This document shows, in pieces, positions 1 to 64,000 of a stretch of DNA of 64,000 nucleotides. A model generated the notes under the pieces. That model did no database searches. It was not told where the DNA came from and worked only from the letters and a program-made list of their open reading frames with translations. Each line of letters begins with the position of its first letter. The first letter of the stretch is position 1. A program made the position numbers and the translations under genes. Source of the stretch: Candidatus Woesearchaeota archaeon (GTDB lineage Archaea; Nanobdellota; Nanobdellia; Woesearchaeales; ARS49); the NCBI GenBank assembly GCA_016203395.1, contig JACQMV010000035.1, positions 415 through 64,414 of the forward strand. The letters run 5' to 3'.

Positions 1-1
1 A

Positions 2-328
2 ATCATGCGCGTTTTTGTTAGAAATAACTGCACTTACTCTGTTACGCTTTGCGTTTTTTTTCATCAGCAAAAAAGCATCATGGCTGAAATCATTCATAAA
101 AACATCACAATCAGCAACCTCTTTTGCAATTCTTATCGCTCTAATGCCTGTGCCTGCCAAGGCATCTCCAACCTTAAGATGCCTGCCAATGCATTGCAAA
201 AGACAAATACAGACATCCCTATTGAATTTCATAACAGGATTAAAAAACACCGGCATATCCTTACACACCTTTTCTGCCACAGGAACGAATATTTCTGCAC
301 TACCCTCAACGTGTTTTATCTGTTTCAT
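2..328 (-). CDS. trm1: tRNA (guanine26-N2)-dimethyltransferase Trm1, N-terminal part (runs off window start; absent from the ORF track)
   Basis: Manual minus-strand translation from ATG 328: MKQIKHVEGSAEIFVP...PVFFNPVMKFNRD...VGDALAGTGIRAIRIAKE...VFMND; Trm1 motifs VFFNP-M--NRD and DAL-GTGIR; lies directly downstream of XPD. Confidence 0.88.
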   Translation of the reverse strand, partial: MKQIKHVEGSAEIFVPVAEKVCKDMPVFFNPVMKFNRDVCICLLQCIGRHLKVGDALAGTGIRAIRIAKEVADCDVFMNDFSHDAFLLMKKNAKRNRVSAVISNKNAHD

Positions 329-339
329 ACCTGCTTAAT

Positions 340-2106
340 TCACTGCTTATTAAAAAACTCTCTTATTTCATCAGCATAATCAGAGCTAATTAACAAATCC
401 CATTCTTTTGGAAGACAGGCACGATAGGAGGGCCAAGCAAACCGCTCATCAAGCAAAACAACAACTGCCTTGTCTTTTTCAGAACGAATACAACGCCCTG
501 CATTCTGCAATACTCTAATAATAGCAGGCAGAGTATAACCATAATCCCAGCCATGAGCAAACTTTTGCTGATAAAGCGCAATAAGCTCGTTTGTTTCAAG
601 ATCTGGCTTTGACAAAGGAAGCCCAACAACAATAACCCCTTTCAAAACACCGGGCATATCAATACCTTCTCCAAAACTCCCTGAGGATAGCCCCAGCAAA
701 ACCCCATTTTTGGAAGAGGACAAGCAATCAAGCATTTCCTTTTTCTCATCAGGAGTCATTCCCTGCTTTTCAATAAAAAGTCCGTCCAAACTTAAATGCT
801 GAAGCACATTATTCCTAATATCATAACTTGGAAAAAATATTGCACAAGGACCGGGGATTAAAGAAACCAAATCACTACAATACTCTGCAATCAGCTTATA
901 CTGTGCCAAAGACCTTTGAGAATACTTTGTCGTAGTTTTAGGAACAATAATAACCTTCTGATTCCCTCTTGGAAAAGGAGAAGAAAATTCTGCTGTTAGT
1001 GTGTTCTTCGGAAGCCCTAGAACATCACAAAACATGGCAGTAGGCAACAAGGTCCCACTCATAACAATAGAAGAATAACACGAATCAAAAACCTGCTTAG
1101 CAATGCTACCCGGATCAAGACAAACCAAACGCAAATAACTACCAAAAGAATCAATACCTGCTATCCTTGTAAAGCCAGCATCACGCAAACTCCACTCCTC
1201 AAGAAAATCAACAACTCCTGAAACCCAACTATGCGATTGTTCATCTTTAACAAGCGCAGCGCAAGGTGCTAATTTAGAAATCGCTTCATTCACATCAAAA
1301 CCGAGAGATTTCCCAATAAGACACTCTTCTTTTTTTGCAACACTATTAAGCGCATCCTGAATACGCACCAACACACTAATAACATTATCCAAGTCATGCT
1401 TTTTTGCCTCTTTAACTGCATTTCTTAGCATTCTGGTACTCAGTCTTGAACTATAAACATCACGCAGACGAGAACCAAGATTATGCGCTTCATCAACAAT
1501 AATAACTGAATTTTCAAGCTTTTTCTTGCACCTGGCAAGAAATGCTGCGCGAATACTATCATGAAAAAGATAAAGATAATCTGTAACAATAAGCGTTGCA
1601 TTAACTGAAGCAGCAATACTAACCTCATAAGGACACAACTGCGCATTTTTTGCATCAGCAATAACCTCAGAAGCATGCTTTGAGTCAGCATCCTGCTTCA
1701 GCAATTCCAGCTTAATACTGCCTTTTAGAAAATTCTCATAATAATGACACTCCTTATTTTCACGCAAATGCTTACAATAGTCAATAAAAGAAACCTCAGG
1801 AGCACCATCCTGAGCACACATGTGCCTTTTTCCAATAACACTCGTGCACACAAAGGAAACCTTGTTAAAATTCTTTATCTCTCTTGCAGTGTCAAGGACA
1901 ATCCTGTGCTGAGTGTGCCTGTCAGTCAAGAAAAATATTGTCAAATTCTTTTCCAAAGCAATCTTCAAAGCAGGAGAAAGAACAGCAGCAGTTTTTCCAA
2001 GACCAGTAGGCGCGTGAGCCAAAAAATGCTTTTTTTCAGCCAAACACTTTTCAACTGCCTCAAGCAATTCTTTTTGCGAAGACCTTATGTGCTCGTAAGG
2101 AAACAT
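340..2106 (-). CDS. xpd: XPD/Rad3/DinG-family Fe-S DNA helicase
   Basis: Q-motif RSSQ, Walker A APTGLGKT, Fe-S cysteines (HMC, YC, EC, LCPY), DEAH, MSGT, QNAGRCIR; start moved to ATG 2106 (TTTTAA box about 25 bp upstream). Confidence 0.9.
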   Translation of the reverse strand: MFPYEHIRSSQKELLEAVEKCLAEKKHFLAHAPTGLGKTAAVLSPALKIALEKNLTIFFLTDRHTQHRIVLDTAREIKNFNKVSFVCTSVIGKRHMCAQDGAPEVSFIDYCKHLRENKECHYYENFLKGSIKLELLKQDADSKHASEVIADAKNAQLCPYEVSIAASVNATLIVTDYLYLFHDSIRAAFLARCKKKLENSVIIVDEAHNLGSRLRDVYSSRLSTRMLRNAVKEAKKHDLDNVISVLVRIQDALNSVAKKEECLIGKSLGFDVNEAISKLAPCAALVKDEQSHSWVSGVVDFLEEWSLRDAGFTRIAGIDSFGSYLRLVCLDPGSIAKQVFDSCYSSIVMSGTLLPTAMFCDVLGLPKNTLTAEFSSPFPRGNQKVIIVPKTTTKYSQRSLAQYKLIAEYCSDLVSLIPGPCAIFFPSYDIRNNVLQHLSLDGLFIEKQGMTPDEKKEMLDCLSSSKNGVLLGLSSGSFGEGIDMPGVLKGVIVVGLPLSKPDLETNELIALYQQKFAHGWDYGYTLPAIIRVLQNAGRCIRSEKDKAVVVLLDERFAWPSYRACLPKEWDLLISSDYADEIREFFNKQ

Positions 2107-2152
2107 GCTGAAGACACAAGAAAGCAATGATTAAAAGCTTTACCTGCAAAGC

Positions 2153-2160
2153 TTTAAATA
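2153..2160 (+). promoter_or_regulatory. Archaeal TATA box (TTTAAATA) of a probably leaderless transcript
   Basis: TTTAAATA 22-29 bp upstream of ATG 2182; similar spacing precedes starts at 3393, 4753, 9361, 11841, 43473, 45273, 47518 and 49655. Confidence 0.6.
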
Positions 2161-2181
2161 CTCGCAAGCCAAAAAGTAAGT

Positions 2182-2442
2182 ATGCATAAAAAAACACACA
2201 TGCATAATCATTATATTGCTGCATTCGTGTTTGTTTTCTTCGTTGGAATGGGAGTAATGCTTCTTGGAGCACAACAAACCGGCTTTGCAGTCAAAGATAT
2301 AACTGAAATAGTCAAACCAATGCCAATCGGAACATGTCCTGAAAAAGAAGAATACGTGTGCGGAGAAGACGGAATGACATACAGAAACCCCTGTCAAGCA
2401 TACGTGTCAGGAATGTACGAGTTTAGTGAAGGTGCGTGCTAA
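2182..2442 (+). CDS. Small secreted/membrane-anchored Kazal-type domain protein
   Basis: N-terminal hydrophobic helix, then CPEKEEYVCGEDGMTYRNPC...EGAC (Kazal VCGxDGxTYxNxC signature). Confidence 0.8.
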   Translation: MHKKTHMHNHYIAAFVFVFFVGMGVMLLGAQQTGFAVKDITEIVKPMPIGTCPEKEEYVCGEDGMTYRNPCQAYVSGMYEFSEGAC

Positions 2443-2489
2443 ACACCTACGCTTTGACAAAACCATTTTTTACAAACAATATTCTTGTT

Positions 2490-2804
2490 CTATACTAAAA
2501 AAACAGGAAGTAAGTTCTTTCGTACAAGAACTGCTTTACTATCCTCACTCAAAAGATTACCACATCTATCAAAAGCAACATTATGAATAACTACCTCAAA
2601 GCCCTGCTGTTCATACTTTCTTCTGTATTCATCAGAACTATCTGCGCGAATATTAGTCGCCCAAGAATATCCTGCTTCAATCAGGTCCATATAAACCGGT
2701 TCCTGATTCATGCGTGTAGTAAGAGCTTCTTCTACACCTTTTAGGTTTTGAAGAGTACGTATTTGTTCTTGAGAATGGGGATTAAGGAAATACGTGCTAG
2801 ACAT
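2490..2804 (-). CDS. Hypothetical protein
   Basis: 104-aa ORF immediately downstream of, and co-oriented with, the wHTH gene. Confidence 0.55.
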   Translation of the reverse strand: MSSTYFLNPHSQEQIRTLQNLKGVEEALTTRMNQEPVYMDLIEAGYSWATNIRADSSDEYRRKYEQQGFEVVIHNVAFDRCGNLLSEDSKAVLVRKNLLPVFLV

Positions 2805-2805
2805 A

Positions 2806-3075
2806 TCACAACATTCCTCTTATTGAGTCAATATGAGAAGCAACTTCACTGCCTTTTTTAGTCAAATTAAGCAGCTTCAATCTGCCTTGCTTATCAAAAA
2901 CAACAAGACCTTCTTTCTGCATCTGCTGAAGAATCTTGACAACATGAGAATAAGTGCAGTCAACCTGCTTAGCAAGATTGGAAGCATAAATTTCCCCTTT
3001 AGCGTTCTTCAGCTCAACCAGCATCATTGCCGGCTTTTCCCTGAAAAGCACATTGAAAATCTCCTTATTCTTCAT
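2806..3075 (-). CDS. Winged-helix (MarR-like) transcriptional regulator
   Basis: YASNLAKQVDCTYSHVVKILQQM HTH and GR-K---LT-KG wing; start uncertain (3075 or 3090). Confidence 0.8.
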   Translation of the reverse strand: MKNKEIFNVLFREKPAMMLVELKNAKGEIYASNLAKQVDCTYSHVVKILQQMQKEGLVVFDKQGRLKLLNLTKKGSEVASHIDSIRGML

Positions 3076-3175
3076 TCTCAAAACCCCCATATGTATATTC
3101 AAAAAGTTATAATGTAGCTCAATATTTAAACCTATCTATTCTCAGCACTAATAGTAATCAACCTGTTTCGTAGGT

Positions 3176-3320
3176 CTTTTCCCACGGCTCTTGCTAAAAA
3201 TATTTTGATTATGTTAGCCAGTATTTGCCTTATAACCAAGCCATTACAATGAAATTGTTGTCAAAGCACGTGAGCCGCAGGGCAATACCGATACACACAA
3301 TTAGCATATTTTTAGCAGGG
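3176..3320. repeat. Fragment of the dispersed intergenic repeat family, bounded by an 11-bp inverted repeat
   Basis: TGCTAAAAATA (3192-3202) and TATTTTTAGCA (3307-3317); TTCCCACGGCTCTTGC is also present near 44571. Confidence 0.55.
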
Positions 3321-3392
3321 ACAAATACCCCATTTTTTAGTCACGCAGAGTTCTGATAACATTTATAAACATGACCTTACTGATGAGTAATT

Positions 3393-4154
3393 GTGAAGCG
3401 TATTGCCTTGTTAGGTTTGTTTGTTTTTCTTTTAATTATTGTTGGGTGTGCAAGACAACCGCCTGAGCAAGTTCCTTTTAATAATTCAACAATTGCTCCT
3501 ACAACAGTTATTAATGTTTCCGAGGTTGTGCAAAAAAATCCGTGCGAAGGCATATCCTGTAATAAGAACGAAATTTGCAAAGAAGGCAAATGTTTTTGCG
3601 CTCCTGATTTCAGACAATGCGGCAATGAATGCATACCTGTTGCTCAATGTTGTGACAACAGCAATTGTAAACCGCAAGAATCCTGCGTTAACGGCAATTG
3701 CGAAAAAACAGACTTTTGCCCGTTCATGATGGAATACAATCCTGAGAAAAAAACCTGCAGTTGTGTTCAAGCCACAAGGTTTTGCTTTGACCAGCAAAGA
3801 TGCATCTCCACTGAAAACTGTTGTGATGTTGCAGATTGTAACCCTTTGGGTGGCGATGAACGAGGTTGCATTTCAACAAAATACAGAGCAGATATTTGCG
3901 TAAAATTCAATGGAGGCAGCCACTGCAAAAAAGCAGTTATGGGCGAACGCACTTCTTTCTCCTTCGGCACTGATTATTATGACATCTTTGTTGATAATTT
4001 ATACGAGAATGGCGTTGCCAATATCCGAGCAGAAAAAGCGGGCTTTCTGAGCAATTTTAGTTACGTTAAAAAAAGCGGAGTAGTTAGTATTGGAAACCTG
4101 AGCATAGAAAACAGGAATGCAGATATGATTGGAGGCAACTGCAAATCCTCATAA
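3393..4154 (+). CDS. Cysteine-rich lipoprotein (surface protein)
   Basis: GTG start, signal peptide with lipobox IIVGC, repeated Cx4Cx5Cx4C and CC modules. Confidence 0.75.
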   Translation: MKRIALLGLFVFLLIIVGCARQPPEQVPFNNSTIAPTTVINVSEVVQKNPCEGISCNKNEICKEGKCFCAPDFRQCGNECIPVAQCCDNSNCKPQESCVNGNCEKTDFCPFMMEYNPEKKTCSCVQATRFCFDQQRCISTENCCDVADCNPLGGDERGCISTKYRADICVKFNGGSHCKKAVMGERTSFSFGTDYYDIFVDNLYENGVANIRAEKAGFLSNFSYVKKSGVVSIGNLSIENRNADMIGGNCKSS

Positions 4155-4185
4155 GGTTTTTAAAGGGTGCGTCTTAATTAGTATT

Positions 4186-4614
4186 ATGGCAAGAATTTAT
4201 TCAAGAAGAAAAGGGAAACACGGCAGTAAAAGGCCAGTTTCTCAGTCAAAAAACACGTGGCAGCGCTATACCTCTAAAGAGATAGAAATGATTATTGCAA
4301 AACTCGCTAAAGAAGACAAAAAATCAGCAGAAATAGGAACTATTCTTCGTGACACTTATGGCGTCCCTGATGCTCAGCAATTACTGAATAAGAGAATAGG
4401 TGTTGTTTTGAAAGAAAAGGGCATTGTTTCTGCACTACCTGAGGATATGAATGCACTGATTAAGAAATCTGTTCTGATTGAAAAACACCTGCTAACTGGA
4501 AAACAGGATGAATCTGCCAGACGCGGACTGATAATCACAAAAAGCAAACTTCTCCGTCTGGCTAAATACTACAAAAGAATAGGAAGACTTCCTGAAACAT
4601 GGAAGCTCGGATAA
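4186..4614 (+). CDS. rps15: 30S ribosomal protein uS15 (archaeal S15/S13e type)
   Basis: MARIYSRRKGKHGSKRP, IGTILRDTYGVP, RGLIITKSKLLRLAKYYK. Confidence 0.95.
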   Translation: MARIYSRRKGKHGSKRPVSQSKNTWQRYTSKEIEMIIAKLAKEDKKSAEIGTILRDTYGVPDAQQLLNKRIGVVLKEKGIVSALPEDMNALIKKSVLIEKHLLTGKQDESARRGLIITKSKLLRLAKYYKRIGRLPETWKLG

Positions 4615-4752
4615 ACTCGTATTTTTGCAGCTACCAAAACCTGCTCTCAACTGCTATTATTTCTACAAATCATAAAAACGGCATGTTTTTTACGTTTTTG
4701 AGGCAGAATAATGCCAAAAGCTTAAATAATCCGCGCGACTAATCAGGTAATT

Positions 4753-5760
4753 ATGAAATACGTGCAACAAACACCTGCGCCAAAAAAGGTTGAGCTAGAC
4801 AAGACTGACAGAAAAATACTGATACACCTTGCAAGCAATGTGCGTCTTCCTGCTGCTTCAATAGGGAGGAGAATAGGACTGTCAAAAGACACAGTGTCCT
4901 ACAGAATAGCAAACCTGAAGAAAAAAGGCGTTCTACAGGGCTCACGTACAATAGTTGATATCGCTAAATTCGGATATTTCTCAACGCACCTGCTTCTGCA
5001 ACTCAACCAGCCACTGCCTGATGCAGAAAAGAAGCTCATCAAAACATTCCAGAACTATGATTTTGTAAGAGCAATTATAAAATTCAATGGAAAATACGAC
5101 TTTGAGCTCGCAGTAGTCCACAAGACACTCCTAGAACTTGATTCAATAATACAGATAATAATGAGAACATCATCACCATACTTGCAGTCAATGGAAACAT
5201 TATTTATTACCAAACCAATCACAGGAAGAATATTCCCGAAAAACTTCCTGCCAGAAAAAGACATTGTTCTGCAAAAACAAAAACAAACAGAGCTTGAAGC
5301 AGACAACATAGACATGAAGATACTTAAAACAATAGCAAACCATGGAGACATTCCACTGCACGAGCTCGGCATGAAAGTCGGCCTGAGTGCTGACGGCGCG
5401 AAATACCGCTTAAAGAAGCTACAGCAGGCGGGAATAATAAAAGGATTCGTTCCTGTAATAAATTACGACGTAATCGGCTACAATGTCTACGCAATACTTC
5501 TATCAATAAAAGAGTTTGACAGCAAAAGAGAAGCAACGCTTCAGGAATTCCTGAACAGCAACAATGACATCCTCTGGGGAGTAAAAGCAATAGGAAAATA
5601 CAACGTTCTGCTTTACATCTGCACAACAAATCCTGATGACCTTGTCAAAACAACAACTGCGCTAAGAAGCCATTTTGCAGGGCTCATAAGCGAATACGAA
5701 ACACTAATCAATTATGAAGAATACAAATACACCTACTACTTAGATGCTATTGAAAATTAA
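4753..5760 (+). CDS. Tandem-duplicated Lrp/AsnC-family transcriptional regulator
   Basis: Two HTH+RAM units (LDKTDRKIL...GLSKDTVSYRIANL; DNIDMKIL...GLSADGAKYRLKKL). Confidence 0.9.
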   Translation: MKYVQQTPAPKKVELDKTDRKILIHLASNVRLPAASIGRRIGLSKDTVSYRIANLKKKGVLQGSRTIVDIAKFGYFSTHLLLQLNQPLPDAEKKLIKTFQNYDFVRAIIKFNGKYDFELAVVHKTLLELDSIIQIIMRTSSPYLQSMETLFITKPITGRIFPKNFLPEKDIVLQKQKQTELEADNIDMKILKTIANHGDIPLHELGMKVGLSADGAKYRLKKLQQAGIIKGFVPVINYDVIGYNVYAILLSIKEFDSKREATLQEFLNSNNDILWGVKAIGKYNVLLYICTTNPDDLVKTTTALRSHFAGLISEYETLINYEEYKYTYYLDAIEN

Positions 5761-7745
5761 TTTCCTCTGATTCTTAGATAATCAAGCTTGCTTCCCTGCC
5801 TTGCCACAACAACACCCACAGAGTCAAACTGAGTGTATGTTTTTTCAGACGGCGGCAAAAACTCCGCAACCTCTGCAGAATCTATAAACAGCTTGTAGCT
5901 GCCATCACCATACCTTGCCAATCCATACGTGTGCCAGTTCTCTAAAACACCAGAGCCAACATGATACCTGTATTGCCTAACATCTTTTCCTTCATCATCA
6001 TAGACATACCAGTCAATATTATAATTTGAGCTCTCGCCATACAGCCGGAATTCATAATGCGCTTTGTTGCCAGCATACAACAGTATAGAAACTGCATTAG
6101 GCCAATCACTCGCACTTACTACACTTGTTTCAATAACCAACCGTTCAGTAGAATTAATCTCCACCTTTTTGAAAACTGTTGCCCATGGCTCAAGCTCAGG
6201 GCTATAACCCTTTCCAATGCCTGAAATAACGCCATTGTCAAGAGCAGGCAACCGATAAGACTGTCCATCAGGACCTTGTATTGACCAGCCATCTAAAGTA
6301 TCAAACCCATCATAAAATACGTTCTTTCTCTTCTGCCCAAAATCAAACGTGCCACTCCTACGTTCTGTCTTGCCATCCCATGAGCCAGATAATTCAACAT
6401 TGTGTTCCCCTGACAAATCACAATCCTCAGCACAAACAATGCCGAAATTCTCATTTGCGCAGGCATTAAACATGCTGCCAATACCTGTTCCTGTATGAGA
6501 TTTTTTAACACCATCAATGAACAATTCCAGCTGTACATCACCTACTGGCACATCATTATTAGTATCAAAACACACAAGATAACCCCTAAAACCAGCAGGA
6601 CCGCCTTCAAAAAATCCCTTCACTCCCTCAAGAGCAAGATTCAGTTTAGTGCCTTTACCATTAATACTACTGAAATCAATCTCTTTCTCTGACTTTATGT
6701 TAGGTGCTACTGCAAGCCCAACAGAAATCTTTTCATTGCCATGCAATTTAGACAATTCACAATCTTTACAATCCAATTCTAAACTTATATCTTCACAAGC
6801 TTCGCGCTTGAGACCCCAAACGCGCTCAATGAACGTCCCATTAGCATAAACGTTAAACAAGTCACGACCTGCTTTTGCAGGATCTGCACTTAAACAAACA
6901 TAATACTTGCCAGTAGCTTCATTCTTTTTAAGTGCAGTAATTGATAGAGACACAGGCGCAATCTCTGTAATTTCCTCAATTTTACCAAAATCAACTAATA
7001 GACCATCATCAATCCTCTTGTCCTCACTAAGCTCAAGCCAGATATGCCATCTGCCATCATATCCCTTAAGAGGACATGCGTTATTACAATAAACAGAAGC
7101 ATCATACTGTGGGCAGTATACGTCTTTCATTCCGAGAGGATTTCCTGCCGGCTTTGCAAAGTTGTTATCCACATAAACATTAAACGACTTGTCCTCTGCA
7201 TTGATTGAAGTGTTAAAACAAAACCGGAATAAGGAATCATCACTACCAACAATCTTTTGCTTCATTACTTTATCCAACCTGAAAAACAATTTAGGAGATT
7301 CTGGAAGTGTTGGCACAGGTTCTGGCTGCGTTATGTTCTCTTTAACTGGAGTATCATTCACAACCACTGGCTTTTCAACAGATGGAGGAAGAACAGGGAG
7401 TTCAACAACAGGTTGCTGTGAGCTTTCAATACGCAAACACACGACTTCTTCAGATGCTTTATCAATAAGCATGACGACTTTTGCACTACCCTCTGCCACG
7501 TGAACAAACCAGTATTCTTTAAAAGGAAGAGAACGACTGCATAATTCATCTACAAAACCGGCTTTTTCTTTAAGTGCCTGCTCATCCCACAATGATGCCT
7601 GAACTGAAGCACCCGGATGCTCTTTCAAAAACTCTTTCACAGGAGCAAAACTCCGAATAAATTCCTCAGGGCTTGCAGAACACCCGATTAAAAACAAAAG
7701 CGCTAAAGCAGAAACACTTAACTTAAACCAAGAGCAAACCCTCAT
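5757..7745 (-). CDS. Large extracellular lipoprotein, beta-rich, possible C-terminal lectin-like domain
   Basis: Lipobox LFLIGC, Pro/Val-rich linker, repeated Cys-containing beta modules, C-terminal FYDGFDTLDGW...WHTY...LFID. Confidence 0.7.
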   Translation of the reverse strand: MRVCSWFKLSVSALALLFLIGCSASPEEFIRSFAPVKEFLKEHPGASVQASLWDEQALKEKAGFVDELCSRSLPFKEYWFVHVAEGSAKVVMLIDKASEEVVCLRIESSQQPVVELPVLPPSVEKPVVVNDTPVKENITQPEPVPTLPESPKLFFRLDKVMKQKIVGSDDSLFRFCFNTSINAEDKSFNVYVDNNFAKPAGNPLGMKDVYCPQYDASVYCNNACPLKGYDGRWHIWLELSEDKRIDDGLLVDFGKIEEITEIAPVSLSITALKKNEATGKYYVCLSADPAKAGRDLFNVYANGTFIERVWGLKREACEDISLELDCKDCELSKLHGNEKISVGLAVAPNIKSEKEIDFSSINGKGTKLNLALEGVKGFFEGGPAGFRGYLVCFDTNNDVPVGDVQLELFIDGVKKSHTGTGIGSMFNACANENFGIVCAEDCDLSGEHNVELSGSWDGKTERRSGTFDFGQKRKNVFYDGFDTLDGWSIQGPDGQSYRLPALDNGVISGIGKGYSPELEPWATVFKKVEINSTERLVIETSVVSASDWPNAVSILLYAGNKAHYEFRLYGESSNYNIDWYVYDDEGKDVRQYRYHVGSGVLENWHTYGLARYGDGSYKLFIDSAEVAEFLPPSEKTYTQFDSVGVVVARQGSKLDYLRIRGN

Positions 7746-7822
7746 TTATTCTTACGGAAGAAGCCACAATATATACGTGCTTAACATTAAATAAATATCA
7801 ATATATATGCGTCCAAAAAACC

Positions 7823-7985
7823 CTGCTAAAAAACATAATGGGCTGCATTATTTGTCCAGCAGCTCAAGTGCTTTGACTATGAACTTTAACGCAAGCCAGT
7901 GTGTTGCTTGCCATGAACAATGCATTTTGTTTGCATACTGTTGCACAACAGTTGTGCCATTGTTGCAACAGATTGCAAGCACAGG
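7823..7985 (+). repeat. Dispersed intergenic repeat, degenerate partial copy
   Basis: CTGCTAAAAAA at 7823; GTGCTTTGACTATGAACTTTAACGCAA (7868-7894) matches the family core; TTGCA-rich hairpin segment follows. Confidence 0.7.
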
Positions 7986-7987
7986 AT

Positions 7988-8914
7988 TTACACTGCAACA
8001 ACCATCCTGGAAAGAATTTCTTCTTTCATGCCCTGTTTTGCGAACTTTACAGGAATATCCTTGCAAAGCACCTCACTCATGTATCCCTGACAAAGCTGTT
8101 CAAGACCATCTAACTTAATATCATGGCTTTCCGGATCATGGTGCGTAATATACAAACTGCCAACATTTGCCTCTGCAGCAATATCACACACTCTCAAAAT
8201 ATTAGAATGACCCCAACCCTTCTTCGTCATATACTCCTCAGGATCATACTGGCCATCCATAACAAGAGCATCAACACCATTGATTATACCAATAAGCGTC
8301 CTGTCCTTTGGCCCAAAACTTCCAAGACACTCACCATCATGCTCATAATCGCCAGTATAAGCAACCCGGGTTCCATCATTCTGAATAAGATAGCCGAACA
8401 TGCCTTCAGGATGGCAGCTGTGAAAAAACGGCTGAACTGAGGTAAAACCATTTATTATTGGTTCCTCATTAAGATCGGTGAAAGTAATATTCGCACCCAT
8501 CTTATCCAATGCAACAGGAAAAAAGTCACGCCCCTGCTGATAAAGAAAGCCGCTTTTAGTGTAATTAACTTCATTACACTTGTTAGTGCATGGTTCCGTC
8601 TTATCCCACGTCCTTCCAAGAGCAATTCTCCTATGACCGCCATACACCCGCAACACATTACCGGGCTTATAGCACGGCTTGAAAAAAGGAAAACCATTAA
8701 TGTGATCCCAGTGAGTGTGCGAAATAAAAACATCTGCATCTGTCTTTCCCCTGATAAGCTCACTGCCAAGGACTCTCGCTCCAGAACCCATATCAAAAAT
8801 ATACAACCCATCAGAAGTTTCTACTGTAAGACAGGAAGTATCCCCTCCATACTGCACAGTGCCTTCCCCCGGTGTTGGTATGCTCCCTCTTGTTCCATAA
8901 AATGTTATTTTCAT
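7988..8914 (-). CDS. MBL-fold metallo-hydrolase (bacterial-type phosphodiesterase-like)
   Basis: KITFYGTRGSIPTPG...YGGDTSC, SHTHWDH, YTGD, WGHS, THHDP; GGAGG upstream of ATG 8914. Confidence 0.88.
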   Translation of the reverse strand: MKITFYGTRGSIPTPGEGTVQYGGDTSCLTVETSDGLYIFDMGSGARVLGSELIRGKTDADVFISHTHWDHINGFPFFKPCYKPGNVLRVYGGHRRIALGRTWDKTEPCTNKCNEVNYTKSGFLYQQGRDFFPVALDKMGANITFTDLNEEPIINGFTSVQPFFHSCHPEGMFGYLIQNDGTRVAYTGDYEHDGECLGSFGPKDRTLIGIINGVDALVMDGQYDPEEYMTKKGWGHSNILRVCDIAAEANVGSLYITHHDPESHDIKLDGLEQLCQGYMSEVLCKDIPVKFAKQGMKEEILSRMVVAV

Positions 8915-9030
8915 TTTCATCGCCTCCATACAATACCTTAGTTCATGAAGAATAAGATACCTACCATCAGAAATTGCCTCAAACAAGAAAATAAACAAGC
9001 AATAATTATGAAACAGCACCCTATCACCCC

Positions 9031-9320
9031 TGCTAACTCTTATCTTAAATGAGGTCATAACCTATCAGCAGCTATTGTGCTCTGATTATGAACTTTAACG
9101 CAATTAACTCTTTTTAATTGACATGAGCAATACCATTTGTTGCAACCTGTTGCAAACACATTACAAGCAAAAGGTAAGGGCTAAGTATGGCAACAAAACA
9201 AGAAGCGTTCAAATCACGAGCCAAGCCACAAGGGCTGCTAGGAAATAACCATATCTTCTTTGGTAAGTATTGGCAGGTCTGGGAAAAGAATTACGCGCTC
9301 TTTGATAAGTATTAGCAGCC
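9031..9320 (+). repeat. Dispersed intergenic repeat, long copy
   Basis: Core TGTGCTCTGATTATGAACTTTAACGCAATT...GAGCAATACCATTTGTTGCAA...GGTAAGGGCTAAGTATGGCAACAAAAC...AAGCCACAAGGGCTGC, plus two tandem ~40-bp end modules. Confidence 0.88.
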
Positions 9321-9360
9321 GGGGATTAAGTATATATAATAGAACCACGAAATTCAAGCC

Positions 9361-10302
9361 ATGTTTGACATTATTTCAATAGGCAGCGCAACAACGGATT
9401 GCTTTGTAAAAGCGAAACCAGAAGGATTCATCAAAAGACAAAACCATATTGATGTATGTTATGCAGTAGGGCAAAAGGTGCTTATTGAAAGCATGGAACA
9501 CCAAACAGGCGGAGGAGGCACAAACACAGCAGTGGCTTTTGCACGACTAGGGCTTAAAACTGGTTATGCAGGAATAGTAGGAAATGATGCTCATAGTAAG
9601 GAAATACTTGAAGAACTAAAACACGAAGGAATAACCTTTCTTGGCAAACAAAAAAACGGACAGACTGGCTACAGCATAATACTAACAGGGCTGAAGAACG
9701 ACAGAACAATACTAGCATACAAAGGAATAAATGACAGCATGAAACCAGCAGACTTACAAATAAAAGACGCAAAATGGTATTACATATCATCATTCATAGG
9801 AGACAGCTTTGTTTCAGCACAAAAAATCCTACGCAAAATAAAAAAACCATGGACATTCAACCCATCAATGTATCTTGCAAAAAAAGGAATAAACAACCTA
9901 AAAGAATTCGTGCAAGGATGCGGGCTATTAATAATGAACAAGGAAGAAGCAATGGCAGCATTAGGAAAAACTGAAAGCATGAAACAAATGGCACAAGAAC
10001 TCGGAAAAAAAACGTGCAGAACAATAATCACCGACGGAAAAAACGGAGCTTTGGGCTATGACGGAAAATTCTACAAAGTATTTCCAAGAAGAATAAACGT
10101 GATTGAAACAACAGGAGCAGGAGACGCATTCGCAGCAGGATGCACAGCAGCAATCCTAATGGGGATGAAATTTTCCCAAGCACTGAAACTAGGACAAGCA
10201 GAAGCAGAAAGCGTGCTGTGCGCAATAGGAGCAAAAAATAATCTTTTAAGAAAAAACAGAGCAATAGAAGAAATGAAAAACATAACTGTGAGGGAATTAT
10301 AA
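9361..10302 (+). CDS. PfkB/ribokinase-family carbohydrate kinase
   Basis: IGSATTD, GGGGTNTAVAFARLG, ETTGAGDAF. Confidence 0.92.
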   Translation: MFDIISIGSATTDCFVKAKPEGFIKRQNHIDVCYAVGQKVLIESMEHQTGGGGTNTAVAFARLGLKTGYAGIVGNDAHSKEILEELKHEGITFLGKQKNGQTGYSIILTGLKNDRTILAYKGINDSMKPADLQIKDAKWYYISSFIGDSFVSAQKILRKIKKPWTFNPSMYLAKKGINNLKEFVQGCGLLIMNKEEAMAALGKTESMKQMAQELGKKTCRTIITDGKNGALGYDGKFYKVFPRRINVIETTGAGDAFAAGCTAAILMGMKFSQALKLGQAEAESVLCAIGAKNNLLRKNRAIEEMKNITVREL

Positions 10303-11219
10303 TGTACAAAAAACTAAGCGAAGTGCTTCTGCCAGCTGCCGAAAACAATTATGCAGTGGGACATTTCAACATAAACAACATGGAAATACTTCAGGCAATA
10401 ATGCAGGCAGCACAAGCACAAAAAAGTCCGGTAATATTAGGAACAAGCGAAGGCGCAATAAAATACGCAGGCATACACTTCCTAAAGAAAATAGTTGATG
10501 CTGCAGTAGAAAACTATCCTGATATCCCTGTTGTCCTCCATCTTGACCACGGAAGAACAATGTCATTAATTCAGGCATGCATAAAAAACGGCTGGACAAG
10601 CATAATGTATGATGGTTCTAACCTTTCTTACGAGCAAAATGCCAAAAACACAAGAGAAATTGCACAACTCGCTCATGAAAAAGGAGTGAGCGTTGAGGGC
10701 GAATTAGGAACAATAGGCGGCGCAGAAGACAATGTCAATGCAAGAGAAATAGTTTATACTGAGCCGGAAATTGCAGCAAAATTCGTCAAGCAAACACAGG
10801 TTGATGCGCTGGCTATAGCAATAGGAACAAGCCACGGAGCATACAAGTTCGCAGGAAAACAACAGCTTGATACTGGACGGCTAAAAGTAATAAACGAGCT
10901 TATTACAACACCATTAGTGCTTCACGGAGCATCAGCAGTCCCAAAAGAAATAATTGAAAAAGCAAAAAAATACGGAGCACAACTAGAAGGTGCAGAAGGT
11001 GTTCCTGAAGAGCAGATAACACGAGCAATAAAAAACGGAATAAACAAGATAAACACTGACACAGACATACGACTAACATTCACTGCGACAATTAGAGAGT
11101 TTCTCTCCAACAACCCAAAAGAATTTGATCCGAGAAAAATACTGGGTGTTGCAAGAGAGCAAATGCAGAAAGTGGCTGAACACAGAATGCAACTCTTCGG
11201 AAGTGCAGGAAAAATATGA
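10302..11219 (+). CDS. fba: Class II fructose-1,6-bisphosphate aldolase
   Basis: HLDHG, MYDGS, VEGELG, IGTSHGAYK, LVLHGAS, KINTDTD. Confidence 0.95.
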   Translation: MYKKLSEVLLPAAENNYAVGHFNINNMEILQAIMQAAQAQKSPVILGTSEGAIKYAGIHFLKKIVDAAVENYPDIPVVLHLDHGRTMSLIQACIKNGWTSIMYDGSNLSYEQNAKNTREIAQLAHEKGVSVEGELGTIGGAEDNVNAREIVYTEPEIAAKFVKQTQVDALAIAIGTSHGAYKFAGKQQLDTGRLKVINELITTPLVLHGASAVPKEIIEKAKKYGAQLEGAEGVPEEQITRAIKNGINKINTDTDIRLTFTATIREFLSNNPKEFDPRKILGVAREQMQKVAEHRMQLFGSAGKI

Positions 11220-11641
11220 AAACTTACCTGGGAGCAGACCATGCCGGCTTTTGGCTAAAAGAAAAACTGAAAAAATCAATAAAAGGACTTATTGACATGT
11301 CTCCTGAATACGATGAAAAAGACGATTATCCGATAATATCTGCAAAACTCGCAAAAAAAGTAGCAAAAGAAAAAACAAAAGGAATACTCGTTTGCGGCTC
11401 TGGCGCAGGAGTAGCAATAGCTGCAAACAAAATAAAAGGAATAAGAGCAGTGCCTGCATTTGATACATACGAAGCAACAATGAGCAGGCAACACAATGAC
11501 GCAAACATAATCTGCTTAAGAGCAAGAAAATTCCCTGCAAAAAAAGCAATTATGCTGGCAAAACTATGGCTCAAAACACAATTCTCAAAAGAAGAACGAC
11601 ACGTCAGAAGGATAAAGCAGATAAGAGAGCTAGAAAATTAG
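11216..11641 (+). CDS. rpiB: Ribose-5-phosphate isomerase B
   Basis: GADHAG, CGSGAG, ANKIKGIRA, RQHNDAN, RHVRR. Confidence 0.93.
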   Translation: MKTYLGADHAGFWLKEKLKKSIKGLIDMSPEYDEKDDYPIISAKLAKKVAKEKTKGILVCGSGAGVAIAANKIKGIRAVPAFDTYEATMSRQHNDANIICLRARKFPAKKAIMLAKLWLKTQFSKEERHVRRIKQIRELEN

Positions 11642-11840
11642 CAAGTCACCATGAATGCAGCTTAACATAACTAAGCCGCACCTCATCAAGCGTGATATGG
11701 CAGCAACAAAAGAATCCACCAACAGAATACTGTAAGCGTGTGAGATTTTTGCAGCTTCATGAGCAATTATGCAGTCAGCCAGAACTAGCATGATCTTCTC
11801 TGATGCCAAAGCTTAAATACCTTTTTATCAGCAAACAGGT

Positions 11841-12461
11841 ATGGTGACAATAATTCCTACAATATTAACAAAAAGCGTGTGGGAAGCGAAAAAGAAACTC
11901 AGAGAAATAGAAAAATACTGCAAAGAAGTCCACATAGATATTGCTGATAATGAATTTGTCAGCAACAAAACATTTCCTGCATCAACAATACCACTACTCA
12001 AAACAAAGAGCAAAAAAATAGTTCATGCAATGTGCTTCTGTCCTGAAAAACACGTCAAACAATGGAAAAACTGCAAAATCATCTTCCACGCAGAAGCAGT
12101 TGCTGATGTTAAAAAAACTGCAAAAAAACTCGCACTCACAGGAATAAAACCAGCAATCGCAATAACTCCTAATTCACCTGCGAGCATTGCAATTCCTGCA
12201 CTGCCATACGTAAGCGAAGTATTAGTAATGACAGTATATCCGGGATTCGGAGGACAACCACTTATCAAAGAAACCCTAAAAAAAATAAAAGAAATAAAAA
12301 CGCTAAAAAACATCAAAGTCAGTGTAGATGGCGGGATAAACAAGACAACTGCAAAACTTGCTGTTAAAGCAGGAGCAGACATTCTTTACATTGGAAGTGC
12401 GTTATGGAAGGAAGCATTCGGTTTACGCCTGAAAGAAATTAGAAGTTTATTAAGAAAATGA
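11841..12461 (+). CDS. rpe: Ribulose-phosphate 3-epimerase
   Basis: HIDIAD, VHAM, FHAE, VMTVYPGFGGQ, VDGGI. Confidence 0.92.
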   Translation: MVTIIPTILTKSVWEAKKKLREIEKYCKEVHIDIADNEFVSNKTFPASTIPLLKTKSKKIVHAMCFCPEKHVKQWKNCKIIFHAEAVADVKKTAKKLALTGIKPAIAITPNSPASIAIPALPYVSEVLVMTVYPGFGGQPLIKETLKKIKEIKTLKNIKVSVDGGINKTTAKLAVKAGADILYIGSALWKEAFGLRLKEIRSLLRK

Positions 12462-12599
12462 GGACTGAACAAAAAAGTTCAAATATAAAACGCCTTTTAT
12501 AGGTATACATGGCAAGGCAACACGATAGGAAACAATCAAGATGCAATTAAACTGTTGTATTGTGGTAACATTAAAAAACTCTCTCTTAATACTTGTATT

Positions 12600-13529
12600 A
12601 TGGATTACGACGTATTAATCATAGGTGCAGGAGCAGCAGGACTAAGCGCTGCTATCTACACGTGCAGAAAAAAACTGAAAACAACAGTTGTAAGCATTGA
12701 TACAGGAGGGCAGACAAACCTAACAAGCAACATAGAAAACTATCCCGGAACAGAGCCAATGCACGGACACGAATTAATGAAAAGATTCAAAACTAATGCA
12801 CAAGCCCTCGGATGCGAGTTCATAAATGGAAAAGCAACACTTGTTGAAAAAACACAAGAAGGATTCAAAACAACACTTTCGCATGGAGAAAAAATACTCT
12901 CAAAAACAGTAATAACCTGCTTTGGCAAAGTTCCAAGAAAACTAAGCATTTCCGGAGAAGAAAAATTTGCCGGAAGAGGAGTTTCCCAGTGTTCATCATT
13001 GCAGCCGGAAGAATGCACAAACAAAACAGTTGTAGTAATAGGCGGAGGAAACAGTGCAGTAGAAACTGTAATAAAACTCTCAAAGTACTGCAAAAAAATT
13101 CACTTACTCCATAGACGGGATACTCTGACAGCAGATGAAACGAGTATAGCAAAACTAAAAGAAATAAAAAACATTGAATACCACTTAAATACCACTCCGC
13201 TAGAAATCACAGGAGACAAAAAAGCAGAAACAATAAAAATAAAAAACAACACTGAAAAAGAACTACCTGTTGATGAAATACTAATAGAAATTGGCTACAT
13301 GAACGATCCAGGCCCTGTCCAACACCTTGTTGATATAAATGAAAAAAAAGAAATAATCATAAATGAACGGTGTGAAACAAAAACAAAAGGACTATATGCT
13401 GCAGGAGACTGCACAACAATCCCATTCAAACAAACAATAACGAGTGCAGGAGAAGGAGCGAAAGCAGGTTTAGAAGCACACCGCTACCTCACAGGAGGAA
13501 AAGGTGTCACAATAGACTGGACACATTAG
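12600..13529 (+). CDS. Thioredoxin reductase-like FAD/NAD(P) oxidoreductase lacking the canonical CxxC
   Basis: IIGAGAAG, IENYPG, GRGVSQCSSL, IGGGNSA, LYAAGD. Confidence 0.85.
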   Translation: MDYDVLIIGAGAAGLSAAIYTCRKKLKTTVVSIDTGGQTNLTSNIENYPGTEPMHGHELMKRFKTNAQALGCEFINGKATLVEKTQEGFKTTLSHGEKILSKTVITCFGKVPRKLSISGEEKFAGRGVSQCSSLQPEECTNKTVVVIGGGNSAVETVIKLSKYCKKIHLLHRRDTLTADETSIAKLKEIKNIEYHLNTTPLEITGDKKAETIKIKNNTEKELPVDEILIEIGYMNDPGPVQHLVDINEKKEIIINERCETKTKGLYAAGDCTTIPFKQTITSAGEGAKAGLEAHRYLTGGKGVTIDWTH

Positions 13530-13610
13530 TCAAGCCACGAAAACTGCTAAAAAAGAAATACAGCCACAATTCTTACTGAACAACAGATAAATTAACACCT
13601 GACTTATTAT

Positions 13611-14669
13611 TTATATAATTACAGCAGAAGAATCTGATGTTCGTGTAAATATAGTTGATGGCTTATCCTTGAGAAAATCAAATGAGTATAGCCGAACAGT
13701 TTCCTCGCCACTTTTCAGGTCAGAGAGATAAGCATCAAGAAATTCCTGAACTAATTCATCCTGTGTTACTGGTTGCAATAACACAACCTGTTCCTCAAGC
13801 GGCAATTCATTTAGAAGTGATGGCTCTTCTTTCAACAGCGAATACACCAAATGACTTTTAGCCAATACTTTTCTTACTTCAGGAGAATTGACCTTCAAAT
13901 GATACTCAACACCATTCATTTTTGATGCATCAATGTTTAATTCTACAAAAGCAGCACCTTCCATACTTTTCAATCTGTTTTTTACTGCTTCATTGCTTAA
14001 CTTTACGAAATTTGCCGCATACAACTTGCTTAGCACTTTGTTCCTAGGAACTAAAGAGCCCTGAAATTCTGGAATAACCGGCTGGTTATGCGTTGCCATA
14101 AATAAACTATAAAATCCATTAAAGTGAGCTGTTTTACTGCCATTACATGAAATCTGATAAGATTTTGTTTCAAACTCCATCTCTAACAAATCAGGCCTTG
14201 CAAAGCCATCTATACCGCCAATTTGTGAATTAATTGTAGAAGCAGTAGTTAGCACTTCTAACATTAGTTTGTCATCCAAAATCATATACGGATTACGTTC
14301 AATATCCAAAATACGTCCAGACAAGTTCTTTATTTGCTGCACAGTCCCTTTTGAAGAATCCCAATTAATCCTGACACGGTAGCCCTGCTGCAATGGCGTT
14401 GTTTCCAATCTGCCAATCAAACAGTCGTTCTTAAGAACGCGAGCAATAATCCCTTTATTGCGTGAATAAAACTCGCGAAGTATCATCTGAAAATCAATGC
14501 CAGAAAACCTTATTGCGCAATCATAATCTGCATCAAGCTGGGATAGCGTTGCCAGAAGAAAAACCTTATCCTTAGCAACAAAACCACTAAAGTCAAGAGA
14601 TTGCTCACTGAAACCAGGCAATACTTGCGTAAGCATGTCAAATTCCTTTTGATTAATACTTACTTTCAT
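13611..14669 (-). CDS. Hypothetical protein, last gene of the ClpX/GHKL operon
   Basis: 352-aa ORF overlapping the upstream gene; GAGGT SD-like sequence before ATG. Confidence 0.75.
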   Translation of the reverse strand: MKVSINQKEFDMLTQVLPGFSEQSLDFSGFVAKDKVFLLATLSQLDADYDCAIRFSGIDFQMILREFYSRNKGIIARVLKNDCLIGRLETTPLQQGYRVRINWDSSKGTVQQIKNLSGRILDIERNPYMILDDKLMLEVLTTASTINSQIGGIDGFARPDLLEMEFETKSYQISCNGSKTAHFNGFYSLFMATHNQPVIPEFQGSLVPRNKVLSKLYAANFVKLSNEAVKNRLKSMEGAAFVELNIDASKMNGVEYHLKVNSPEVRKVLAKSHLVYSLLKEEPSLLNELPLEEQVVLLQPVTQDELVQEFLDAYLSDLKSGEETVRLYSFDFLKDKPSTIFTRTSDSSAVII

Positions 14670-17400
14670 CTGCTACCTCACGTTCATAAAATTCATACTT
14701 ATCAGATTCTTGTATTACCTTTTTAGCAACCACACTCAACGCTCTGCAAAGGTTTCCATGCGCAAGAGCTTTCTCCTCATTAATAAGTTCAAATATCGCA
14801 GGAGCAGAATAACTGCGTATGAGCTTTGCCCTTGTTTTGTAAAACAAGCTCTGAGTAAGTTCAGAATTAAGCTGCAAACCCTTGGCTTTACTGCCAAACA
14901 CTGCATTAAACAAAAACCTGCTTCTTGATGCCTCATCCATTACTTCAAGCCGTCTTACAAAAGCAGCATAATAACAATTTTCTACCAAAAACTCGGCCTG
15001 ATTTAGCGTTGCTGCAAAAGCAACCTCATCAGGATAAGCATTTCCAAGCCAAAAATCCAGTTCATTTCTTCTACCTTTTGATACAATCCTGCAAACAGCA
15101 CGCATTCTTTGAAAATCATCCAAGCCACTCAAGTAATTCTCCAACTTCAATTTGTTATTTTTGGAATAATAAAACAATGCAACAGCAGAAGGAGAGTTAT
15201 CACAAGCAAGCATGGCTCTTTCAAGCATTTCTGCATGCACTTCCAGTGCGTGATCACGTGATACGCAATCAGAAACAACGCCCTTGGCGTGGATTAACGG
15301 AATTAACGCATAAACCAGTTCTGGAATTTTTTTGTCGGCAACCAATACAAACTCAGAAGCATTCCTGCCAATACCAACGTGGAGGCCTTCATAATCCTGC
15401 TGAACTAATGTGTGTTTGTTATTAAAATGCATGCCGCACTCCTGACAATGGTTGAAATCAATCAGATTAAAACCAAAACCATGCATGTCACTCAATGCAA
15501 AACTCATCATTCTAACTAATGACTCCATTCTCGCCTTATTAGCTTCATTAATCGCATGCCTTTCATATACTCTTCTCTCAAAATAATTCCTGAGCATTCT
15601 ACTCACAGCAAAAGAATCTGATTTTTCCTGAGAATCAGCATCCTGCGTATGACGTGTTGCAGCATGCTTTACTGCATTAAATGAAGGCACTAAAACCTTT
15701 GTAGTAATAAAAGAATGACGCGCACTTTCTGACACTTTTTTGCTTGCAGATGCGCAATTATCAATCAAATAAGCTGAACCTTGCTTTATTGCATTACCTG
15801 CTGAACAAGACGCATCAAAAACCAAATTGTATGCACGACTAACTGCGCCTTTTACTCTCCTATAATTTTTCCTTGTAGAATCCTTCATTCTATTAATTGA
15901 TTTCTCATTCTTAGCAATAACTTCATTTCCAAAATCATAAGCAACATTTGTTGCCTTAGCAGCAACATAGCCAGTCAAACAAACACCGCCAATTGCTCCG
16001 CACGCAATTGCTCCTGTAGAAACAACATCAAGAATCACATCACCCACACTATATGCATTAACTGCCAATGCGCCTGCTCCAGCAATGTAAATTCCTGCAG
16101 CAGAAACAGTTTTTATTACCGGATTATTAATCCCTGAAAAAGGAGCGAGCAAAATATTAGCTCCTTTTTTTGCATGCTTTCCTCCAATGCACATGGCACG
16201 AGTGAGTGTGGCTTTTCTCTGCACATTACACAAGTAAGAATCATAATCCTTAATAGGAATATAACGCGATGGAGTGCAAAATATGTCAAAGAATACTCTT
16301 GTAAAGTCTATCTCAGAGAAATCAAGCACAAGCCCATCTCCTTCTTCAGGCAGTGTATTTTCTCTTGAAAAAAACAGTATCTTCGATCTCTGGTTAATAC
16401 TAAGAAAATCTGAGATATCTGCCAAAGAAAGTTTTCTGTTATAAACATCCTTAAAAACATCTGCTGTCACAACTGCGCTTTCAAGATCACCGAGCCGGTT
16501 ATTTCTTGCCCGGAGACCAATTACTTCCAATGGCAAATTAGACATAATGCCCTTTGCTAAAACCCCAAAGGGCTCATGAAACTCCTTATCATCAGGATGC
16601 TCAATAAACTTCTTTACAATCTCCAGATTCAACAAGTAAATGCCCTTTACTGCAGACTGTGTAAGATCCTGAACTGTTTTTTCTGATTCAAGAGCAGCAG
16701 TTGAAGGAACCATTGGAATATCCGGACTGTCAATAATAACATATTTTCCTGAACCAATAGTGCTTGTTGCACTATAAACAAGAACGTTGTTTCTGAGCAA
16801 CAACAGCTTACCTGATACTCCTTTTTGTTCTTCACAAAGCAAGCCAGCAACAGCTCTTGTATTACCTGCACTAAAATCAACTACACACCTTGATTTGATA
16901 TCAATATTAACTTTTTTCTTTCCAAGATATACTGGAACAGAACTGTATTTGCACCGTTCTATAATCTTGGCAACTGCGTTATCGTGAGACCCTTCTCGTT
17001 TCTTAACAACAACATGCATGCCGTTTTTTAAGGATGATTTCTCAAATGTCTGATGACCGAGAGCATCAATACGAAGCTGAACAGCACTGCCATTGTGAGC
17101 ACTATCAAGAATAATTTCCAACGGACTTATTGCAAATGCAGAATACACCAGTCCGGGAATGTTAGAACTGCCTGCTTGTGTGGTAAACGCCTGTTTGAGA
17201 GATTCTTCGCTAATACCCTCGCCATCTGAACGAACAGAAAATTCAGAAGCACTGCAATTAACTCTGACCTCGCCGGGTCTTGTCTGCATCACTAACTCAA
17301 CAAGAGCAGAAGCATACGCGCCCGGTTCCTTATCTGTGCACTGACCCAGCTTACGTGCCCTGCTAATAACATCCACTGTGTAAGGAAAATCTTTATTCAT
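14653..17400 (-). CDS. Degenerate GHKL/HSP90-like ATPase-domain protein with central hydrophobic helices (paralog 2)
   Basis: N-terminus MNKDFPYTVDVISRARKL...ALVELV...VRSDGEGI parallels the upstream paralog; Asn box and G2 box degenerate; Gly/Ala-rich hydrophobic segments mid-protein; GGAGG before ATG 17400. Confidence 0.6.
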   Translation of the reverse strand: MNKDFPYTVDVISRARKLGQCTDKEPGAYASALVELVMQTRPGEVRVNCSASEFSVRSDGEGISEESLKQAFTTQAGSSNIPGLVYSAFAISPLEIILDSAHNGSAVQLRIDALGHQTFEKSSLKNGMHVVVKKREGSHDNAVAKIIERCKYSSVPVYLGKKKVNIDIKSRCVVDFSAGNTRAVAGLLCEEQKGVSGKLLLLRNNVLVYSATSTIGSGKYVIIDSPDIPMVPSTAALESEKTVQDLTQSAVKGIYLLNLEIVKKFIEHPDDKEFHEPFGVLAKGIMSNLPLEVIGLRARNNRLGDLESAVVTADVFKDVYNRKLSLADISDFLSINQRSKILFFSRENTLPEEGDGLVLDFSEIDFTRVFFDIFCTPSRYIPIKDYDSYLCNVQRKATLTRAMCIGGKHAKKGANILLAPFSGINNPVIKTVSAAGIYIAGAGALAVNAYSVGDVILDVVSTGAIACGAIGGVCLTGYVAAKATNVAYDFGNEVIAKNEKSINRMKDSTRKNYRRVKGAVSRAYNLVFDASCSAGNAIKQGSAYLIDNCASASKKVSESARHSFITTKVLVPSFNAVKHAATRHTQDADSQEKSDSFAVSRMLRNYFERRVYERHAINEANKARMESLVRMMSFALSDMHGFGFNLIDFNHCQECGMHFNNKHTLVQQDYEGLHVGIGRNASEFVLVADKKIPELVYALIPLIHAKGVVSDCVSRDHALEVHAEMLERAMLACDNSPSAVALFYYSKNNKLKLENYLSGLDDFQRMRAVCRIVSKGRRNELDFWLGNAYPDEVAFAATLNQAEFLVENCYYAAFVRRLEVMDEASRSRFLFNAVFGSKAKGLQLNSELTQSLFYKTRAKLIRSYSAPAIFELINEEKALAHGNLCRALSVVAKKVIQESDKYEFYEREVADESKY

Positions 17401-20038
17401 CAGAATCCTCCAAATAACTCTCCCATGATAGCGTTTCATGAATCAAAAAACGCGGTTGATCTTTAAGCAATTCCTTAACAACCCTATACTCATTATGTTC
17501 AGCCAATCTCTCGCGGATGAAACGCACTTTTGTTGATACACACGTCCCTTTTTTGTTTTCTGCTATACGCCTAACAACGCGGTCTGTTGCGTTCTCTAAA
17601 TCAATTCCAATAAAATTAACTGAATCGGCAATGTCGCGCATGGACTCTCTTGTCGGTTCATGGCAGAAATACAATTCAAAAGCAAGACCCATTCTTTTGT
17701 CACAATCCAGCAACCCGTATCTTGTCAAAAACGCACTCCTGTGATTTCGTTCAAGAAGCATAGCCATATTATTCGGAGTAATACTTGCGAGACGCTCAAC
17801 TTCTAAAGGAAATGCAGAAGCGAGCCATTCATCAATAACAGGAAAACGTTTACTAACATCATGCAAAAGCGAGTGGATAACTGCATTTTTTCTGGTATAA
17901 TCAAGCCATCTGATTTCTGTTTCTAAGCGAGAAAGGTCTTTCTTCGCATACCATTGCCTAAAGAATTCAGTAGGAGGGTAAACTAATGAATCAATACAAG
18001 TCCAAAGCACCCTTGAATTTATGTTTGTTGCATCTGCATAAGGAGATTTTGCACGTGTTGCTAATGCATGAGCAAGAGGAATTACTGTGTAAGCAAATGC
18101 GTTATCCTCCTTAATAGCGCTGACTAACTGCTGAAGTTCAGGGTTGTTACCATTCAAGCCAAAATGAGGATGCTCCGATCTACCGTCATTAAACATAGCC
18201 ATTAACTTCTTGCTCTTACTCAACACAAGATGAAACGGACATTCATAGCAATCATTTATTCTATCAACCCCTTTAGCGACAGTGTCCAAAACAAGTATTA
18301 AGTCAGCAAATTCTCTGGCTTTTTCTATCCTCTTCTTTTCTTCCTGTGCTTTTTCATCCTCTGCTGTTTTATTCAGCGAGTTTGAAAGCCACTCAAAAGG
18401 AGTTCTAAACATCTTACCAATATCAAACTTAGCTATTTTGACAGCACGATCTGCTGTACTTTCCAACAAAGGGGCGTATTTTTGCAGTTTTGAGCTACAA
18501 CTTTGTTTCAACCTGCGAATCCCCTCTATGTTCCTGTTAACAACGTAGTAAACGCCTGCTCCAGCAGCACCAGCACTTGCGGTAGTTGCTCCTGCAGCTG
18601 CAAGCAGCTTTAGTGCAGGTACAATATTCTGCCCCATATCAAACGTGCTGTATGCAAGCAAGCTAATACCCGAACCATAAGTCACGAGCGCAGTAGCACA
18701 AGCAGCTTTTTCACCAAGCAATTCTTCAACCTTTTTAAAAGGATGCATTAAGAAATTTGCTTGGGCTAAATACCTCACCCGAGTACGCTCCAAATACTCC
18801 TGCCTTCTCTGGCCAAAAGCAGCGTCTGAAATATAGGCATCATAATCCTGCACAGCACACCTCCAACTCGGGCTAGTAGTAGAAAAAATATAAGGATTAT
18901 CGCCTTTTAAAAGCAGGATAACAAATGGTTTTTTAGTGTCCTTTCTATGCGTATAAAAAATAATGCCTTTGTGTTGCTCCATCCTCTGCCTTTCTAAATC
19001 ATATATTGAATACACCCTGCCTTCATTATCGCGAAAAACCCCAGCAAGCAGTACGTGCCTCTTAATATCTGACAAACTGAGAGTGTTAGGATGGTCAAGC
19101 GATATAACACCAGCAACACTACGATACGCTTTGATACTTGATTCTGCCCTATCAAAAAAGAACCTTTTCGTAAATGTTCTTTCATTCACAAAAGGAGAAC
19201 GAATGTGCTCGTCAATAATCCCTTTTTCAAGAGCTTCCATTGCTTTGCCAACAACTGCTTTCAACAGGGTTACCTGCTTATCCTGCTCAAGCGAACGCCC
19301 GATACTAAACAATGGAAGTGTATCACAGTTTGCAATACCCCAAAAATCTTCATAACCCCATTTAAGATTCCCTATACTAATCCCTTTTCTAAGAACTCTA
19401 GTAGTGCCATAACAAGGATGGTCATAATGCGATTCTCTTGATTCACCCGTTCCTACAACACCTGTTATCCCTGAATCAGTAAATTCTTGCACAACACAAC
19501 AAGGAAATTTTAGTGGCTTGCTTAACTGTTTTTTCCCTTGAAATATCGGGGCAGTTGAATACAGACACTTTTTTCTAATACAAGGTGTTTCGTAATCAAA
19601 CAATGAATGAGTATTCTTTTCAACCATTACAAGTATTCCATTATCAAGAGAGCCAGTGCTGAAATTAGGATTGCCATTTTCATCAATTTCCAAACGCGTT
19701 TTTTCACCTCCCACAGAGGATTCAAGAAATATTCTTTTTGGACTGATTGCTAAAGCAGACATAAGCAAAACAAGAAGCCCTTCTGCTTTTCCAGCATCAA
19801 TAGCACTGCTGCCAGATGCGTAAATATCCTCAAGCTCTTTTCTTGTAAAACCGCCGGAAGGTGAGCGCACTCCAAAGGTGCTTGAAGTTCTACACAAGAC
19901 CATTCTTGAAGGATTGGTTTCTGCAACGAACCGAACAAGATTAACCGCATACTGCGCTTTATCATTTGTTTGATACATTGCCAGCTTTCTTACTTTGCTT
20001 GCCAAGTTCACCTTATACGGAAAATCACTGTCTGGCAT
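17393..20038 (-). CDS. Degenerate GHKL/HSP90-like ATPase-domain protein with central hydrophobic helices (paralog 1)
   Basis: MPDSDFPYKVNLASKVRKL...; shares ALAISP--I-LES, KCLYSTAP, VF-D...S--D and DYDAY blocks with 14653-17400; hydrophobic hairpin LVTYGSGISLLAY / AAGATTASAGAAGAGVYYVV. Confidence 0.6.
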   Translation of the reverse strand: MPDSDFPYKVNLASKVRKLAMYQTNDKAQYAVNLVRFVAETNPSRMVLCRTSSTFGVRSPSGGFTRKELEDIYASGSSAIDAGKAEGLLVLLMSALAISPKRIFLESSVGGEKTRLEIDENGNPNFSTGSLDNGILVMVEKNTHSLFDYETPCIRKKCLYSTAPIFQGKKQLSKPLKFPCCVVQEFTDSGITGVVGTGESRESHYDHPCYGTTRVLRKGISIGNLKWGYEDFWGIANCDTLPLFSIGRSLEQDKQVTLLKAVVGKAMEALEKGIIDEHIRSPFVNERTFTKRFFFDRAESSIKAYRSVAGVISLDHPNTLSLSDIKRHVLLAGVFRDNEGRVYSIYDLERQRMEQHKGIIFYTHRKDTKKPFVILLLKGDNPYIFSTTSPSWRCAVQDYDAYISDAAFGQRRQEYLERTRVRYLAQANFLMHPFKKVEELLGEKAACATALVTYGSGISLLAYSTFDMGQNIVPALKLLAAAGATTASAGAAGAGVYYVVNRNIEGIRRLKQSCSSKLQKYAPLLESTADRAVKIAKFDIGKMFRTPFEWLSNSLNKTAEDEKAQEEKKRIEKAREFADLILVLDTVAKGVDRINDCYECPFHLVLSKSKKLMAMFNDGRSEHPHFGLNGNNPELQQLVSAIKEDNAFAYTVIPLAHALATRAKSPYADATNINSRVLWTCIDSLVYPPTEFFRQWYAKKDLSRLETEIRWLDYTRKNAVIHSLLHDVSKRFPVIDEWLASAFPLEVERLASITPNNMAMLLERNHRSAFLTRYGLLDCDKRMGLAFELYFCHEPTRESMRDIADSVNFIGIDLENATDRVVRRIAENKKGTCVSTKVRFIRERLAEHNEYRVVKELLKDQPRFLIHETLSWESYLEDSDE

Positions 20039-22058
20039 TTTCAAGCTCCATAAATTTTTTGAAAAACCTTTTTTGAAACCTATGCGGATTGCCACTCAGG
20101 TAATATCTTGAAACTCCTTCAGTATACAACAAACTAATTGCGAAATAAGCAGCAAAGCATGGCTTTTTTGCATAATCATACTTTTCTGCAATAGCCATAA
20201 GCCGCCTTACTGTCGGACTGTTGAGGTTCACATAAACCTCTGTTTTACCTGACAATCCGAACTCAGACATGCTGATAAGATTCTGACCGCCAGAAGAGCC
20301 ATATCCTGCTTGCAGAAAACTGAAAGGAAAATCTTTTGTTTCGTTCAACACCTTTTCAGCCATAACCTCAACAATCTTTTTTCCAAGGTCATACTCCCTT
20401 ATTGCCCCTCTAATCAAATCACAGAACCTTTTTTCTTCAGCACTCAAATTCTGTGCTGTAACCTTTGACATAAACCTATACTGTTCTTCAACTTTCTTAA
20501 CCGTAACAATCTGGCTAAGAAATTCTTCAGGAAATGTCGAAGCAGAATCATACAATTTTGTTCTTATTATCGTTTTTCCTGCCTTCTGAAGCGCACTTGT
20601 AAGATCATTATGAGAAGCAGCAACATACACTACTTTGTTCTCCTTTGCCAGTCTCAAGACATCAGTAATAGACAAACACTCTCCCTGAGTTGTTTGAAAA
20701 ATACGGCGCTGAAGACAATCAGCAGGCAGGAATTGCCATACTTTCTTTTTCCGCACAATCTGAAAACTTCCTTTCTGAGTAAGCTTGCCTACCTGAATAT
20801 CGTAATTTTCCTCATACACTGTTGCAGTGCATTCCCGCAAAGGCAGAAAAGAACGAGCATGCTCACTCTGTGCTACTGCTTTAAGCTTGAGTTTTTTCAA
20901 ATGATTTGAAAGTGTTTCCAACAAAATGGAATACTCCTGAGACAATTCACCAATTTCTTTGTAAAAATCGTAATCTGTTGAATGCCTCTGACGTAGTTGT
21001 TGCACATTCATTGTTGTTATTTCCTCTAAACGCCTGTAAATCTGCTTTACAAGAAGCGGCTCCTGAGCACGAACAATTGCTAACGCATGCTCAAAATAAG
21101 AATCCCTCATTGCCTGCGTTCTGTCAATAGTGTGTTTAAACCTCGGAGATTCCAATAGCACAGACCACGAGTCGTTGGTTAAATTCCTGCCTTGTTCAAT
21201 AGAAATACCGTGCTCCTCAATCTGATAATCTGCAACAGCACGTTCATTATTACGCTGTTTTCTCAGTGCAATAACTCCTTTCAAATCACCGCTTGAAAAC
21301 TTAATCTTTGCAACAGCATCCTCAATATCAAAGGGCCGGTTGATTGTCATTTTATTGATGTACATAGGAATTTCAATATGATGTGCCCGTGAAGTAACCT
21401 CAGACATCATTCTGCTGATGAAATCAACTGCATGATGCTGCGCATCAAAATGCCTAACAAAGATTTCTCTTGTTCCACGATCTTTTGGCTTTGTTTTTGA
21501 CAAAGCCGGATCAGTAATAAGGTCATAAACATAATTCAGCGATTTAATTGAAAATATCTGCTGATTGAACTGGTCTTCACGCCCGGTAACATTCGTAAAC
21601 CGCGCCTGCCACCACTCAGCGTCTTTTGTTGATTCAATAGCATACACGTCAGGAAGCAGTTTGAAAACTGATTTCCCTCCAATACCAAATTTGCCTGCTT
21701 TTGTTACATCAAACTCCTTGGCTGAAAAATACATGTTAAAAAACCTACTGTCACGGTCCTCATGAGTCATGCCTATACCATAGTCCTCAGATACTATCAT
21801 AACTGTGAAAAGAGAATTGCCACAATTTGCTTTAAACTCATCAAGCATACCCAATCCGGCAAGCCGTGAGTCTCTTTCAGCATCTGGCTTTTGCTCATCT
21901 AAAAAATACCACCAGTCTATCTGAGGCGTTTCTGAATCACGATGATTCTGAACAAGCTCTACCCACGCCATTTCAGCCCTTGGAAACTGGTCAACAACCT
22001 GCTCAAGATTTCTTCTGGCATCCTCAAGAACAGGATCATCAAGAACAAACTGCGTCAT
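20025..22058 (-). CDS. GHKL (HSP90/HtpG-like) ATPase
   Basis: Intact Bergerat-fold motifs: ELVQNHRDS (N box), EDYGIGM (G1), AGKFGIGGKSVF (G2), RGT; C-terminal VYVNLNSPTVRRL resembles the HSP90 middle-domain motif. Confidence 0.85.
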   Translation of the reverse strand: MTQFVLDDPVLEDARRNLEQVVDQFPRAEMAWVELVQNHRDSETPQIDWWYFLDEQKPDAERDSRLAGLGMLDEFKANCGNSLFTVMIVSEDYGIGMTHEDRDSRFFNMYFSAKEFDVTKAGKFGIGGKSVFKLLPDVYAIESTKDAEWWQARFTNVTGREDQFNQQIFSIKSLNYVYDLITDPALSKTKPKDRGTREIFVRHFDAQHHAVDFISRMMSEVTSRAHHIEIPMYINKMTINRPFDIEDAVAKIKFSSGDLKGVIALRKQRNNERAVADYQIEEHGISIEQGRNLTNDSWSVLLESPRFKHTIDRTQAMRDSYFEHALAIVRAQEPLLVKQIYRRLEEITTMNVQQLRQRHSTDYDFYKEIGELSQEYSILLETLSNHLKKLKLKAVAQSEHARSFLPLRECTATVYEENYDIQVGKLTQKGSFQIVRKKKVWQFLPADCLQRRIFQTTQGECLSITDVLRLAKENKVVYVAASHNDLTSALQKAGKTIIRTKLYDSASTFPEEFLSQIVTVKKVEEQYRFMSKVTAQNLSAEEKRFCDLIRGAIREYDLGKKIVEVMAEKVLNETKDFPFSFLQAGYGSSGGQNLISMSEFGLSGKTEVYVNLNSPTVRRLMAIAEKYDYAKKPCFAAYFAISLLYTEGVSRYYLSGNPHRFQKRFFKKFMELENARQ

Positions 22059-23037
22059 CTTTCACCCCGGGAATTACAAAAACACGCTCACCAACAAGAA
22101 TGTTTTTTGTTGAAACATAATAACGAGACAACAGTTCCCTAAATTCTGTTGAATCCCTGCTTGAATGATTCGCAGAAACCTCTTTTGACATGACTGCTAA
22201 AGCACAACCATCACCAATTGAGGAAAATACTTTGAAAGCAAGATCATCTGCCTGAATAGTTCTTTGAGTGACGCTCGTTGCAGGAAAATAAAAAGGGCCT
22301 ATTGTTGACATCGTAACCCTCAAAGGGCGTAAGTTTTTGTAATGCTGTATTATCTTAAAAAGTTCTGAGGGCTCAACATGATAAGCGCGCTCAAAAACAG
22401 AACGCAAAAAACTGCACAATTCAACACCATCAGGAGAAAACCTTATTTTGGCTTTTGAAAACAGCTTTTCAACATAAGCCATTTCTGCTGTATACTTCAC
22501 AAACAAGTTTTTTGTCACATCAAAACCATCAATAACAACATCAATTCCGTGCTCATTCTGCGTCCTGCCACTGTAACTAGCAGCAATGGAAATTAAAGCA
22601 ATGAAAGGAAAGTCTTTGACACGCTCATAATACTTTCTCATCTTCAAACTCTTTCTTGGAGCGTCTAATACGCTGAGAGATGGAACAGTAATTTCGGACA
22701 ATGTCTGCTTTACAAGCCCAACAACCTTTTCAGTATTATGAGTTCGCGCAAGACTATCACTGGCAATTCTTTTATCAACCTCTAATGCCATATAACTTCC
22801 TCTTGTCGGAAAACCAGATTCTAAATCAACCTCCAAACCATCATGAATTTTACAGGCAATCGCCGAAGTCATTAATGATAAGGAATCAATAATGTATTCT
22901 GTATCAGGATACCTTGGAGTAAGAATGCCCACTCTCTGCGAATGCCTTAAAGCAGAGAATAATAAAGAAAGATAATCTAGCGATTCCTGACTGGAAAATC
23001 TTTTGACAGGGGTTTCCAAAACAGGGTGTTGTAGCAT
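22039..23037 (-). CDS. Hypothetical protein in the ClpX/GHKL operon
   Basis: 332-aa ORF overlapping the GHKL start; conserved-looking motifs LESGFPT and IGPFYFP. Confidence 0.75.
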   Translation of the reverse strand: MLQHPVLETPVKRFSSQESLDYLSLLFSALRHSQRVGILTPRYPDTEYIIDSLSLMTSAIACKIHDGLEVDLESGFPTRGSYMALEVDKRIASDSLARTHNTEKVVGLVKQTLSEITVPSLSVLDAPRKSLKMRKYYERVKDFPFIALISIAASYSGRTQNEHGIDVVIDGFDVTKNLFVKYTAEMAYVEKLFSKAKIRFSPDGVELCSFLRSVFERAYHVEPSELFKIIQHYKNLRPLRVTMSTIGPFYFPATSVTQRTIQADDLAFKVFSSIGDGCALAVMSKEVSANHSSRDSTEFRELLSRYYVSTKNILVGERVFVIPGVKDDAVCS

Positions 23038-23054
23038 AGCATCATTTTTTTTTC

Positions 23055-24251
23055 TTATGGTGTATCTTCTTCTTTCGGTGAAGGGAGCTTTTTTACGTAT
23101 TCACTAAGCCCGGTTCCTTGCGAGTCAGCGGCAGCAAGATATCTCTGCACTGCAGAAGGATTGCCTTCTCTTAGTGACTGAAGTGTTGCAATAAGCGCCT
23201 GTTTCGCGCCTCCCTCATCAGCTACTAGTGCCTGGAGCGCGCTTTCAGCTGCCTGGTTGCTTGCATCAATAATGTCAGGAAGGAATACCTGAGAACTAAC
23301 TAATCCTTCATGATTCTTTGCAAGAAGTTCAAGTGACTGTCCGGATGCCTTCATTGTTGCATTCAAAACTTTATTTAGGTCAGTATACATTCCCGCAGTC
23401 TTCTCATATAGTTCTGCAACCTTTGCTAACTGAGTCATCTGTTTAAGCATTGGACCTTTTTTATCCAGTGTGCTTCCAACTTTAGCAACTTGATCAATAA
23501 GCATGGCTGCATAAAGCGCTAACTGTTGAGCTATTGCCCTGCTGCTTTCTATATCCTCAACAAGTTCATAAGTTCTTGATTTAGCAACAGAATTATTTAT
23601 TCTTGCTTCTTCAATGCTCTGCTCAAGCAAACTAATGGCTCTATGTAATTCTATGCCTTCTGTAGGCAATTCAGCAGCAGGAATGTTTTTATATTTTTTG
23701 AATTGCTCAGTTGCTAGCGCATATTGTCCATCAAGCTCTCTCCCATACTTTTCTATACGCTCTCTTGTTTTTGCAAGACCAACAAGTTCATCTTCTGCCT
23801 GGCTGATACTTGTTCTTAATTGTTTAAGCGTACTTAATATTCCTTCATCATTCTCAACATAGGTTCGTATAGTTGCAATGCGCTCTCTCGTTTTTGCAAT
23901 AAAACTTTCAAGAAATTCATTAACTTCCTGTCTTGCAAGATAACTGCCTAGCCAAGGAACTTTATGAACCAGAGCGTTGCCTGCTTCTTTTGCACTTTCC
24001 CATCTTTTTCCCTCTGAAAATATCCCTTTAACTGCAGGCAGAAACTCTTCGTGTTTCTTGACTGTAGCTGCGACCATGGTTCTGACCTCTTCCCATATCT
24101 TACCTGTTTCGCCCATAACTTTTTCTGCTTTTTTCCTTTTCTCAGCCCTTTCCAGTGACGCTTGTTTTGATTCTGCAATTAAATTAGTAAGTTCAGGTAG
24201 AGCAGCATTTGGCTCGGAAGTCATAAGTGATAATTTTCCTGAATTATTCAT
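23055..24251 (-). CDS. All-helical coiled-coil protein, TelA (toxic anion resistance)-like
   Basis: Long heptad-rich helices; KVPWLG segment and P-LKQ...LN--LN pattern resemble TelA (recognised by eye only). Confidence 0.55.
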   Translation of the reverse strand: MNNSGKLSLMTSEPNAALPELTNLIAESKQASLERAEKRKKAEKVMGETGKIWEEVRTMVAATVKKHEEFLPAVKGIFSEGKRWESAKEAGNALVHKVPWLGSYLARQEVNEFLESFIAKTRERIATIRTYVENDEGILSTLKQLRTSISQAEDELVGLAKTRERIEKYGRELDGQYALATEQFKKYKNIPAAELPTEGIELHRAISLLEQSIEEARINNSVAKSRTYELVEDIESSRAIAQQLALYAAMLIDQVAKVGSTLDKKGPMLKQMTQLAKVAELYEKTAGMYTDLNKVLNATMKASGQSLELLAKNHEGLVSSQVFLPDIIDASNQAAESALQALVADEGGAKQALIATLQSLREGNPSAVQRYLAAADSQGTGLSEYVKKLPSPKEEDTP

Positions 24252-26043
24252 TTTTATTGCCTGCCTTTTGCTTTAGCTTTCGCTTAACATAGCTATTTAA
24301 ATAAGCATCAGGATTGTTTAAGAAATCTTTAGTAACTGTAAACGTATCTTGTTTTATAAGCTTTAAAGCATACGGAAGAGTGGCTGTTGCGCTTTCAAGC
24401 GCACTAATAAATGCCTGCGGCCTCAAAGCATCAAATTCTATTCCTTTAACATTAATCCTCAAAGCAATGTCTTCTTTAGTAAGATACTTTCTTGCAAATC
24501 CTCTAAAATAGTGCTGTATGAAAAAGCAATCACTCTCTGCTTTCGGCTCCTGCACAAAAGAAGGCGAGATTCTCACATTATTAACTCCTGTTAATCCAGG
24601 AAGACCGGTTCTTAAATGACAAAGAACGTCCTCAGTAACAGTCATTATTGACCTTGCACCAAGCCCAAGAGAGTGCGCTTTTTTGGCCATTGCTCTTAAG
24701 GCATCATCATCAAATTCTACACTAACACCTGTTGCAGAACGTATCAGATTCTGCTGTTGCTTCAAAAGAGAAATATCTGACTCAGTCATTATGCGCAAAA
24801 TGTCATTTTCTGTAAGATCATGAAATGGAGCAATATATGGAAGACGACCAACTAACTGGTGAAGGAAGCCATACTCGGTAAGGTCCTGTGAACTAACTTT
24901 TGTTAAAAGCCCATACTTTCTTGCACTAGCAACATCGTTTGTTTCTCTCTTAAACCCTACTGTCTGTTCTCCTAAACGTTTTTCAACAATGTCTTCAATA
25001 CCTTCAAAAGCACCACCTAAAACAAAAAGAATGTATTTTGTGGATATTTTTCTCTGATTGCCGAACATTGTTGTCAGTGGGTTATGATCAGGTAAAGCAT
25101 CAATCAAGCAGTTTTCAAGCATTCTCAAAAATGTTCCCTGAGTTTCTTTTGAAAACCAACCACCCACTCCTTCAGTGCCTTTTACAAGTTTGTCTGCCTC
25201 ATCAATAAAAATAACGCCATAAGGCACAAGAGAATGATCCTTTGACTGCTTGTATAATTCCCTTACTGCATCAGTAGCATCTTTGCCGTAAATTCCTGTT
25301 GGAGTAAACTGGGTTGCATCAACTGCAAGAAAAGGAAGACCTACTACTTTTGCAAGAGCACTGACAAGCGAAGTCTTACCAACACCAGTTGAGCCGATGC
25401 ACAAAACACCACCTTTGCGATAATCTGGAATTTCAGCTCCTTTAATTGCTTGCTGAACAGCACTTGCATGATAAAAGAATGCATTAGCCAATACCTGTTT
25501 AGCCCCATCCTGACCAATAATAGTTTTGTCAAGGGCGGCAATCATTTCCAAAGGCAAAGGGCAGTGTGTGAGAGATTTTGGCTGAGCAGATACTTTATGT
25601 TCGGCTTCAGAAACAGGAGATTCTGGCTGAAAAAAAGGAGAGTTCTCAAATATCTCTCTGAACAGGTCCTTAGGAAATAAGTCCTCAGGAGAACCACTTA
25701 ACTTTCTCATGTTTTTCAACACCTCTTTGAGCATTTGTTCCCTTTTACCTTCTAAAATCGGCCGCACCTTATCTGGAGGAGGTAATTTATTATCTACAAC
25801 AAGCTGATGAAGTTTAGAATACATTGTTGAACCGTCATCTTTTTTTGAAGGAGCATAGCCAAACCTTTGGTCATATCCGTCAACAAACGCGGTTATTCTT
25901 CCTTTCACAAATGGCTTTGCTGCCCTAGTTAAGAAATTTGTTGGCATGCTATCAATTTCATTCATAATTGCTTTTGCATACGCCCTTACTTTTTCCGTCT
26001 CTGATAACTTATCCCACGCAGGGTCCTTTTCACGGTCAGCCAT
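24244..26043 (-). CDS. ClpX-like AAA+ unfoldase with a non-zinc N-terminal domain
   Basis: LDKTIIGQDGAK, Walker A GSTGVGKT, DATQFT, Walker B IFIDEADK, LFVLGGAFEG, VGF loop, LVGRLP, LGARS. Confidence 0.88.
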   Translation of the reverse strand: MADREKDPAWDKLSETEKVRAYAKAIMNEIDSMPTNFLTRAAKPFVKGRITAFVDGYDQRFGYAPSKKDDGSTMYSKLHQLVVDNKLPPPDKVRPILEGKREQMLKEVLKNMRKLSGSPEDLFPKDLFREIFENSPFFQPESPVSEAEHKVSAQPKSLTHCPLPLEMIAALDKTIIGQDGAKQVLANAFFYHASAVQQAIKGAEIPDYRKGGVLCIGSTGVGKTSLVSALAKVVGLPFLAVDATQFTPTGIYGKDATDAVRELYKQSKDHSLVPYGVIFIDEADKLVKGTEGVGGWFSKETQGTFLRMLENCLIDALPDHNPLTTMFGNQRKISTKYILFVLGGAFEGIEDIVEKRLGEQTVGFKRETNDVASARKYGLLTKVSSQDLTEYGFLHQLVGRLPYIAPFHDLTENDILRIMTESDISLLKQQQNLIRSATGVSVEFDDDALRAMAKKAHSLGLGARSIMTVTEDVLCHLRTGLPGLTGVNNVRISPSFVQEPKAESDCFFIQHYFRGFARKYLTKEDIALRINVKGIEFDALRPQAFISALESATATLPYALKLIKQDTFTVTKDFLNNPDAYLNSYVKRKLKQKAGNKNE

Positions 26044-26064
26044 TCAAAAGTTATATCTGGATAG

Positions 26065-26072
26065 TTTATAAA
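26065..26072 (-). promoter_or_regulatory. TATA box of the ClpX/GHKL operon
   Basis: TTTATAAA 22-29 bp upstream of ATG 26043. Confidence 0.6.
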
Positions 26073-26109
26073 CCTATCTTAAAAAACTCACTACCGAGTG
26101 AGCACACTC

Positions 26110-26445
26110 CTGCTAAAAATCATCTGAGCAAATAACATATCTGCCTTGCAGCCCGTGCTAATTCTTGTCTTAAATGATGTTATAGGTTATCAGCAGCCAT
26201 TGCTAATTCTTATCTTAAGAGGTTATAACTTATCAGCAATCTTTGTGCTATGATTGTGAACTTTAACGCAATTAGCCGTTTTATTGACAAGAGCAATACC
26301 ATTTGTTGCAAATGATTGCAAACACGGTGCAAGCACATGGTAAGAGCTAAGTATAGCAACAAAACAAGATACCTTCAAACTACTCATCAAGCCACAAGAG
26401 CTGCGAGCCAGATACTAATTTATACACCCGGAGTATTTTTAGCAG
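26110..26445 (+). repeat. Dispersed intergenic repeat, long copy with perfect 11-bp terminal inverted repeats
   Basis: CTGCTAAAAAT (26110-26120) ... ATTTTTAGCAG (26435-26445); duplicated TGCTAATTCTT..TATCAGCA module at 26156 and 26201; core aligns with 9076-9238. Confidence 0.88.
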
Positions 26446-26455
26446 ATTTTAGTAA

Positions 26456-27364
26456 TCAATTATTGTGAATGGCTACGATATTAATATTATGCCAGTATTC
26501 GTAGCCGTTTTTGTTATCATACTTAAGCCCGAGCTTGCGTAAGTATGCCATCCATCTTTGATTGTTTAGAATATTATTAACTTTCAAAGGAACATTCTTA
26601 GAACAGAGCGAAACATGCGCATTTGCTTTTTCAAACAACTTAGGACATAATGAAGAAGCATTCACAGCCAAAACGCCCTTTTTGTTTAAATACTTCCGTC
26701 CTTCACTCAGCAGGTGCTCAAGCAAGCCAATTCCCTCATAAGCGTTATCATCAATGCTGTTAGGCCTTGGAACATAAGGAGGATTACATATCAACAAATC
26801 AAATTTCTGCCTGGAAATTATTTGCAAACCATCCCCAACAAGGAATTTTGCACGTTCGTCCTGTATATTATCCTGCGCGCAACGAATTGCATACACATTA
26901 AGATCATTTACGAGAAGTTCATTCATTTCTGGAAGCTTGTGAAGAACATATTTGCTTAAAAATCCAGAGCCGCAACCAATTTCACAAGCAACCCTGAAAT
27001 CCTGCCTATCACAAAATAACTGTCTAAGAGCATTTGCAAAAACCAGGGTATCAATAGAAGGAGACCATACTCCTCTATATGGGGCGCTCGTGTGAACGCT
27101 TATTCCGTCATATTCCATCCATTTTTTTGGAGAACTGAATAGCGAAAATAATGTATCGCGAATCCTTGGAGCCAATTGCGAAATCCGCCAGTTGTCTGTT
27201 ACAAGAACAGGATCATCAAACTCATACACCCATTCTCTCATACTATCAGGATAAGCATGCACTCTTTTGCCGTCTTCCCTGTCCTTGCCCATTATTGATG
27301 CGAGCTCATCGCCATTTGCAAGAATTGCCTGTCTGGTGATAGCGGTATTGAATTGGGTAATCAT
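26456..27364 (-). CDS. Class I SAM-dependent methyltransferase (HemK/PrmC-like NPPY type)
   Basis: VWSPSIDT, EIGCGSG, VNDLN, ICNPPY. Confidence 0.85.
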   Translation of the reverse strand: MITQFNTAITRQAILANGDELASIMGKDREDGKRVHAYPDSMREWVYEFDDPVLVTDNWRISQLAPRIRDTLFSLFSSPKKWMEYDGISVHTSAPYRGVWSPSIDTLVFANALRQLFCDRQDFRVACEIGCGSGFLSKYVLHKLPEMNELLVNDLNVYAIRCAQDNIQDERAKFLVGDGLQIISRQKFDLLICNPPYVPRPNSIDDNAYEGIGLLEHLLSEGRKYLNKKGVLAVNASSLCPKLFEKANAHVSLCSKNVPLKVNNILNNQRWMAYLRKLGLKYDNKNGYEYWHNINIVAIHNN

Positions 27365-28251
27365 GATGACTCCGGCACAATCACATTGAGCGGTTGATTG
27401 CTTACTCTTATTATCGCAGTGCTACCCCTATGAAATTCATAGTTTTCCCAACAGTCAGAGGTTGCAATGCCCTCTGAATCATTCAAAGACTGAAGCTCAA
27501 CAACATCTCCTGGAAAAAGCTCCCCTTCAAAAATGTTTACACCTCTCTTGAACCTATATGGCTCTGTAGCAATAAAAACTGCTTTCTGCTCTGTCGGTGC
27601 AAAAACTCTCCCTTCATTATGCAAGTATCGTACTGTAGAATCATACCATCCGGTGCTCCCTGCACCAGTTGCAAAAATAAACCCTGAATTTTTTTGCTCA
27701 TACTTCATTTCGCCGAGCCTCCCGCGATAAACCAAAACGTGCCTTGACATAAACTCTCTTAGTCTTTCTCCAAAAAAGTATTCGCTCGTACCAAGAGCCA
27801 TTGGCTTATTATCAACAAATCCCTCAAGCCGCGTCCACTTATTTATACGATACTGCTTATTATGAATCCTTTCAATTACCTGTTCAGGAGTTTCAGAACC
27901 CCAACCGCACAACGCGCCTATACTTCTTGAAGGGTCAGAATTAACACCCATAATAGGAATACTATCAAGAAAATGAGTTACGTAAGTAAAACTATTGTCG
28001 CCTCCCAAAGAAACAACTAAGTCCTGCTCTTTAACTGGTTCTTTAAGCCCGGACATTGCAATCATGCGCGCGTCAGGAAGCAATTCAGCAAAACGTTTGC
28101 GCACAAAAAGCTGGTGTTCATGACTGTCAATAATTACTTTCAGGTTTGCACCCTCACTGCTATATTTCTTAACAAGTTCTTCATGCGAAATCCCGAACTT
28201 TTTTCTATCCCACTCATACTTTGATTCCTTTGCAACAATAAGAATCCTCAT
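27361..28251 (-). CDS. NAD(+) kinase-like protein
   Basis: VVSLGGDNSF, GVNSDP-RS-G-LC, SE motif, ATGAGSTGW. Confidence 0.85.
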   Translation of the reverse strand: MRILIVAKESKYEWDRKKFGISHEELVKKYSSEGANLKVIIDSHEHQLFVRKRFAELLPDARMIAMSGLKEPVKEQDLVVSLGGDNSFTYVTHFLDSIPIMGVNSDPSRSIGALCGWGSETPEQVIERIHNKQYRINKWTRLEGFVDNKPMALGTSEYFFGERLREFMSRHVLVYRGRLGEMKYEQKNSGFIFATGAGSTGWYDSTVRYLHNEGRVFAPTEQKAVFIATEPYRFKRGVNIFEGELFPGDVVELQSLNDSEGIATSDCWENYEFHRGSTAIIRVSNQPLNVIVPESS

Positions 28252-29231
28252 TTATCCCTCCCAAGAGAGAGCATTTTCTGAATTGCATTAAGCGCTTTCA
28301 TCCTTACCTCTTCAGAAACGGTTATTTTAAAAACATCATCCTCCAGTGAACGTCTTACCTTCCCAAGAGTGATAGCTTTCATGTACGGGCATACACAGGA
28401 CTCGTCACAACTTTTGTGATTGTAAACTGCAAAAAACTGTTTAAGAGGGTGAGCGCGCTGAAGCATCTGAACAAGTCCGAGCTCTGTGCCAATAATAAAT
28501 TCTTTTTCTGAGGAAGCTCTTACAAAATCCACCATGCCTGTGGTTGATAACACTTCATCAGCCAGCTCGGTAACATCAGGAGAACATTCAGGATGCGCCA
28601 AAACAACAGCACAAGGATGTTGCGCAATCACACTCTCAATAAGCTCTTTCGTAATTGCCTTATGAACAGGACAATAACCTTCCCATGGAATTATTGTCTT
28701 ACTGGTTTTCGGCTGGAAGGAATAATAAAGATTTTTATCAGGAGCAAGAAGCACTTTATCACTATCAACTGCTTCAATCGCTTTTAACGTATTTGCTGAA
28801 GTGCAGATTATGTCTGCATGCGCCTTAACTGCTGCTGATGAATTAATATACAAAACCAACGGCAGCCCGGGATATCTTGCTTTCCATTCAACAACCTTTT
28901 GTTCATCAATAGTATCTGCAAGAGCACACCCTGCTTCACGCGAAGGCAGGAGAACTGTTTTTTCCGGATTAAGAATTTTGGCAGTTTCAGCCATGAAGTG
29001 AACACCACAAAAAACAATTCTATCATGTCTTGTTTTTGTCGCTTGCATACTTAATCCATATGAGTCTCCAACAAAGTCAGCTATCTCGTGCACTTCAGGA
29101 CGCTGGTAGGTGTGACACAACACCAAACAGTTTTTCTCTGCTTTCAAAGAACGTATTGCTAAAACATTCTCCTGCACACTAAGAGAGTCATACGCGTCCT
29201 TATTATTAATTATTTTGAAAGGACTTTCCAT
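28248..29231 (-). CDS. nadA: Quinolinate synthase
   Basis: [44 protein letters not shown]. Confidence 0.96.
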
Positions 29232-29638
29232 TCTTCATACTCCCTCACTCTTTTGTTGTGGTCAAACGCCAACTTAGGAATCTGCGAAAGTGGAAACACT
29301 CCTGCTTTCTTTGCATCATCCTTTCCTATGGGAATTCCTGTTGCACGACCAACAAAGCCAACACTGTTAACATGGGCTCTTGGATCACGATCTGGCTCAG
29401 AATACGCCCTTAGCTGGCAGTCATACAATTCAACATCAAGAGTTGTTTCTTCTTTTGATTCTCTGACTGCTGCTTCCTCAAGAGTTTCTCCCACTTCCTG
29501 AAAACCACCTGGCAAAGCCAACATTCCCTGAAAAGGCGGGTTTTTTCTTGTCACCAAAACAATGCCTGTCATTTTATTATCCTCATAATGCTCTATAATC
29601 ACATCAACTGCTGTTGGAGGATTATTATTATGACTCAT
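29210..29638 (-). CDS. Nudix hydrolase (ADP-ribose pyrophosphatase-like)
   Basis: Nudix box [25 protein letters not shown]; [17 protein letters not shown]; GGAGG before ATG 29638. Confidence 0.9.
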
Positions 29639-30321
29639 ACCAACGCCTCCAGTTTTCCTTGCATAATATCTTCTGTTTTGACTAACAAAACCCCTTCTTT
29701 TTCCCAACTATCAAGAAGAGCGAGCTCTGACTTGTCAAATTCTTTCACAGCATCAGAAACAACTGCAATCTTGTAACCAAGTTCTACAAAATAGTCCTTA
29801 GCTTCTTTCACGCAATAACCAAGCACGAGCCCTGCCAAAACAATAACTCTCGGCTCAATCATTGCAAGCGCAGGAGCAACATTATAATTCACTCTGGGAG
29901 AAAGCGAAGCATCAGCACCAACATCAGTACTTCTTTCTGCCTTTTCAAAATACACTGGCTCGTTAAAATTCACTATTGACTCTAGTTTTTCTTTTGAAAC
30001 GCACTCAATAGGAACATATACTGCATCTGGAAGCTTTGTTTCTTCAATCTGCATCTGCCCGGGAGTGCCTTTCACACCATGCTTTGGCCATTTTGAAAAA
30101 TGTTTCACATCAGTAGTGTGAGCATCCACCCCTCCAAGAATCTTCCAGTTAGGATTAGTCCATGCGTAGGTAACTAATTGCTTAAGATTCGGACGAATAA
30201 CTGAAGAGCCAGCCACTGGCAAGCCAGGAACATACACTTTCCCATTATGGCTGAACCTTGTATCAAAAAAATCATTTATTGTATCAGTCAACCAAAGAAT
30301 ACTTGTTTTCTGAGCCCTCAT
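29635..30321 (-). CDS. pncA: Nicotinamidase (isochorismatase family)
   Basis: [28 protein letters not shown]; adjacent to pncB. Confidence 0.85.
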
Positions 30322-31670
30322 TTTCTTTCCTCCAAATATTTTTTTGAAACACTTTCAGAAAGTGCTTTAAGCCCCGGACTAATCTCAACACTGTATGCTG
30401 AAGGATTCGTTATTCTAATTATATCACAAGGAAGCAATGAAAGATCGTACTTTGCATACTTCTGAATTTCATCTAAAGATCTTATTCTGTCAGTGCGCTC
30501 TCCTTTTTGTATTACCGGAAAAAGCAACGGGCATCCGGGCACAGCTCCTTCATCTTCAAGCGCAACTGTATCATAATCCATTCCGAGCCGGTTTTCAACC
30601 CTGAACACCTGCTTTCTTCCTGGACGCGTTTGCTTGCCATCGCTGGTCTTCATTTTAGGAACAAAACTGCCATTTTCATATATTTCTACCAGCTTGTAAA
30701 CTCCGCCAATAGCAGGACAATCACGGCTTGTAATCATCTCAGTGCCAACACCATAAGCATCAATCCTTGCTCCTTTACTTTTCATATCTGCAATTTTGTG
30801 TTCATTCAAGTCATTGCTTGCAACTACCATTACATAACCAACGTTATTAGCATCAAACAATGAACGAACTGCCTTGCTTTTCTCAACAAGATCTCTTGAA
30901 TCAAGCCGCACACCACATAACTTGTTACCCTGCATTTCAAGCTCTTTTGCCACAACTATTGCATTTTTAGCACCCTGCATTACATCATAAGTGTCAATAA
31001 GCAGAACAGGATCTGTTGGAAATGTTTTCACGTATTTCCTAAATGCTTCAAGCTCTGAACAGCATGACATTACAAAACTGTGCGCATGAGTCCCTTTCAC
31101 AGGAATCCCAAATAACCTGCCTGCTTCAACATTAGAAGTAGCTGTGCACCCGCCAATATAGCATGCTCTTGCACCATTAATTGCTGCACTTTCATCATGA
31201 GCACGACGAAGCCCAAAATCTATAACTGGAGAAGGATTTGCAGAATGAACAACCCTGCTTGCTTTTGTAGCAATCATTGTCTGAAAATTAAGCTTGTTCA
31301 AAACATAGGTTTCTATGAACTGAGCTTCTTGAAGCGGAGCAGTCACCCTTAACAACGGCTCATTAGGAAAAACAACACTGCCTTCTGGAACTGCCCAAAC
31401 ATCACCAGTAAACCTGAAGCTGCTCAAATAAGAAAGAAAATCTGCTTTAAACTTATTAAGAGAGCCAAGATAGCGAATATCTTCTTCTTCAAAATGCAAG
31501 TCCTTAACATAATTAATCACGTCTTCAAGTCCTGCTGCCAAAAAATAACCCCAGTTTTGAGGCAGTTTTCTGAAAAACATTTCAAAAGTTGCAGTATTAT
31601 TCATCCCATGCTCAAAATAAGAAGCAAGCATGGTAAGCTGATACAAATCAGTAATAAGCGCTTTGCTCAT
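30318..31670 (-). CDS. pncB: Nicotinate phosphoribosyltransferase
   Basis: TDLYQLTM, DFGLRRAH, TSNV, GTHAHS, LIDTYD, VRLDS, SNDLNE, GVYKLVE. Confidence 0.95.
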   Translation of the reverse strand: MSKALITDLYQLTMLASYFEHGMNNTATFEMFFRKLPQNWGYFLAAGLEDVINYVKDLHFEEEDIRYLGSLNKFKADFLSYLSSFRFTGDVWAVPEGSVVFPNEPLLRVTAPLQEAQFIETYVLNKLNFQTMIATKASRVVHSANPSPVIDFGLRRAHDESAAINGARACYIGGCTATSNVEAGRLFGIPVKGTHAHSFVMSCCSELEAFRKYVKTFPTDPVLLIDTYDVMQGAKNAIVVAKELEMQGNKLCGVRLDSRDLVEKSKAVRSLFDANNVGYVMVVASNDLNEHKIADMKSKGARIDAYGVGTEMITSRDCPAIGGVYKLVEIYENGSFVPKMKTSDGKQTRPGRKQVFRVENRLGMDYDTVALEDEGAVPGCPLLFPVIQKGERTDRIRSLDEIQKYAKYDLSLLPCDIIRITNPSAYSVEISPGLKALSESVSKKYLEERK

Positions 31671-32533
31671 GGCTTCTCCGCCACAAGAATCATTGTACTA
31701 TCAGGGAAAGGTTGTGGCACGAGCTTCCCGCCACTTTCTTTGAACAAAACAAAGTTTTTTTCATAATGTGTCATTCTAAGCCAGTCAATAAGGTAAGATT
31801 GCTTATAAACCACGCGGAAACCGAGCTTTTCAAGCTCATTAGCATATTCATTCATACTCCAAAAACCAAAGTGTTCTTTAACCTCAATATCCCAGTTCAC
31901 GTCATAAATGTATTTTGTAAGAAACTCCATGCAATCTGCCCTGCGCAATTTTACAATGTCGCCTTCTTTTTTGTACGGAATCTGATAAGGACCAAAGTCC
32001 TTTGCAAACCTATAAAACTTCTGCAAAACCTCTTCATTCTTGAACGAAAGCCCAACTAAATCATTTTTTGGCTTTACACCATCTCTTATAATCAATCGTC
32101 CGCCCGGCTTTAGCGAATCATACGCATTTTTCAAGCCAGCCCTAACAGCACTTCGGTCATAACCACTGTAAGAATACACCTCATGCAGAACAGAACAAAA
32201 AACAGCAGTGTTTAGCGTGTTCTCAGGAAATTTAGCTTTGATAATATCTGCTTTTTTGAGAATAACTTTTCCAGCATACTTGCGCTGTTCAGCCATGTCA
32301 AGAAGAGTATCAGACAAGTCAACACCAACAACTGTGCTTTCAGGAAAATGAGCAGACAAAAGCTCAAGCACAGCACCATTACCACAACCAAACTCTACAA
32401 TATTCCCCGGAAGAACAAACGCAAGAATTTTTGACTTCTCCTGCATGCTTGCATTCATGTTCTTTGCATACACCTTAAAACCCTGCTCGCCACGATCATA
32501 AATTTCCTGTTCCAATGTCGTTTCCAGTTCCAT
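31667..32533 (-). CDS. Class I SAM-dependent methyltransferase
   Basis: VEFGCGNG, GVDLS, SVLHEVYSY, LKPGGRLIIRDG; start moved to ATG 32533. Confidence 0.85.
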   Translation of the reverse strand: MELETTLEQEIYDRGEQGFKVYAKNMNASMQEKSKILAFVLPGNIVEFGCGNGAVLELLSAHFPESTVVGVDLSDTLLDMAEQRKYAGKVILKKADIIKAKFPENTLNTAVFCSVLHEVYSYSGYDRSAVRAGLKNAYDSLKPGGRLIIRDGVKPKNDLVGLSFKNEEVLQKFYRFAKDFGPYQIPYKKEGDIVKLRRADCMEFLTKYIYDVNWDIEVKEHFGFWSMNEYANELEKLGFRVVYKQSYLIDWLRMTHYEKNFVLFKESGGKLVPQPFPDSTMILVAEKP

Positions 32534-32586
32534 AACGCGAATAATGATGCCAAACATAAGAGACTTATGTATATACAACTAAAAAA

Positions 32587-32615
32587 ATGTACATAATGTA
32601 TTGAAAAGATACATA
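32587..32615. promoter_or_regulatory. Putative operator, copy 1 (divergent nadE / methyltransferase-pncB promoter)
   Basis: ATGTACATAATGTATTGAAAAGATACATA; 24/29 identical to 35871-35899. Confidence 0.6.
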
Positions 32616-32639
32616 TTATAAGCACATAATACTGGTGAC

Positions 32640-34322
32640 ATGAACAAATACCCAAGAATAGCAATAGCCCAGATAAATCCGATAGTAGGCGACCTTACAG
32701 GAAATGCGACTAAAATAATACAGTATATAGAAAGAGCAAAAGCAGAAGGTGCAAAAGTGGTCATATTCCCTGAACAGGTAGTGACTGGCTATCCTGCACA
32801 AGACCTTCTCCTGCATGAAGACTTCATCAGAGACACAATGTATGTTACTGAACAAATCGTCAAAAACACGCAAGGGATAACTGCAATAATCGGAACAGTA
32901 AGAGCAACTGCCCGTGGTCCCGGAGGAAAATCCGCGTATAACACTGCAATTGTTGCAAAAGATGGAGAGATAATTGCAGAACAGCAAAAAACATTACTAC
33001 CAACATACGATGTATTCCACGAACTAAGATACTTTACTCCTGCAAAAAAAGTAAAGCCAATAGAAATTGACGGAATAAAATATGGCATACAATTATGCGA
33101 GGACATGTGGGATGAGGATTATGACAGAAAAATAACCAAGGAACTTGCAAACCAGGGCGCTGAGCTGATGATAAATCTGTCTGCTTCTCCATACTATGTG
33201 CACAAGAAAAAGGTAAGAACCAAAATAGTGCAAAGTCACGCCAAAAATAATGAACTGCCTTTTCTGTATATCAACATGGTCGGAGCACAAGATGAATTAA
33301 TATTTGATGGAGGAAGTATTGTTGCAAATGCAGACGGAACACTGGCATACCAGCTACCGCAATTCAGAGAATGCCTGCAAATCATTGAGCTGGACAAAAA
33401 ACCAATAACTGAACTGGAAATAAAAATAAAGGAAGAGGAAATCTTTGAAGCACTAAAACTCGGAGTGAGAGATTACTTCCAAAAAAATGGGCTCAGAAAA
33501 GCAGTATTAGGATTATCTGGAGGCATTGACTCAACACTCACCGCAGTAATAGCAAAAGAAGCACTTGGTGCAGAAAACGTAATAGGAATAGCAATGCCTT
33601 CCAAATTCAGCACAGACCATTCAATAACTGATGCAGAAGCACTTGCAAAAAATCTTGGAATACGACTGGATTATGTGCCTATAAAAGAAATGTATGATTC
33701 TGCTGTGAAAGCCATGCAAGCTTCATTTGAAGGAAAATCGTTTGATGTCACTGAAGAAAATATACAAGCAAGATTAAGAATGATGATACTAATGGCATAC
33801 ACGAACAAACACGGGTACACTCTGCTAAGCACTTCTGACAAGAGCGAAACTGCTATAGGATACACAACACTTTACGGAGACATGAGCGGGGCGCTCTCAG
33901 TAATAAGCGACCTCACAAAACCCGAAGCATATAAAGTCGCAAGATGGTACAATGAAAAAAACGGAGAAATTATACCTGAACACATTCTTACAAAGCCACC
34001 AAGCCCTGAACTCAAACCAGGACAAGTAGCTCCATTTGATTACGAAAGATTAAGCCCTATAATGGAACTAATAACCAACAGAGTCCCACTAAGAAAAATA
34101 CACGCACTTGGTTACAAGTGGGATGAAATAAGAATAGTGTACCAGAAATGGAAAAATGCTGAATTCAAAAGATTCCAGTCACCAATTGCACTGAAATGCA
34201 AACCAACAAGCTTTGGCAAAGGAAGGATATACCCTGTAACAAACAGATACATTCCATCTGCATTGTTTGAAAATGATGAAGAAAAGATTGAGTGCGAAGA
34301 AACAGTGTGCGTTTTGAAATAA
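32640..34322 (+). CDS. nadE: Glutamine-dependent NAD+ synthetase
   Basis: Nitrilase domain (FPEQ, KTLLPTYDVF-E-RYF, CEDMW) fused to synthetase domain (LGLSGGIDS, ENIQARLR, DKSE, YTTLYGD, KPPSPEL). Confidence 0.96.
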   Translation: MNKYPRIAIAQINPIVGDLTGNATKIIQYIERAKAEGAKVVIFPEQVVTGYPAQDLLLHEDFIRDTMYVTEQIVKNTQGITAIIGTVRATARGPGGKSAYNTAIVAKDGEIIAEQQKTLLPTYDVFHELRYFTPAKKVKPIEIDGIKYGIQLCEDMWDEDYDRKITKELANQGAELMINLSASPYYVHKKKVRTKIVQSHAKNNELPFLYINMVGAQDELIFDGGSIVANADGTLAYQLPQFRECLQIIELDKKPITELEIKIKEEEIFEALKLGVRDYFQKNGLRKAVLGLSGGIDSTLTAVIAKEALGAENVIGIAMPSKFSTDHSITDAEALAKNLGIRLDYVPIKEMYDSAVKAMQASFEGKSFDVTEENIQARLRMMILMAYTNKHGYTLLSTSDKSETAIGYTTLYGDMSGALSVISDLTKPEAYKVARWYNEKNGEIIPEHILTKPPSPELKPGQVAPFDYERLSPIMELITNRVPLRKIHALGYKWDEIRIVYQKWKNAEFKRFQSPIALKCKPTSFGKGRIYPVTNRYIPSALFENDEEKIECEETVCVLK

Positions 34323-34360
34323 AGAAAATCCACTACTGGTTTGTGCAAATATTCTCCTGA

Positions 34361-34680
34361 GACTGCCAATACTTGTCAAAAAAGGTGTTGTTATTTTTCC
34401 ACAGCCCTTGTGGCTTGATGAGTAGTTTGAAGGTATTTGGTTTTGTTGCTATACTTAGCCCTTACCATGTGCTTGCGACTGCCAATACTTATTAAAGAAT
34501 GTGTTGTTATTTCCTAGCAGCCCTTGTGGCTTGGCTCATGATTTGAACGCTTTTTGTTTTGTTGTCATACTCCGCCCTTACATTTTGTTTGCGTTGTGTT
34601 TGCAACCGGCTGCAACAAATGGTATTGCTCTTGTCAATAAAACTGCTAATTGCGTTAAAGTTCACAGTCAGAGCACAAGG
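34361..34680 (-). repeat. Dispersed intergenic repeat, long copy in reverse orientation with an internal tandem duplication
   Basis: Two units start GACTGCCAATACTT (34361, 34477); ends TTGCGTTAAAGTTCACAGTCAGAGCACA, the reverse complement of the core; TATTTTTAGCA at 34867. Confidence 0.88.
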
Positions 34681-34917
34681 ACTGTAGGGCAAATATGCCA
34701 TTTGTTTAGCGTATTCTTAGCAAGGGCTGTGGGATTAATACATTACCAAATCAGGTTATTTTTAGGGAAGCAACAACTGGTATTGCTTATGACGATGAGC
34801 GTGTCTGATTGCAGTAAGAATTAATACTGGAGCACAAGAGCAGCATTGCAGATATTTTGTTCAGAGTATTTTTAGCAACTGCAGAAAACATCAAAAATTC
34901 CTTGCGCTTGTTATAGG

Positions 34918-35829
34918 TTACTCTTCAACCTGAGGTAACAGAAGAATCTCTGCTAACTGAATAACCTTCTCAATAATACTTCTAAGATAGAATGTTTTAC
35001 TGGTTTCTTTTGCAAAAAACTCATAAACAGGAGCAGCAACCTTTTTTGTTCCGGGCCAGTACAGGTAATACTGGCTGAAAAACTCCTGAATGCCCCTGTT
35101 TTTCTGAAAGTGTGATTCGTATAGCAATCTGAGCAAGGAAGAGCAATGCTCAACACCCTTTTTCAATTTGGCGCTTTCAGAATAGTTCTGGAGCTCAATA
35201 GTAAACCTTGTAATGTCATCGCCACATTCCTCAAGAACGAGAAGTGCATGAAAAAAATGAAGTTCAGCAAATCTGTCATTAACATAGCCCTGAGCAATCA
35301 TGCGAATGGAAAGATTAACTAACGCATTAAGGTCAGCATCACGATGAAAAAATGTTTTTAATGCGTTTTTGTCACCAAGTATTTCTTTCAAGTCATCTAG
35401 CTGCTGAAGCAGAATAAGAAAAACCCGCCTGAATAAACCGTTGAAGTCCTGTTCAAGCTCTGTTGGCAGAGAGCGGATAAGGCATCTGCCACGCTTGTTT
35501 TCCATAATCGCAAAGCCGAGAAGATTTCGGACAACTGTTGCAATGTTTTGATATTCTTCAGACGTTTCATACAAAACAACAACTTCTGAATACCCCCTTC
35601 TGTACACCGTTGTGAGAACACTCACAGTAGAGGGCCAGTCGTGTGATTTAAGATTAATTGTCAACGATTTCTTCCTCTCAGAATGGCTGGAAGTTATTCT
35701 CAATCCTTGTTCATCTTCATCTATGTTAAGCGTGTCGCCTTTCTGCAGCTCATGTTTTTTAATCCATTTGTGAGGCAGGGCTATTGTCAAAGAAGAAGGC
35801 CCGTGCGCAATAAGCTTTCTCACCTGCAT
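34918..35829 (-). CDS. AbrB/MazE-type DNA-binding + PhoU-like regulator
   Basis: RKLIAHGPSSLTIALPHKWIK---L-KGD AbrB domain; Y--GY-E, FRRVF and LEECGD PhoU-like helices. Confidence 0.85.
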   Translation of the reverse strand: MQVRKLIAHGPSSLTIALPHKWIKKHELQKGDTLNIDEDEQGLRITSSHSERKKSLTINLKSHDWPSTVSVLTTVYRRGYSEVVVLYETSEEYQNIATVVRNLLGFAIMENKRGRCLIRSLPTELEQDFNGLFRRVFLILLQQLDDLKEILGDKNALKTFFHRDADLNALVNLSIRMIAQGYVNDRFAELHFFHALLVLEECGDDITRFTIELQNYSESAKLKKGVEHCSSLLRLLYESHFQKNRGIQEFFSQYYLYWPGTKKVAAPVYEFFAKETSKTFYLRSIIEKVIQLAEILLLPQVEE

Positions 35830-35870
35830 AATGCGTGAATAATTACTTGCTATATATACTTTTCGGTTTT

Positions 35871-35899
35871 ATGTACATTATTGACCGAAAAGATACATA
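35871..35899. promoter_or_regulatory. Putative operator, copy 2 (divergent regulator / NMNAT promoter)
   Basis: ATGTACATTATTGACCGAAAAGATACATA, overlapping the inverted repeat CTTTTCGGT...ACCGAAAAG. Confidence 0.6.
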
Positions 35900-35924
35900 A
35901 CAACAACAAAGATACATCTGGGCT

Positions 35925-36473
35925 ATGAAAGACCTCGGAGTTGTGGGGACTGTGGCAAGATTCAAGCCAGTGCATAAGGGCCATGCGGCAGTGCTTGAGG
36001 CGATATGCGAGAGAGCGGACAGAGCAATAATTGGGCTGGGAAGCACTAATAAATATGATGTGAACAACCCATTCACTGCGCAAGAAAGCAGAGAAATGAT
36101 AGGGATTGTGCTGAAACGATTCAATAATTATACGATTATAGAAATCCCTGATTTGGATCATGGGCCAAGATGGAGAGAACAGGTTTTGAAAGCGTTTGGA
36201 AAACTAGATAATTTTGTGACAGCAAATGATTATGTTGCAAGATTACTGAAACATGATTATAATATACTACACACACTCACGATTATTCCCGGAGAGAAGA
36301 GATTCCCTGTAACCGGCACAATAGTGCGGTATACAATGGCCTGCTTCTCTCCATGGGAACGCCTTGTTCCTGAGCAAGTTGCTGATTACATAAAAACAAG
36401 AAAGCTTGATGAGCGCTTCAGAAGAGAGTTCGGCCAGACAGCTATCCGCGAATATGCAGGGGTGGCTGTATGA
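35925..36473 (+). CDS. NMN adenylyltransferase-like (NadM-type) nucleotidyltransferase
   Basis: ARFKPVHKGH (HxGH), IGLGS, NPFT--E---MI, IPD, VTGT-VR, W--LVP. Confidence 0.85.
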   Translation: MKDLGVVGTVARFKPVHKGHAAVLEAICERADRAIIGLGSTNKYDVNNPFTAQESREMIGIVLKRFNNYTIIEIPDLDHGPRWREQVLKAFGKLDNFVTANDYVARLLKHDYNILHTLTIIPGEKRFPVTGTIVRYTMACFSPWERLVPEQVADYIKTRKLDERFRREFGQTAIREYAGVAV

Positions 36474-37231
36474 GAATAGGAAATTATGAAATAATCAGAC
36501 AAATAGGCGAAGGCGGATTTGGAAGAACGTACGAAGCAAGACATGTCTGCCTTGATGAACGTGCTTGCCTGAAACAAAACATAAACCTGACAGATAAAGA
36601 TGCTGAATTATTAAAACAGGAAGCGAAACTGTTGTGGCAGATACATCATCATTCGCTGCCGGCAGTGAGAGATTTTTTCAAAGCAGCTGACGGAAGCTAC
36701 ATCCTTGCAATGAGCTTTATAGAAGGAAAATCTCTTGATAAGATAATAGAAAAGCACAAAGCACTCCACCCTGAAGAAGTTTGTTGGATATCACAGCGCT
36801 TGCTTAATGCATTGTATTATTTGCACAGCAAAGGCGTTGTGCATTGCGATGTCAAACCACCGAACATTATTGTAAAAGGCAAAGAACATGAGGCCTGGCT
36901 GATAGATTATGGGCTAGCATGCCTTCGCCCCACAAGAACATCAAAAGCAGTTGGCTACACTGCAATATTTGCAGCACCTGAAGTAATTGACGGAAAACCG
37001 CCAATACCTGAAAGCGACATATATGGACTGGGCTTAACAATGATATATGCCTTAGGTGGCGATCCAATATCAAAAATAATGCCGGACTTTGTGCCAGCAC
37101 AACTCCAGGAATTTTTCACAGAAATGGTAAGATATGACCCTGCACAACGCTTGTCGTGGGAAAAAGGGGATTTGGTATCACGGTTGTCCACAATACGCAA
37201 AGAGGTGTTTGGAAGGACAATAACAAAATAA
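36470..37231 (+). CDS. Hanks-type Ser/Thr protein kinase (stand-alone catalytic domain)
   Basis: IGEGGFG, CLK, HCDVKPPN, IDYG, APE, SDIYGLG. Confidence 0.93.
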   Translation: MRIGNYEIIRQIGEGGFGRTYEARHVCLDERACLKQNINLTDKDAELLKQEAKLLWQIHHHSLPAVRDFFKAADGSYILAMSFIEGKSLDKIIEKHKALHPEEVCWISQRLLNALYYLHSKGVVHCDVKPPNIIVKGKEHEAWLIDYGLACLRPTRTSKAVGYTAIFAAPEVIDGKPPIPESDIYGLGLTMIYALGGDPISKIMPDFVPAQLQEFFTEMVRYDPAQRLSWEKGDLVSRLSTIRKEVFGRTITK

Positions 37232-37247
37232 CGGAGGACTGAGAAAA

Positions 37248-38216
37248 ATGTACAGCTGGGGAGATGACAGAAGCGCATGGAAAAATCCAAAGGCATACGA
37301 CTTTGGAAGCGCAAAAAAGGCATATGTTGATAAAGTTGGAAAAAGCGCAGGAAGCGCTCCAAGAACATACCTTGAGAAGACAAAACCGAAACTTGAGCTC
37401 GTTGATCCGCTCAATAGGGAAGTAGCAACAGATAGCGAAGAGCCAGTGATAATTGCAGTGGATGGGACAGGAAGCATGCAGTCATGGCCTGCAGAAATAT
37501 TTGACAGACTGCCATTATTATGCCAGACAGTGGGCGGCTGGAAGCAAAACGCAGAAATCAGTTTTGCAGTGCTCGGAGACGCATTCATTGACAACTGGCC
37601 ATTGCAAGTCACTGATTTTGGAAAAGGACCATCTTTGGATAAATTACTCGACGCGCTCAAACCAGAAGGCGGAGGAGGCGGAGGAGCAAGAGAAAGTTAT
37701 GAATTATTCGCATACTTCGTGAGCGAACATGTCAAAACACCAAAAGCAACCTCTCCATTTTTGTTCATAATGGGAGATGAGGGCTTTTACGACCTAATCC
37801 GCAAGGACCAAGCAAAAACTTACATAGGCGACACACTGGACGAGGATGTAAACGCTAAGAAAACAATTGATGCATTATGCCAGAGATTTGACGTGTATCT
37901 GCTGCGAAAGCAATATTCAAATGTAGAAAAAGACAAACAAATACGCGCACAATGGGCTGATGCAATCGGAGACCAAAGAATCATACCTGTAACAGACCCT
38001 CAAAGAATTGTAGATGTAACAATGGGATTGATTGCCAAAAAATGGGGACAGTATGATGATTTCAAAGCAAATCTGAGTGCAAGACAAGACAGTGGGAGCA
38101 TAAAAACAGTGATGGACTCACTGAGAGCAGCTCCTGAGATTGACAAAACCATGAAATCAAAGGTTACAGGGGCAATACTGTCAAAAAAGAGCAAAGCACT
38201 GGAGGTGACAGAATGA
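37248..38216 (+). CDS. vWA-domain protein
   Basis: MIDAS IIAVDGTGSM, EGGGGGG--ESYEL, FIMGDE; GGAGG before ATG. Confidence 0.82.
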   Translation: MYSWGDDRSAWKNPKAYDFGSAKKAYVDKVGKSAGSAPRTYLEKTKPKLELVDPLNREVATDSEEPVIIAVDGTGSMQSWPAEIFDRLPLLCQTVGGWKQNAEISFAVLGDAFIDNWPLQVTDFGKGPSLDKLLDALKPEGGGGGGARESYELFAYFVSEHVKTPKATSPFLFIMGDEGFYDLIRKDQAKTYIGDTLDEDVNAKKTIDALCQRFDVYLLRKQYSNVEKDKQIRAQWADAIGDQRIIPVTDPQRIVDVTMGLIAKKWGQYDDFKANLSARQDSGSIKTVMDSLRAAPEIDKTMKSKVTGAILSKKSKALEVTE

Positions 38217-39076
38217 AAAGCGCATACGCAACATCAGGAAAAATCTTTGAGCAGGTGAGCATGTACAATTCACCTGCACTGCTGGATCAATTAAGAGCCA
38301 TACCACAGGGGGACATAGTTGTTGTTCAGGGGACATACGACCACATAGAACAACTGCTTCCGACAATTAAAGTGCCTTTTGAGCTGATACAACCAGACGA
38401 AATCAAAAAGCACAATGGAGGCAGAGTAATGTTTGTAAACTGCAGAACGTATGGAGATGGAAATGCAGTTGAAGGCGCTGCAAGATTTGTGGAAGAGGGC
38501 GGGCGATTAGTCACAACTGATTGGGCAGTATCTTTGGCAACAAGAGCGTTTCCCGGAAAACTCTCAAAAGTAAATGAAACAACTGATGATGTTGTGGAAA
38601 TACAATGCCACACTGATATTGCCAGACGGTTCGTAGGACTGAACTATGCACAATGCCATCCGAAATGGTGGTTGGAATCAAGCAGCCATATTTACACAAT
38701 AAAAAACGGAGTAACACCGTTAATAACAAGCGAGGAAATGAAAGAAAAATATGGGCAGCCATACGTTCTCGTCGGTTTCGGAGCAGGCAAAGGAGAAGTA
38801 TTCCACTTCATCAGCCATCTGGAACTTCAAAGAACACAACTGAGAAACAAACAAGACAAAGCTGGCTTAGAAGCATTCCTTGAAAAAATGGGTGCATCAA
38901 AAACAGCAGAAATGGATGATGCAACAGTGGCAGAACTTGAAGCAGCGTATTCAACACTGAATACACTTGCGCACTTGTGCTCTCCCACACCAATATTAAA
39001 TGCAGGAATGAAAAGCGCAACAACGCTCCCAACAACAGGTGCAACAGCAAGCGCAAAAAGCAAGAGATTAGTATGA
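38213..39076 (+). CDS. Hypothetical protein, class I glutamine-amidotransferase-like fold suspected
   Basis: VV-GTYDHIE, VMFVNC, FVEEGG-LVTTDWA, G-GEVFH; ATGA-coupled to both neighbours. Confidence 0.6.
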   Translation: MKSAYATSGKIFEQVSMYNSPALLDQLRAIPQGDIVVVQGTYDHIEQLLPTIKVPFELIQPDEIKKHNGGRVMFVNCRTYGDGNAVEGAARFVEEGGRLVTTDWAVSLATRAFPGKLSKVNETTDDVVEIQCHTDIARRFVGLNYAQCHPKWWLESSSHIYTIKNGVTPLITSEEMKEKYGQPYVLVGFGAGKGEVFHFISHLELQRTQLRNKQDKAGLEAFLEKMGASKTAEMDDATVAELEAAYSTLNTLAHLCSPTPILNAGMKSATTLPTTGATASAKSKRLV

Positions 39077-39972
39077 ATGCAATAGTAACCGTACCGCCAT
39101 ATGCGCCATTTATCAAAGAAGTAGCAAAACACCCTGTTGTAAGCGGACTGCGACTGAACACAGTAATGCCTGTGAAAGAGCCATTAGAAGAACTGCTCAA
39201 GCGACTGCAGGATCATGGAAAAACAGTATGGCTAGACCTAAAAGCACGACAGCTCCGCACAAAAGGGTATTCTGTTGCTCCGTTTACTGAAGTTCACATA
39301 AGCCACAAAATAAGTGTGAAAACTCCAGTAACTGCATATTTTGGCAATGGCAGAGAACACGCAACAGTAGTAGGTGTTGAAGGAAGCAGGTTGTTGTTTC
39401 TTGAAGGACCACAACGAGTAATAGGACCCGGGGAGTCAATAAACATTCCTGAGCCCTCTCTTGTCATATACGGTGGGCTCACAAGAAGAGACCTGCAATA
39501 TATTGAAGCAGCAGCAAAAACAGGAATACACGAATACATGCTTTCGTATGTTGAAAACCAAGATGATATTGACGGACTAAAAAAGCTTGACGATAAAGCA
39601 TGCATTGCTGCAAAAATAGAATCAATCAAAGGAATGGATTACGTTAGAAATTCCTACAAGAATGACGCGAGATTAATGACTGCGAGAGGAGATTTGTTTG
39701 TGGAAGTAAAAAGACCCCATAACATACTTGAAGCAATAGAAACAATAATCCAAAATGATCCAGAAGCAATAGCTGCCTCAAGAATCTTATCCTCGCTAGC
39801 AACATCCCTTGAGCCAGAATGCAATGACATAACTGATGTTGGCTACTTAATAAGCAAAGGATACAAAACCTTTATGCTGGGAGACGAAGTCTGCCTGAGA
39901 AGGGAAAGCGTGATAAGTGCACTAAACCTTTTAGAAGCAATATTTGACAGGTATGAAAAGAAAAGCATTTAG
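39073..39972 (+). CDS. Pyruvate kinase-like protein (barrel and B domain only, no C-terminal regulatory domain)
   Basis: GLRLN, WLDLK-RQLR, LSYVE, AKIES--G, MTARGDLFVE, MLGDE. Confidence 0.8.
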   Translation: MNAIVTVPPYAPFIKEVAKHPVVSGLRLNTVMPVKEPLEELLKRLQDHGKTVWLDLKARQLRTKGYSVAPFTEVHISHKISVKTPVTAYFGNGREHATVVGVEGSRLLFLEGPQRVIGPGESINIPEPSLVIYGGLTRRDLQYIEAAAKTGIHEYMLSYVENQDDIDGLKKLDDKACIAAKIESIKGMDYVRNSYKNDARLMTARGDLFVEVKRPHNILEAIETIIQNDPEAIAASRILSSLATSLEPECNDITDVGYLISKGYKTFMLGDEVCLRRESVISALNLLEAIFDRYEKKSI

Positions 39973-39978
39973 TGACTT

Positions 39979-40899
39979 TTACAACACCATCTCTGGTTTC
40001 ATACAAGGATAATGAGCCATCATTTTCTGCATCACAGAATCATCGCCAAGAACAATCACAGCACCGCCAGAACCGGCAACTTTTGCACCGATAGCCCCAT
40101 ACTCCAATGCCTGTTTTATAATTTTCAAATCAACAGAAAGATGCGGACTGAGTGCTTCCCTTAACAGTGTATTTTGATTCATAAGCTCACCTGTCTTTTT
40201 CCAGTCTCCTGCTTCCAAAGGAGCAACACCCTGTTCTGCCAAAGCCGCAATCTCATCCATCCTTTCTTTAATCTGGTATTCGCCACGAAGAAATCTTGAA
40301 CGCAAAGGATTATGCACAGCAGCACTTGTTTTAGGATAAGTGCTTAAACAGAGAAAAAACGGAAAGTTGTTTACATTAAGACGTTTCCACTTTCCAGCAG
40401 GATCAGTCATTCGCAGATACTCCTTACCTGTAAAATCCATAAATACCATGCCTCCTAGAGAGATAACGTACCTATCCTGAGGACCTGCAGCCCATTTCAG
40501 CTCATCAACTTCAGCATGCAATGCAAGCTCAGCAATCTGTACAGGATCAAGCCCGAGAGAATAATGCTCATTCAATGCCTTCATTGTTGCAATAATTATT
40601 GCAGAACTACCTGCAAGACCTGCACCAACAGGAATGTTTGAAGAATATGACACCCGCATACTCTTGTTTTGGATACCGAGCATTTTTATCGCTGCTTTAA
40701 TAAGATCATTCTTTCCATTGTATTCCAAAGTTTTTTCTACATGTCCATTTCCTGAAATACAAAACTCATCAGTATTCTCAACACAGGCGCATGCGTGATT
40801 ACTGAACGTGAAGCTGATAACCTTGCCGCCATAAATATCTGAAGGATTACCTAATAAGCCAATCCGCCCATTTGCCTTAGCAGTAGTCTTATCTGCCAT
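39979..40899 (-). CDS. GHMP kinase, glucuronokinase-like
   Basis: RIGLLGNPSDIYGG-VIS, SNIPVGAGLAGSSA, AGPQDR, GGMVFMDF, VHN-LRSRF--GE, GAKVAGSGG; these blocks resemble plant glucuronokinase. Confidence 0.8.
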   Translation of the reverse strand: MADKTTAKANGRIGLLGNPSDIYGGKVISFTFSNHACACVENTDEFCISGNGHVEKTLEYNGKNDLIKAAIKMLGIQNKSMRVSYSSNIPVGAGLAGSSAIIIATMKALNEHYSLGLDPVQIAELALHAEVDELKWAAGPQDRYVISLGGMVFMDFTGKEYLRMTDPAGKWKRLNVNNFPFFLCLSTYPKTSAAVHNPLRSRFLRGEYQIKERMDEIAALAEQGVAPLEAGDWKKTGELMNQNTLLREALSPHLSVDLKIIKQALEYGAIGAKVAGSGGAVIVLGDDSVMQKMMAHYPCMKPEMVL

Positions 40900-40924
40900 T
40901 ATAATACCTTCAAGCATATTGCAT

Positions 40925-42262
40925 TTAAACCTTATTATATATTGAAAGCTTTTTCTCAACAAGATGCCATGTCACCCTTGAAAGAGGCAACCCAGTGCAA
41001 AGAAAATCCCTATTCGGGCCATGAATGTCCACAATGCTTCCTACGTAATCATTCATGACTTTTGCATTTACCATAAGCCCATCACTACTAAGAACATTCT
41101 TCAAACAACTAAGATTCTTTACCATTCTTTTACTTCCTGCACCGAGGTTTGCAACACTTTCCAGCGCAGTATAACTCGTATTCCCAACACCAGAAACAAG
41201 AATAATCATAACCCCGCCAATGCCTGAAAACGCAACATCTGCTGCAGTCCTCCCAACAGCCACAGCATCCTGAAAGTCATACTGAGAAAGAATCAAAGGA
41301 TGATTCCTCTCAGAATAACACGGTCCGGATTCTCTGACTTTAAAATCCTTAAAAATATTTGCAGGAATCCTGAGCTTGTTTTCCAAAAGCAGCTTTAAGT
41401 AAAGCCCCAAACGACTATCAGTCACACTATTATTCTTATGAGCATCTTTATGATACTTCCATCTCAACCCATTTTTTAAGTAAACCTCAAGATTATTTGC
41501 AAGATACTCTTCATCTTTCACACCTTCTGAAGCCACAACAAATAATGTTTTCTGCATGTCAAATGCATTCTGGCATTTGTCAAGAAATGCCTGCTCACAA
41601 AAACCGCCTTCAGGAGTAAGCACAACATGCGGACCAAGGCACTCGTCATTCACGAGAACACTTGCAGCAGCACCCCAACCGCAATCCCGCCCCATGCTTA
41701 CTAAAATCTGGGCAACACCTCCTTCTTTAACAGAGCAATTTGTTGTATTTGTTCTGAATGAATAAAGATCCTGCTGCATACCAATAACCTTCAATGCCAA
41801 ATATTTTGCAAACGTAGCATAACCCGGACACCTGTGAGTAACAAGCAAATCATTGTCAATTGTTTTTGGAATACCTACAATATAAAGAGGAATCCCTTTT
41901 TCCTGCGAAAATTGCCTCAGAATAATTGCCTTTTCCATAGTATCATTGCCACCATTCAAAAAAACATACTGAATATTGTGAGCAACAAACACATCAATAA
42001 GCCGGGAACAATCCTGCGCATCAGGAACATGTCTTGAAGTGCCAAAAGCAGGAGCAGAGTACTGCTTAATGTGGTTGAAATCATGCGAAAACACATCAGT
42101 AATATCTTCATTCAAAGCACCACGCATTCCACCCACAGCAGCAAAAAAAGAAGAGATACAACTGCGATACTCTTTCAAAGCATGATCAAACAATCCAGAA
42201 GCACTGCCATTAATAACCGCAGTTCCTCCTCCGCCACAAATATAAATCGCATTCGGTTTCAT
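40925..42262 (-). CDS. PfkA-family phosphofructokinase, probably PPi-dependent
   Basis: GGG-AVIN, GTSR, NGGNDT, PKTIDNDL, PGY-T, MGRDCGW; Asp in GGND plus Lys in PKTID is the PPi-type signature. Confidence 0.85.
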   Translation of the reverse strand: MKPNAIYICGGGGTAVINGSASGLFDHALKEYRSCISSFFAAVGGMRGALNEDITDVFSHDFNHIKQYSAPAFGTSRHVPDAQDCSRLIDVFVAHNIQYVFLNGGNDTMEKAIILRQFSQEKGIPLYIVGIPKTIDNDLLVTHRCPGYATFAKYLALKVIGMQQDLYSFRTNTTNCSVKEGGVAQILVSMGRDCGWGAAASVLVNDECLGPHVVLTPEGGFCEQAFLDKCQNAFDMQKTLFVVASEGVKDEEYLANNLEVYLKNGLRWKYHKDAHKNNSVTDSRLGLYLKLLLENKLRIPANIFKDFKVRESGPCYSERNHPLILSQYDFQDAVAVGRTAADVAFSGIGGVMIILVSGVGNTSYTALESVANLGAGSKRMVKNLSCLKNVLSSDGLMVNAKVMNDYVGSIVDIHGPNRDFLCTGLPLSRVTWHLVEKKLSIYNKV

Positions 42263-43347
42263 GGAAGATAGTTTCTCACAGGGACGCTCTTTGCATGATG
42301 CAGCATAACCTGCCACTCTTTTGCACTGCCGATAAATTCGTCAAAACCCGCATACATCTTACTGGCAATATCAGAAACTGGCTTAAACGTGCCTTTTGGC
42401 AAATCTATACATTGAGAAAATTGTGACACAAAACAATTAACAAACCGCTCATAATCCCTTTGCATCCTGCTAACATCAGCAAGAAACATTTCTTTACCAT
42501 TTATCATTTCAGGAGTAATCTGCTGAAACAAACTATAAAGACATACGGTTGCCCCTACTTTCTCAAGAACATACTCCTGAACAAATTTTCGGGATCTGCG
42601 AGCATTACTTCTTTTCTGTATAACAAGTTCGTTGCTCTTTAAAACAGTTCTTCCATCCATAACATTCAAAAGTCCATAAAACGCATCATCAGATGCCCAT
42701 GATAAAACCCTACTGCTGTATTCTCTACCGGGAAGAAATGTTGGGGTTGGCAAAGGAACCTTTGTGCTTAAGCAGGCACCTGCAATAAGCTGCGTTCTGG
42801 AGTCAACTCCAGTATGATCATAAACAAAATCATACCATTCTTTGCGTTTTTCCTCAGCAATGAATTCATCAGTAAGCGCAAGACGACCTTCATAGCCGCC
42901 TGAAACAACATTACATCCAGCATCAAGAAGAGCGCCATGAGCGCTAATGATCTGCTTAAGAGAATGTTCTGGGTGCGGACAGCAATCCCTATCCAAACGC
43001 AAAAACCAGTCAGCACCAACCTTTTTTGAGAGAAGAGCGAGCTGATTGTTATTGCCCCCATAAGGAACAAACAAGACACCTCTATCCCTACAATAGTTCT
43101 TAAGCGCTTCACGGCTTTCAACATCCCACACAGTCACAGGAAGCTGAAGTTTAGTGCTCAACAACTGAGCACCATTGTGCTCTGCATCACTCATCGGAAA
43201 CTCATCAAGCTTTACAATACCTATCTCGCAACCAGCATCGTTACTTACACTCTGACAGAATCTTTCAAGAGAACTCAAAGCACCACCCCACTCACTTTGC
43301 TCCTCAAGAAGATGCCATGTAGCCATCCCAATAAGTATCTTTCCCAT
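42259..43347 (-). CDS. Hypothetical protein, possible GT-A-fold glycosyltransferase-like
   Basis: WFLRLDRD (DxD after a beta strand), VVSGGY, LIAGAC, WASDD; first gene of the operon. Confidence 0.5.
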   Translation of the reverse strand: MGKILIGMATWHLLEEQSEWGGALSSLERFCQSVSNDAGCEIGIVKLDEFPMSDAEHNGAQLLSTKLQLPVTVWDVESREALKNYCRDRGVLFVPYGGNNNQLALLSKKVGADWFLRLDRDCCPHPEHSLKQIISAHGALLDAGCNVVSGGYEGRLALTDEFIAEEKRKEWYDFVYDHTGVDSRTQLIAGACLSTKVPLPTPTFLPGREYSSRVLSWASDDAFYGLLNVMDGRTVLKSNELVIQKRSNARRSRKFVQEYVLEKVGATVCLYSLFQQITPEMINGKEMFLADVSRMQRDYERFVNCFVSQFSQCIDLPKGTFKPVSDIASKMYAGFDEFIGSAKEWQVMLHHAKSVPVRNYLP

Positions 43348-43472
43348 TTAAAATATCCACAACACAACATCCGCTTAAAGAACTAACGGATAAACAATAT
43401 ATTATCGGATATTCTAAATATATATTATAGTGAAAAAACATTTATATATTGAGCCGGATTTATGCATTTTTA

Positions 43473-44474
43473 GTGATACGCAGAATAATAAAACAAGGAC
43501 ACAACACTTTGACAATAACCCTGCCTAGCAAGTGGGTTAAAAATTACAATGTAAAACCCGGAGGAGAAATAAGTATAAGCGAAACAGGCAGCGCTTTATT
43601 AATAAGTGCGGAAAAGAAGGATGATTTATTAAAAACAGAGATTGACATTAAAGAACTAGACCTGCCAAACATATGGAAATACATGATGGCAGTTTACAGA
43701 GAGGGCTATGACGAGATAACTATAAAATTTAACAACACACAATTATATGAAAACCCGTACAAATACTTTACACCGTTTACTGTTGATGAAAAATACTACA
43801 AATCAAAACCGGATTTAACCCCTCTGGAATTTCTCCAACTGATGGCGCAAAGATTCGTCGGCTACGAAGTCATTGAACACCACGACAATTATGCAATTAT
43901 AAAAGATATGGCCGAGGTATCAAGCAAACAATTTGATTCCTCGCTGAGAAGAGTGTTTTTGCTTCTGCTACAGATGGGAAATGAGCTCACAGAAGCAATC
44001 AAGCTAAACAATCCTACAATGGTAAGAAGAACTCACGACCTTGACAATAATGTGGATAAATTCCACGATTATTGCGTCCGTGTATTGAACAAAACCGGAT
44101 TCCAAAGCGCAAAAAAATCTCACCTAATATTTTCCACACTGTTCCTTCTTGAATTGTTAGGAGACGAATTCAAGCACGTCGCATACCACATAATGCACAG
44201 CACAAAAGAAACAAAACTCATCGGAATAAAAACAATATCTCAAGCAACACTGCAACACCTACAAGATTTCTATCAACTATACTACCAATTTGACAGGGAA
44301 AAACTACTCAATATGTCAAGACAAGATCTTGATCAACTGTTCTCGCTTCCAGGAATGACAAAAAAACTAAACACAAAGCCAAATCCACGAGAGATAGAGA
44401 TATTCAATCACTTCAGAAGAATAAGCAGATACATAACCTCATTAATAGAGCTACGCATAGAAATGGAAGTATGA
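43473..44474 (+). CDS. AbrB/MazE-type + PhoU-like regulator
   Basis: GTG start; RRIIKQGHNTLTITLPSKWVK, YREGYDEI, LRRVF, DKFHDYC-R-LN, LELLGD. Confidence 0.85.
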   Translation: MIRRIIKQGHNTLTITLPSKWVKNYNVKPGGEISISETGSALLISAEKKDDLLKTEIDIKELDLPNIWKYMMAVYREGYDEITIKFNNTQLYENPYKYFTPFTVDEKYYKSKPDLTPLEFLQLMAQRFVGYEVIEHHDNYAIIKDMAEVSSKQFDSSLRRVFLLLLQMGNELTEAIKLNNPTMVRRTHDLDNNVDKFHDYCVRVLNKTGFQSAKKSHLIFSTLFLLELLGDEFKHVAYHIMHSTKETKLIGIKTISQATLQHLQDFYQLYYQFDREKLLNMSRQDLDQLFSLPGMTKKLNTKPNPREIEIFNHFRRISRYITSLIELRIEMEV

Positions 44475-44487
44475 ACCTACGCAAACA

Positions 44488-44606
44488 CCTGCCAATGCCT
44501 ATCAAAGAATGCGTAATTCTTTCCCGCAGCTTGCTGCGTGCCATTTTTCTAAGTAAAAACTACATTTATTTTCCCACGGCTCTTGCGGCTTTGTTAATAG
44601 TTTGAA
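44488..44606 (-). repeat. Dispersed intergenic repeat, partial copy (end modules) in reverse orientation
   Basis: CCTGCCAATGCCTATCAAAGAATGCGTAATTCTTTCCC and TTCCCACGGCTCTTGCGGCTT...TAGTTTGAA match 34361-34420 and 49295-49390. Confidence 0.7.
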
Positions 44607-44666
44607 TGTGGCTATCGTGGGATAAGTATTTCATTTGTTCAGAGTGTGGATTTTTCACTCACTGAA

Positions 44667-45140
44667 TTATTTCCTTTTCAGCTCAAGCGTTTCGCGCTTT
44701 ATGTCTGAGCCAATGCAATATGTTGCCGTAATCACCGCACTATATTGTGCTCTTAGCACTGAGATAAATGCATGAAAATCGCTTTCTTTGTGGAAAACAG
44801 TCTCTGCAAGAAAGTCATAATTTGATGCGGCAAGAAGCAGGTTATTGACGTTGGCATGATTCTCAAGAAAGTCCTGCACAATTCCTTTATTATCCCTTGC
44901 AGTTGCAATCGCCACAACATGCCTTGCATTATATCCCGCACGTTTGAAATCCAGAAGACAAGTATTACGTATTACTCTGCCTTTTACATATTTACTCATT
45001 CTATCGCACACAGTGGATACTGGCAGTTTCATTCTGACTGCCATTCTTTTGAGAGAGGTTCTTGCATTTCTTCTAAGTTCATTGATTACTGAAATATCTT
45101 CATCTCTCAATTGTAGTGCTTTGTCCTGACTTGTAATCAT
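44667..45140 (-). CDS. Lrp/AsnC-family transcriptional regulator
   Basis: LRRNARTSLKRMA---LPVSTV, LDFKRAGY, NVNN, YDFLAE. Confidence 0.85.
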   Translation of the reverse strand: MITSQDKALQLRDEDISVINELRRNARTSLKRMAVRMKLPVSTVCDRMSKYVKGRVIRNTCLLDFKRAGYNARHVVAIATARDNKGIVQDFLENHANVNNLLLAASNYDFLAETVFHKESDFHAFISVLRAQYSAVITATYCIGSDIKRETLELKRK

Positions 45141-45272
45141 TCCAACGTTTTCAAACCCCTGTTAACCTGAGTGGAGTGTTTAAATATATACTTTTGGCAA
45201 ATATAATGCTTATTTGTAATTATGTATTTATCAATGGAAAAGTATTTATAGAGTATGACTGTAATCCTTCCA

Positions 45273-46217
45273 ATGAAACGTAAGGTCAATCTGGTTGGAA
45301 TAAATACACTCACTGTCTCTCTTCCTGCAGATTTTGCCAAAAAAAACAGAATTAAGAAAGGGGATGAGCTATTTGTTAAAGCAGAGGGTAATGATGTTAT
45401 TTATTCTGTTTCTGAAAAAGCGATGGACAAAAAGGAAATAACACTAAATATTGATAATTTTTCATACTTTACGCTGTCAAGATACCTAACTGTATTTTAC
45501 CGCATGAATTACTCGCGTATCATATTATTATATAGTAAGCAGGAGTTGTTTAATGACAAAGAGGGCAAATATTTCCAGACAAAATCAACAATCAAACGAA
45601 TTGTTGACAGGTTGATTGGTGCTGAAATACTATCGCAGACCTGCTCAAGAACAGAAATAGAATTTTTTATTGCTGATGAAAAGCAAGAACTTGATAAGAT
45701 TGAAAGGCGCGTTTATTTCCTGATTAGAGAAACTCTTGATGAAATACTTGAAGCGATTAAAGGCAATTATGAAGAGTTTCACCGAACAATTTATGACCAT
45801 CATGATAATATTGTTAAGTTCATAAATTATTATCTACGAGAACTTAATTGTGCTGGCTGGAGCTCAAACAAGAAATCTATGGCTTACTCAGTATATGTTC
45901 TGCTTGATAAAATCATTGATAACCTGCGGCATCTGAGCGAAAGCATTAACGAATTCGGCTGCTCTGAAAAGACAGGTAAGTATGTTGCGAACATATTTGA
46001 CCTTTTTTCAGAGACATTTGCCATTTTGTTCAAAAAAGAGGATTACCAGTCAATCATTCGCAAAAATTATTCGATACGAAACAAAATGCTAAATGAATCC
46101 TTCAACCTCAAAGAATTCAATGTCATTTCAAAACTGTATCTTTTAACTCATTCACTTTCAGCGTTTGTGGAACTGGCTATCGTGAAGGAAATAGAAGACA
46201 AAAAGCAACCACTATAA
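45273..46217 (+). CDS. AbrB/MazE-type + PhoU-like regulator
   Basis: MKRKVNLVGINTLTVSLP-DF-K---IKKGDEL, IERRVY, HDNIVKFINY-LR-LN. Confidence 0.85.
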   Translation: MKRKVNLVGINTLTVSLPADFAKKNRIKKGDELFVKAEGNDVIYSVSEKAMDKKEITLNIDNFSYFTLSRYLTVFYRMNYSRIILLYSKQELFNDKEGKYFQTKSTIKRIVDRLIGAEILSQTCSRTEIEFFIADEKQELDKIERRVYFLIRETLDEILEAIKGNYEEFHRTIYDHHDNIVKFINYYLRELNCAGWSSNKKSMAYSVYVLLDKIIDNLRHLSESINEFGCSEKTGKYVANIFDLFSETFAILFKKEDYQSIIRKNYSIRNKMLNESFNLKEFNVISKLYLLTHSLSAFVELAIVKEIEDKKQPL

Positions 46218-47396
46218 TCCGGGATCAACTGATAACTGTTTGCGAAAGCTAAGCCAAGAGTCCTTTGCTGAGACCCTGTCAGTTCCACCAACCATTGCAA
46301 AGAACTTATACGTGCTTATCCCGCTCTGATGAGACATTGATAATAATACTGCTCCTGCTGATTCAAGCTTGCCTATAACCTCCTTTGAGCTTTTTGCACG
46401 AATTTCTCCAGAACCAAGATAAACATACCTGCCAAGCACAGGAATGATATAGTCCGCAAGTATGTATGCAGGAGATGCGGCTGTAAGCCGAACATTAGCG
46501 TCAATAATATAATACTCGCCGTCATTACCATGAAGCACATCAAACCCTACAAAACCAACATAACCATGATTCGCAACTGACTTTGCTGCTGAAAAACCAA
46601 TACTTAACAGGTCTTTGTTTGGCATGTCTTTGAGATGACAAAGAACGCCTTCAAATTCTCCTTTTGAGGAGGTGTCTTGCTCTGAATACCCAACATAATG
46701 AATGCTGCTATCTGAATTAATAAAAAACTGAATACCGAAATTTGCTTTTGCTGAAATATATTGCTCCACCAGATAGCATGCTTTTTCCTTGACAAAGCCA
46801 TCTATCATACTCAAATCATGCACGATAAGCACACCATCCCCGGAAGAGCCAGTATCTTTCTTTATAACAAACGGAGGGCTCCACGCGCCGCTTCCACTAC
46901 ACAAACCACATAGTTCATCAAGAGAAAAAACCTGACGAGCAGGGATATTACCTGAAATCTTATGCAACAGCGCTTTGTTGTTCAAAGCAAATAAGGTCTC
47001 CGGAGCCACAACATACTGCGATGGATTGATAGCTCCGTAAGGATAAAGCACAAACAATGATGAAGAAGGAAGAGCATGAATGACATTCAAATACGCGCCA
47101 GGATCTGAATTATCATATAAAAGCAATTTACCGCTAAACTCCAACTTGAAAATAGAACGCAGATAATCCAGCTGAATAGGTGGTGCTTGCAAGGGCATTA
47201 AAAAACCCGCCCCGATAGACAAGACAGCAGCTGCAAAACGCATTGTCTCTGCAACAATAGTCTGATCACTATAGTTATTCTCAACAAAGGCATAAGTGTT
47301 ATTGTCCTTTCCGCTTTTTAGTTCAGGGTATTTTGTAAAAAAATGCTTGTTCCTGACACAGTCAATTATACCTGCTTTTGTACTTTGCGAAACCAT
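46212..47396 (-). CDS. ATP-grasp-fold ligase
   Basis: LNNK, PFVIK---SSGDGV, LVEQYI, GYVGFVGFD, IIDANVRLTA. Confidence 0.8.
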   Translation of the reverse strand: MVSQSTKAGIIDCVRNKHFFTKYPELKSGKDNNTYAFVENNYSDQTIVAETMRFAAAVLSIGAGFLMPLQAPPIQLDYLRSIFKLEFSGKLLLYDNSDPGAYLNVIHALPSSSLFVLYPYGAINPSQYVVAPETLFALNNKALLHKISGNIPARQVFSLDELCGLCSGSGAWSPPFVIKKDTGSSGDGVLIVHDLSMIDGFVKEKACYLVEQYISAKANFGIQFFINSDSSIHYVGYSEQDTSSKGEFEGVLCHLKDMPNKDLLSIGFSAAKSVANHGYVGFVGFDVLHGNDGEYYIIDANVRLTAASPAYILADYIIPVLGRYVYLGSGEIRAKSSKEVIGKLESAGAVLLSMSHQSGISTYKFFAMVGGTDRVSAKDSWLSFRKQLSVDPGL

Positions 47397-47517
47397 GCTT
47401 GTTTATTATGTTTGCAACTTTAATAGATGATGACCAGAATAAAACAAAATAACACAAATATGTCTGAAATAGAACATTTACGTAATATTTATAAACCTGC
47501 CTTATTTGGAAGGCATT

Positions 47518-48156
47518 ATGAACGCATCCACCGCAGAACTGACTACTGAATACATAAATGAGCACCCTGATCTAAAACGATGCCTGAAAAAAGGCGTGAT
47601 AAACTATTCTGCATTAGCAAGACGGATATCTATTGAATTAGCCATGACTAAAAAAACGTCTAAAGAAGCAATACTGATTGCCACCAGAAGATTTTATGAA
47701 AAACTAAAAAATGAAGCAAGCCATGAAGAACTGATTAAAAAAATAATTCATAACTCCGAACTTGAAATTAAGAACAAGACTGCAGTAGTAATACTTGAAA
47801 AAAACGCGAAAACTGAAGAACTTATTGAAATTCATAAACTTGTTAGAAAGGACTCAGGCACATTTATCCTTCTTGAAGGATCTGCGAGCGTAACAATAAT
47901 AATTCCAGAGAAACACTTAAAACTTTTGACAGAAAAATATCGCGATGCAATCTTAAAATGCCATTCAAATCTCGCTTTGATAAACATAAAGTCATCCGCG
48001 ACAATAGAACGCACTGTCGGAGTGATTTCATACCTCACAGATCTTTTTGCAGAACACGGAATAAATATTGTTGAGTTACTTTCCTGCTGGAAAGACAATA
48101 TATTTGTGATAGCAACAACAGACGTTGAAAAGACAATGAAGTTTCTAAGATTCTAG
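47518..48156 (+). CDS. Archaeal HTH + ACT-domain protein
   Basis: LKKGVINYSALARRI...AILIATRR N-terminal domain; C-terminal ACT GVISYL---FAEHGINIVELLSC. Confidence 0.8.
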   Translation: MNASTAELTTEYINEHPDLKRCLKKGVINYSALARRISIELAMTKKTSKEAILIATRRFYEKLKNEASHEELIKKIIHNSELEIKNKTAVVILEKNAKTEELIEIHKLVRKDSGTFILLEGSASVTIIIPEKHLKLLTEKYRDAILKCHSNLALINIKSSATIERTVGVISYLTDLFAEHGINIVELLSCWKDNIFVIATTDVEKTMKFLRF

Positions 48157-48759
48157 CAACTTCATAAACTTCTTTTTATCTCTGCCTTTTACTTCCTTAC
48201 CCCAAAGAACGAACAATCTGTTAATCCTGCTCCAACACTCTTTGGGCGCGATTTTCATCAAAGCAAGCTCAGTCTGATGTGGAGTATTTGTATTGACAAA
48301 GCCGAGAACATTGCTTATACGATGAACATGCGTATCCACAGTGATTCCGGGCTTTTTATAAACTTCTGCCAAAACAAGATTGGCTGTTTTTCTTCCAACA
48401 CCGGGAATTTGGGTTAATTGCCCAATATTATCAGGAATCTTTTCCCTGAACTCGTTCACTAGCTTTTTTGCTGCAGCTATTACATTTTTTGTCTTAGTTT
48501 TATTATAGTTTATACTCTTCAGAATACGAAAAACCTTGGCGTAAGATGCATTTGCCAAAGCACTTAGTGTGCGAAACTCCCTAAACAAAGATTCTGCAAC
48601 AGGAATTGTTGTTTCATCCCTGCTCTGCGCAGAAAGAATTGTTGTTATAAGTGTCTGCCATCCATGAGCCCATGAATCTCCTGCCAAACGCTTAGTGCTT
48701 TTACCATACCTTTTTTCTGCCAAACCTAAAATTTTGAGAAAGTATTTACGCTTGTTCAT
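48145..48759 (-). CDS. nth: Endonuclease III (HhH-GPD glycosylase) without the C-terminal Fe-S motif
   Basis: TILSAQSRD, IPGVGRKTAN, VDTHVHR. Confidence 0.88.
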   Translation of the reverse strand: MNKRKYFLKILGLAEKRYGKSTKRLAGDSWAHGWQTLITTILSAQSRDETTIPVAESLFREFRTLSALANASYAKVFRILKSINYNKTKTKNVIAAAKKLVNEFREKIPDNIGQLTQIPGVGRKTANLVLAEVYKKPGITVDTHVHRISNVLGFVNTNTPHQTELALMKIAPKECWSRINRLFVLWGKEVKGRDKKKFMKLLES

Positions 48760-48766
48760 TTGAAAA

Positions 48767-49222
48767 TCATTTCCTAAACGAAGAGCTCCCAAAAAATTCA
48801 TACACAAAAATCCAGAAACCAATTGTGAAAACCGAGAGCGCAATAGTATACCCGCCGAATGCGCTAATTACTTGTCCTGTAATTAGTTCCCGCACGTTTT
48901 CTACAATCAGCAAAAGTTCGTGAAGAACAGAAAAAAGAATACTATAATGAAGGTACAACAAAGCACCTGACGAACGTTTTAAAGTAAGAGTCTTCAATGA
49001 AAAATCAAGAAGAGCAATAGATGCAATAACGCCTGAAATTACAATAAACCAATCAAACAAAGAAGCTTTAGCAGATACAAAAAATGCATCATACATGCCT
49101 TCCTGTGGAGCTAATTTTTCAAAAACAAAACCGATAAACTCCGCGAAGTTTACAATAAACATTATAGATGCCAAAACAACAAAAACAATAGCAAAAGCAA
49201 CAACCCCTTTTGATATCTTCAT
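48767..49222 (-). CDS. Membrane protein (about 4 TM helices)
   Basis: Four hydrophobic stretches; start moved to ATG 49222. Confidence 0.65.
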   Translation of the reverse strand: MKISKGVVAFAIVFVVLASIMFIVNFAEFIGFVFEKLAPQEGMYDAFFVSAKASLFDWFIVISGVIASIALLDFSLKTLTLKRSSGALLYLHYSILFSVLHELLLIVENVRELITGQVISAFGGYTIALSVFTIGFWIFVYEFFGSSSFRK

Positions 49223-49294
49223 GAAATCAGTGCTGAAAAACCAATATAAGAAACATTGCAAGAACTGGACAGTAATAATAATCAAATGTGCCCG

Positions 49295-49577
49295 TTATCA
49301 AAGAGTGTGTAATCCTTTCCCAGACCTGCTAATACTTATAAAAGAAGTTGTTGTTTTTCTACAGCCATTGTGGCTTGACTGGTAGTTTAAATGTGTCTTT
49401 TCTTGTTGTCACACCAAGCCCTTACCTTTTGTTTGCAACAGTAGCGCAACAGGGCACGAACTGATGTGTTGCTCATGACAATAAAAAAGGTTAATTGCAT
49501 TAAAGTTCCAGTCAGAGCACAATAGCTGCATGGCAAATACTTTATTTGCCAAGAGGATTTTTAGCAAGAGCCACAGG
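49295..49577 (-). repeat. Dispersed intergenic repeat, long copy in reverse orientation
   Basis: CAGACCTGCTAATACTT...CAGCCATTGTGGCTTG...AAGCCCTTACCTTTTG...TTGCATTAAAGTTCCAGTCAGAGCACAATAGCTGC; ATTTTTAGCAAGAGCC at 49557. Confidence 0.85.
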
Positions 49578-49654
49578 ACAAAAACCAAGCAGCATGCTCA
49601 AAATAGTGCATGGCAATCGCCATGTTTAAATAGGAGAATATCGGAACCAGTGAC

Positions 49655-50488
49655 ATGGCTGCAAGTATTAAACAACTACATCTAATTGCTAATACAATCA
49701 GGCAGGACATAATAAAAATGCTTGCTAACGCTGGTTCAGGACACAGTGCAGGACCATTAGGAATGGCAGATGTGTTCACTGCACTGTATTTTTCAGTGCT
49801 AAAACATCAGCCGAAACACCCTAACTGGGAGAATAGAGACATTCTTGTGCTGAGCAACGGTCACATATGCCCTGTATTGTATGCGACCTTATCACATGCA
49901 GGTTACTTTCCGAAAGAAATGCTGATGACACTAAGAAAACTCGGTTCATCACTCCAAGGACACCCACACAGAGGAACATTGCCAGGAATAGAAACAACAT
50001 CCGGACCTTTAGGAAGCGGTCTATCACAAGGAATAGGAATGGCTCTCGCACTAAAAATAGACAAAAGAAAAAACAGAGTGTTTGTGCTGACAAGCGATGG
50101 AGAACATGAGGAAGGAAATACGTGGGAAGCAATCATGCTTGCACCAAAATACAAACTAACAAATCTAACAGTGCTTGTTGACAGAAACTACATACAAATA
50201 GATGGAAACACAGAAGACATATGCCCTCTGGAATCACTAAAAAAGAAATACGAAGCATTCAACTGGCTGGCTGAAGAAATAAACGGAAATGACCCCGGTG
50301 CAATTATAAAAGCATGCAACAAAAAGAACACAAAGCCAACAGCAATAATCTGCAAAACCACTCCTGGAAAAGGCGTAAGCTTCATGGAAGGAAAATACGA
50401 ATGGCATGGAAAACCACCAAAACCAGAAGAAGCACAAAAAGCCCTGAAAGAACTCCAGATGCAAAGGAGGAAGCTAGAGAATGACTGA
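49655..50488 (+). CDS. Transketolase, N-terminal (TPP-binding) subunit
   Basis: GSGH, LSNGH, LQGHP, SGPLGSG, SDGE--EG--WEA, GKGVSFME---WHG; TTTAAATA at 49625. Confidence 0.95.
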   Translation: MAASIKQLHLIANTIRQDIIKMLANAGSGHSAGPLGMADVFTALYFSVLKHQPKHPNWENRDILVLSNGHICPVLYATLSHAGYFPKEMLMTLRKLGSSLQGHPHRGTLPGIETTSGPLGSGLSQGIGMALALKIDKRKNRVFVLTSDGEHEEGNTWEAIMLAPKYKLTNLTVLVDRNYIQIDGNTEDICPLESLKKKYEAFNWLAEEINGNDPGAIIKACNKKNTKPTAIICKTTPGKGVSFMEGKYEWHGKPPKPEEAQKALKELQMQRRKLEND

Positions 50489-51719
50489 ACTCCCGACAAG
50501 AGACGGATATGGCAAAGGACTGCTAAAATTAGGAGCAAAAAACAAAAACATAGTAGTCCTGACAGCAGACCTAGCAGAATCAACAAGAGCCCACTGGTTT
50601 CAAGAAAAATATCCTGAAAGATTCTTTGACGTTGGTGTAGCAGAACAAAACATGATAACAATCGCAGCAGGAATGGCAGCAATGGGAAAAATACCCTACG
50701 CATCAAGCTATGCTACATTCTCACCGGGAAGAAACTGGGAACAAATAAGAACAACAATATGCTACAATAACGTTCCTGTAAAAATCGCAGGATGCCACGC
50801 AGGTGTATCAGTAGGACCAGATGGCGCAACACACCAAGCAACAGAAGACATCGCAATGATGCGAGCACTGCCAAACATGACAGTAATAGTGCCGTGCGAT
50901 GCGATAGAAGCAGAAAAAGCAACAATAGCAGCAGAAAAAACAGGACCAACATATCTACGTTTTGGAAGAGAAAAAACACCTTTGATAACAAACAACAAAA
51001 CACCCTTTACAATAGGAAAATCACTCACAATGAAGGAGGGCAATGATGTAGCAATAATAGCATGCGGTATAGTAGTGTGCGAGGCAATAAAAGCAGCTGA
51101 AGCACTACAAAAAAGCAATATTAATGCGATGGTAATCAACAGCCCGAGCATAAAACCATTAGATAAAAAAACAATACTTAAAGCTGCAAAAAACGCAGGA
51201 GCAATAGTGACTGTAGAAGAACACCAAATCATCGGCGGCTTAGGCAGTGCAGTTGCTGAATTCCTGTCAGAAAACTATACAGTTCCAATAATACGAGTAG
51301 GAATAAATGACAGGTTTGGAGAATCAGGAAAGCCAGAAGAACTAATGGCAAAATACGGACTCAATGCAATACACATTGAAAAAGCAGCAGCAAAAGCAAT
51401 AATGACAAAAGCCAGAACACAAGAACTAAGCACAGAATACAGAAACATACTCTCACAAGTACAACCAGAACATGCATTCCACTTCAAAACAGGACAAGTT
51501 GCAAGAAGCATACCTGAAATGGCAGAAACACTTGAAAAAATCCCTCAGGAAGAATTCAGCCACCATGTGAACGAACACAAAAATGACATCTGCCAATGGG
51601 TAAAAGACATATACGACGACGAAATACTTACGCATTTATTAACTGTGCACACAACAAAAGAGGAAATGACCGAAATCCTTAAAATGCGAGTAGCATTTTT
51701 ACAGAGAAAAGTATGGTAA
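50481..51719 (+). CDS. Transketolase, C-terminal subunit, with an extra C-terminal domain (DUF5752-like)
   Basis: TRDGYG, ADL, GVAEQNM, GPDGATHQ, YLRFGR, EEHQ; extension PEHAFHF--G...FSHHV---KND---WV. Confidence 0.92.
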   Translation: MTELPTRDGYGKGLLKLGAKNKNIVVLTADLAESTRAHWFQEKYPERFFDVGVAEQNMITIAAGMAAMGKIPYASSYATFSPGRNWEQIRTTICYNNVPVKIAGCHAGVSVGPDGATHQATEDIAMMRALPNMTVIVPCDAIEAEKATIAAEKTGPTYLRFGREKTPLITNNKTPFTIGKSLTMKEGNDVAIIACGIVVCEAIKAAEALQKSNINAMVINSPSIKPLDKKTILKAAKNAGAIVTVEEHQIIGGLGSAVAEFLSENYTVPIIRVGINDRFGESGKPEELMAKYGLNAIHIEKAAAKAIMTKARTQELSTEYRNILSQVQPEHAFHFKTGQVARSIPEMAETLEKIPQEEFSHHVNEHKNDICQWVKDIYDDEILTHLLTVHTTKEEMTEILKMRVAFLQRKVW

Positions 51720-52699
51720 ACATAATATTTACAGAAGTAGAGGACTGGGCAAAAGAATACATAAAAAACAAGCTAGCCACTCACACAATAGAATTTATTG
51801 ACGGAATACTAACAGAAAAGAACGCAACAAAAGCAAAAAATGCAGAAATCCTCGCCCCATTCGTGGGAAGCACAATAAACGAGAAAGTAATAACTGCTAT
51901 ACCTCAACTAAGACTAATTGCAACACAAAGCACTGGCTTTGACCACATAGATGTAAAAGAAGCACAAAGAAAAGGAATAACAGTAAGCAACGTTCCTGCA
52001 TACGGCGACAACACAGTAGCACAGCACGCATGGGCACTTGTGCTATGCATAAGCAAAAAAATAATTGAAGGAGTGCAAAGCACGAAAAAAGGCAACTTCA
52101 ATCCAGTGCCTTACAGAGGTTTTGACCTTAAGAACAAAACAATAGGCGTGATAGGAACAGGCAGAATAGGCATTTCACTCATAAGACAAGCAAAGGGCTT
52201 TGACATGAATGTGCTCGCTTATGACGTGTTCAAAAACGAAAAAGCAAGCCAGGAACTCGGATTTCCATATGTAGAACTTGACGAACTCTTTACAAAATCA
52301 GACATAATAAGCATTCATGTGCCATTACTGCCAACAACAAAACACCTGATAAACAAAGAAACACTGAAAAAACTAAAACAAGGAGTAGTCATAATAAACA
52401 CTTCCAGAGGAGGAATAATACAAACAAGCGCACTGATAGAAGGAATAAAACAAGGAATAATCGGAGCAGCAGGACTTGATGTACTTGAAATAGAACACGA
52501 AATCAAAAACCACAAAATACCAAAAACCGGAAGCGAATTAATAAACGAAATAAACGAACTACTAACATTACCAAATGTGTATGTAACCCCACACAATGCA
52601 TACAACACAAAAGAAGCAATACTCAGAATAATAGACACAACAATAGACAACATAAACGCATTTCTAGCAGGAAAAACACAAAACAGTGTGAAAGGATAG
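51713..52699 (+). CDS. D-isomer-specific 2-hydroxyacid dehydrogenase (D-lactate dehydrogenase-like)
   Basis: STGFDHID, NVPAYG, GVIGTGRIG, HVPL, INTSRG, LDV, TPHNAY. Confidence 0.92.
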   Translation: MVNIIFTEVEDWAKEYIKNKLATHTIEFIDGILTEKNATKAKNAEILAPFVGSTINEKVITAIPQLRLIATQSTGFDHIDVKEAQRKGITVSNVPAYGDNTVAQHAWALVLCISKKIIEGVQSTKKGNFNPVPYRGFDLKNKTIGVIGTGRIGISLIRQAKGFDMNVLAYDVFKNEKASQELGFPYVELDELFTKSDIISIHVPLLPTTKHLINKETLKKLKQGVVIINTSRGGIIQTSALIEGIKQGIIGAAGLDVLEIEHEIKNHKIPKTGSELINEINELLTLPNVYVTPHNAYNTKEAILRIIDTTIDNINAFLAGKTQNSVKG

Positions 52700-52728
52700 C
52701 TAAGCTTTCAACTCAAACATTTTGAATT

Positions 52729-53889
52729 CTAAAACAAGCGTCGCCTAATGAACAGAACGAAAGCCCCGAGAACCAGAACAATCCCTGCAAAGATACCAAA
52801 TAAAGAACTCCTCGGAAACGTATTAACAAGCCATCCCATAAGCCAAGGATTGAAAACAAACAAGATACTAAGCACCGTCTGCCTTCCTGACAATACAGAT
52901 GCGCGTAATCTGGAAGGAATATGCTTGTGTATCGCATCCCCATCAACATACACCCAAAGCTGATGAATTAACAAGAGAACATAAGAAAAAATAATAACAA
53001 AAAACAAAGAATCAGAGCCCAAAAACAGCCATGAGGATGCTTCAAGAATAACAATGAATGCAAACAAAGAAAAATGAGAAAACCGCTTTAACAACAAAGG
53101 CAAAAACAAGCCGCCAATGGCTGAAAAAAGAATCTTAAACGAACTATACAATCCGAGCATGACAACTGGCAGAGAAAGACCTACAAGAATCGGCTGACTG
53201 GCATTATACCATGCTTCTTCAAAAAAGAATAAAGGAACATACAGCAAGAGCAATGATTTAATCACCGGAGTGGAAAAAACAAGCAAAACCCCCTCTTTGA
53301 AATGACTGAAAAGCCCTGCTCTTCCTGACGAATATTTTGGTTCTTTAAGAAACAACAAAGACAAAAAACCCAGAACAGCCGAGATTATAGTTAGCCAGTA
53401 TGGAAGAACCGCGCTTGTTTTATAAAAAACAGAACCAAGAGCAACAGAAACAACACTGCCAATAGCACCAACAGCATCAAGACGACCAAGAATCACAGAA
53501 TTCAACTTATGAGACTTAACAGATTTCAGCAAATCAAAAATCAGCGCTTCTCTTGCGCCGGAAGTAAATGCCCATGATGCGCCATTAAGCAGCGCAGACA
53601 CAAAAAAACCAGTGACAGAAAAAGAATAAATCTCAACAAGAAAAGACAAAACAGAAAAGGCAATTGCTATCAGCAGACTATTCTTTCTTCCATACCTGTC
53701 AGCAAAAATGCCAGAAGGATACTCTAAAAGCACAGAAGCAATATACGTTCCAGTAGAAACAAACCCTATGTCTACAAGAGTGAGCCCTCTTGACTGAAAA
53801 AATAAAATCCAGATAGGCAGAACAAACATAGAACGCATAAAAAACTCAGTGAGATACAAAGGAAGAAGTGTTTTCCAAAGCATAACCAA
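52729..53889 (-). CDS. Major facilitator superfamily transporter
   Basis: About 12 hydrophobic helices; motif A EYPSGIFADRYGRK; SGA-EAL-FD. Confidence 0.88.
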   Translation of the reverse strand: MVMLWKTLLPLYLTEFFMRSMFVLPIWILFFQSRGLTLVDIGFVSTGTYIASVLLEYPSGIFADRYGRKNSLLIAIAFSVLSFLVEIYSFSVTGFFVSALLNGASWAFTSGAREALIFDLLKSVKSHKLNSVILGRLDAVGAIGSVVSVALGSVFYKTSAVLPYWLTIISAVLGFLSLLFLKEPKYSSGRAGLFSHFKEGVLLVFSTPVIKSLLLLYVPLFFFEEAWYNASQPILVGLSLPVVMLGLYSSFKILFSAIGGLFLPLLLKRFSHFSLFAFIVILEASSWLFLGSDSLFFVIIFSYVLLLIHQLWVYVDGDAIHKHIPSRLRASVLSGRQTVLSILFVFNPWLMGWLVNTFPRSSLFGIFAGIVLVLGAFVLFIRRRLF

Positions 53890-53946
53890 ATACTCGCATG
53901 CTATTATAAGAATGTTTCACTTTCTTTCTGCTACGGGCTTACATTT

Positions 53947-54597
53947 TTAAGAACTTTCAATGAAGCTCTGCAGGGCCTGATAGCCCTTTGTAGCATCCTT
54001 CTTACTTATAACCAACATTACCTCGTAGAATGCAGACACTATCTCAATCAGAGAAATATTCATTATTGCAAGCTGCTTAAGAATTGAGTAAGTCAACCCG
54101 GGAACATGCTGATAGTCTCTCATAAACCTAACAACAATTGCAACAAGCCCTCTTTCAAAATTAAGAAGTTTTTCATCATGCAAAATCTCAAGAACCTGCT
54201 TCTCATACCTCTCATTAATCAGAATCCTGATTTCATTGTTAGCATGCATTATGTTTAAAGTATCCCCGCTATTAATATCCACCAAAGATTCTATCCTGCT
54301 AAGCTTTGGCAGAATTTCTGTATTTTTTCTCACGATAATATTGCATAACCCATTCTTCATAACAAGCTCTGAATCATGCAAAGAAGGAATACTAACACTG
54401 CCAAGCTTTTGCTGCTCCATTCTGCGCAAAGCCATAGCAATAGTTGTTGACTTAATCTTCCTTCCTAATTCCTTCTCAACTTCAGACTGCAGTGCCTCGC
54501 TAAGATTTCCATAATGAATAAACCCTTTGTTTAGATACTCCCCTAATAAAAGCCGCTCTTCAACCAAATGCCTCACAGAGTCAGCAATTGAAACCAT
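53947..54597 (-). CDS. Archaeal HTH + ACT-domain protein (paralog of 47518-48156)
   Basis: LNKGFIHYGNLSEAL...TIAMALRR; C-terminal ACT VPGL-Y-IL--LA--NIS-IEIVS. Confidence 0.8.
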   Translation of the reverse strand: MVSIADSVRHLVEERLLLGEYLNKGFIHYGNLSEALQSEVEKELGRKIKSTTIAMALRRMEQQKLGSVSIPSLHDSELVMKNGLCNIIVRKNTEILPKLSRIESLVDINSGDTLNIMHANNEIRILINERYEKQVLEILHDEKLLNFERGLVAIVVRFMRDYQHVPGLTYSILKQLAIMNISLIEIVSAFYEVMLVISKKDATKGYQALQSFIESS

Positions 54598-54655
54598 TCT
54601 AAATCTCCAATAACCCATTAAATACTACCTCCTTTATAAGCATTAGTGTAACGAT

Positions 54656-55372
54656 TCATTGCGAGACTCTCCCGCAAAAGCTTAGCTTCATCTGAACATC
54701 TGCATTCTGAATAGCATTAATCGCCTTGCTTTTGTCCTTTGCCATAGTAAATTCCCATGCAGCAAAAAATGCAGGAGCAGCAATTATTGCAGCAAAAGGA
54801 CCCAACACAAGATATTCTACAGTAGTTGCAATTCCAGTTCCTGCAAGCTGGAACGCTCTATGGACTTTTTCACCCCCAAGCTGACACGCCTTCAAAATCT
54901 CCTCGTAGTTCTTAATGATTAAATCATCAATAGTAATAACCACTGAATCAAGCTGTAAACTGCTGTTTGAAACAGGAATTACTGTCCCAGTATCATCTGT
55001 TACCCGCGCATAAGAATCACTTTGGAAGCTAAACCTTGCTTGTTCACACACAACATAAAACGGCGGCCTTAATGAATGATTGTTGATGCTGACACACCGG
55101 GAGTTCTCCTGAATAAGACGCTTTGTATTATCCATGCTTTCAGACAATTGCTTCAAGCTCAAGCTATTTATCCATGGAATTATTCCTGAAACACCACGAA
55201 TTTGCTGAACATCATCCTCGCAAGTGCCGTAAAACCCATTCTGAACTTCTATACTCTTTGAATTAGCACTGGCATCCACAATAATGAATCCCTGTCGGGG
55301 AGGAGAAGTATATGTTTCTGAAATCCTTGATTTCACTTGAGCATAATCAGGAAAGTAAACCATGCTATTCAA
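54656..55372 (-). CDS. Hypothetical protein with C-terminal hydrophobic segment(s)
   Basis: TTG start overlapping the upstream stop, GAGG SD-like; LAGTGIATTVEYLVLGPFAAIIAAPAFFAAW. Confidence 0.65.
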   Translation of the reverse strand: MNSMVYFPDYAQVKSRISETYTSPPRQGFIIVDASANSKSIEVQNGFYGTCEDDVQQIRGVSGIIPWINSLSLKQLSESMDNTKRLIQENSRCVSINNHSLRPPFYVVCEQARFSFQSDSYARVTDDTGTVIPVSNSSLQLDSVVITIDDLIIKNYEEILKACQLGGEKVHRAFQLAGTGIATTVEYLVLGPFAAIIAAPAFFAAWEFTMAKDKSKAINAIQNADVQMKLSFCGRVSQ

Positions 55373-56733
55373 CCATCCTCTTTAATCCCTTCAAATGGCG
55401 ATACCGCATCATACAACGATTTAGATACTTTTGAAAGCACTACAAATTCATCCCTGAGCTGATTTCTTCTAAAAAACTGCAAAGGATTTTTTAACTTTCT
55501 CCTTGTTTTTTCTTTTTCACTATCAACCTGAGTGTAAAGACCTCGCAGACTTTTCAATACAGAATACCACATGCAATTAACAACAACTGCGTTTATTTTT
55601 AACGTTTTCTCTGAAAAATTACGAAACTCCGATCCAATAATTGCAGCTTCTGACTCGTCACAAAACGCATCACCGCAATACTTGGCTATTCTCATGCCAA
55701 TAGAATGAAATTGCATTGCTGCATCATCAATATCCTGCAACCGGTTCTTATTATGGACAGTTTGCTCTTTTATAATCCCCTGCAAGTTCTGAATCTCAAT
55801 TTCTTTCTGCCTCATTGGCTGATGAAATGAAGTTTCAAGATCGCTTCGCATTCCAGACAATTCATCGTGTGCTTTAGCAAGGTGTCTTTTAGTAATAGCA
55901 TATTCTTCTTTTGCATCTGAAAGAGCAGCTTTCGTTGTAGACAATTCCCTGGCTGTTGATCCCAATTGAGCAAGTGTTTGAGCCAGCTCTTTTTCAGTGG
56001 CTAATTTCTTTTTTTCTTTTTTATCCAGTTCTGAAACAACAGCCAACAGCACTGCATCTCTTTCATTATACTCATTTTCTATTCTTTTTAACTCATGAAA
56101 ACGAGCATGATGTTCATTACGTATTCTTTCAAGATCAGATAAGGTTGTTGCTATTTCTTTTCTTGTTCCTTGTAAAATTAATGATGTTTCATCATACTCT
56201 TTTTTTGCAAGAGATGCCTTCACCAGTTCTGAGCGAGTGTTTTCTTCTATTGCCTTATCATACATTCTACCCTGAAGACGCCCATTCAGATACGGTATGT
56301 ACATCTCCATCCATTGTTGCAACAGCTGAGGATTTTCGTACGGTTCTTTCGGAGAAGGCGTGTTTCCATTATAACGATATGCGACTTCAGCAGCAACCAT
56401 TAGTGCACCAACATCAATAACCTGCTGCGCACTTATTTCAGGATCCTGAAACAACGTTCTAATCTTCATTATTGATTCTGCATCTGTCAAACAATTCAAA
56501 TACCCGTCTATAATGAATAACTTATTCAAATCTATCCAGCCGTTAAAATATGCATGAGCAAGAATCTCAGTATTTGTCAAGAGTTTTCTCAAAGCAACTA
56601 TAAGCATTTCCTGAGCAGGCGAAATAGTGCCGAAATAATCCTCATTTAAGCCAAGCACAGCCTCTTTAGGCGCAAACCTTTCTGCAAACTCCTCTAAAGA
56701 TGGGGATTTGACTTTTTCATTCTTACCCCCCAT
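55369..56733 (-). CDS. Long coiled-coil protein
   Basis: Central ~170 aa of heptad repeats (e.g. EKELAQTLAQLGSTARELSTTKAALSDAKEEY); GGAG SD. Confidence 0.75.
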   Translation of the reverse strand: MGGKNEKVKSPSLEEFAERFAPKEAVLGLNEDYFGTISPAQEMLIVALRKLLTNTEILAHAYFNGWIDLNKLFIIDGYLNCLTDAESIMKIRTLFQDPEISAQQVIDVGALMVAAEVAYRYNGNTPSPKEPYENPQLLQQWMEMYIPYLNGRLQGRMYDKAIEENTRSELVKASLAKKEYDETSLILQGTRKEIATTLSDLERIRNEHHARFHELKRIENEYNERDAVLLAVVSELDKKEKKKLATEKELAQTLAQLGSTARELSTTKAALSDAKEEYAITKRHLAKAHDELSGMRSDLETSFHQPMRQKEIEIQNLQGIIKEQTVHNKNRLQDIDDAAMQFHSIGMRIAKYCGDAFCDESEAAIIGSEFRNFSEKTLKINAVVVNCMWYSVLKSLRGLYTQVDSEKEKTRRKLKNPLQFFRRNQLRDEFVVLSKVSKSLYDAVSPFEGIKEDG

Positions 56734-56734
56734 T

Positions 56735-58030
56735 TTAGTATTCTCCTTCTACAATTCCTCTTGCAGAATAATACAGCTGCATTATTTTCACTCTATGCGG
56801 CTCAGCGCTTAAAAGCCCTTTCAGCCGGTTGACAATAAGCACAGCAGCAATTCTGTTAGGGATTGTCAATGAGGGCCCAAAACAATTATCTTCATTTTTA
56901 GGAGGTGCTGGCTCTTTAGTAGAGAGATCCTGCTCATCAATGCGCGGAGTATCTGAAGGAAGATAGTTATTAACAATACAAGAACTCCCATCAGAAGATG
57001 AGCCACCATTAATCAAAGGAATTGCATGCTTTTCAGCAAGATCCTGCATTATTAAACGCGTAGGATTGTTATCCACACAGCTGAGCAAAACATCTACTTT
57101 GTGCCCATGAAGATAGCTATCCCAAGACAAATCAAACCGTGAATTATGCGAAACATACCTTCCTTTTCTATTCACCCTCTTCATCTTATCAGCCAACGTT
57201 TGCGCCTTGTACGTCTTGGGCGAATTATAATACCATATCTGGTTCCCTAAATTTCCTAGTTCTACCAAATCAAAGTCAACAATAGCCAAGTTCTGAACTC
57301 CAGTGCATGCGCAAAGCCGCCCAACATTACTGCCAATGGCTCCTGCACCTACCATCAAAACAGGAATATCTATTGTTTCACTGTTTTCACGAATCCCTCC
57401 ATAATAAAACCTGCGCAACTGTGCATCATACTTTAACGGCATAACCATCTTACGAATCTCTTCCATTATCAAAGAAGAAACAAGAGAAGCATTCAGAAAA
57501 CCAGATGGTTTTCTAGCATAATCCTTTGCATGAAAACCAAGAACGTCATCCAGATTATCCTCCTCAAATGCAAAATTCGTTACAACCAAACAATTATTTG
57601 TAGAAGCCCCAGAGATGACACGAACGGCTTTGCTTTTCGCATACTGCACGCATGCAGTTTTACTTCTCAAATCATTCGTCATATCCACAATCAAGTCCAC
57701 CTTATCAGAAAAAAACGAACCAGTATCTGCGTCTGACATGACCTTTTTGCCAATCGGCTCTATGACAACATCAGAATTCATTTGAGCACATAGCCAACTA
57801 AGATGCTCAACCCGTTTACTGCTTTTATTGCAGTTCTCAACAAACCATTCAGAACCATCCATCTCTTCTTCTCCAATCATTACAATTCGGGTATAACCCA
57901 TTTCTGCTAAACCAATCGCGAGCTCGCACCCGGCATTATTTGCTCCTACAATTACAATGCCAGCATCAGCTATTTTTCCCTGATCCCAACCTCGCAATTT
58001 TGCCTGCCGCGAATACCTCTCCTGCACCAT
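56735..58030 (-). CDS. E1-like enzyme with two tandem ThiF/MoeB adenylation domains
   Basis: Domain 1 RYSRQ...IVGANNAG (degenerate); domain 2 VGAGAIG, DFDLVELGNLGNQ, KA--LA, SCVDN--TR, INGG; candidate catalytic Cys in NEDNCFGPS. Confidence 0.85.
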   Translation of the reverse strand: MVQERYSRQAKLRGWDQGKIADAGIVIVGANNAGCELAIGLAEMGYTRIVMIGEEEMDGSEWFVENCNKSSKRVEHLSWLCAQMNSDVVIEPIGKKVMSDADTGSFFSDKVDLIVDMTNDLRSKTACVQYAKSKAVRVISGASTNNCLVVTNFAFEEDNLDDVLGFHAKDYARKPSGFLNASLVSSLIMEEIRKMVMPLKYDAQLRRFYYGGIRENSETIDIPVLMVGAGAIGSNVGRLCACTGVQNLAIVDFDLVELGNLGNQIWYYNSPKTYKAQTLADKMKRVNRKGRYVSHNSRFDLSWDSYLHGHKVDVLLSCVDNNPTRLIMQDLAEKHAIPLINGGSSSDGSSCIVNNYLPSDTPRIDEQDLSTKEPAPPKNEDNCFGPSLTIPNRIAAVLIVNRLKGLLSAEPHRVKIMQLYYSARGIVEGEY

Positions 58031-58032
58031 GT

Positions 58033-58950
58033 TCAGACCCCCCCGTTCAGACGAACTCTTTCAGAGATTTCCCTCTCAATAAGCGCAGTCATTTCCTTTT
58101 GATTAATATCTGAACCACTATCATCTTTAATCAGGTCCATACCTACTTTACCTGTTGCTTTGATTGGCCTAGCTAAGCCAGGATACCATAAAAAATACGT
58201 TGCCTCAACATAATTCTCGCCTTTAGAATTTACAACAAGGGAATGCGCAATACCCTCTGAATACAGAACCTCCTCCTCAAGCCGCCCAACACTAACACCG
58301 CAATGCTCTAAATCAGTTTTAACAAAAACTATCGCTCCATCCACAGGAACCTTCCAATATGACTTTTCAAAAGGAAAAGCCAGCTGCCCTACAAATGCCT
58401 GTGCTTTTTTGTTCGGCACTATTGTTACAATGCCGCTTTTGGATCTAACCTGATAACCTATCTTATGAGATGTATCAATAACTATTGTGTAATCTTCACT
58501 TTTAGGATTGTATTCCACAGAAACAGAATAAGGCCGGTTTGAAACAGTATACCCATCATGCATTGTTACGCATACATCTCTTTTTGTGTTTGAAGCAAGA
58601 TAAACTGCTGATTTTTCAAGCTCGCCATCATCAATTGGAGAATGATGCGCTTCAATAGCAGAACCATGACTGTGCCACAAGCCAACGCACTTAAGCTTTT
58701 TATTGTCTATTTCATCCATTGTTCGCGCCAAACCATCAGCAGTTATGTGCGCATGATCTGCAGTAACTATTTGTTCGTAAGCAAGCATAACCTCTTTTGC
58801 AATGCCATCATTGTTGTTTTCAGGAGCTGTCAAAAGACCAATGCACTCGGTAGATGACTTAAAACGCTCGCAAACCTTAAACGCGTATAATACCGCTTTA
58901 CGATACGCGTGTTCTGTTATCCTGAGTGATTTTGGTTTGTTCATTTTCAT
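58033..58950 (-). CDS. JAB/MPN+ (JAMM) metalloprotease
   Basis: TECIGLL catalytic Glu; VGLWHSHG...HHSPID JAMM motif; C-terminal part of the domain is split by a beta-rich insertion. Confidence 0.85.
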   Translation of the reverse strand: MKMNKPKSLRITEHAYRKAVLYAFKVCERFKSSTECIGLLTAPENNNDGIAKEVMLAYEQIVTADHAHITADGLARTMDEIDNKKLKCVGLWHSHGSAIEAHHSPIDDGELEKSAVYLASNTKRDVCVTMHDGYTVSNRPYSVSVEYNPKSEDYTIVIDTSHKIGYQVRSKSGIVTIVPNKKAQAFVGQLAFPFEKSYWKVPVDGAIVFVKTDLEHCGVSVGRLEEEVLYSEGIAHSLVVNSKGENYVEATYFLWYPGLARPIKATGKVGMDLIKDDSGSDINQKEMTALIEREISERVRLNGGV

Positions 58951-60011
58951 CAGCCCCTAATCTTGTTATAAGTTAAAATACTTGCAGCCAAACCATCCAT
59001 ATGAAGAAGAATCTTATGCATGCGTTGAATCATGCTGTCATTTACTGACTTATCATAATCTCTATGAACGCAAATATCGCTCGTTTCGGCAGGAACATAC
59101 CTGCTATTTGCCCACACTACAAAAGTAGCATTATTACTATATTGCAAACGCTCTCTTATGTCAACATTTTTGTTATCTTTCTTAAGCCAAACTGCTACGC
59201 CTGCCTCTCTGTCTTTAAACGTTCTTTTGTTTATCATGTCAGTAAACGAAGGCATTTGACGCACAAGAAACTTTTCTGAACGAAGATAGAAAAAATCATT
59301 ATACAAAATATAGCCGTCTTTTTCATAAACATTACCTTCAGCCAGTCCTTCATACTGTTTCATTAGCATGCTTAATTTTGCAGCAGGAGAGTCATCAAGA
59401 AATTCCTTTGCTTCCTGCGCGAGCTTTAATTCAAACAAAACCTGATGAGATATTTCACAATGCTCAATACGCTGCTTTGCAGGACGCTGAAGATATCTTT
59501 TGCCTTTATACATGACTACACACCAGCCGGGCTCTTCATTACTACTCAATTCCAAAGGATAAATCCTGTGATTAAGCAGCATCAAATTCTGTCCATCAAA
59601 AACCTTATCAAGCACGCCTGTAAAGGAGTCAGGACTTGCTTCAACACATACCTTATTCTCAGGTCTGCTTTCTTTCTTTGTATAAAATTCATTCGCACCC
59701 TCAAGAAAAGCAATACTGGTCTCAAGATCTTCTATTGATTTCTTAATTTCATCATTATTAAGATTTACGTGAGGATTTTGCTGACTTGCAAGAACTTTTA
59801 TTCTTGCATCAATTGCCTCTTTGTTCCTTTTTCTGTAACGTTTTTCGCAAGCAGGCAAAGGTTCGCCAGAATCAAGTGGAAATTTATAACCCTCAAACCC
59901 AACATAGTTTTTTGGCTTTCTTGCTGCGAGATCTATAGAAAAAAGCATGCCGTCTATTATTACAAGAGCAGAGGTTGTTGCTCTTTCAAAAACCTCACTA
60001 AACGGCAGCAT
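58950..60011 (-). CDS. Hypothetical protein between the candidate Ubl and JAB (E2-like role unproven)
   Basis: 353 aa; two similar beta-hairpin plus helix units; C-terminal SDICVH. Confidence 0.7.
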   Translation of the reverse strand: MLPFSEVFERATTSALVIIDGMLFSIDLAARKPKNYVGFEGYKFPLDSGEPLPACEKRYRKRNKEAIDARIKVLASQQNPHVNLNNDEIKKSIEDLETSIAFLEGANEFYTKKESRPENKVCVEASPDSFTGVLDKVFDGQNLMLLNHRIYPLELSSNEEPGWCVVMYKGKRYLQRPAKQRIEHCEISHQVLFELKLAQEAKEFLDDSPAAKLSMLMKQYEGLAEGNVYEKDGYILYNDFFYLRSEKFLVRQMPSFTDMINKRTFKDREAGVAVWLKKDNKNVDIRERLQYSNNATFVVWANSRYVPAETSDICVHRDYDKSVNDSMIQRMHKILLHMDGLAASILTYNKIRG

Positions 60012-60378
60012 TTTGATACCCTACATCCTTTGGCTGAATAACTCTAACCTGGATTGAAGGAACTTCTGCGCGCGTATACAAAGCCGGAAGCCCAATAGTG
60101 TCAAGCGCTTGCGCAACTGCTGCTTTAGGGTCTGTTCTAACACTCATCATGTTAGAACCCGGTGTGGAAGATGTTACATACACTCTTGTTTTTGGATCAT
60201 TCAAGCTGGCTGCCATTTGAGTACGCAAGCCATCATTCTTACCTGCTTTATCAGCCAACACTTTTTGTATAATCTCCTGCCAATTTCCTGCGCTTGTAAT
60301 CTCCCTCTCTTCAAATGTTTTTTCAATCCTGTCAGCACTAACGTCTCCTTTCACTATAACACCTAATTGTCTTCCCAT
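59998..60378 (-). CDS. Small protein, candidate ubiquitin-like (beta-grasp) modifier
   Basis: GGAGG SD before ATG 60378; strand-strand-helix start, terminal strand SIQVRVIQ then PKDVG-YQNAAV; first gene of the JAB/E1 operon. Confidence 0.5.
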   Translation of the reverse strand: MGRQLGVIVKGDVSADRIEKTFEEREITSAGNWQEIIQKVLADKAGKNDGLRTQMAASLNDPKTRVYVTSSTPGSNMMSVRTDPKAAVAQALDTIGLPALYTRAEVPSIQVRVIQPKDVGYQNAAV

Positions 60379-60390
60379 CTTTGTTCCTCC

Positions 60391-60458
60391 ATTGCAGAAC
60401 TCTGACTGCAATAATCTTACCTGACTAACTCACAGCCGAACTAGAATTGTTCGGCTGT
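60391..60458 (-). promoter_or_regulatory. Two hairpins/palindromes in the leader of the Ubl-JAB-E1 operon
   Basis: ACAGCCGAAC-N7-GTTCGGCTGT (60432-60458) and ATTGCAG-N8-CTGCAAT (60391-60412), the latter abutting the SD; TATA-like TGTATAAAAA near 60472-60481 on the minus strand. Confidence 0.55.
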
Positions 60459-60793
60459 AATCAAGCCAACATTTTTATACAAAAGTGTAATGATTGATAG
60501 CGGAACTTTTTGATAATGTGATTTTTGATGGGCATTTCGTGCTTTTTGAAAAAAATCACGTTGTTTTACAAAAAGACATGCGCGCTTTAGCATTTTATTA
60601 TCCCTTAACCATTCTGGCAACAACAAAGCCACGGATAGCACCATCTCGTCGGTAGTTATAGTTGTTTCTTTGTTCATGCAGACAGATAAAGATGCAAAAT
60701 ATAAGTAGCTTCTTAACACATAATCCCTATGAATATGTATATAGTTATTTTTACAATAGGTATTTATACTGCGCGTAAATGTATGTTTTTTTA

Positions 60794-61705
60794 ATGAGAC
60801 GAAAAGTAACCCTTCACGGACCTGCAACATTAAGCGTGAGCTTACCTTTACAATGGGCTAGAAAAAGAGGCGTAAAAAAAGGAGACGAGCTTGATGTTGT
60901 TGAACAAAAAGGAGGACTTGTAATCTCTGCAAATGAGCCGATAACGCCTGAAAAAAAGATGGAGATACATGTCAAAGACGTAGACAACTTTCTTAAACGA
61001 ATGTTCTTTGTGCCATACGCTCACGGATGCACTGAGATAAAAGTAACATTTGACGACAAAAAAGTGATTAACAAAGTAGAAAACGTTCTTGAAATGATGA
61101 TGGGATTTGAGATGACAGAACAGGGAAAAAACTATTGTATTGTAAAGCAAGTGGCAAATGCAAACGGAGAAGAATTTGAGCCAGTATTAAACCGTATTTT
61201 CATCTCAAACAAGGCAGTAATGACAGAACTTCTTGAACTCATAAACTCAGATGATTATGAAAAACTGAGAGCACTGTCATTATCAGAACTCACTAACAAC
61301 CGCCTGGTTTATTTCTGCCTGCGACTTCTCACTCTCCAGGGCTATAAAGACCCATATTACACCGGCTGCCTTTATTATGTAATACTAACACTTGAAGAAA
61401 TAGCTGATGACTTAAGAGACATCTGCACGTGGATTGCAGATAATAAACTAAAATTGCACAAAAGCGTAGCTGAATTACTCTACAGAGTAACTGTTTTTTA
61501 CGATGAAATCTACAAACTCCATAACTCATACAATCAAGAACGGCTCGTATCTCTAAGAAAACAAATAATTGATTTTTACACTGATGTAAAAGAACAAATA
61601 CGACACGGAGGCAAGGAAGCAATCGTGCTGGGCTACATAATGAAAATCGCAGATGATATCAGCAATATCTCAAAAGAACTAAAATACGAAACATCAATAA
61701 AATAA
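60794..61705 (+). CDS. AbrB/MazE-type + PhoU-like regulator
   Basis: MRRKVTLHGPATLSVSLPLQWARK-GVKKGDEL, LNRIF, FCLRLL, LEEIADD. Confidence 0.85.
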   Translation: MRRKVTLHGPATLSVSLPLQWARKRGVKKGDELDVVEQKGGLVISANEPITPEKKMEIHVKDVDNFLKRMFFVPYAHGCTEIKVTFDDKKVINKVENVLEMMMGFEMTEQGKNYCIVKQVANANGEEFEPVLNRIFISNKAVMTELLELINSDDYEKLRALSLSELTNNRLVYFCLRLLTLQGYKDPYYTGCLYYVILTLEEIADDLRDICTWIADNKLKLHKSVAELLYRVTVFYDEIYKLHNSYNQERLVSLRKQIIDFYTDVKEQIRHGGKEAIVLGYIMKIADDISNISKELKYETSIK

Positions 61706-61711
61706 GCATTC

Positions 61712-61918
61712 CACAGCCCATGTGCTCTGACTGCGGGCTTAACGCAATCAGGAGTATTAATTCTAATGAGCAATACAATTTGTTGCACTATGTTGCAAAC
61801 ACGATGCAAGCAAAAGGTAAGGGCTAAGTGTAAAGCCAAGACGAAATAATTTCAAATCAAGAGTAAAGCCACAAGAGCAGTAAGAAAATAACAACACCTT
61901 CTTTGATGCGTATTAGCA
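61712..61918 (+). repeat. Dispersed intergenic repeat, long copy
   Basis: TGTGCTCTGACTGCGGGCTTAACGCAATC...GAGCAATACAATTTGTTGCACTATGTTGCAAACAC...AAAGGTAAGGGCTAAG...AAGCCACAAGAGC...CTTCTTTGATGCGTATTAGCA. Confidence 0.85.
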
Positions 61919-61978
61919 AACACGGAATAAATATTTATCACACGATACCTATATATATCGCGCACTAATTATGTGTAT

Positions 61979-62923
61979 ATGAAACGCAAAGTCACACTTC
62001 ACGGCCCATCAACACTAAGCGTAAGCCTGCCTCTGGAATGGGCAAAAAAACACAACATAAAAAAAGGCGAAGAACTAGAAGTCATTGAAGAACGGGACGC
62101 AATACGAATTCTGGCTGAAAACAATGACGGCCAAAAGAAAGAATGCACTATAAAACTTCCTGAACTTGAAGCAAGACCAATACTGTTCCTTTTAAGAACA
62201 CTATACATTGCCGGCTATGACAAGATAATACTAGAATACGAACAAACAACAGCATGGCACTCAAGAAAAAACCTTGTTATGACTATGCCATCACTGATAG
62301 CGTATGAGATAAAACGTTTACGCGGCTTTGAAATAATGTCAATAACAAAAAACAGTTGTACAATAAAAAGCTTAATCAGAGAAAGCACAGAAGAATTTGA
62401 CGACAGCATGAAAAGAGTATTCCTCCTGCTCAAAGAAACAACAAATGATTTACCAACAATAATAATAAAAGGACAGCCGCAACTAAGACAATACGCACAA
62501 GACTTCCACGACCATATTACAGTATTACTGGCTTACAACCTGAGAACACTAAATAAAATTGGCTACAACAACAGACGCACAACCTTGTGCTTACATTCTT
62601 TTCTTTACAAGCTTGATGACATTATAGATCTTATAAAATACATGCTGGTAGAAATGGATGGAAAACTACCTCTCAAAAACAAAGAAATATTGCATATAAC
62701 AACCGAATTTGCCAGCTTGTTTGAAAAAATAAGCAAACTATACAACAAGTTTAGTCTGGAAAATGCACAGGACTTTTTTGCATACAAGTATAAATTACTT
62801 ACAAGAATAAATACCTTGTTTGGATCAACATCAAAAAACGAAAGAAGATACTTACACTATCTTGAGGACGTATTAGAGGAAATGCTAAAGTTGTGCATTG
62901 CCAGAATGGCTATGGAATACTAA
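61979..62923 (+). CDS. AbrB/MazE-type + PhoU-like regulator
   Basis: MKRKVTLHGPSTLSVSLPLEWAKK--IKKGEEL, YIAGYDKI, MKRVF, HDHI---L-Y-LR-LN. Confidence 0.85.
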   Translation: MKRKVTLHGPSTLSVSLPLEWAKKHNIKKGEELEVIEERDAIRILAENNDGQKKECTIKLPELEARPILFLLRTLYIAGYDKIILEYEQTTAWHSRKNLVMTMPSLIAYEIKRLRGFEIMSITKNSCTIKSLIRESTEEFDDSMKRVFLLLKETTNDLPTIIIKGQPQLRQYAQDFHDHITVLLAYNLRTLNKIGYNNRRTTLCLHSFLYKLDDIIDLIKYMLVEMDGKLPLKNKEILHITTEFASLFEKISKLYNKFSLENAQDFFAYKYKLLTRINTLFGSTSKNERRYLHYLEDVLEEMLKLCIARMAMEY

Positions 62924-62925
62924 CT

Positions 62926-63342
62926 TTACTGGCCTAAAATATTATCAAGACCATCATGTTGCCCGCGAAGCTGCCTAATGTCTTCTTGTGTAAGCGGATG
63001 ATTTTGTTCAGGAAGCCGGGCAGGTTCCTCTGGTTTTCTCGGAGTATTTGTAACCCGAGAAACATGCGCTCCAAAATTCTCATTTAAACGATAGGATGCT
63101 GCAACAATGTCGTCTCCAAGCAGATTCCAGGCATTCATAATCAAGACGTGAGTAACTGCACCTCTTACAGCGCCGCCAATAACACTATACTCCTTTGATT
63201 CCCTTCTTTGATTCCAATTATCTCCATGCGAATCAAAAGTAACCTTTGGAGGATCAATCAATGCAGCAAAATTTCTATATGCTGCCCCTAAACAAGCACT
63301 GCCTAAAGATCTCTTAACTGCATCACCAAAACCCATGAACAA
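62926..63342 (-). CDS. Hypothetical protein
   Basis: 138-aa ORF filling the gap, with a TATA-like AT tract upstream; start may be 63336. Confidence 0.55.
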   Translation of the reverse strand: MFMGFGDAVKRSLGSACLGAAYRNFAALIDPPKVTFDSHGDNWNQRRESKEYSVIGGAVRGAVTHVLIMNAWNLLGDDIVAASYRLNENFGAHVSRVTNTPRKPEEPARLPEQNHPLTQEDIRQLRGQHDGLDNILGQ

Positions 63343-63397
63343 CTAATGTTATGCCAGCATTAATATTTAATTATCATTAAATACATATCATAAGTAT

Positions 63398-64000
63398 TCA
63401 ATGACTCAAGATTTCAAGTTTTATCCCATTTCTAACAGTTAGTTTTGCCCTTCCTCCTACTGGAAATGTTATCATCGGACTTGTATGACCAAAATCAACA
63501 TCAGCGATAACAGGAATATGCTTAAGCGCAGGATTACTCTTAATAATTTTAGTCAGCTTTTCCTTTGTCATCTCACTGGCTTTCTGAAACCTGCCTATCA
63601 CGATGGCTTTAACCTGCCTGAACTCCGGATGCTGAGATAAGCCAGTTATACTCCTATCTATATGCTGCGACTTGTCTTCTTCATCATCCTCAATAAAAAG
63701 TATGGAATCCCTAAGAGACGGCATGTACGGAGTGCCTTGCAACAACCTCAACGTGCCCATGTTACCACCTATTATCGTGCCTTCTGCTTCACCCTCCTGA
63801 ATTACATACATCCCAGAATTTCTTACGAAAACACGATTTTCCTGATCTTTATACCATGAATCATCACTCCATTCAAGCCCTGGAATTATTTTTATCAGAG
63901 CATCTGAAAAAAGGCACTTCATAAAGTAAGTCATTGTGTAATCAAAGCCCTTCTGCATCCCAAACGTAGAGAACGCAGGAGAAGAATAAGTAACAAGACC
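63398..64000 (-). CDS. S66 peptidase / LD-carboxypeptidase (MccF-like), C-terminal part; start lies beyond the window
   Basis: Frame open to 64000 (GLVTYSSPAFSTFGM...); GGNMGTL, ILFIED, GRFQ, DVDFGHTSP. Confidence 0.88.
   Translation of the reverse strand, partial: GLVTYSSPAFSTFGMQKGFDYTMTYFMKCLFSDALIKIIPGLEWSDDSWYKDQENRVFVRNSGMYVIQEGEAEGTIIGGNMGTLRLLQGTPYMPSLRDSILFIEDDEEDKSQHIDRSITGLSQHPEFRQVKAIVIGRFQKASEMTKEKLTKIIKSNPALKHIPVIADVDFGHTSPMITFPVGGRAKLTVRNGIKLEILSH

Follow-up and report, generated by a model that had tools for sequence, protein, structure and literature searches.

Seven open reading frames (g1 to g7; 599, 398, 332, 677, 900, 928 and 352 aa) lie in tandem on the minus strand of the window, by which we mean the whole 64,000-nucleotide stretch of archaeal DNA that was analyzed. 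The operon and the motif in front of it are annotated as follows.

26065..26072, minus strand: TATA-box-like motif TTTATAAA, 22 nt before the g1 ATG, a putative promoter element
24244..26043, minus strand: g1, ClpX-like AAA+ ATPase, 599 aa, from NCBIfam and PDB matches and motifs
23055..24251, minus strand: g2, long helical protein of the cassette core, 398 aa, from a profile built without g2 and an alignment
22039..23037, minus strand: g3, alpha/beta protein of the cassette core with no Pfam family, 332 aa, from a profile built without g3 and alignments
20025..22058, minus strand: g4, GHKL-A, with an HSP90-like N-terminal ATPase domain, 677 aa, carrying all ATP-site motifs
17393..20038, minus strand: g5, GHKL-B1, degenerate GHKL paralog, likely 881 aa (ORF readable from 20095, 900 aa)
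14653..17400, minus strand: g6, GHKL-B2, degenerate GHKL paralog, likely 915 aa (ORF readable from 17439, 928 aa)
13611..14669, minus strand: g7, remote DUF6638 (PF20343) relative, 352 aa, from a profile built without g7

The shorter starts of g5 and g6 come from database entries, P0002 beginning at 20038 (881 aa) and P0003 at 17400 (915 aa); with these starts the junctions from g1 to g7 measure, in order, -8, +17, -20, -14, -8 and -17 nt. Single contigs from two DNA runs, which belong to one study and one of which is possibly the source of the assembly, cover 13389-26216 and 13622-26216, and the gene order is therefore not an assembly artefact. Coordinates, junctions and contig spans agree with the first-pass annotation, which had described a TATA-led minus-strand run of seven overlapping or abutting genes. 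The TTTAWAWA pattern is enriched ahead of long ORFs, standing before 69 of the 527 in the genome, against 0.28 per kb genome-wide. The codon use of the operon is native to the genome, and its neighbors are what we take, from their sequences, to be NAD-salvage and thioredoxin-reductase-like genes.

Sequence comparison with other genomes identifies g2-g7 as the archaeal version of a modular cassette common to archaea and bacteria; six of the seven genes are co-conserved, a point on which the first-pass proposal had been made to depend. The form with GHKL genes was found at eight other archaeal-type loci, and the cassette is present in 12 of 401 sampled genomes of the archaeal order (~3%). In a myxobacterial phylum, 39 of the 331 genomes encode g3 homologs, and the 39 regions fetched around these genes hold g2 in 32 cases, GHKL-A in 21, GHKL-B in 17 and an AAA gene in seven. 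The core is g2 and g3 travelling together, with a g2-type gene in 30 of the 35 myxobacterial regions that extend at least 1.3 kb upstream of g3, and g2 standing before g3 in archaeal and proteobacterial loci too. The ATPase slot behind this core holds the GHKL pair, a distinct AAA ATPase, or both. The order g3-AAA-GHKL is seen at four loci (L215, L227, L230 and L253), and g3-AAA-g7 at L071, L072, L073, L075 and L080-L082. In 14 of 21 GHKL-A-bearing myxobacterial regions, the fetched DNA shows no AAA gene. The g7/DUF6638 gene is an optional extra member. The cassette is mainly bacterial, with an AAA ATPase different from g1 in the slot after g3.

A four-gene version is found in Sinorhizobium, Shinella and Vibrio (L080-L082), where the order is g2-g3-AAA-DUF6638 with no GHKL gene in the slot; for Proteobacteria this form rests on 10 plasmid-collection records, of which three were examined. 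The Sinorhizobium and Shinella cassette genes share 81-92% identity in the same order. The operon is annotated as hypothetical, hypothetical, ATP-binding protein and DUF6638, and we found no description of it in the literature searched. Its second gene is a g3 homolog (E 3e-11 to 1e-8), its fourth a g7 homolog (E 8e-27 to 1e-23), and its first occupies the g2 position and has weak, chained similarity to g2. The archaeal operon differs in that three GHKL genes fill the AAA slot, a ClpX-like gene stands in front, and g7 is shorter and lies below any Pfam threshold. The GHKL genes are also found apart from the core: pairs without it occur in Kofleriaceae and at other loci, behind MoxR-vWA-like genes (L006, L044, L045, L046) and receiver-like genes (L004, L039), and therefore the pair may be a general module. 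Genome G202 carries the most GHKL copies, six. A word-index search of 5.8 billion proteins returned only the query for g4 and for g2, and a single relative for the g7 profile; the ESM Atlas yielded nothing usable for g3 or g7, and the cassette surfaced only through whole-genome profile searches.

The first-pass annotation had left two genes unassigned, and had thereby missed the core gene g3 and the DUF6638 relationship of g7. A profile built without g3 recovers it at E 2e-20, and the archaeal g3 profile finds the Sinorhizobium and Vibrio genes (E 3e-11 and 1e-8); the family carries the motifs SG(F/L)P and (I)GP(F). PDB sequence searches with g3 family profiles gave no match. The structure model of g3 is weak (pLDDT 52) and found no match in Foldseek, and the best matches of a wide search were T-fold enzymes (Z 6-7) and SPFH domains (Z 5.0-5.5); these are at background level, and therefore no fold is assigned to g3. 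While g7 itself has no Pfam hit up to E 1, DUF6638 (PF20343) included, it is recovered by a profile built without it (E 9e-15), two members of which (L073 and L075) pass the DUF6638 cut-off, and it aligns to bacterial DUF6638 members in hhalign (E 4e-4). Profile comparison through these intermediate sequences identifies g7 as a remote DUF6638 relative.

A profile built without g2 places g2 at the top of the 62 window ORFs (E 3e-11). The recurring feature of the family is an amphipathic helix that ends in a Pro-Trp-type motif, seen in 27 of 32 rows. A hydropathy scan of g2 and its homologs found no hydrophobic membrane-spanning head or hairpin: the best 19-residue value is 1.22 for g2, with a median of 1.23 for the homologs and at least 1.6 in just two of 32. 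The g2 homolog of genome G202 carries a C-terminal J-domain with its HPD motif (E 1e-10), which is weak in G415 and above the cut-off in one of the archaeal g2 homologs scanned. Membership of g2 in the TelA/KlaB toxic-anion-resistance family, which the first-pass annotation had suggested and with which g2 shares similar length and an all-helical character, was not supported at the sequence level. Neither g2 nor the homologs scanned have a Pfam TelA (PF05816) match, with no row up to E 1, and hhalign of four g2-family profiles against a single TelA sequence (L315) gave E 0.28-0.86. The TelA Pfam model matched in none of five genomes or records, with the control positive in 5 of 14.

Sequence searches of the PDB with g2 family profiles gave no match, and the fold was approached through a model of a bacterial g2 homolog, L333 (pLDDT 77.5). 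The tie between L333 and g2 runs via an intermediate, with a deep profile finding the L206 protein at E 7e-6 and g2 itself at E 0.23. In a structural second look the nine best rows were all ClyA-family chains, with 225-262 residues superposed at an rmsd of 3.7-5.5 and Z 13.0-14.9; Foldseek gave a best E of 1.6e-3, with no row reaching 0.001, and a wide search ranked XaxA (Z 13.2) with a designed bundle (13.0) and a BAR domain (12.2). The predicted structure thus has a borderline resemblance to ClyA-type helical bundles (AhlB/C, XaxA, SmhB, MakA, YaxA and ClyA). ClyA-family proteins, elongated bundles of four to five helices, have a hydrophobic membrane-spanning head or hairpin; the g2 family differs in having no strongly hydrophobic head, no sequence similarity to them, and ATPases rather than pore subunits as partners. 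A second likeness is a functional analogy only: PspA, Vipp1 and ESCRT-III are polymers with a recycling AAA ATPase, and g2 is helical, has an amphipathic helix and is encoded beside an ATPase that could recycle it. None of these polymers is among the fold matches listed for the g2 homolog, which does not exclude them, and their systems are not known to include a GHKL pair.

The ATP site of g4 is complete, with ELVQN (N-box), DYGIGM (G1), GKFGIG (G2) and RGT (G3), in agreement with the earlier description of an intact GHKL ATPase. The GHKL-A family profile matches the HSP90/HtpG N-domain alone (E 1e-14); against the PDB its best 60 rows are all HSP90/HtpG, at profile positions of about 80-267, and GHKL-A homologs match NCBIfam HSP90-family and sacsin models below the cut-off. 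The middle and C-terminal parts of GHKL-A gave no HSP90 row up to E 1 with a 24-sequence profile; in contrast to HSP90/HtpG, g4 is encoded beside motif-less partners within a fixed operon. A loose N-x-x-H-P-type motif like that of HtpG can be seen in 18 of the 27 A-type proteins, a count that has no chance control. The paralogs g5 and g6 share 24% identity (E 5e-41), and a GHKL-B profile from which window members were left out recovers both among the 62 window ORFs (E 4e-9 for g5 and 3e-19 for g6). In both, the N-box Glu and Asn are replaced and the G2 box is lost. Across the families, the ATP-site motifs are kept in 27 of 27 A-type rows, whereas the N-box Asn is kept in none of the 14 B-type rows aligned there, 12 of 26 being unaligned at the N-box. 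Each paralog has two Gly/Ala-rich segments, near residues 445-490 in g5 and 428-473 in g6. The first-pass reading of degenerate GHKL paralogs of about 900 aa holds for paralogy and motif loss, but its hydrophobic hairpins prove no more than moderately hydrophobic, the 19-residue means being 1.27-1.33 for g5 and 1.51-1.86 for g6. Such segments occur in 11 of 12 archaeal-type GHKL-B proteins; they are mostly absent from the myxobacterial ones, and that of L206 has none.

The first gene, g1, was correctly recognized as ClpX-like. Its AAA+ core (residues 152-497) matches solved ClpX structures in the PDB (E 2e-49) and keeps Walker A, Walker B, the arginine finger and a VGF (IGF-type) loop. It differs from the ClpX of ClpXP in its pore-1 loop (GIYG, not GYVG) and replaced pore-2 region, in having no cysteine cluster in residues 1-150 that would mark a zinc-binding N-domain, and in an extra C-terminal 95 aa; it scores 228 bits against NCBIfam ClpX, under the cut-off of 359. 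The first 150 and the last 95 residues have no detected relatives and no match in the fetched loci, nor do they match the N-terminal region of the cassette AAA; a possible duplication of the small domain within g1 fell short of significance (E 0.02). A search for ClpP (PF00574) found no match in the genome, which is 88.6% complete, with the control positive in 12 of 14. Orphan ClpX-like genes are dispersed across the archaeal order of this genome.

The first-pass annotation treated ClpX as a defining member of the system, and the other loci do not support this. A ClpX-like gene stands ahead of none of the six further GHKL-type cassettes for which upstream DNA is available, none of the 39 myxobacterial g3 regions carries one, and none of 20 other fetched ClpX-like regions, whose neighbors vary, holds cassette genes. 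We regard g1 as likely a local addition to the cassette. It probably substitutes for the AAA ATPase of the cassette, which is missing from the operon here. That g1 is a chance neighbor sharing the promoter with no functional link, a reading that is limited to g1 and can hold under any role of g2-g7, has only slightly less than an even chance: it accounts for these counts and for the myxobacterial GHKL-A regions that lack an AAA gene, but leaves aside the 8-nt overlap with g2 behind a single TATA motif and the position of an AAA+ ATPase beside a cassette whose own is absent. Also against a chance neighbor, a ClpX-like gene is found elsewhere in the genome in four of six other GHKL-type genomes of the 401-genome sample, against 26 of 401 overall, a comparison made post hoc in which three of the four belong to one genus.

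The gene set is apparently undescribed. No system-specific model of PADLOC-DB 2.0 (2023 library) was matched by several operon genes, and the matches are to shared domains only: IetA/mad8/TRIP13 (AAA), TmtA (GHKL domain) and LmuB/DruC (coiled coil). The literature searched holds no account of the cassette; subscription journals and bioRxiv supplements fell outside its scope, and a supplementary table could list the neighborhood. In this respect the earlier proposal is borne out: the system is conserved in archaea and bacteria alike, appears to be undescribed, and combines ATPases with parts predicted to bind membranes.

We tentatively propose, at somewhat less than even confidence, that g2-g7 encode an ATP-driven machine that assembles and takes apart a predicted membrane-binding oligomer of g2, a reading suggested by the recurrent g2-g3 pairing and the exchangeable ATPase slot. 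It is likely that the intact HSP90-like ATPase and its motif-less copies control g2, and the likeliest purpose is membrane upkeep or remodelling during envelope stress. In this mechanism g2 would dock on the membrane through its conserved amphipathic helix and oligomerize like ClyA-type bundles, though it lacks a segment that spans the membrane, with g3 as its fixed adaptor. GHKL-A and GHKL-B would form an asymmetric HSP90-like clamp in which A alone turns over ATP, as is suggested by the motifs kept in A-type rows and the N-box Asn lost in aligned B-type rows; in archaea the Gly/Ala-rich segments may anchor B at the membrane. The AAA+ ring would recycle the g2 oligomer. In this genome, where the cassette AAA is missing from the operon and an unfoldase of ClpX type, for which no ClpP was found, appears to have moved in front under the same promoter, g1 would likely take over this recycling. 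The membrane role is argued from the Pro-Trp-type motif, the archaeal GHKL-B segments and the ClyA-family top matches, the chaperone link from the J-domain of the G202 homolog, and a housekeeping-like role from the metabolic neighbors, native codon use and Sinorhizobium-Shinella identity. Against the proposal stand the borderline fold match, obtained with a bacterial homolog tied indirectly to g2, the GHKL pairs without the core, the myxobacterial GHKL-B proteins mostly without Gly/Ala-rich segments, the HSP90-like match of GHKL-A that stops at the N-domain, and the altered pore loops of g1.

The main rival is an anti-virus or programmed-death system, in which the GHKL pair senses, triggered g2 and the GHKL-B hydrophobic segments permeabilize the cell's own membrane, and the AAA/ClpX ring arms or resets them. 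A conflict system fits equally with the patchy spread (12/401 and 39/331 genomes), the fast divergence, so extreme that protein searches returned nothing beyond the query for g4 and g2 and a single relative for g7, and the GHKL expansions. The ClyA-family matches would suit a permeabilizing effector. According to a preprint, an HSP90-like NTPase domain can take the place of the STAND switch in immune systems, and the assembly of immune complexes is a task of MoxR ATPases (bioRxiv 10.64898/2026.10.19.760177); this favors a conflict role, as does the occurrence of the same GHKL pair behind MoxR-vWA-like genes. However, PADLOC found only shared ATPase domains and a coiled coil, no nuclease, NADase or other effector domain was seen in any cassette part scanned, the flanking ORFs (9000-31000) include no recognizable defense genes, strongly hydrophobic windows are rare among g2 homologs, and the Sinorhizobium-Shinella identity is high. 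We consider this role unlikely on balance.

Improbable, in our estimate, is a soluble chaperone set in which the GHKL pair, the AAA/ClpX ring and DnaK (via the J-domain in some genomes) fold or remodel a client (g3, g7 or a protein encoded elsewhere), and g2 serves as a coiled-coil scaffold. The HSP90-like N-domain, the J-domain fusion, a ClpX-like gene with no ClpP found and a g2 fold match within the generic helical-bundle range are consistent with it, yet the conserved amphipathic motif and the archaeal GHKL-B segments would go unexplained, and the J-domain passes the cut-off in a single archaeal homolog. A role in contact with or attack on another cell, where the hairpins of GHKL-B act with g2 to reshape or open the membrane of a host or prey cell, both being loaded and recycled by the ATPases, is more doubtful still: the myxobacterial phylum and small-genome archaea that carry the GHKL form include predators and host-attached cells, the Gly/Ala-rich segments are largely confined to archaeal B proteins and the ClyA-like lead would fit, but a scan of g2-g7 met no hydrophobic N-terminal export signal, secretion genes are absent next to the operon, few genomes of the archaeal order carry the cassette, and its core is also in Sinorhizobium.

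Returning to the membrane machine, its boldest form, which we hold to be distinctly unlikely, would be a new class in Woesearchaeota-type archaea, myxobacteria and proteobacteria: a ClyA-fold protein without a pore head, whose gate is an HSP90-like heterodimer of one active and one inactive subunit and whose reset is the task of an exchangeable AAA+ ring, with membrane-inserting hairpins supplied by the archaeal inactive subunit and a ClpP-less ClpX as the reset motor here. If the fold lead is true, ClyA-type bundles would be at work inside the cell under ATPase control, and prokaryotes would have HSP90-like pseudo-ATPases; the ClpX-like gene itself is a side story. The comparison joins families that are annotated as hypothetical in databases into one recurring archaeal and bacterial system: two without a Pfam model, DUF6638, a divergent AAA and an HSP90-like active/inactive pair. 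The four-gene core form is present in the genetically tractable Sinorhizobium meliloti, and therefore a cassette from an uncultured archaeon becomes testable.

All seven minus-strand genes (g1-g7) are present in the region as the first-pass annotation gave them, an overlapping or abutting run lying exactly at the described place. With the shorter starts of g5 and g6, taken from matching database proteins, each junction is either an 8-20 nt overlap or a 17-nt gap, and the TATA-like motif said to lead the run sits 22 nt before g1. In two DNA runs from the same study a single contig covers the whole stretch from g1 to g7, and codon use in all seven genes falls between the 28th and 91st percentiles of 536 ORFs from this genome (884 kb, 88.6% complete). 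The minus-strand run upstream of the operon (window 26456-32578) reads as NAD metabolism; it includes a methyltransferase identified by scanning, together with genes that we take from their translations to be NAD-kinase-like, NadA-like, NUDIX, PncA-like and PncB-like.

The window contains copies of a non-coding repeat, some 200-300 bp long and dispersed through the genome, at these positions:
26108-26407, repeat copy upstream of g1
near 9031-9241, repeat copy
near 34402-34684, repeat copy
near 49362-49522, repeat copy
near 61721-61878, repeat copy
Counting the query itself, 99 blastn matches of at least 100 bp (69-86% identity) fall on 42 of the 60 contigs, and read depth at the repeat rises about tenfold. 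The repeat matched no Rfam family and has no unusual fold (z 0.24); it looks like a family of miniature mobile or regulatory elements.

The three GHKL proteins behave as the annotation proposed: g4 (GHKL-A) keeps every ATP-site motif of an intact GHKL ATPase, while g5 and g6 (GHKL-B) are degenerate, GHKL-derived paralogs that no longer have the Glu and Asn of the N-box, nor the G2 box. The g4 family matches the HSP90/HtpG N-domain and, beyond that domain, no PDB entry. In the GHKL-A tree, g4 groups with G091, G264, G199 and L206, archaeal loci described below, on a long branch (bootstrap 85). Gly/Ala-rich hydrophobic segments occur in 11 of 12 archaeal-type GHKL-B proteins and are mostly missing from bacterial ones.

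Direct searches for relatives failed. A GHKL profile matched 117 of 401 genomes of the order at E 1e-5, mostly through weak N-domain hits and with eight genomes marked unpublished in the tally; such genomes enter only this count and that of ClpX-like genes. Among 20 regions fetched from the strong matches, those of five genomes (G091, G264, G202, G415, G163) show GHKL-A and long GHKL-B genes preceded by a helical gene, a g3 homolog or both. The g3 profile matched 12 of the 401 genomes, six being its own seeds, and added a sixth such GHKL-type locus (G199); L084 and L206 bring the total to eight, three from one genus. The gene order of the window is repeated in L206, whose last gene is weakly g7-like: it scored E 1.6e-5 in a set of 8 sequences but was missed at E 1e-3 when the set was larger. 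G214, G210, G320 and a second G202 locus show a different architecture, helical gene - g3 - AAA ATPase - g7-like gene, the AAA form in G202 lying on another contig (L072); in G221 and G078 unidentified genes follow g3. Profiles built without the window genes recovered g3 (E 2e-20), g7 (E 9e-15) and g2 (E 3e-11), each as the best of 62 window ORFs; an earlier, broader g2 profile did not recover the window's g2. The predicted co-conservation thus holds for the helical gene, g3, GHKL and g7-type genes, but not for the ClpX-like gene.

Several loci of these families carry further genes. The G202 cassette (L040 4781-20000 and L041 1-3781) has three alternating GHKL-A/GHKL-B pairs. Several archaeal cassettes have, immediately upstream, two or three small Ala/Gly/Lys-rich proteins that belong to no Pfam family:
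L040 2320-4749, small Ala/Gly/Lys-rich proteins
L084 3673-6025, small Ala/Gly/Lys-rich proteins
L073 10864-12259, small Ala/Gly/Lys-rich proteins
Directly in front of two AAA-type cassettes stand the same three genes, a conserved run that encodes a Mg-chelatase/MCM-like AAA of 763 aa and proteins of 270-296 aa and 461-476 aa (L071 11771-16291, L072 12047-16588). The GHKL pair is also found without the g2-g3 core. In the same order, a second cassette type combines a MoxR-like AAA with an unknown protein of 260-300 aa, a vWA-like protein and a GHKL pair; the long GHKL protein of the pair carries several hydrophobic segments rich in Gly, and the gene names are partly our presumption from motifs:
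L006 3016-12064, MoxR/vWA/GHKL cassette
L044 1-6844, MoxR/vWA/GHKL cassette
L045 5234-15557, MoxR/vWA/GHKL cassette
L046 6413-15991, MoxR/vWA/GHKL cassette
Receiver-like genes precede the pair in L004 (10640-16039) and L039 (140-4428), where the first GHKL protein has an extra N-terminal domain. In Kofleriaceae-like L091 (2-3478), L092 (92-4018) and L093 (6001-9927), the pair comes after a large protein of ~1300 aa, with a P-loop in the latter two, in place of the core. In L029 (G270:C3) a GHKL match lies inside a 13,997-codon open frame encoding a giant protein.

The ClpX-like g1 scores 228 bits against NCBIfam ClpX (cut-off 359) and matches PDB ClpX at E 2e-49. It keeps the Walker A, Walker B, arginine finger and VGF loop of ClpX, but differs by GIYG at pore-1 and an altered pore-2 region; ClpP was not found in the 88.6% complete genome. 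ClpX-like genes occur in 26 of the 401 genomes, a tally that takes in three marked unpublished (G405, G401, G147). The orphan copies that 25 further genomes in the order carry (L186-L205) have varied N-terminal extensions and mostly no adjoining clpP. None of 20 regions fetched around ClpX-like genes holds cassette genes, one (L191) has a clpP-like neighbour, and none of six other GHKL-type cassettes with at least 2.6 kb of upstream DNA (G091, G199, G202, G415, L084, L206) is preceded by ClpX. ClpX therefore drops out of the supposed conserved set, and the seven-gene combination has so far been seen only here. The cassette AAA is absent from the window's operon; outside the operon, the genome's best match to its profile is an ORF of 789 aa, which differs in size. 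That ClpX was recruited into this vacant role is about an even bet.

g2, g3 and g7 fall in none of the Pfam, NCBIfam and PADLOC families. For two archaeal homologs of g7 the score exceeds Pfam's DUF6638 cut-off; this led us to gene runs in Vibrio, Sinorhizobium and Shinella (hypothetical - hypothetical - ATP-binding protein - DUF6638), the Sinorhizobium run being interrupted by an insertion sequence. The archaeal g3 and g7 profiles match genes 2 and 4 of these runs; gene 1 is tied to g2 only through position and weak chained matches. SMc02733 is presumably a member of the Sinorhizobium operon, an assignment to which we give no weight. It is listed among ChvI-bound fragments in one report (PMC3687685).

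GHKL-A searches picked out 79 metagenome loci; a clear g3 homolog is present in seven, four of them with the order g3 - AAA - GHKL-A (L215, L227, L230, L253). In the phylum of the Kofleriaceae genome G432, which we take to be Myxococcota, 39 of the 331 genomes gave a hit to a g3 profile. One region from each held a g2-type gene in 32 cases, GHKL-A in 21, GHKL-B in 17, the cassette AAA in seven and DUF6638 or ClpX in none, counts that are not independent, some genomes being close kin or repeating metagenome loci. Where at least 5 kb lies downstream, GHKL-A is present in 17 of 25 regions, three of which have the GHKL genes on the opposite strand.

Pfam, genome/record matching and profile tests gave no support for TelA as the identity of g2. 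The fold was modelled on a myxobacterial homolog (L333; 32-row alignment including g2; pLDDT 77.5) as a long bundle. Foldseek ranked MakA, SmhB and AhlB first, none reaching E 0.001; a structural second look put nine ClyA-family chains at the top (Z 13.0-14.9), and in a wide search XaxA (Z 13.2) came out on a par with a designed bundle and slightly above a BAR domain. In the family an amphipathic helix is conserved, with a Pro-Trp-type motif at its end (27 of 32), and strongly hydrophobic stretches are absent. We take these features to describe a probable membrane-binding bundle rather than a self-sufficient pore. One homolog (G202) ends in a J-domain with HPD.

Gene content, motif states and co-occurrence are observed; in the mechanism that we propose, g2 would oligomerise on a membrane with g3 as its adaptor, GHKL-A/B would form an asymmetric clamp licensing assembly, and an AAA+ ring, here ClpX-like, would recycle the g2 assembly. 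Membrane upkeep under stress may be the purpose of such a machine, a tentative reading to which we give somewhat less than an even chance. Self-directed defence is a rather unlikely alternative, soluble chaperoning is improbable, and attack on other cells is the poorest candidate. The annotation did not recognise the combination as a named system, and our searches of the open-access literature turned up no description of the cassette, although subscription papers and unseen supplements could contain one. In our view the cassette represents a new type of system, with the ClpX-led arrangement in this archaeon being a local variant of it.
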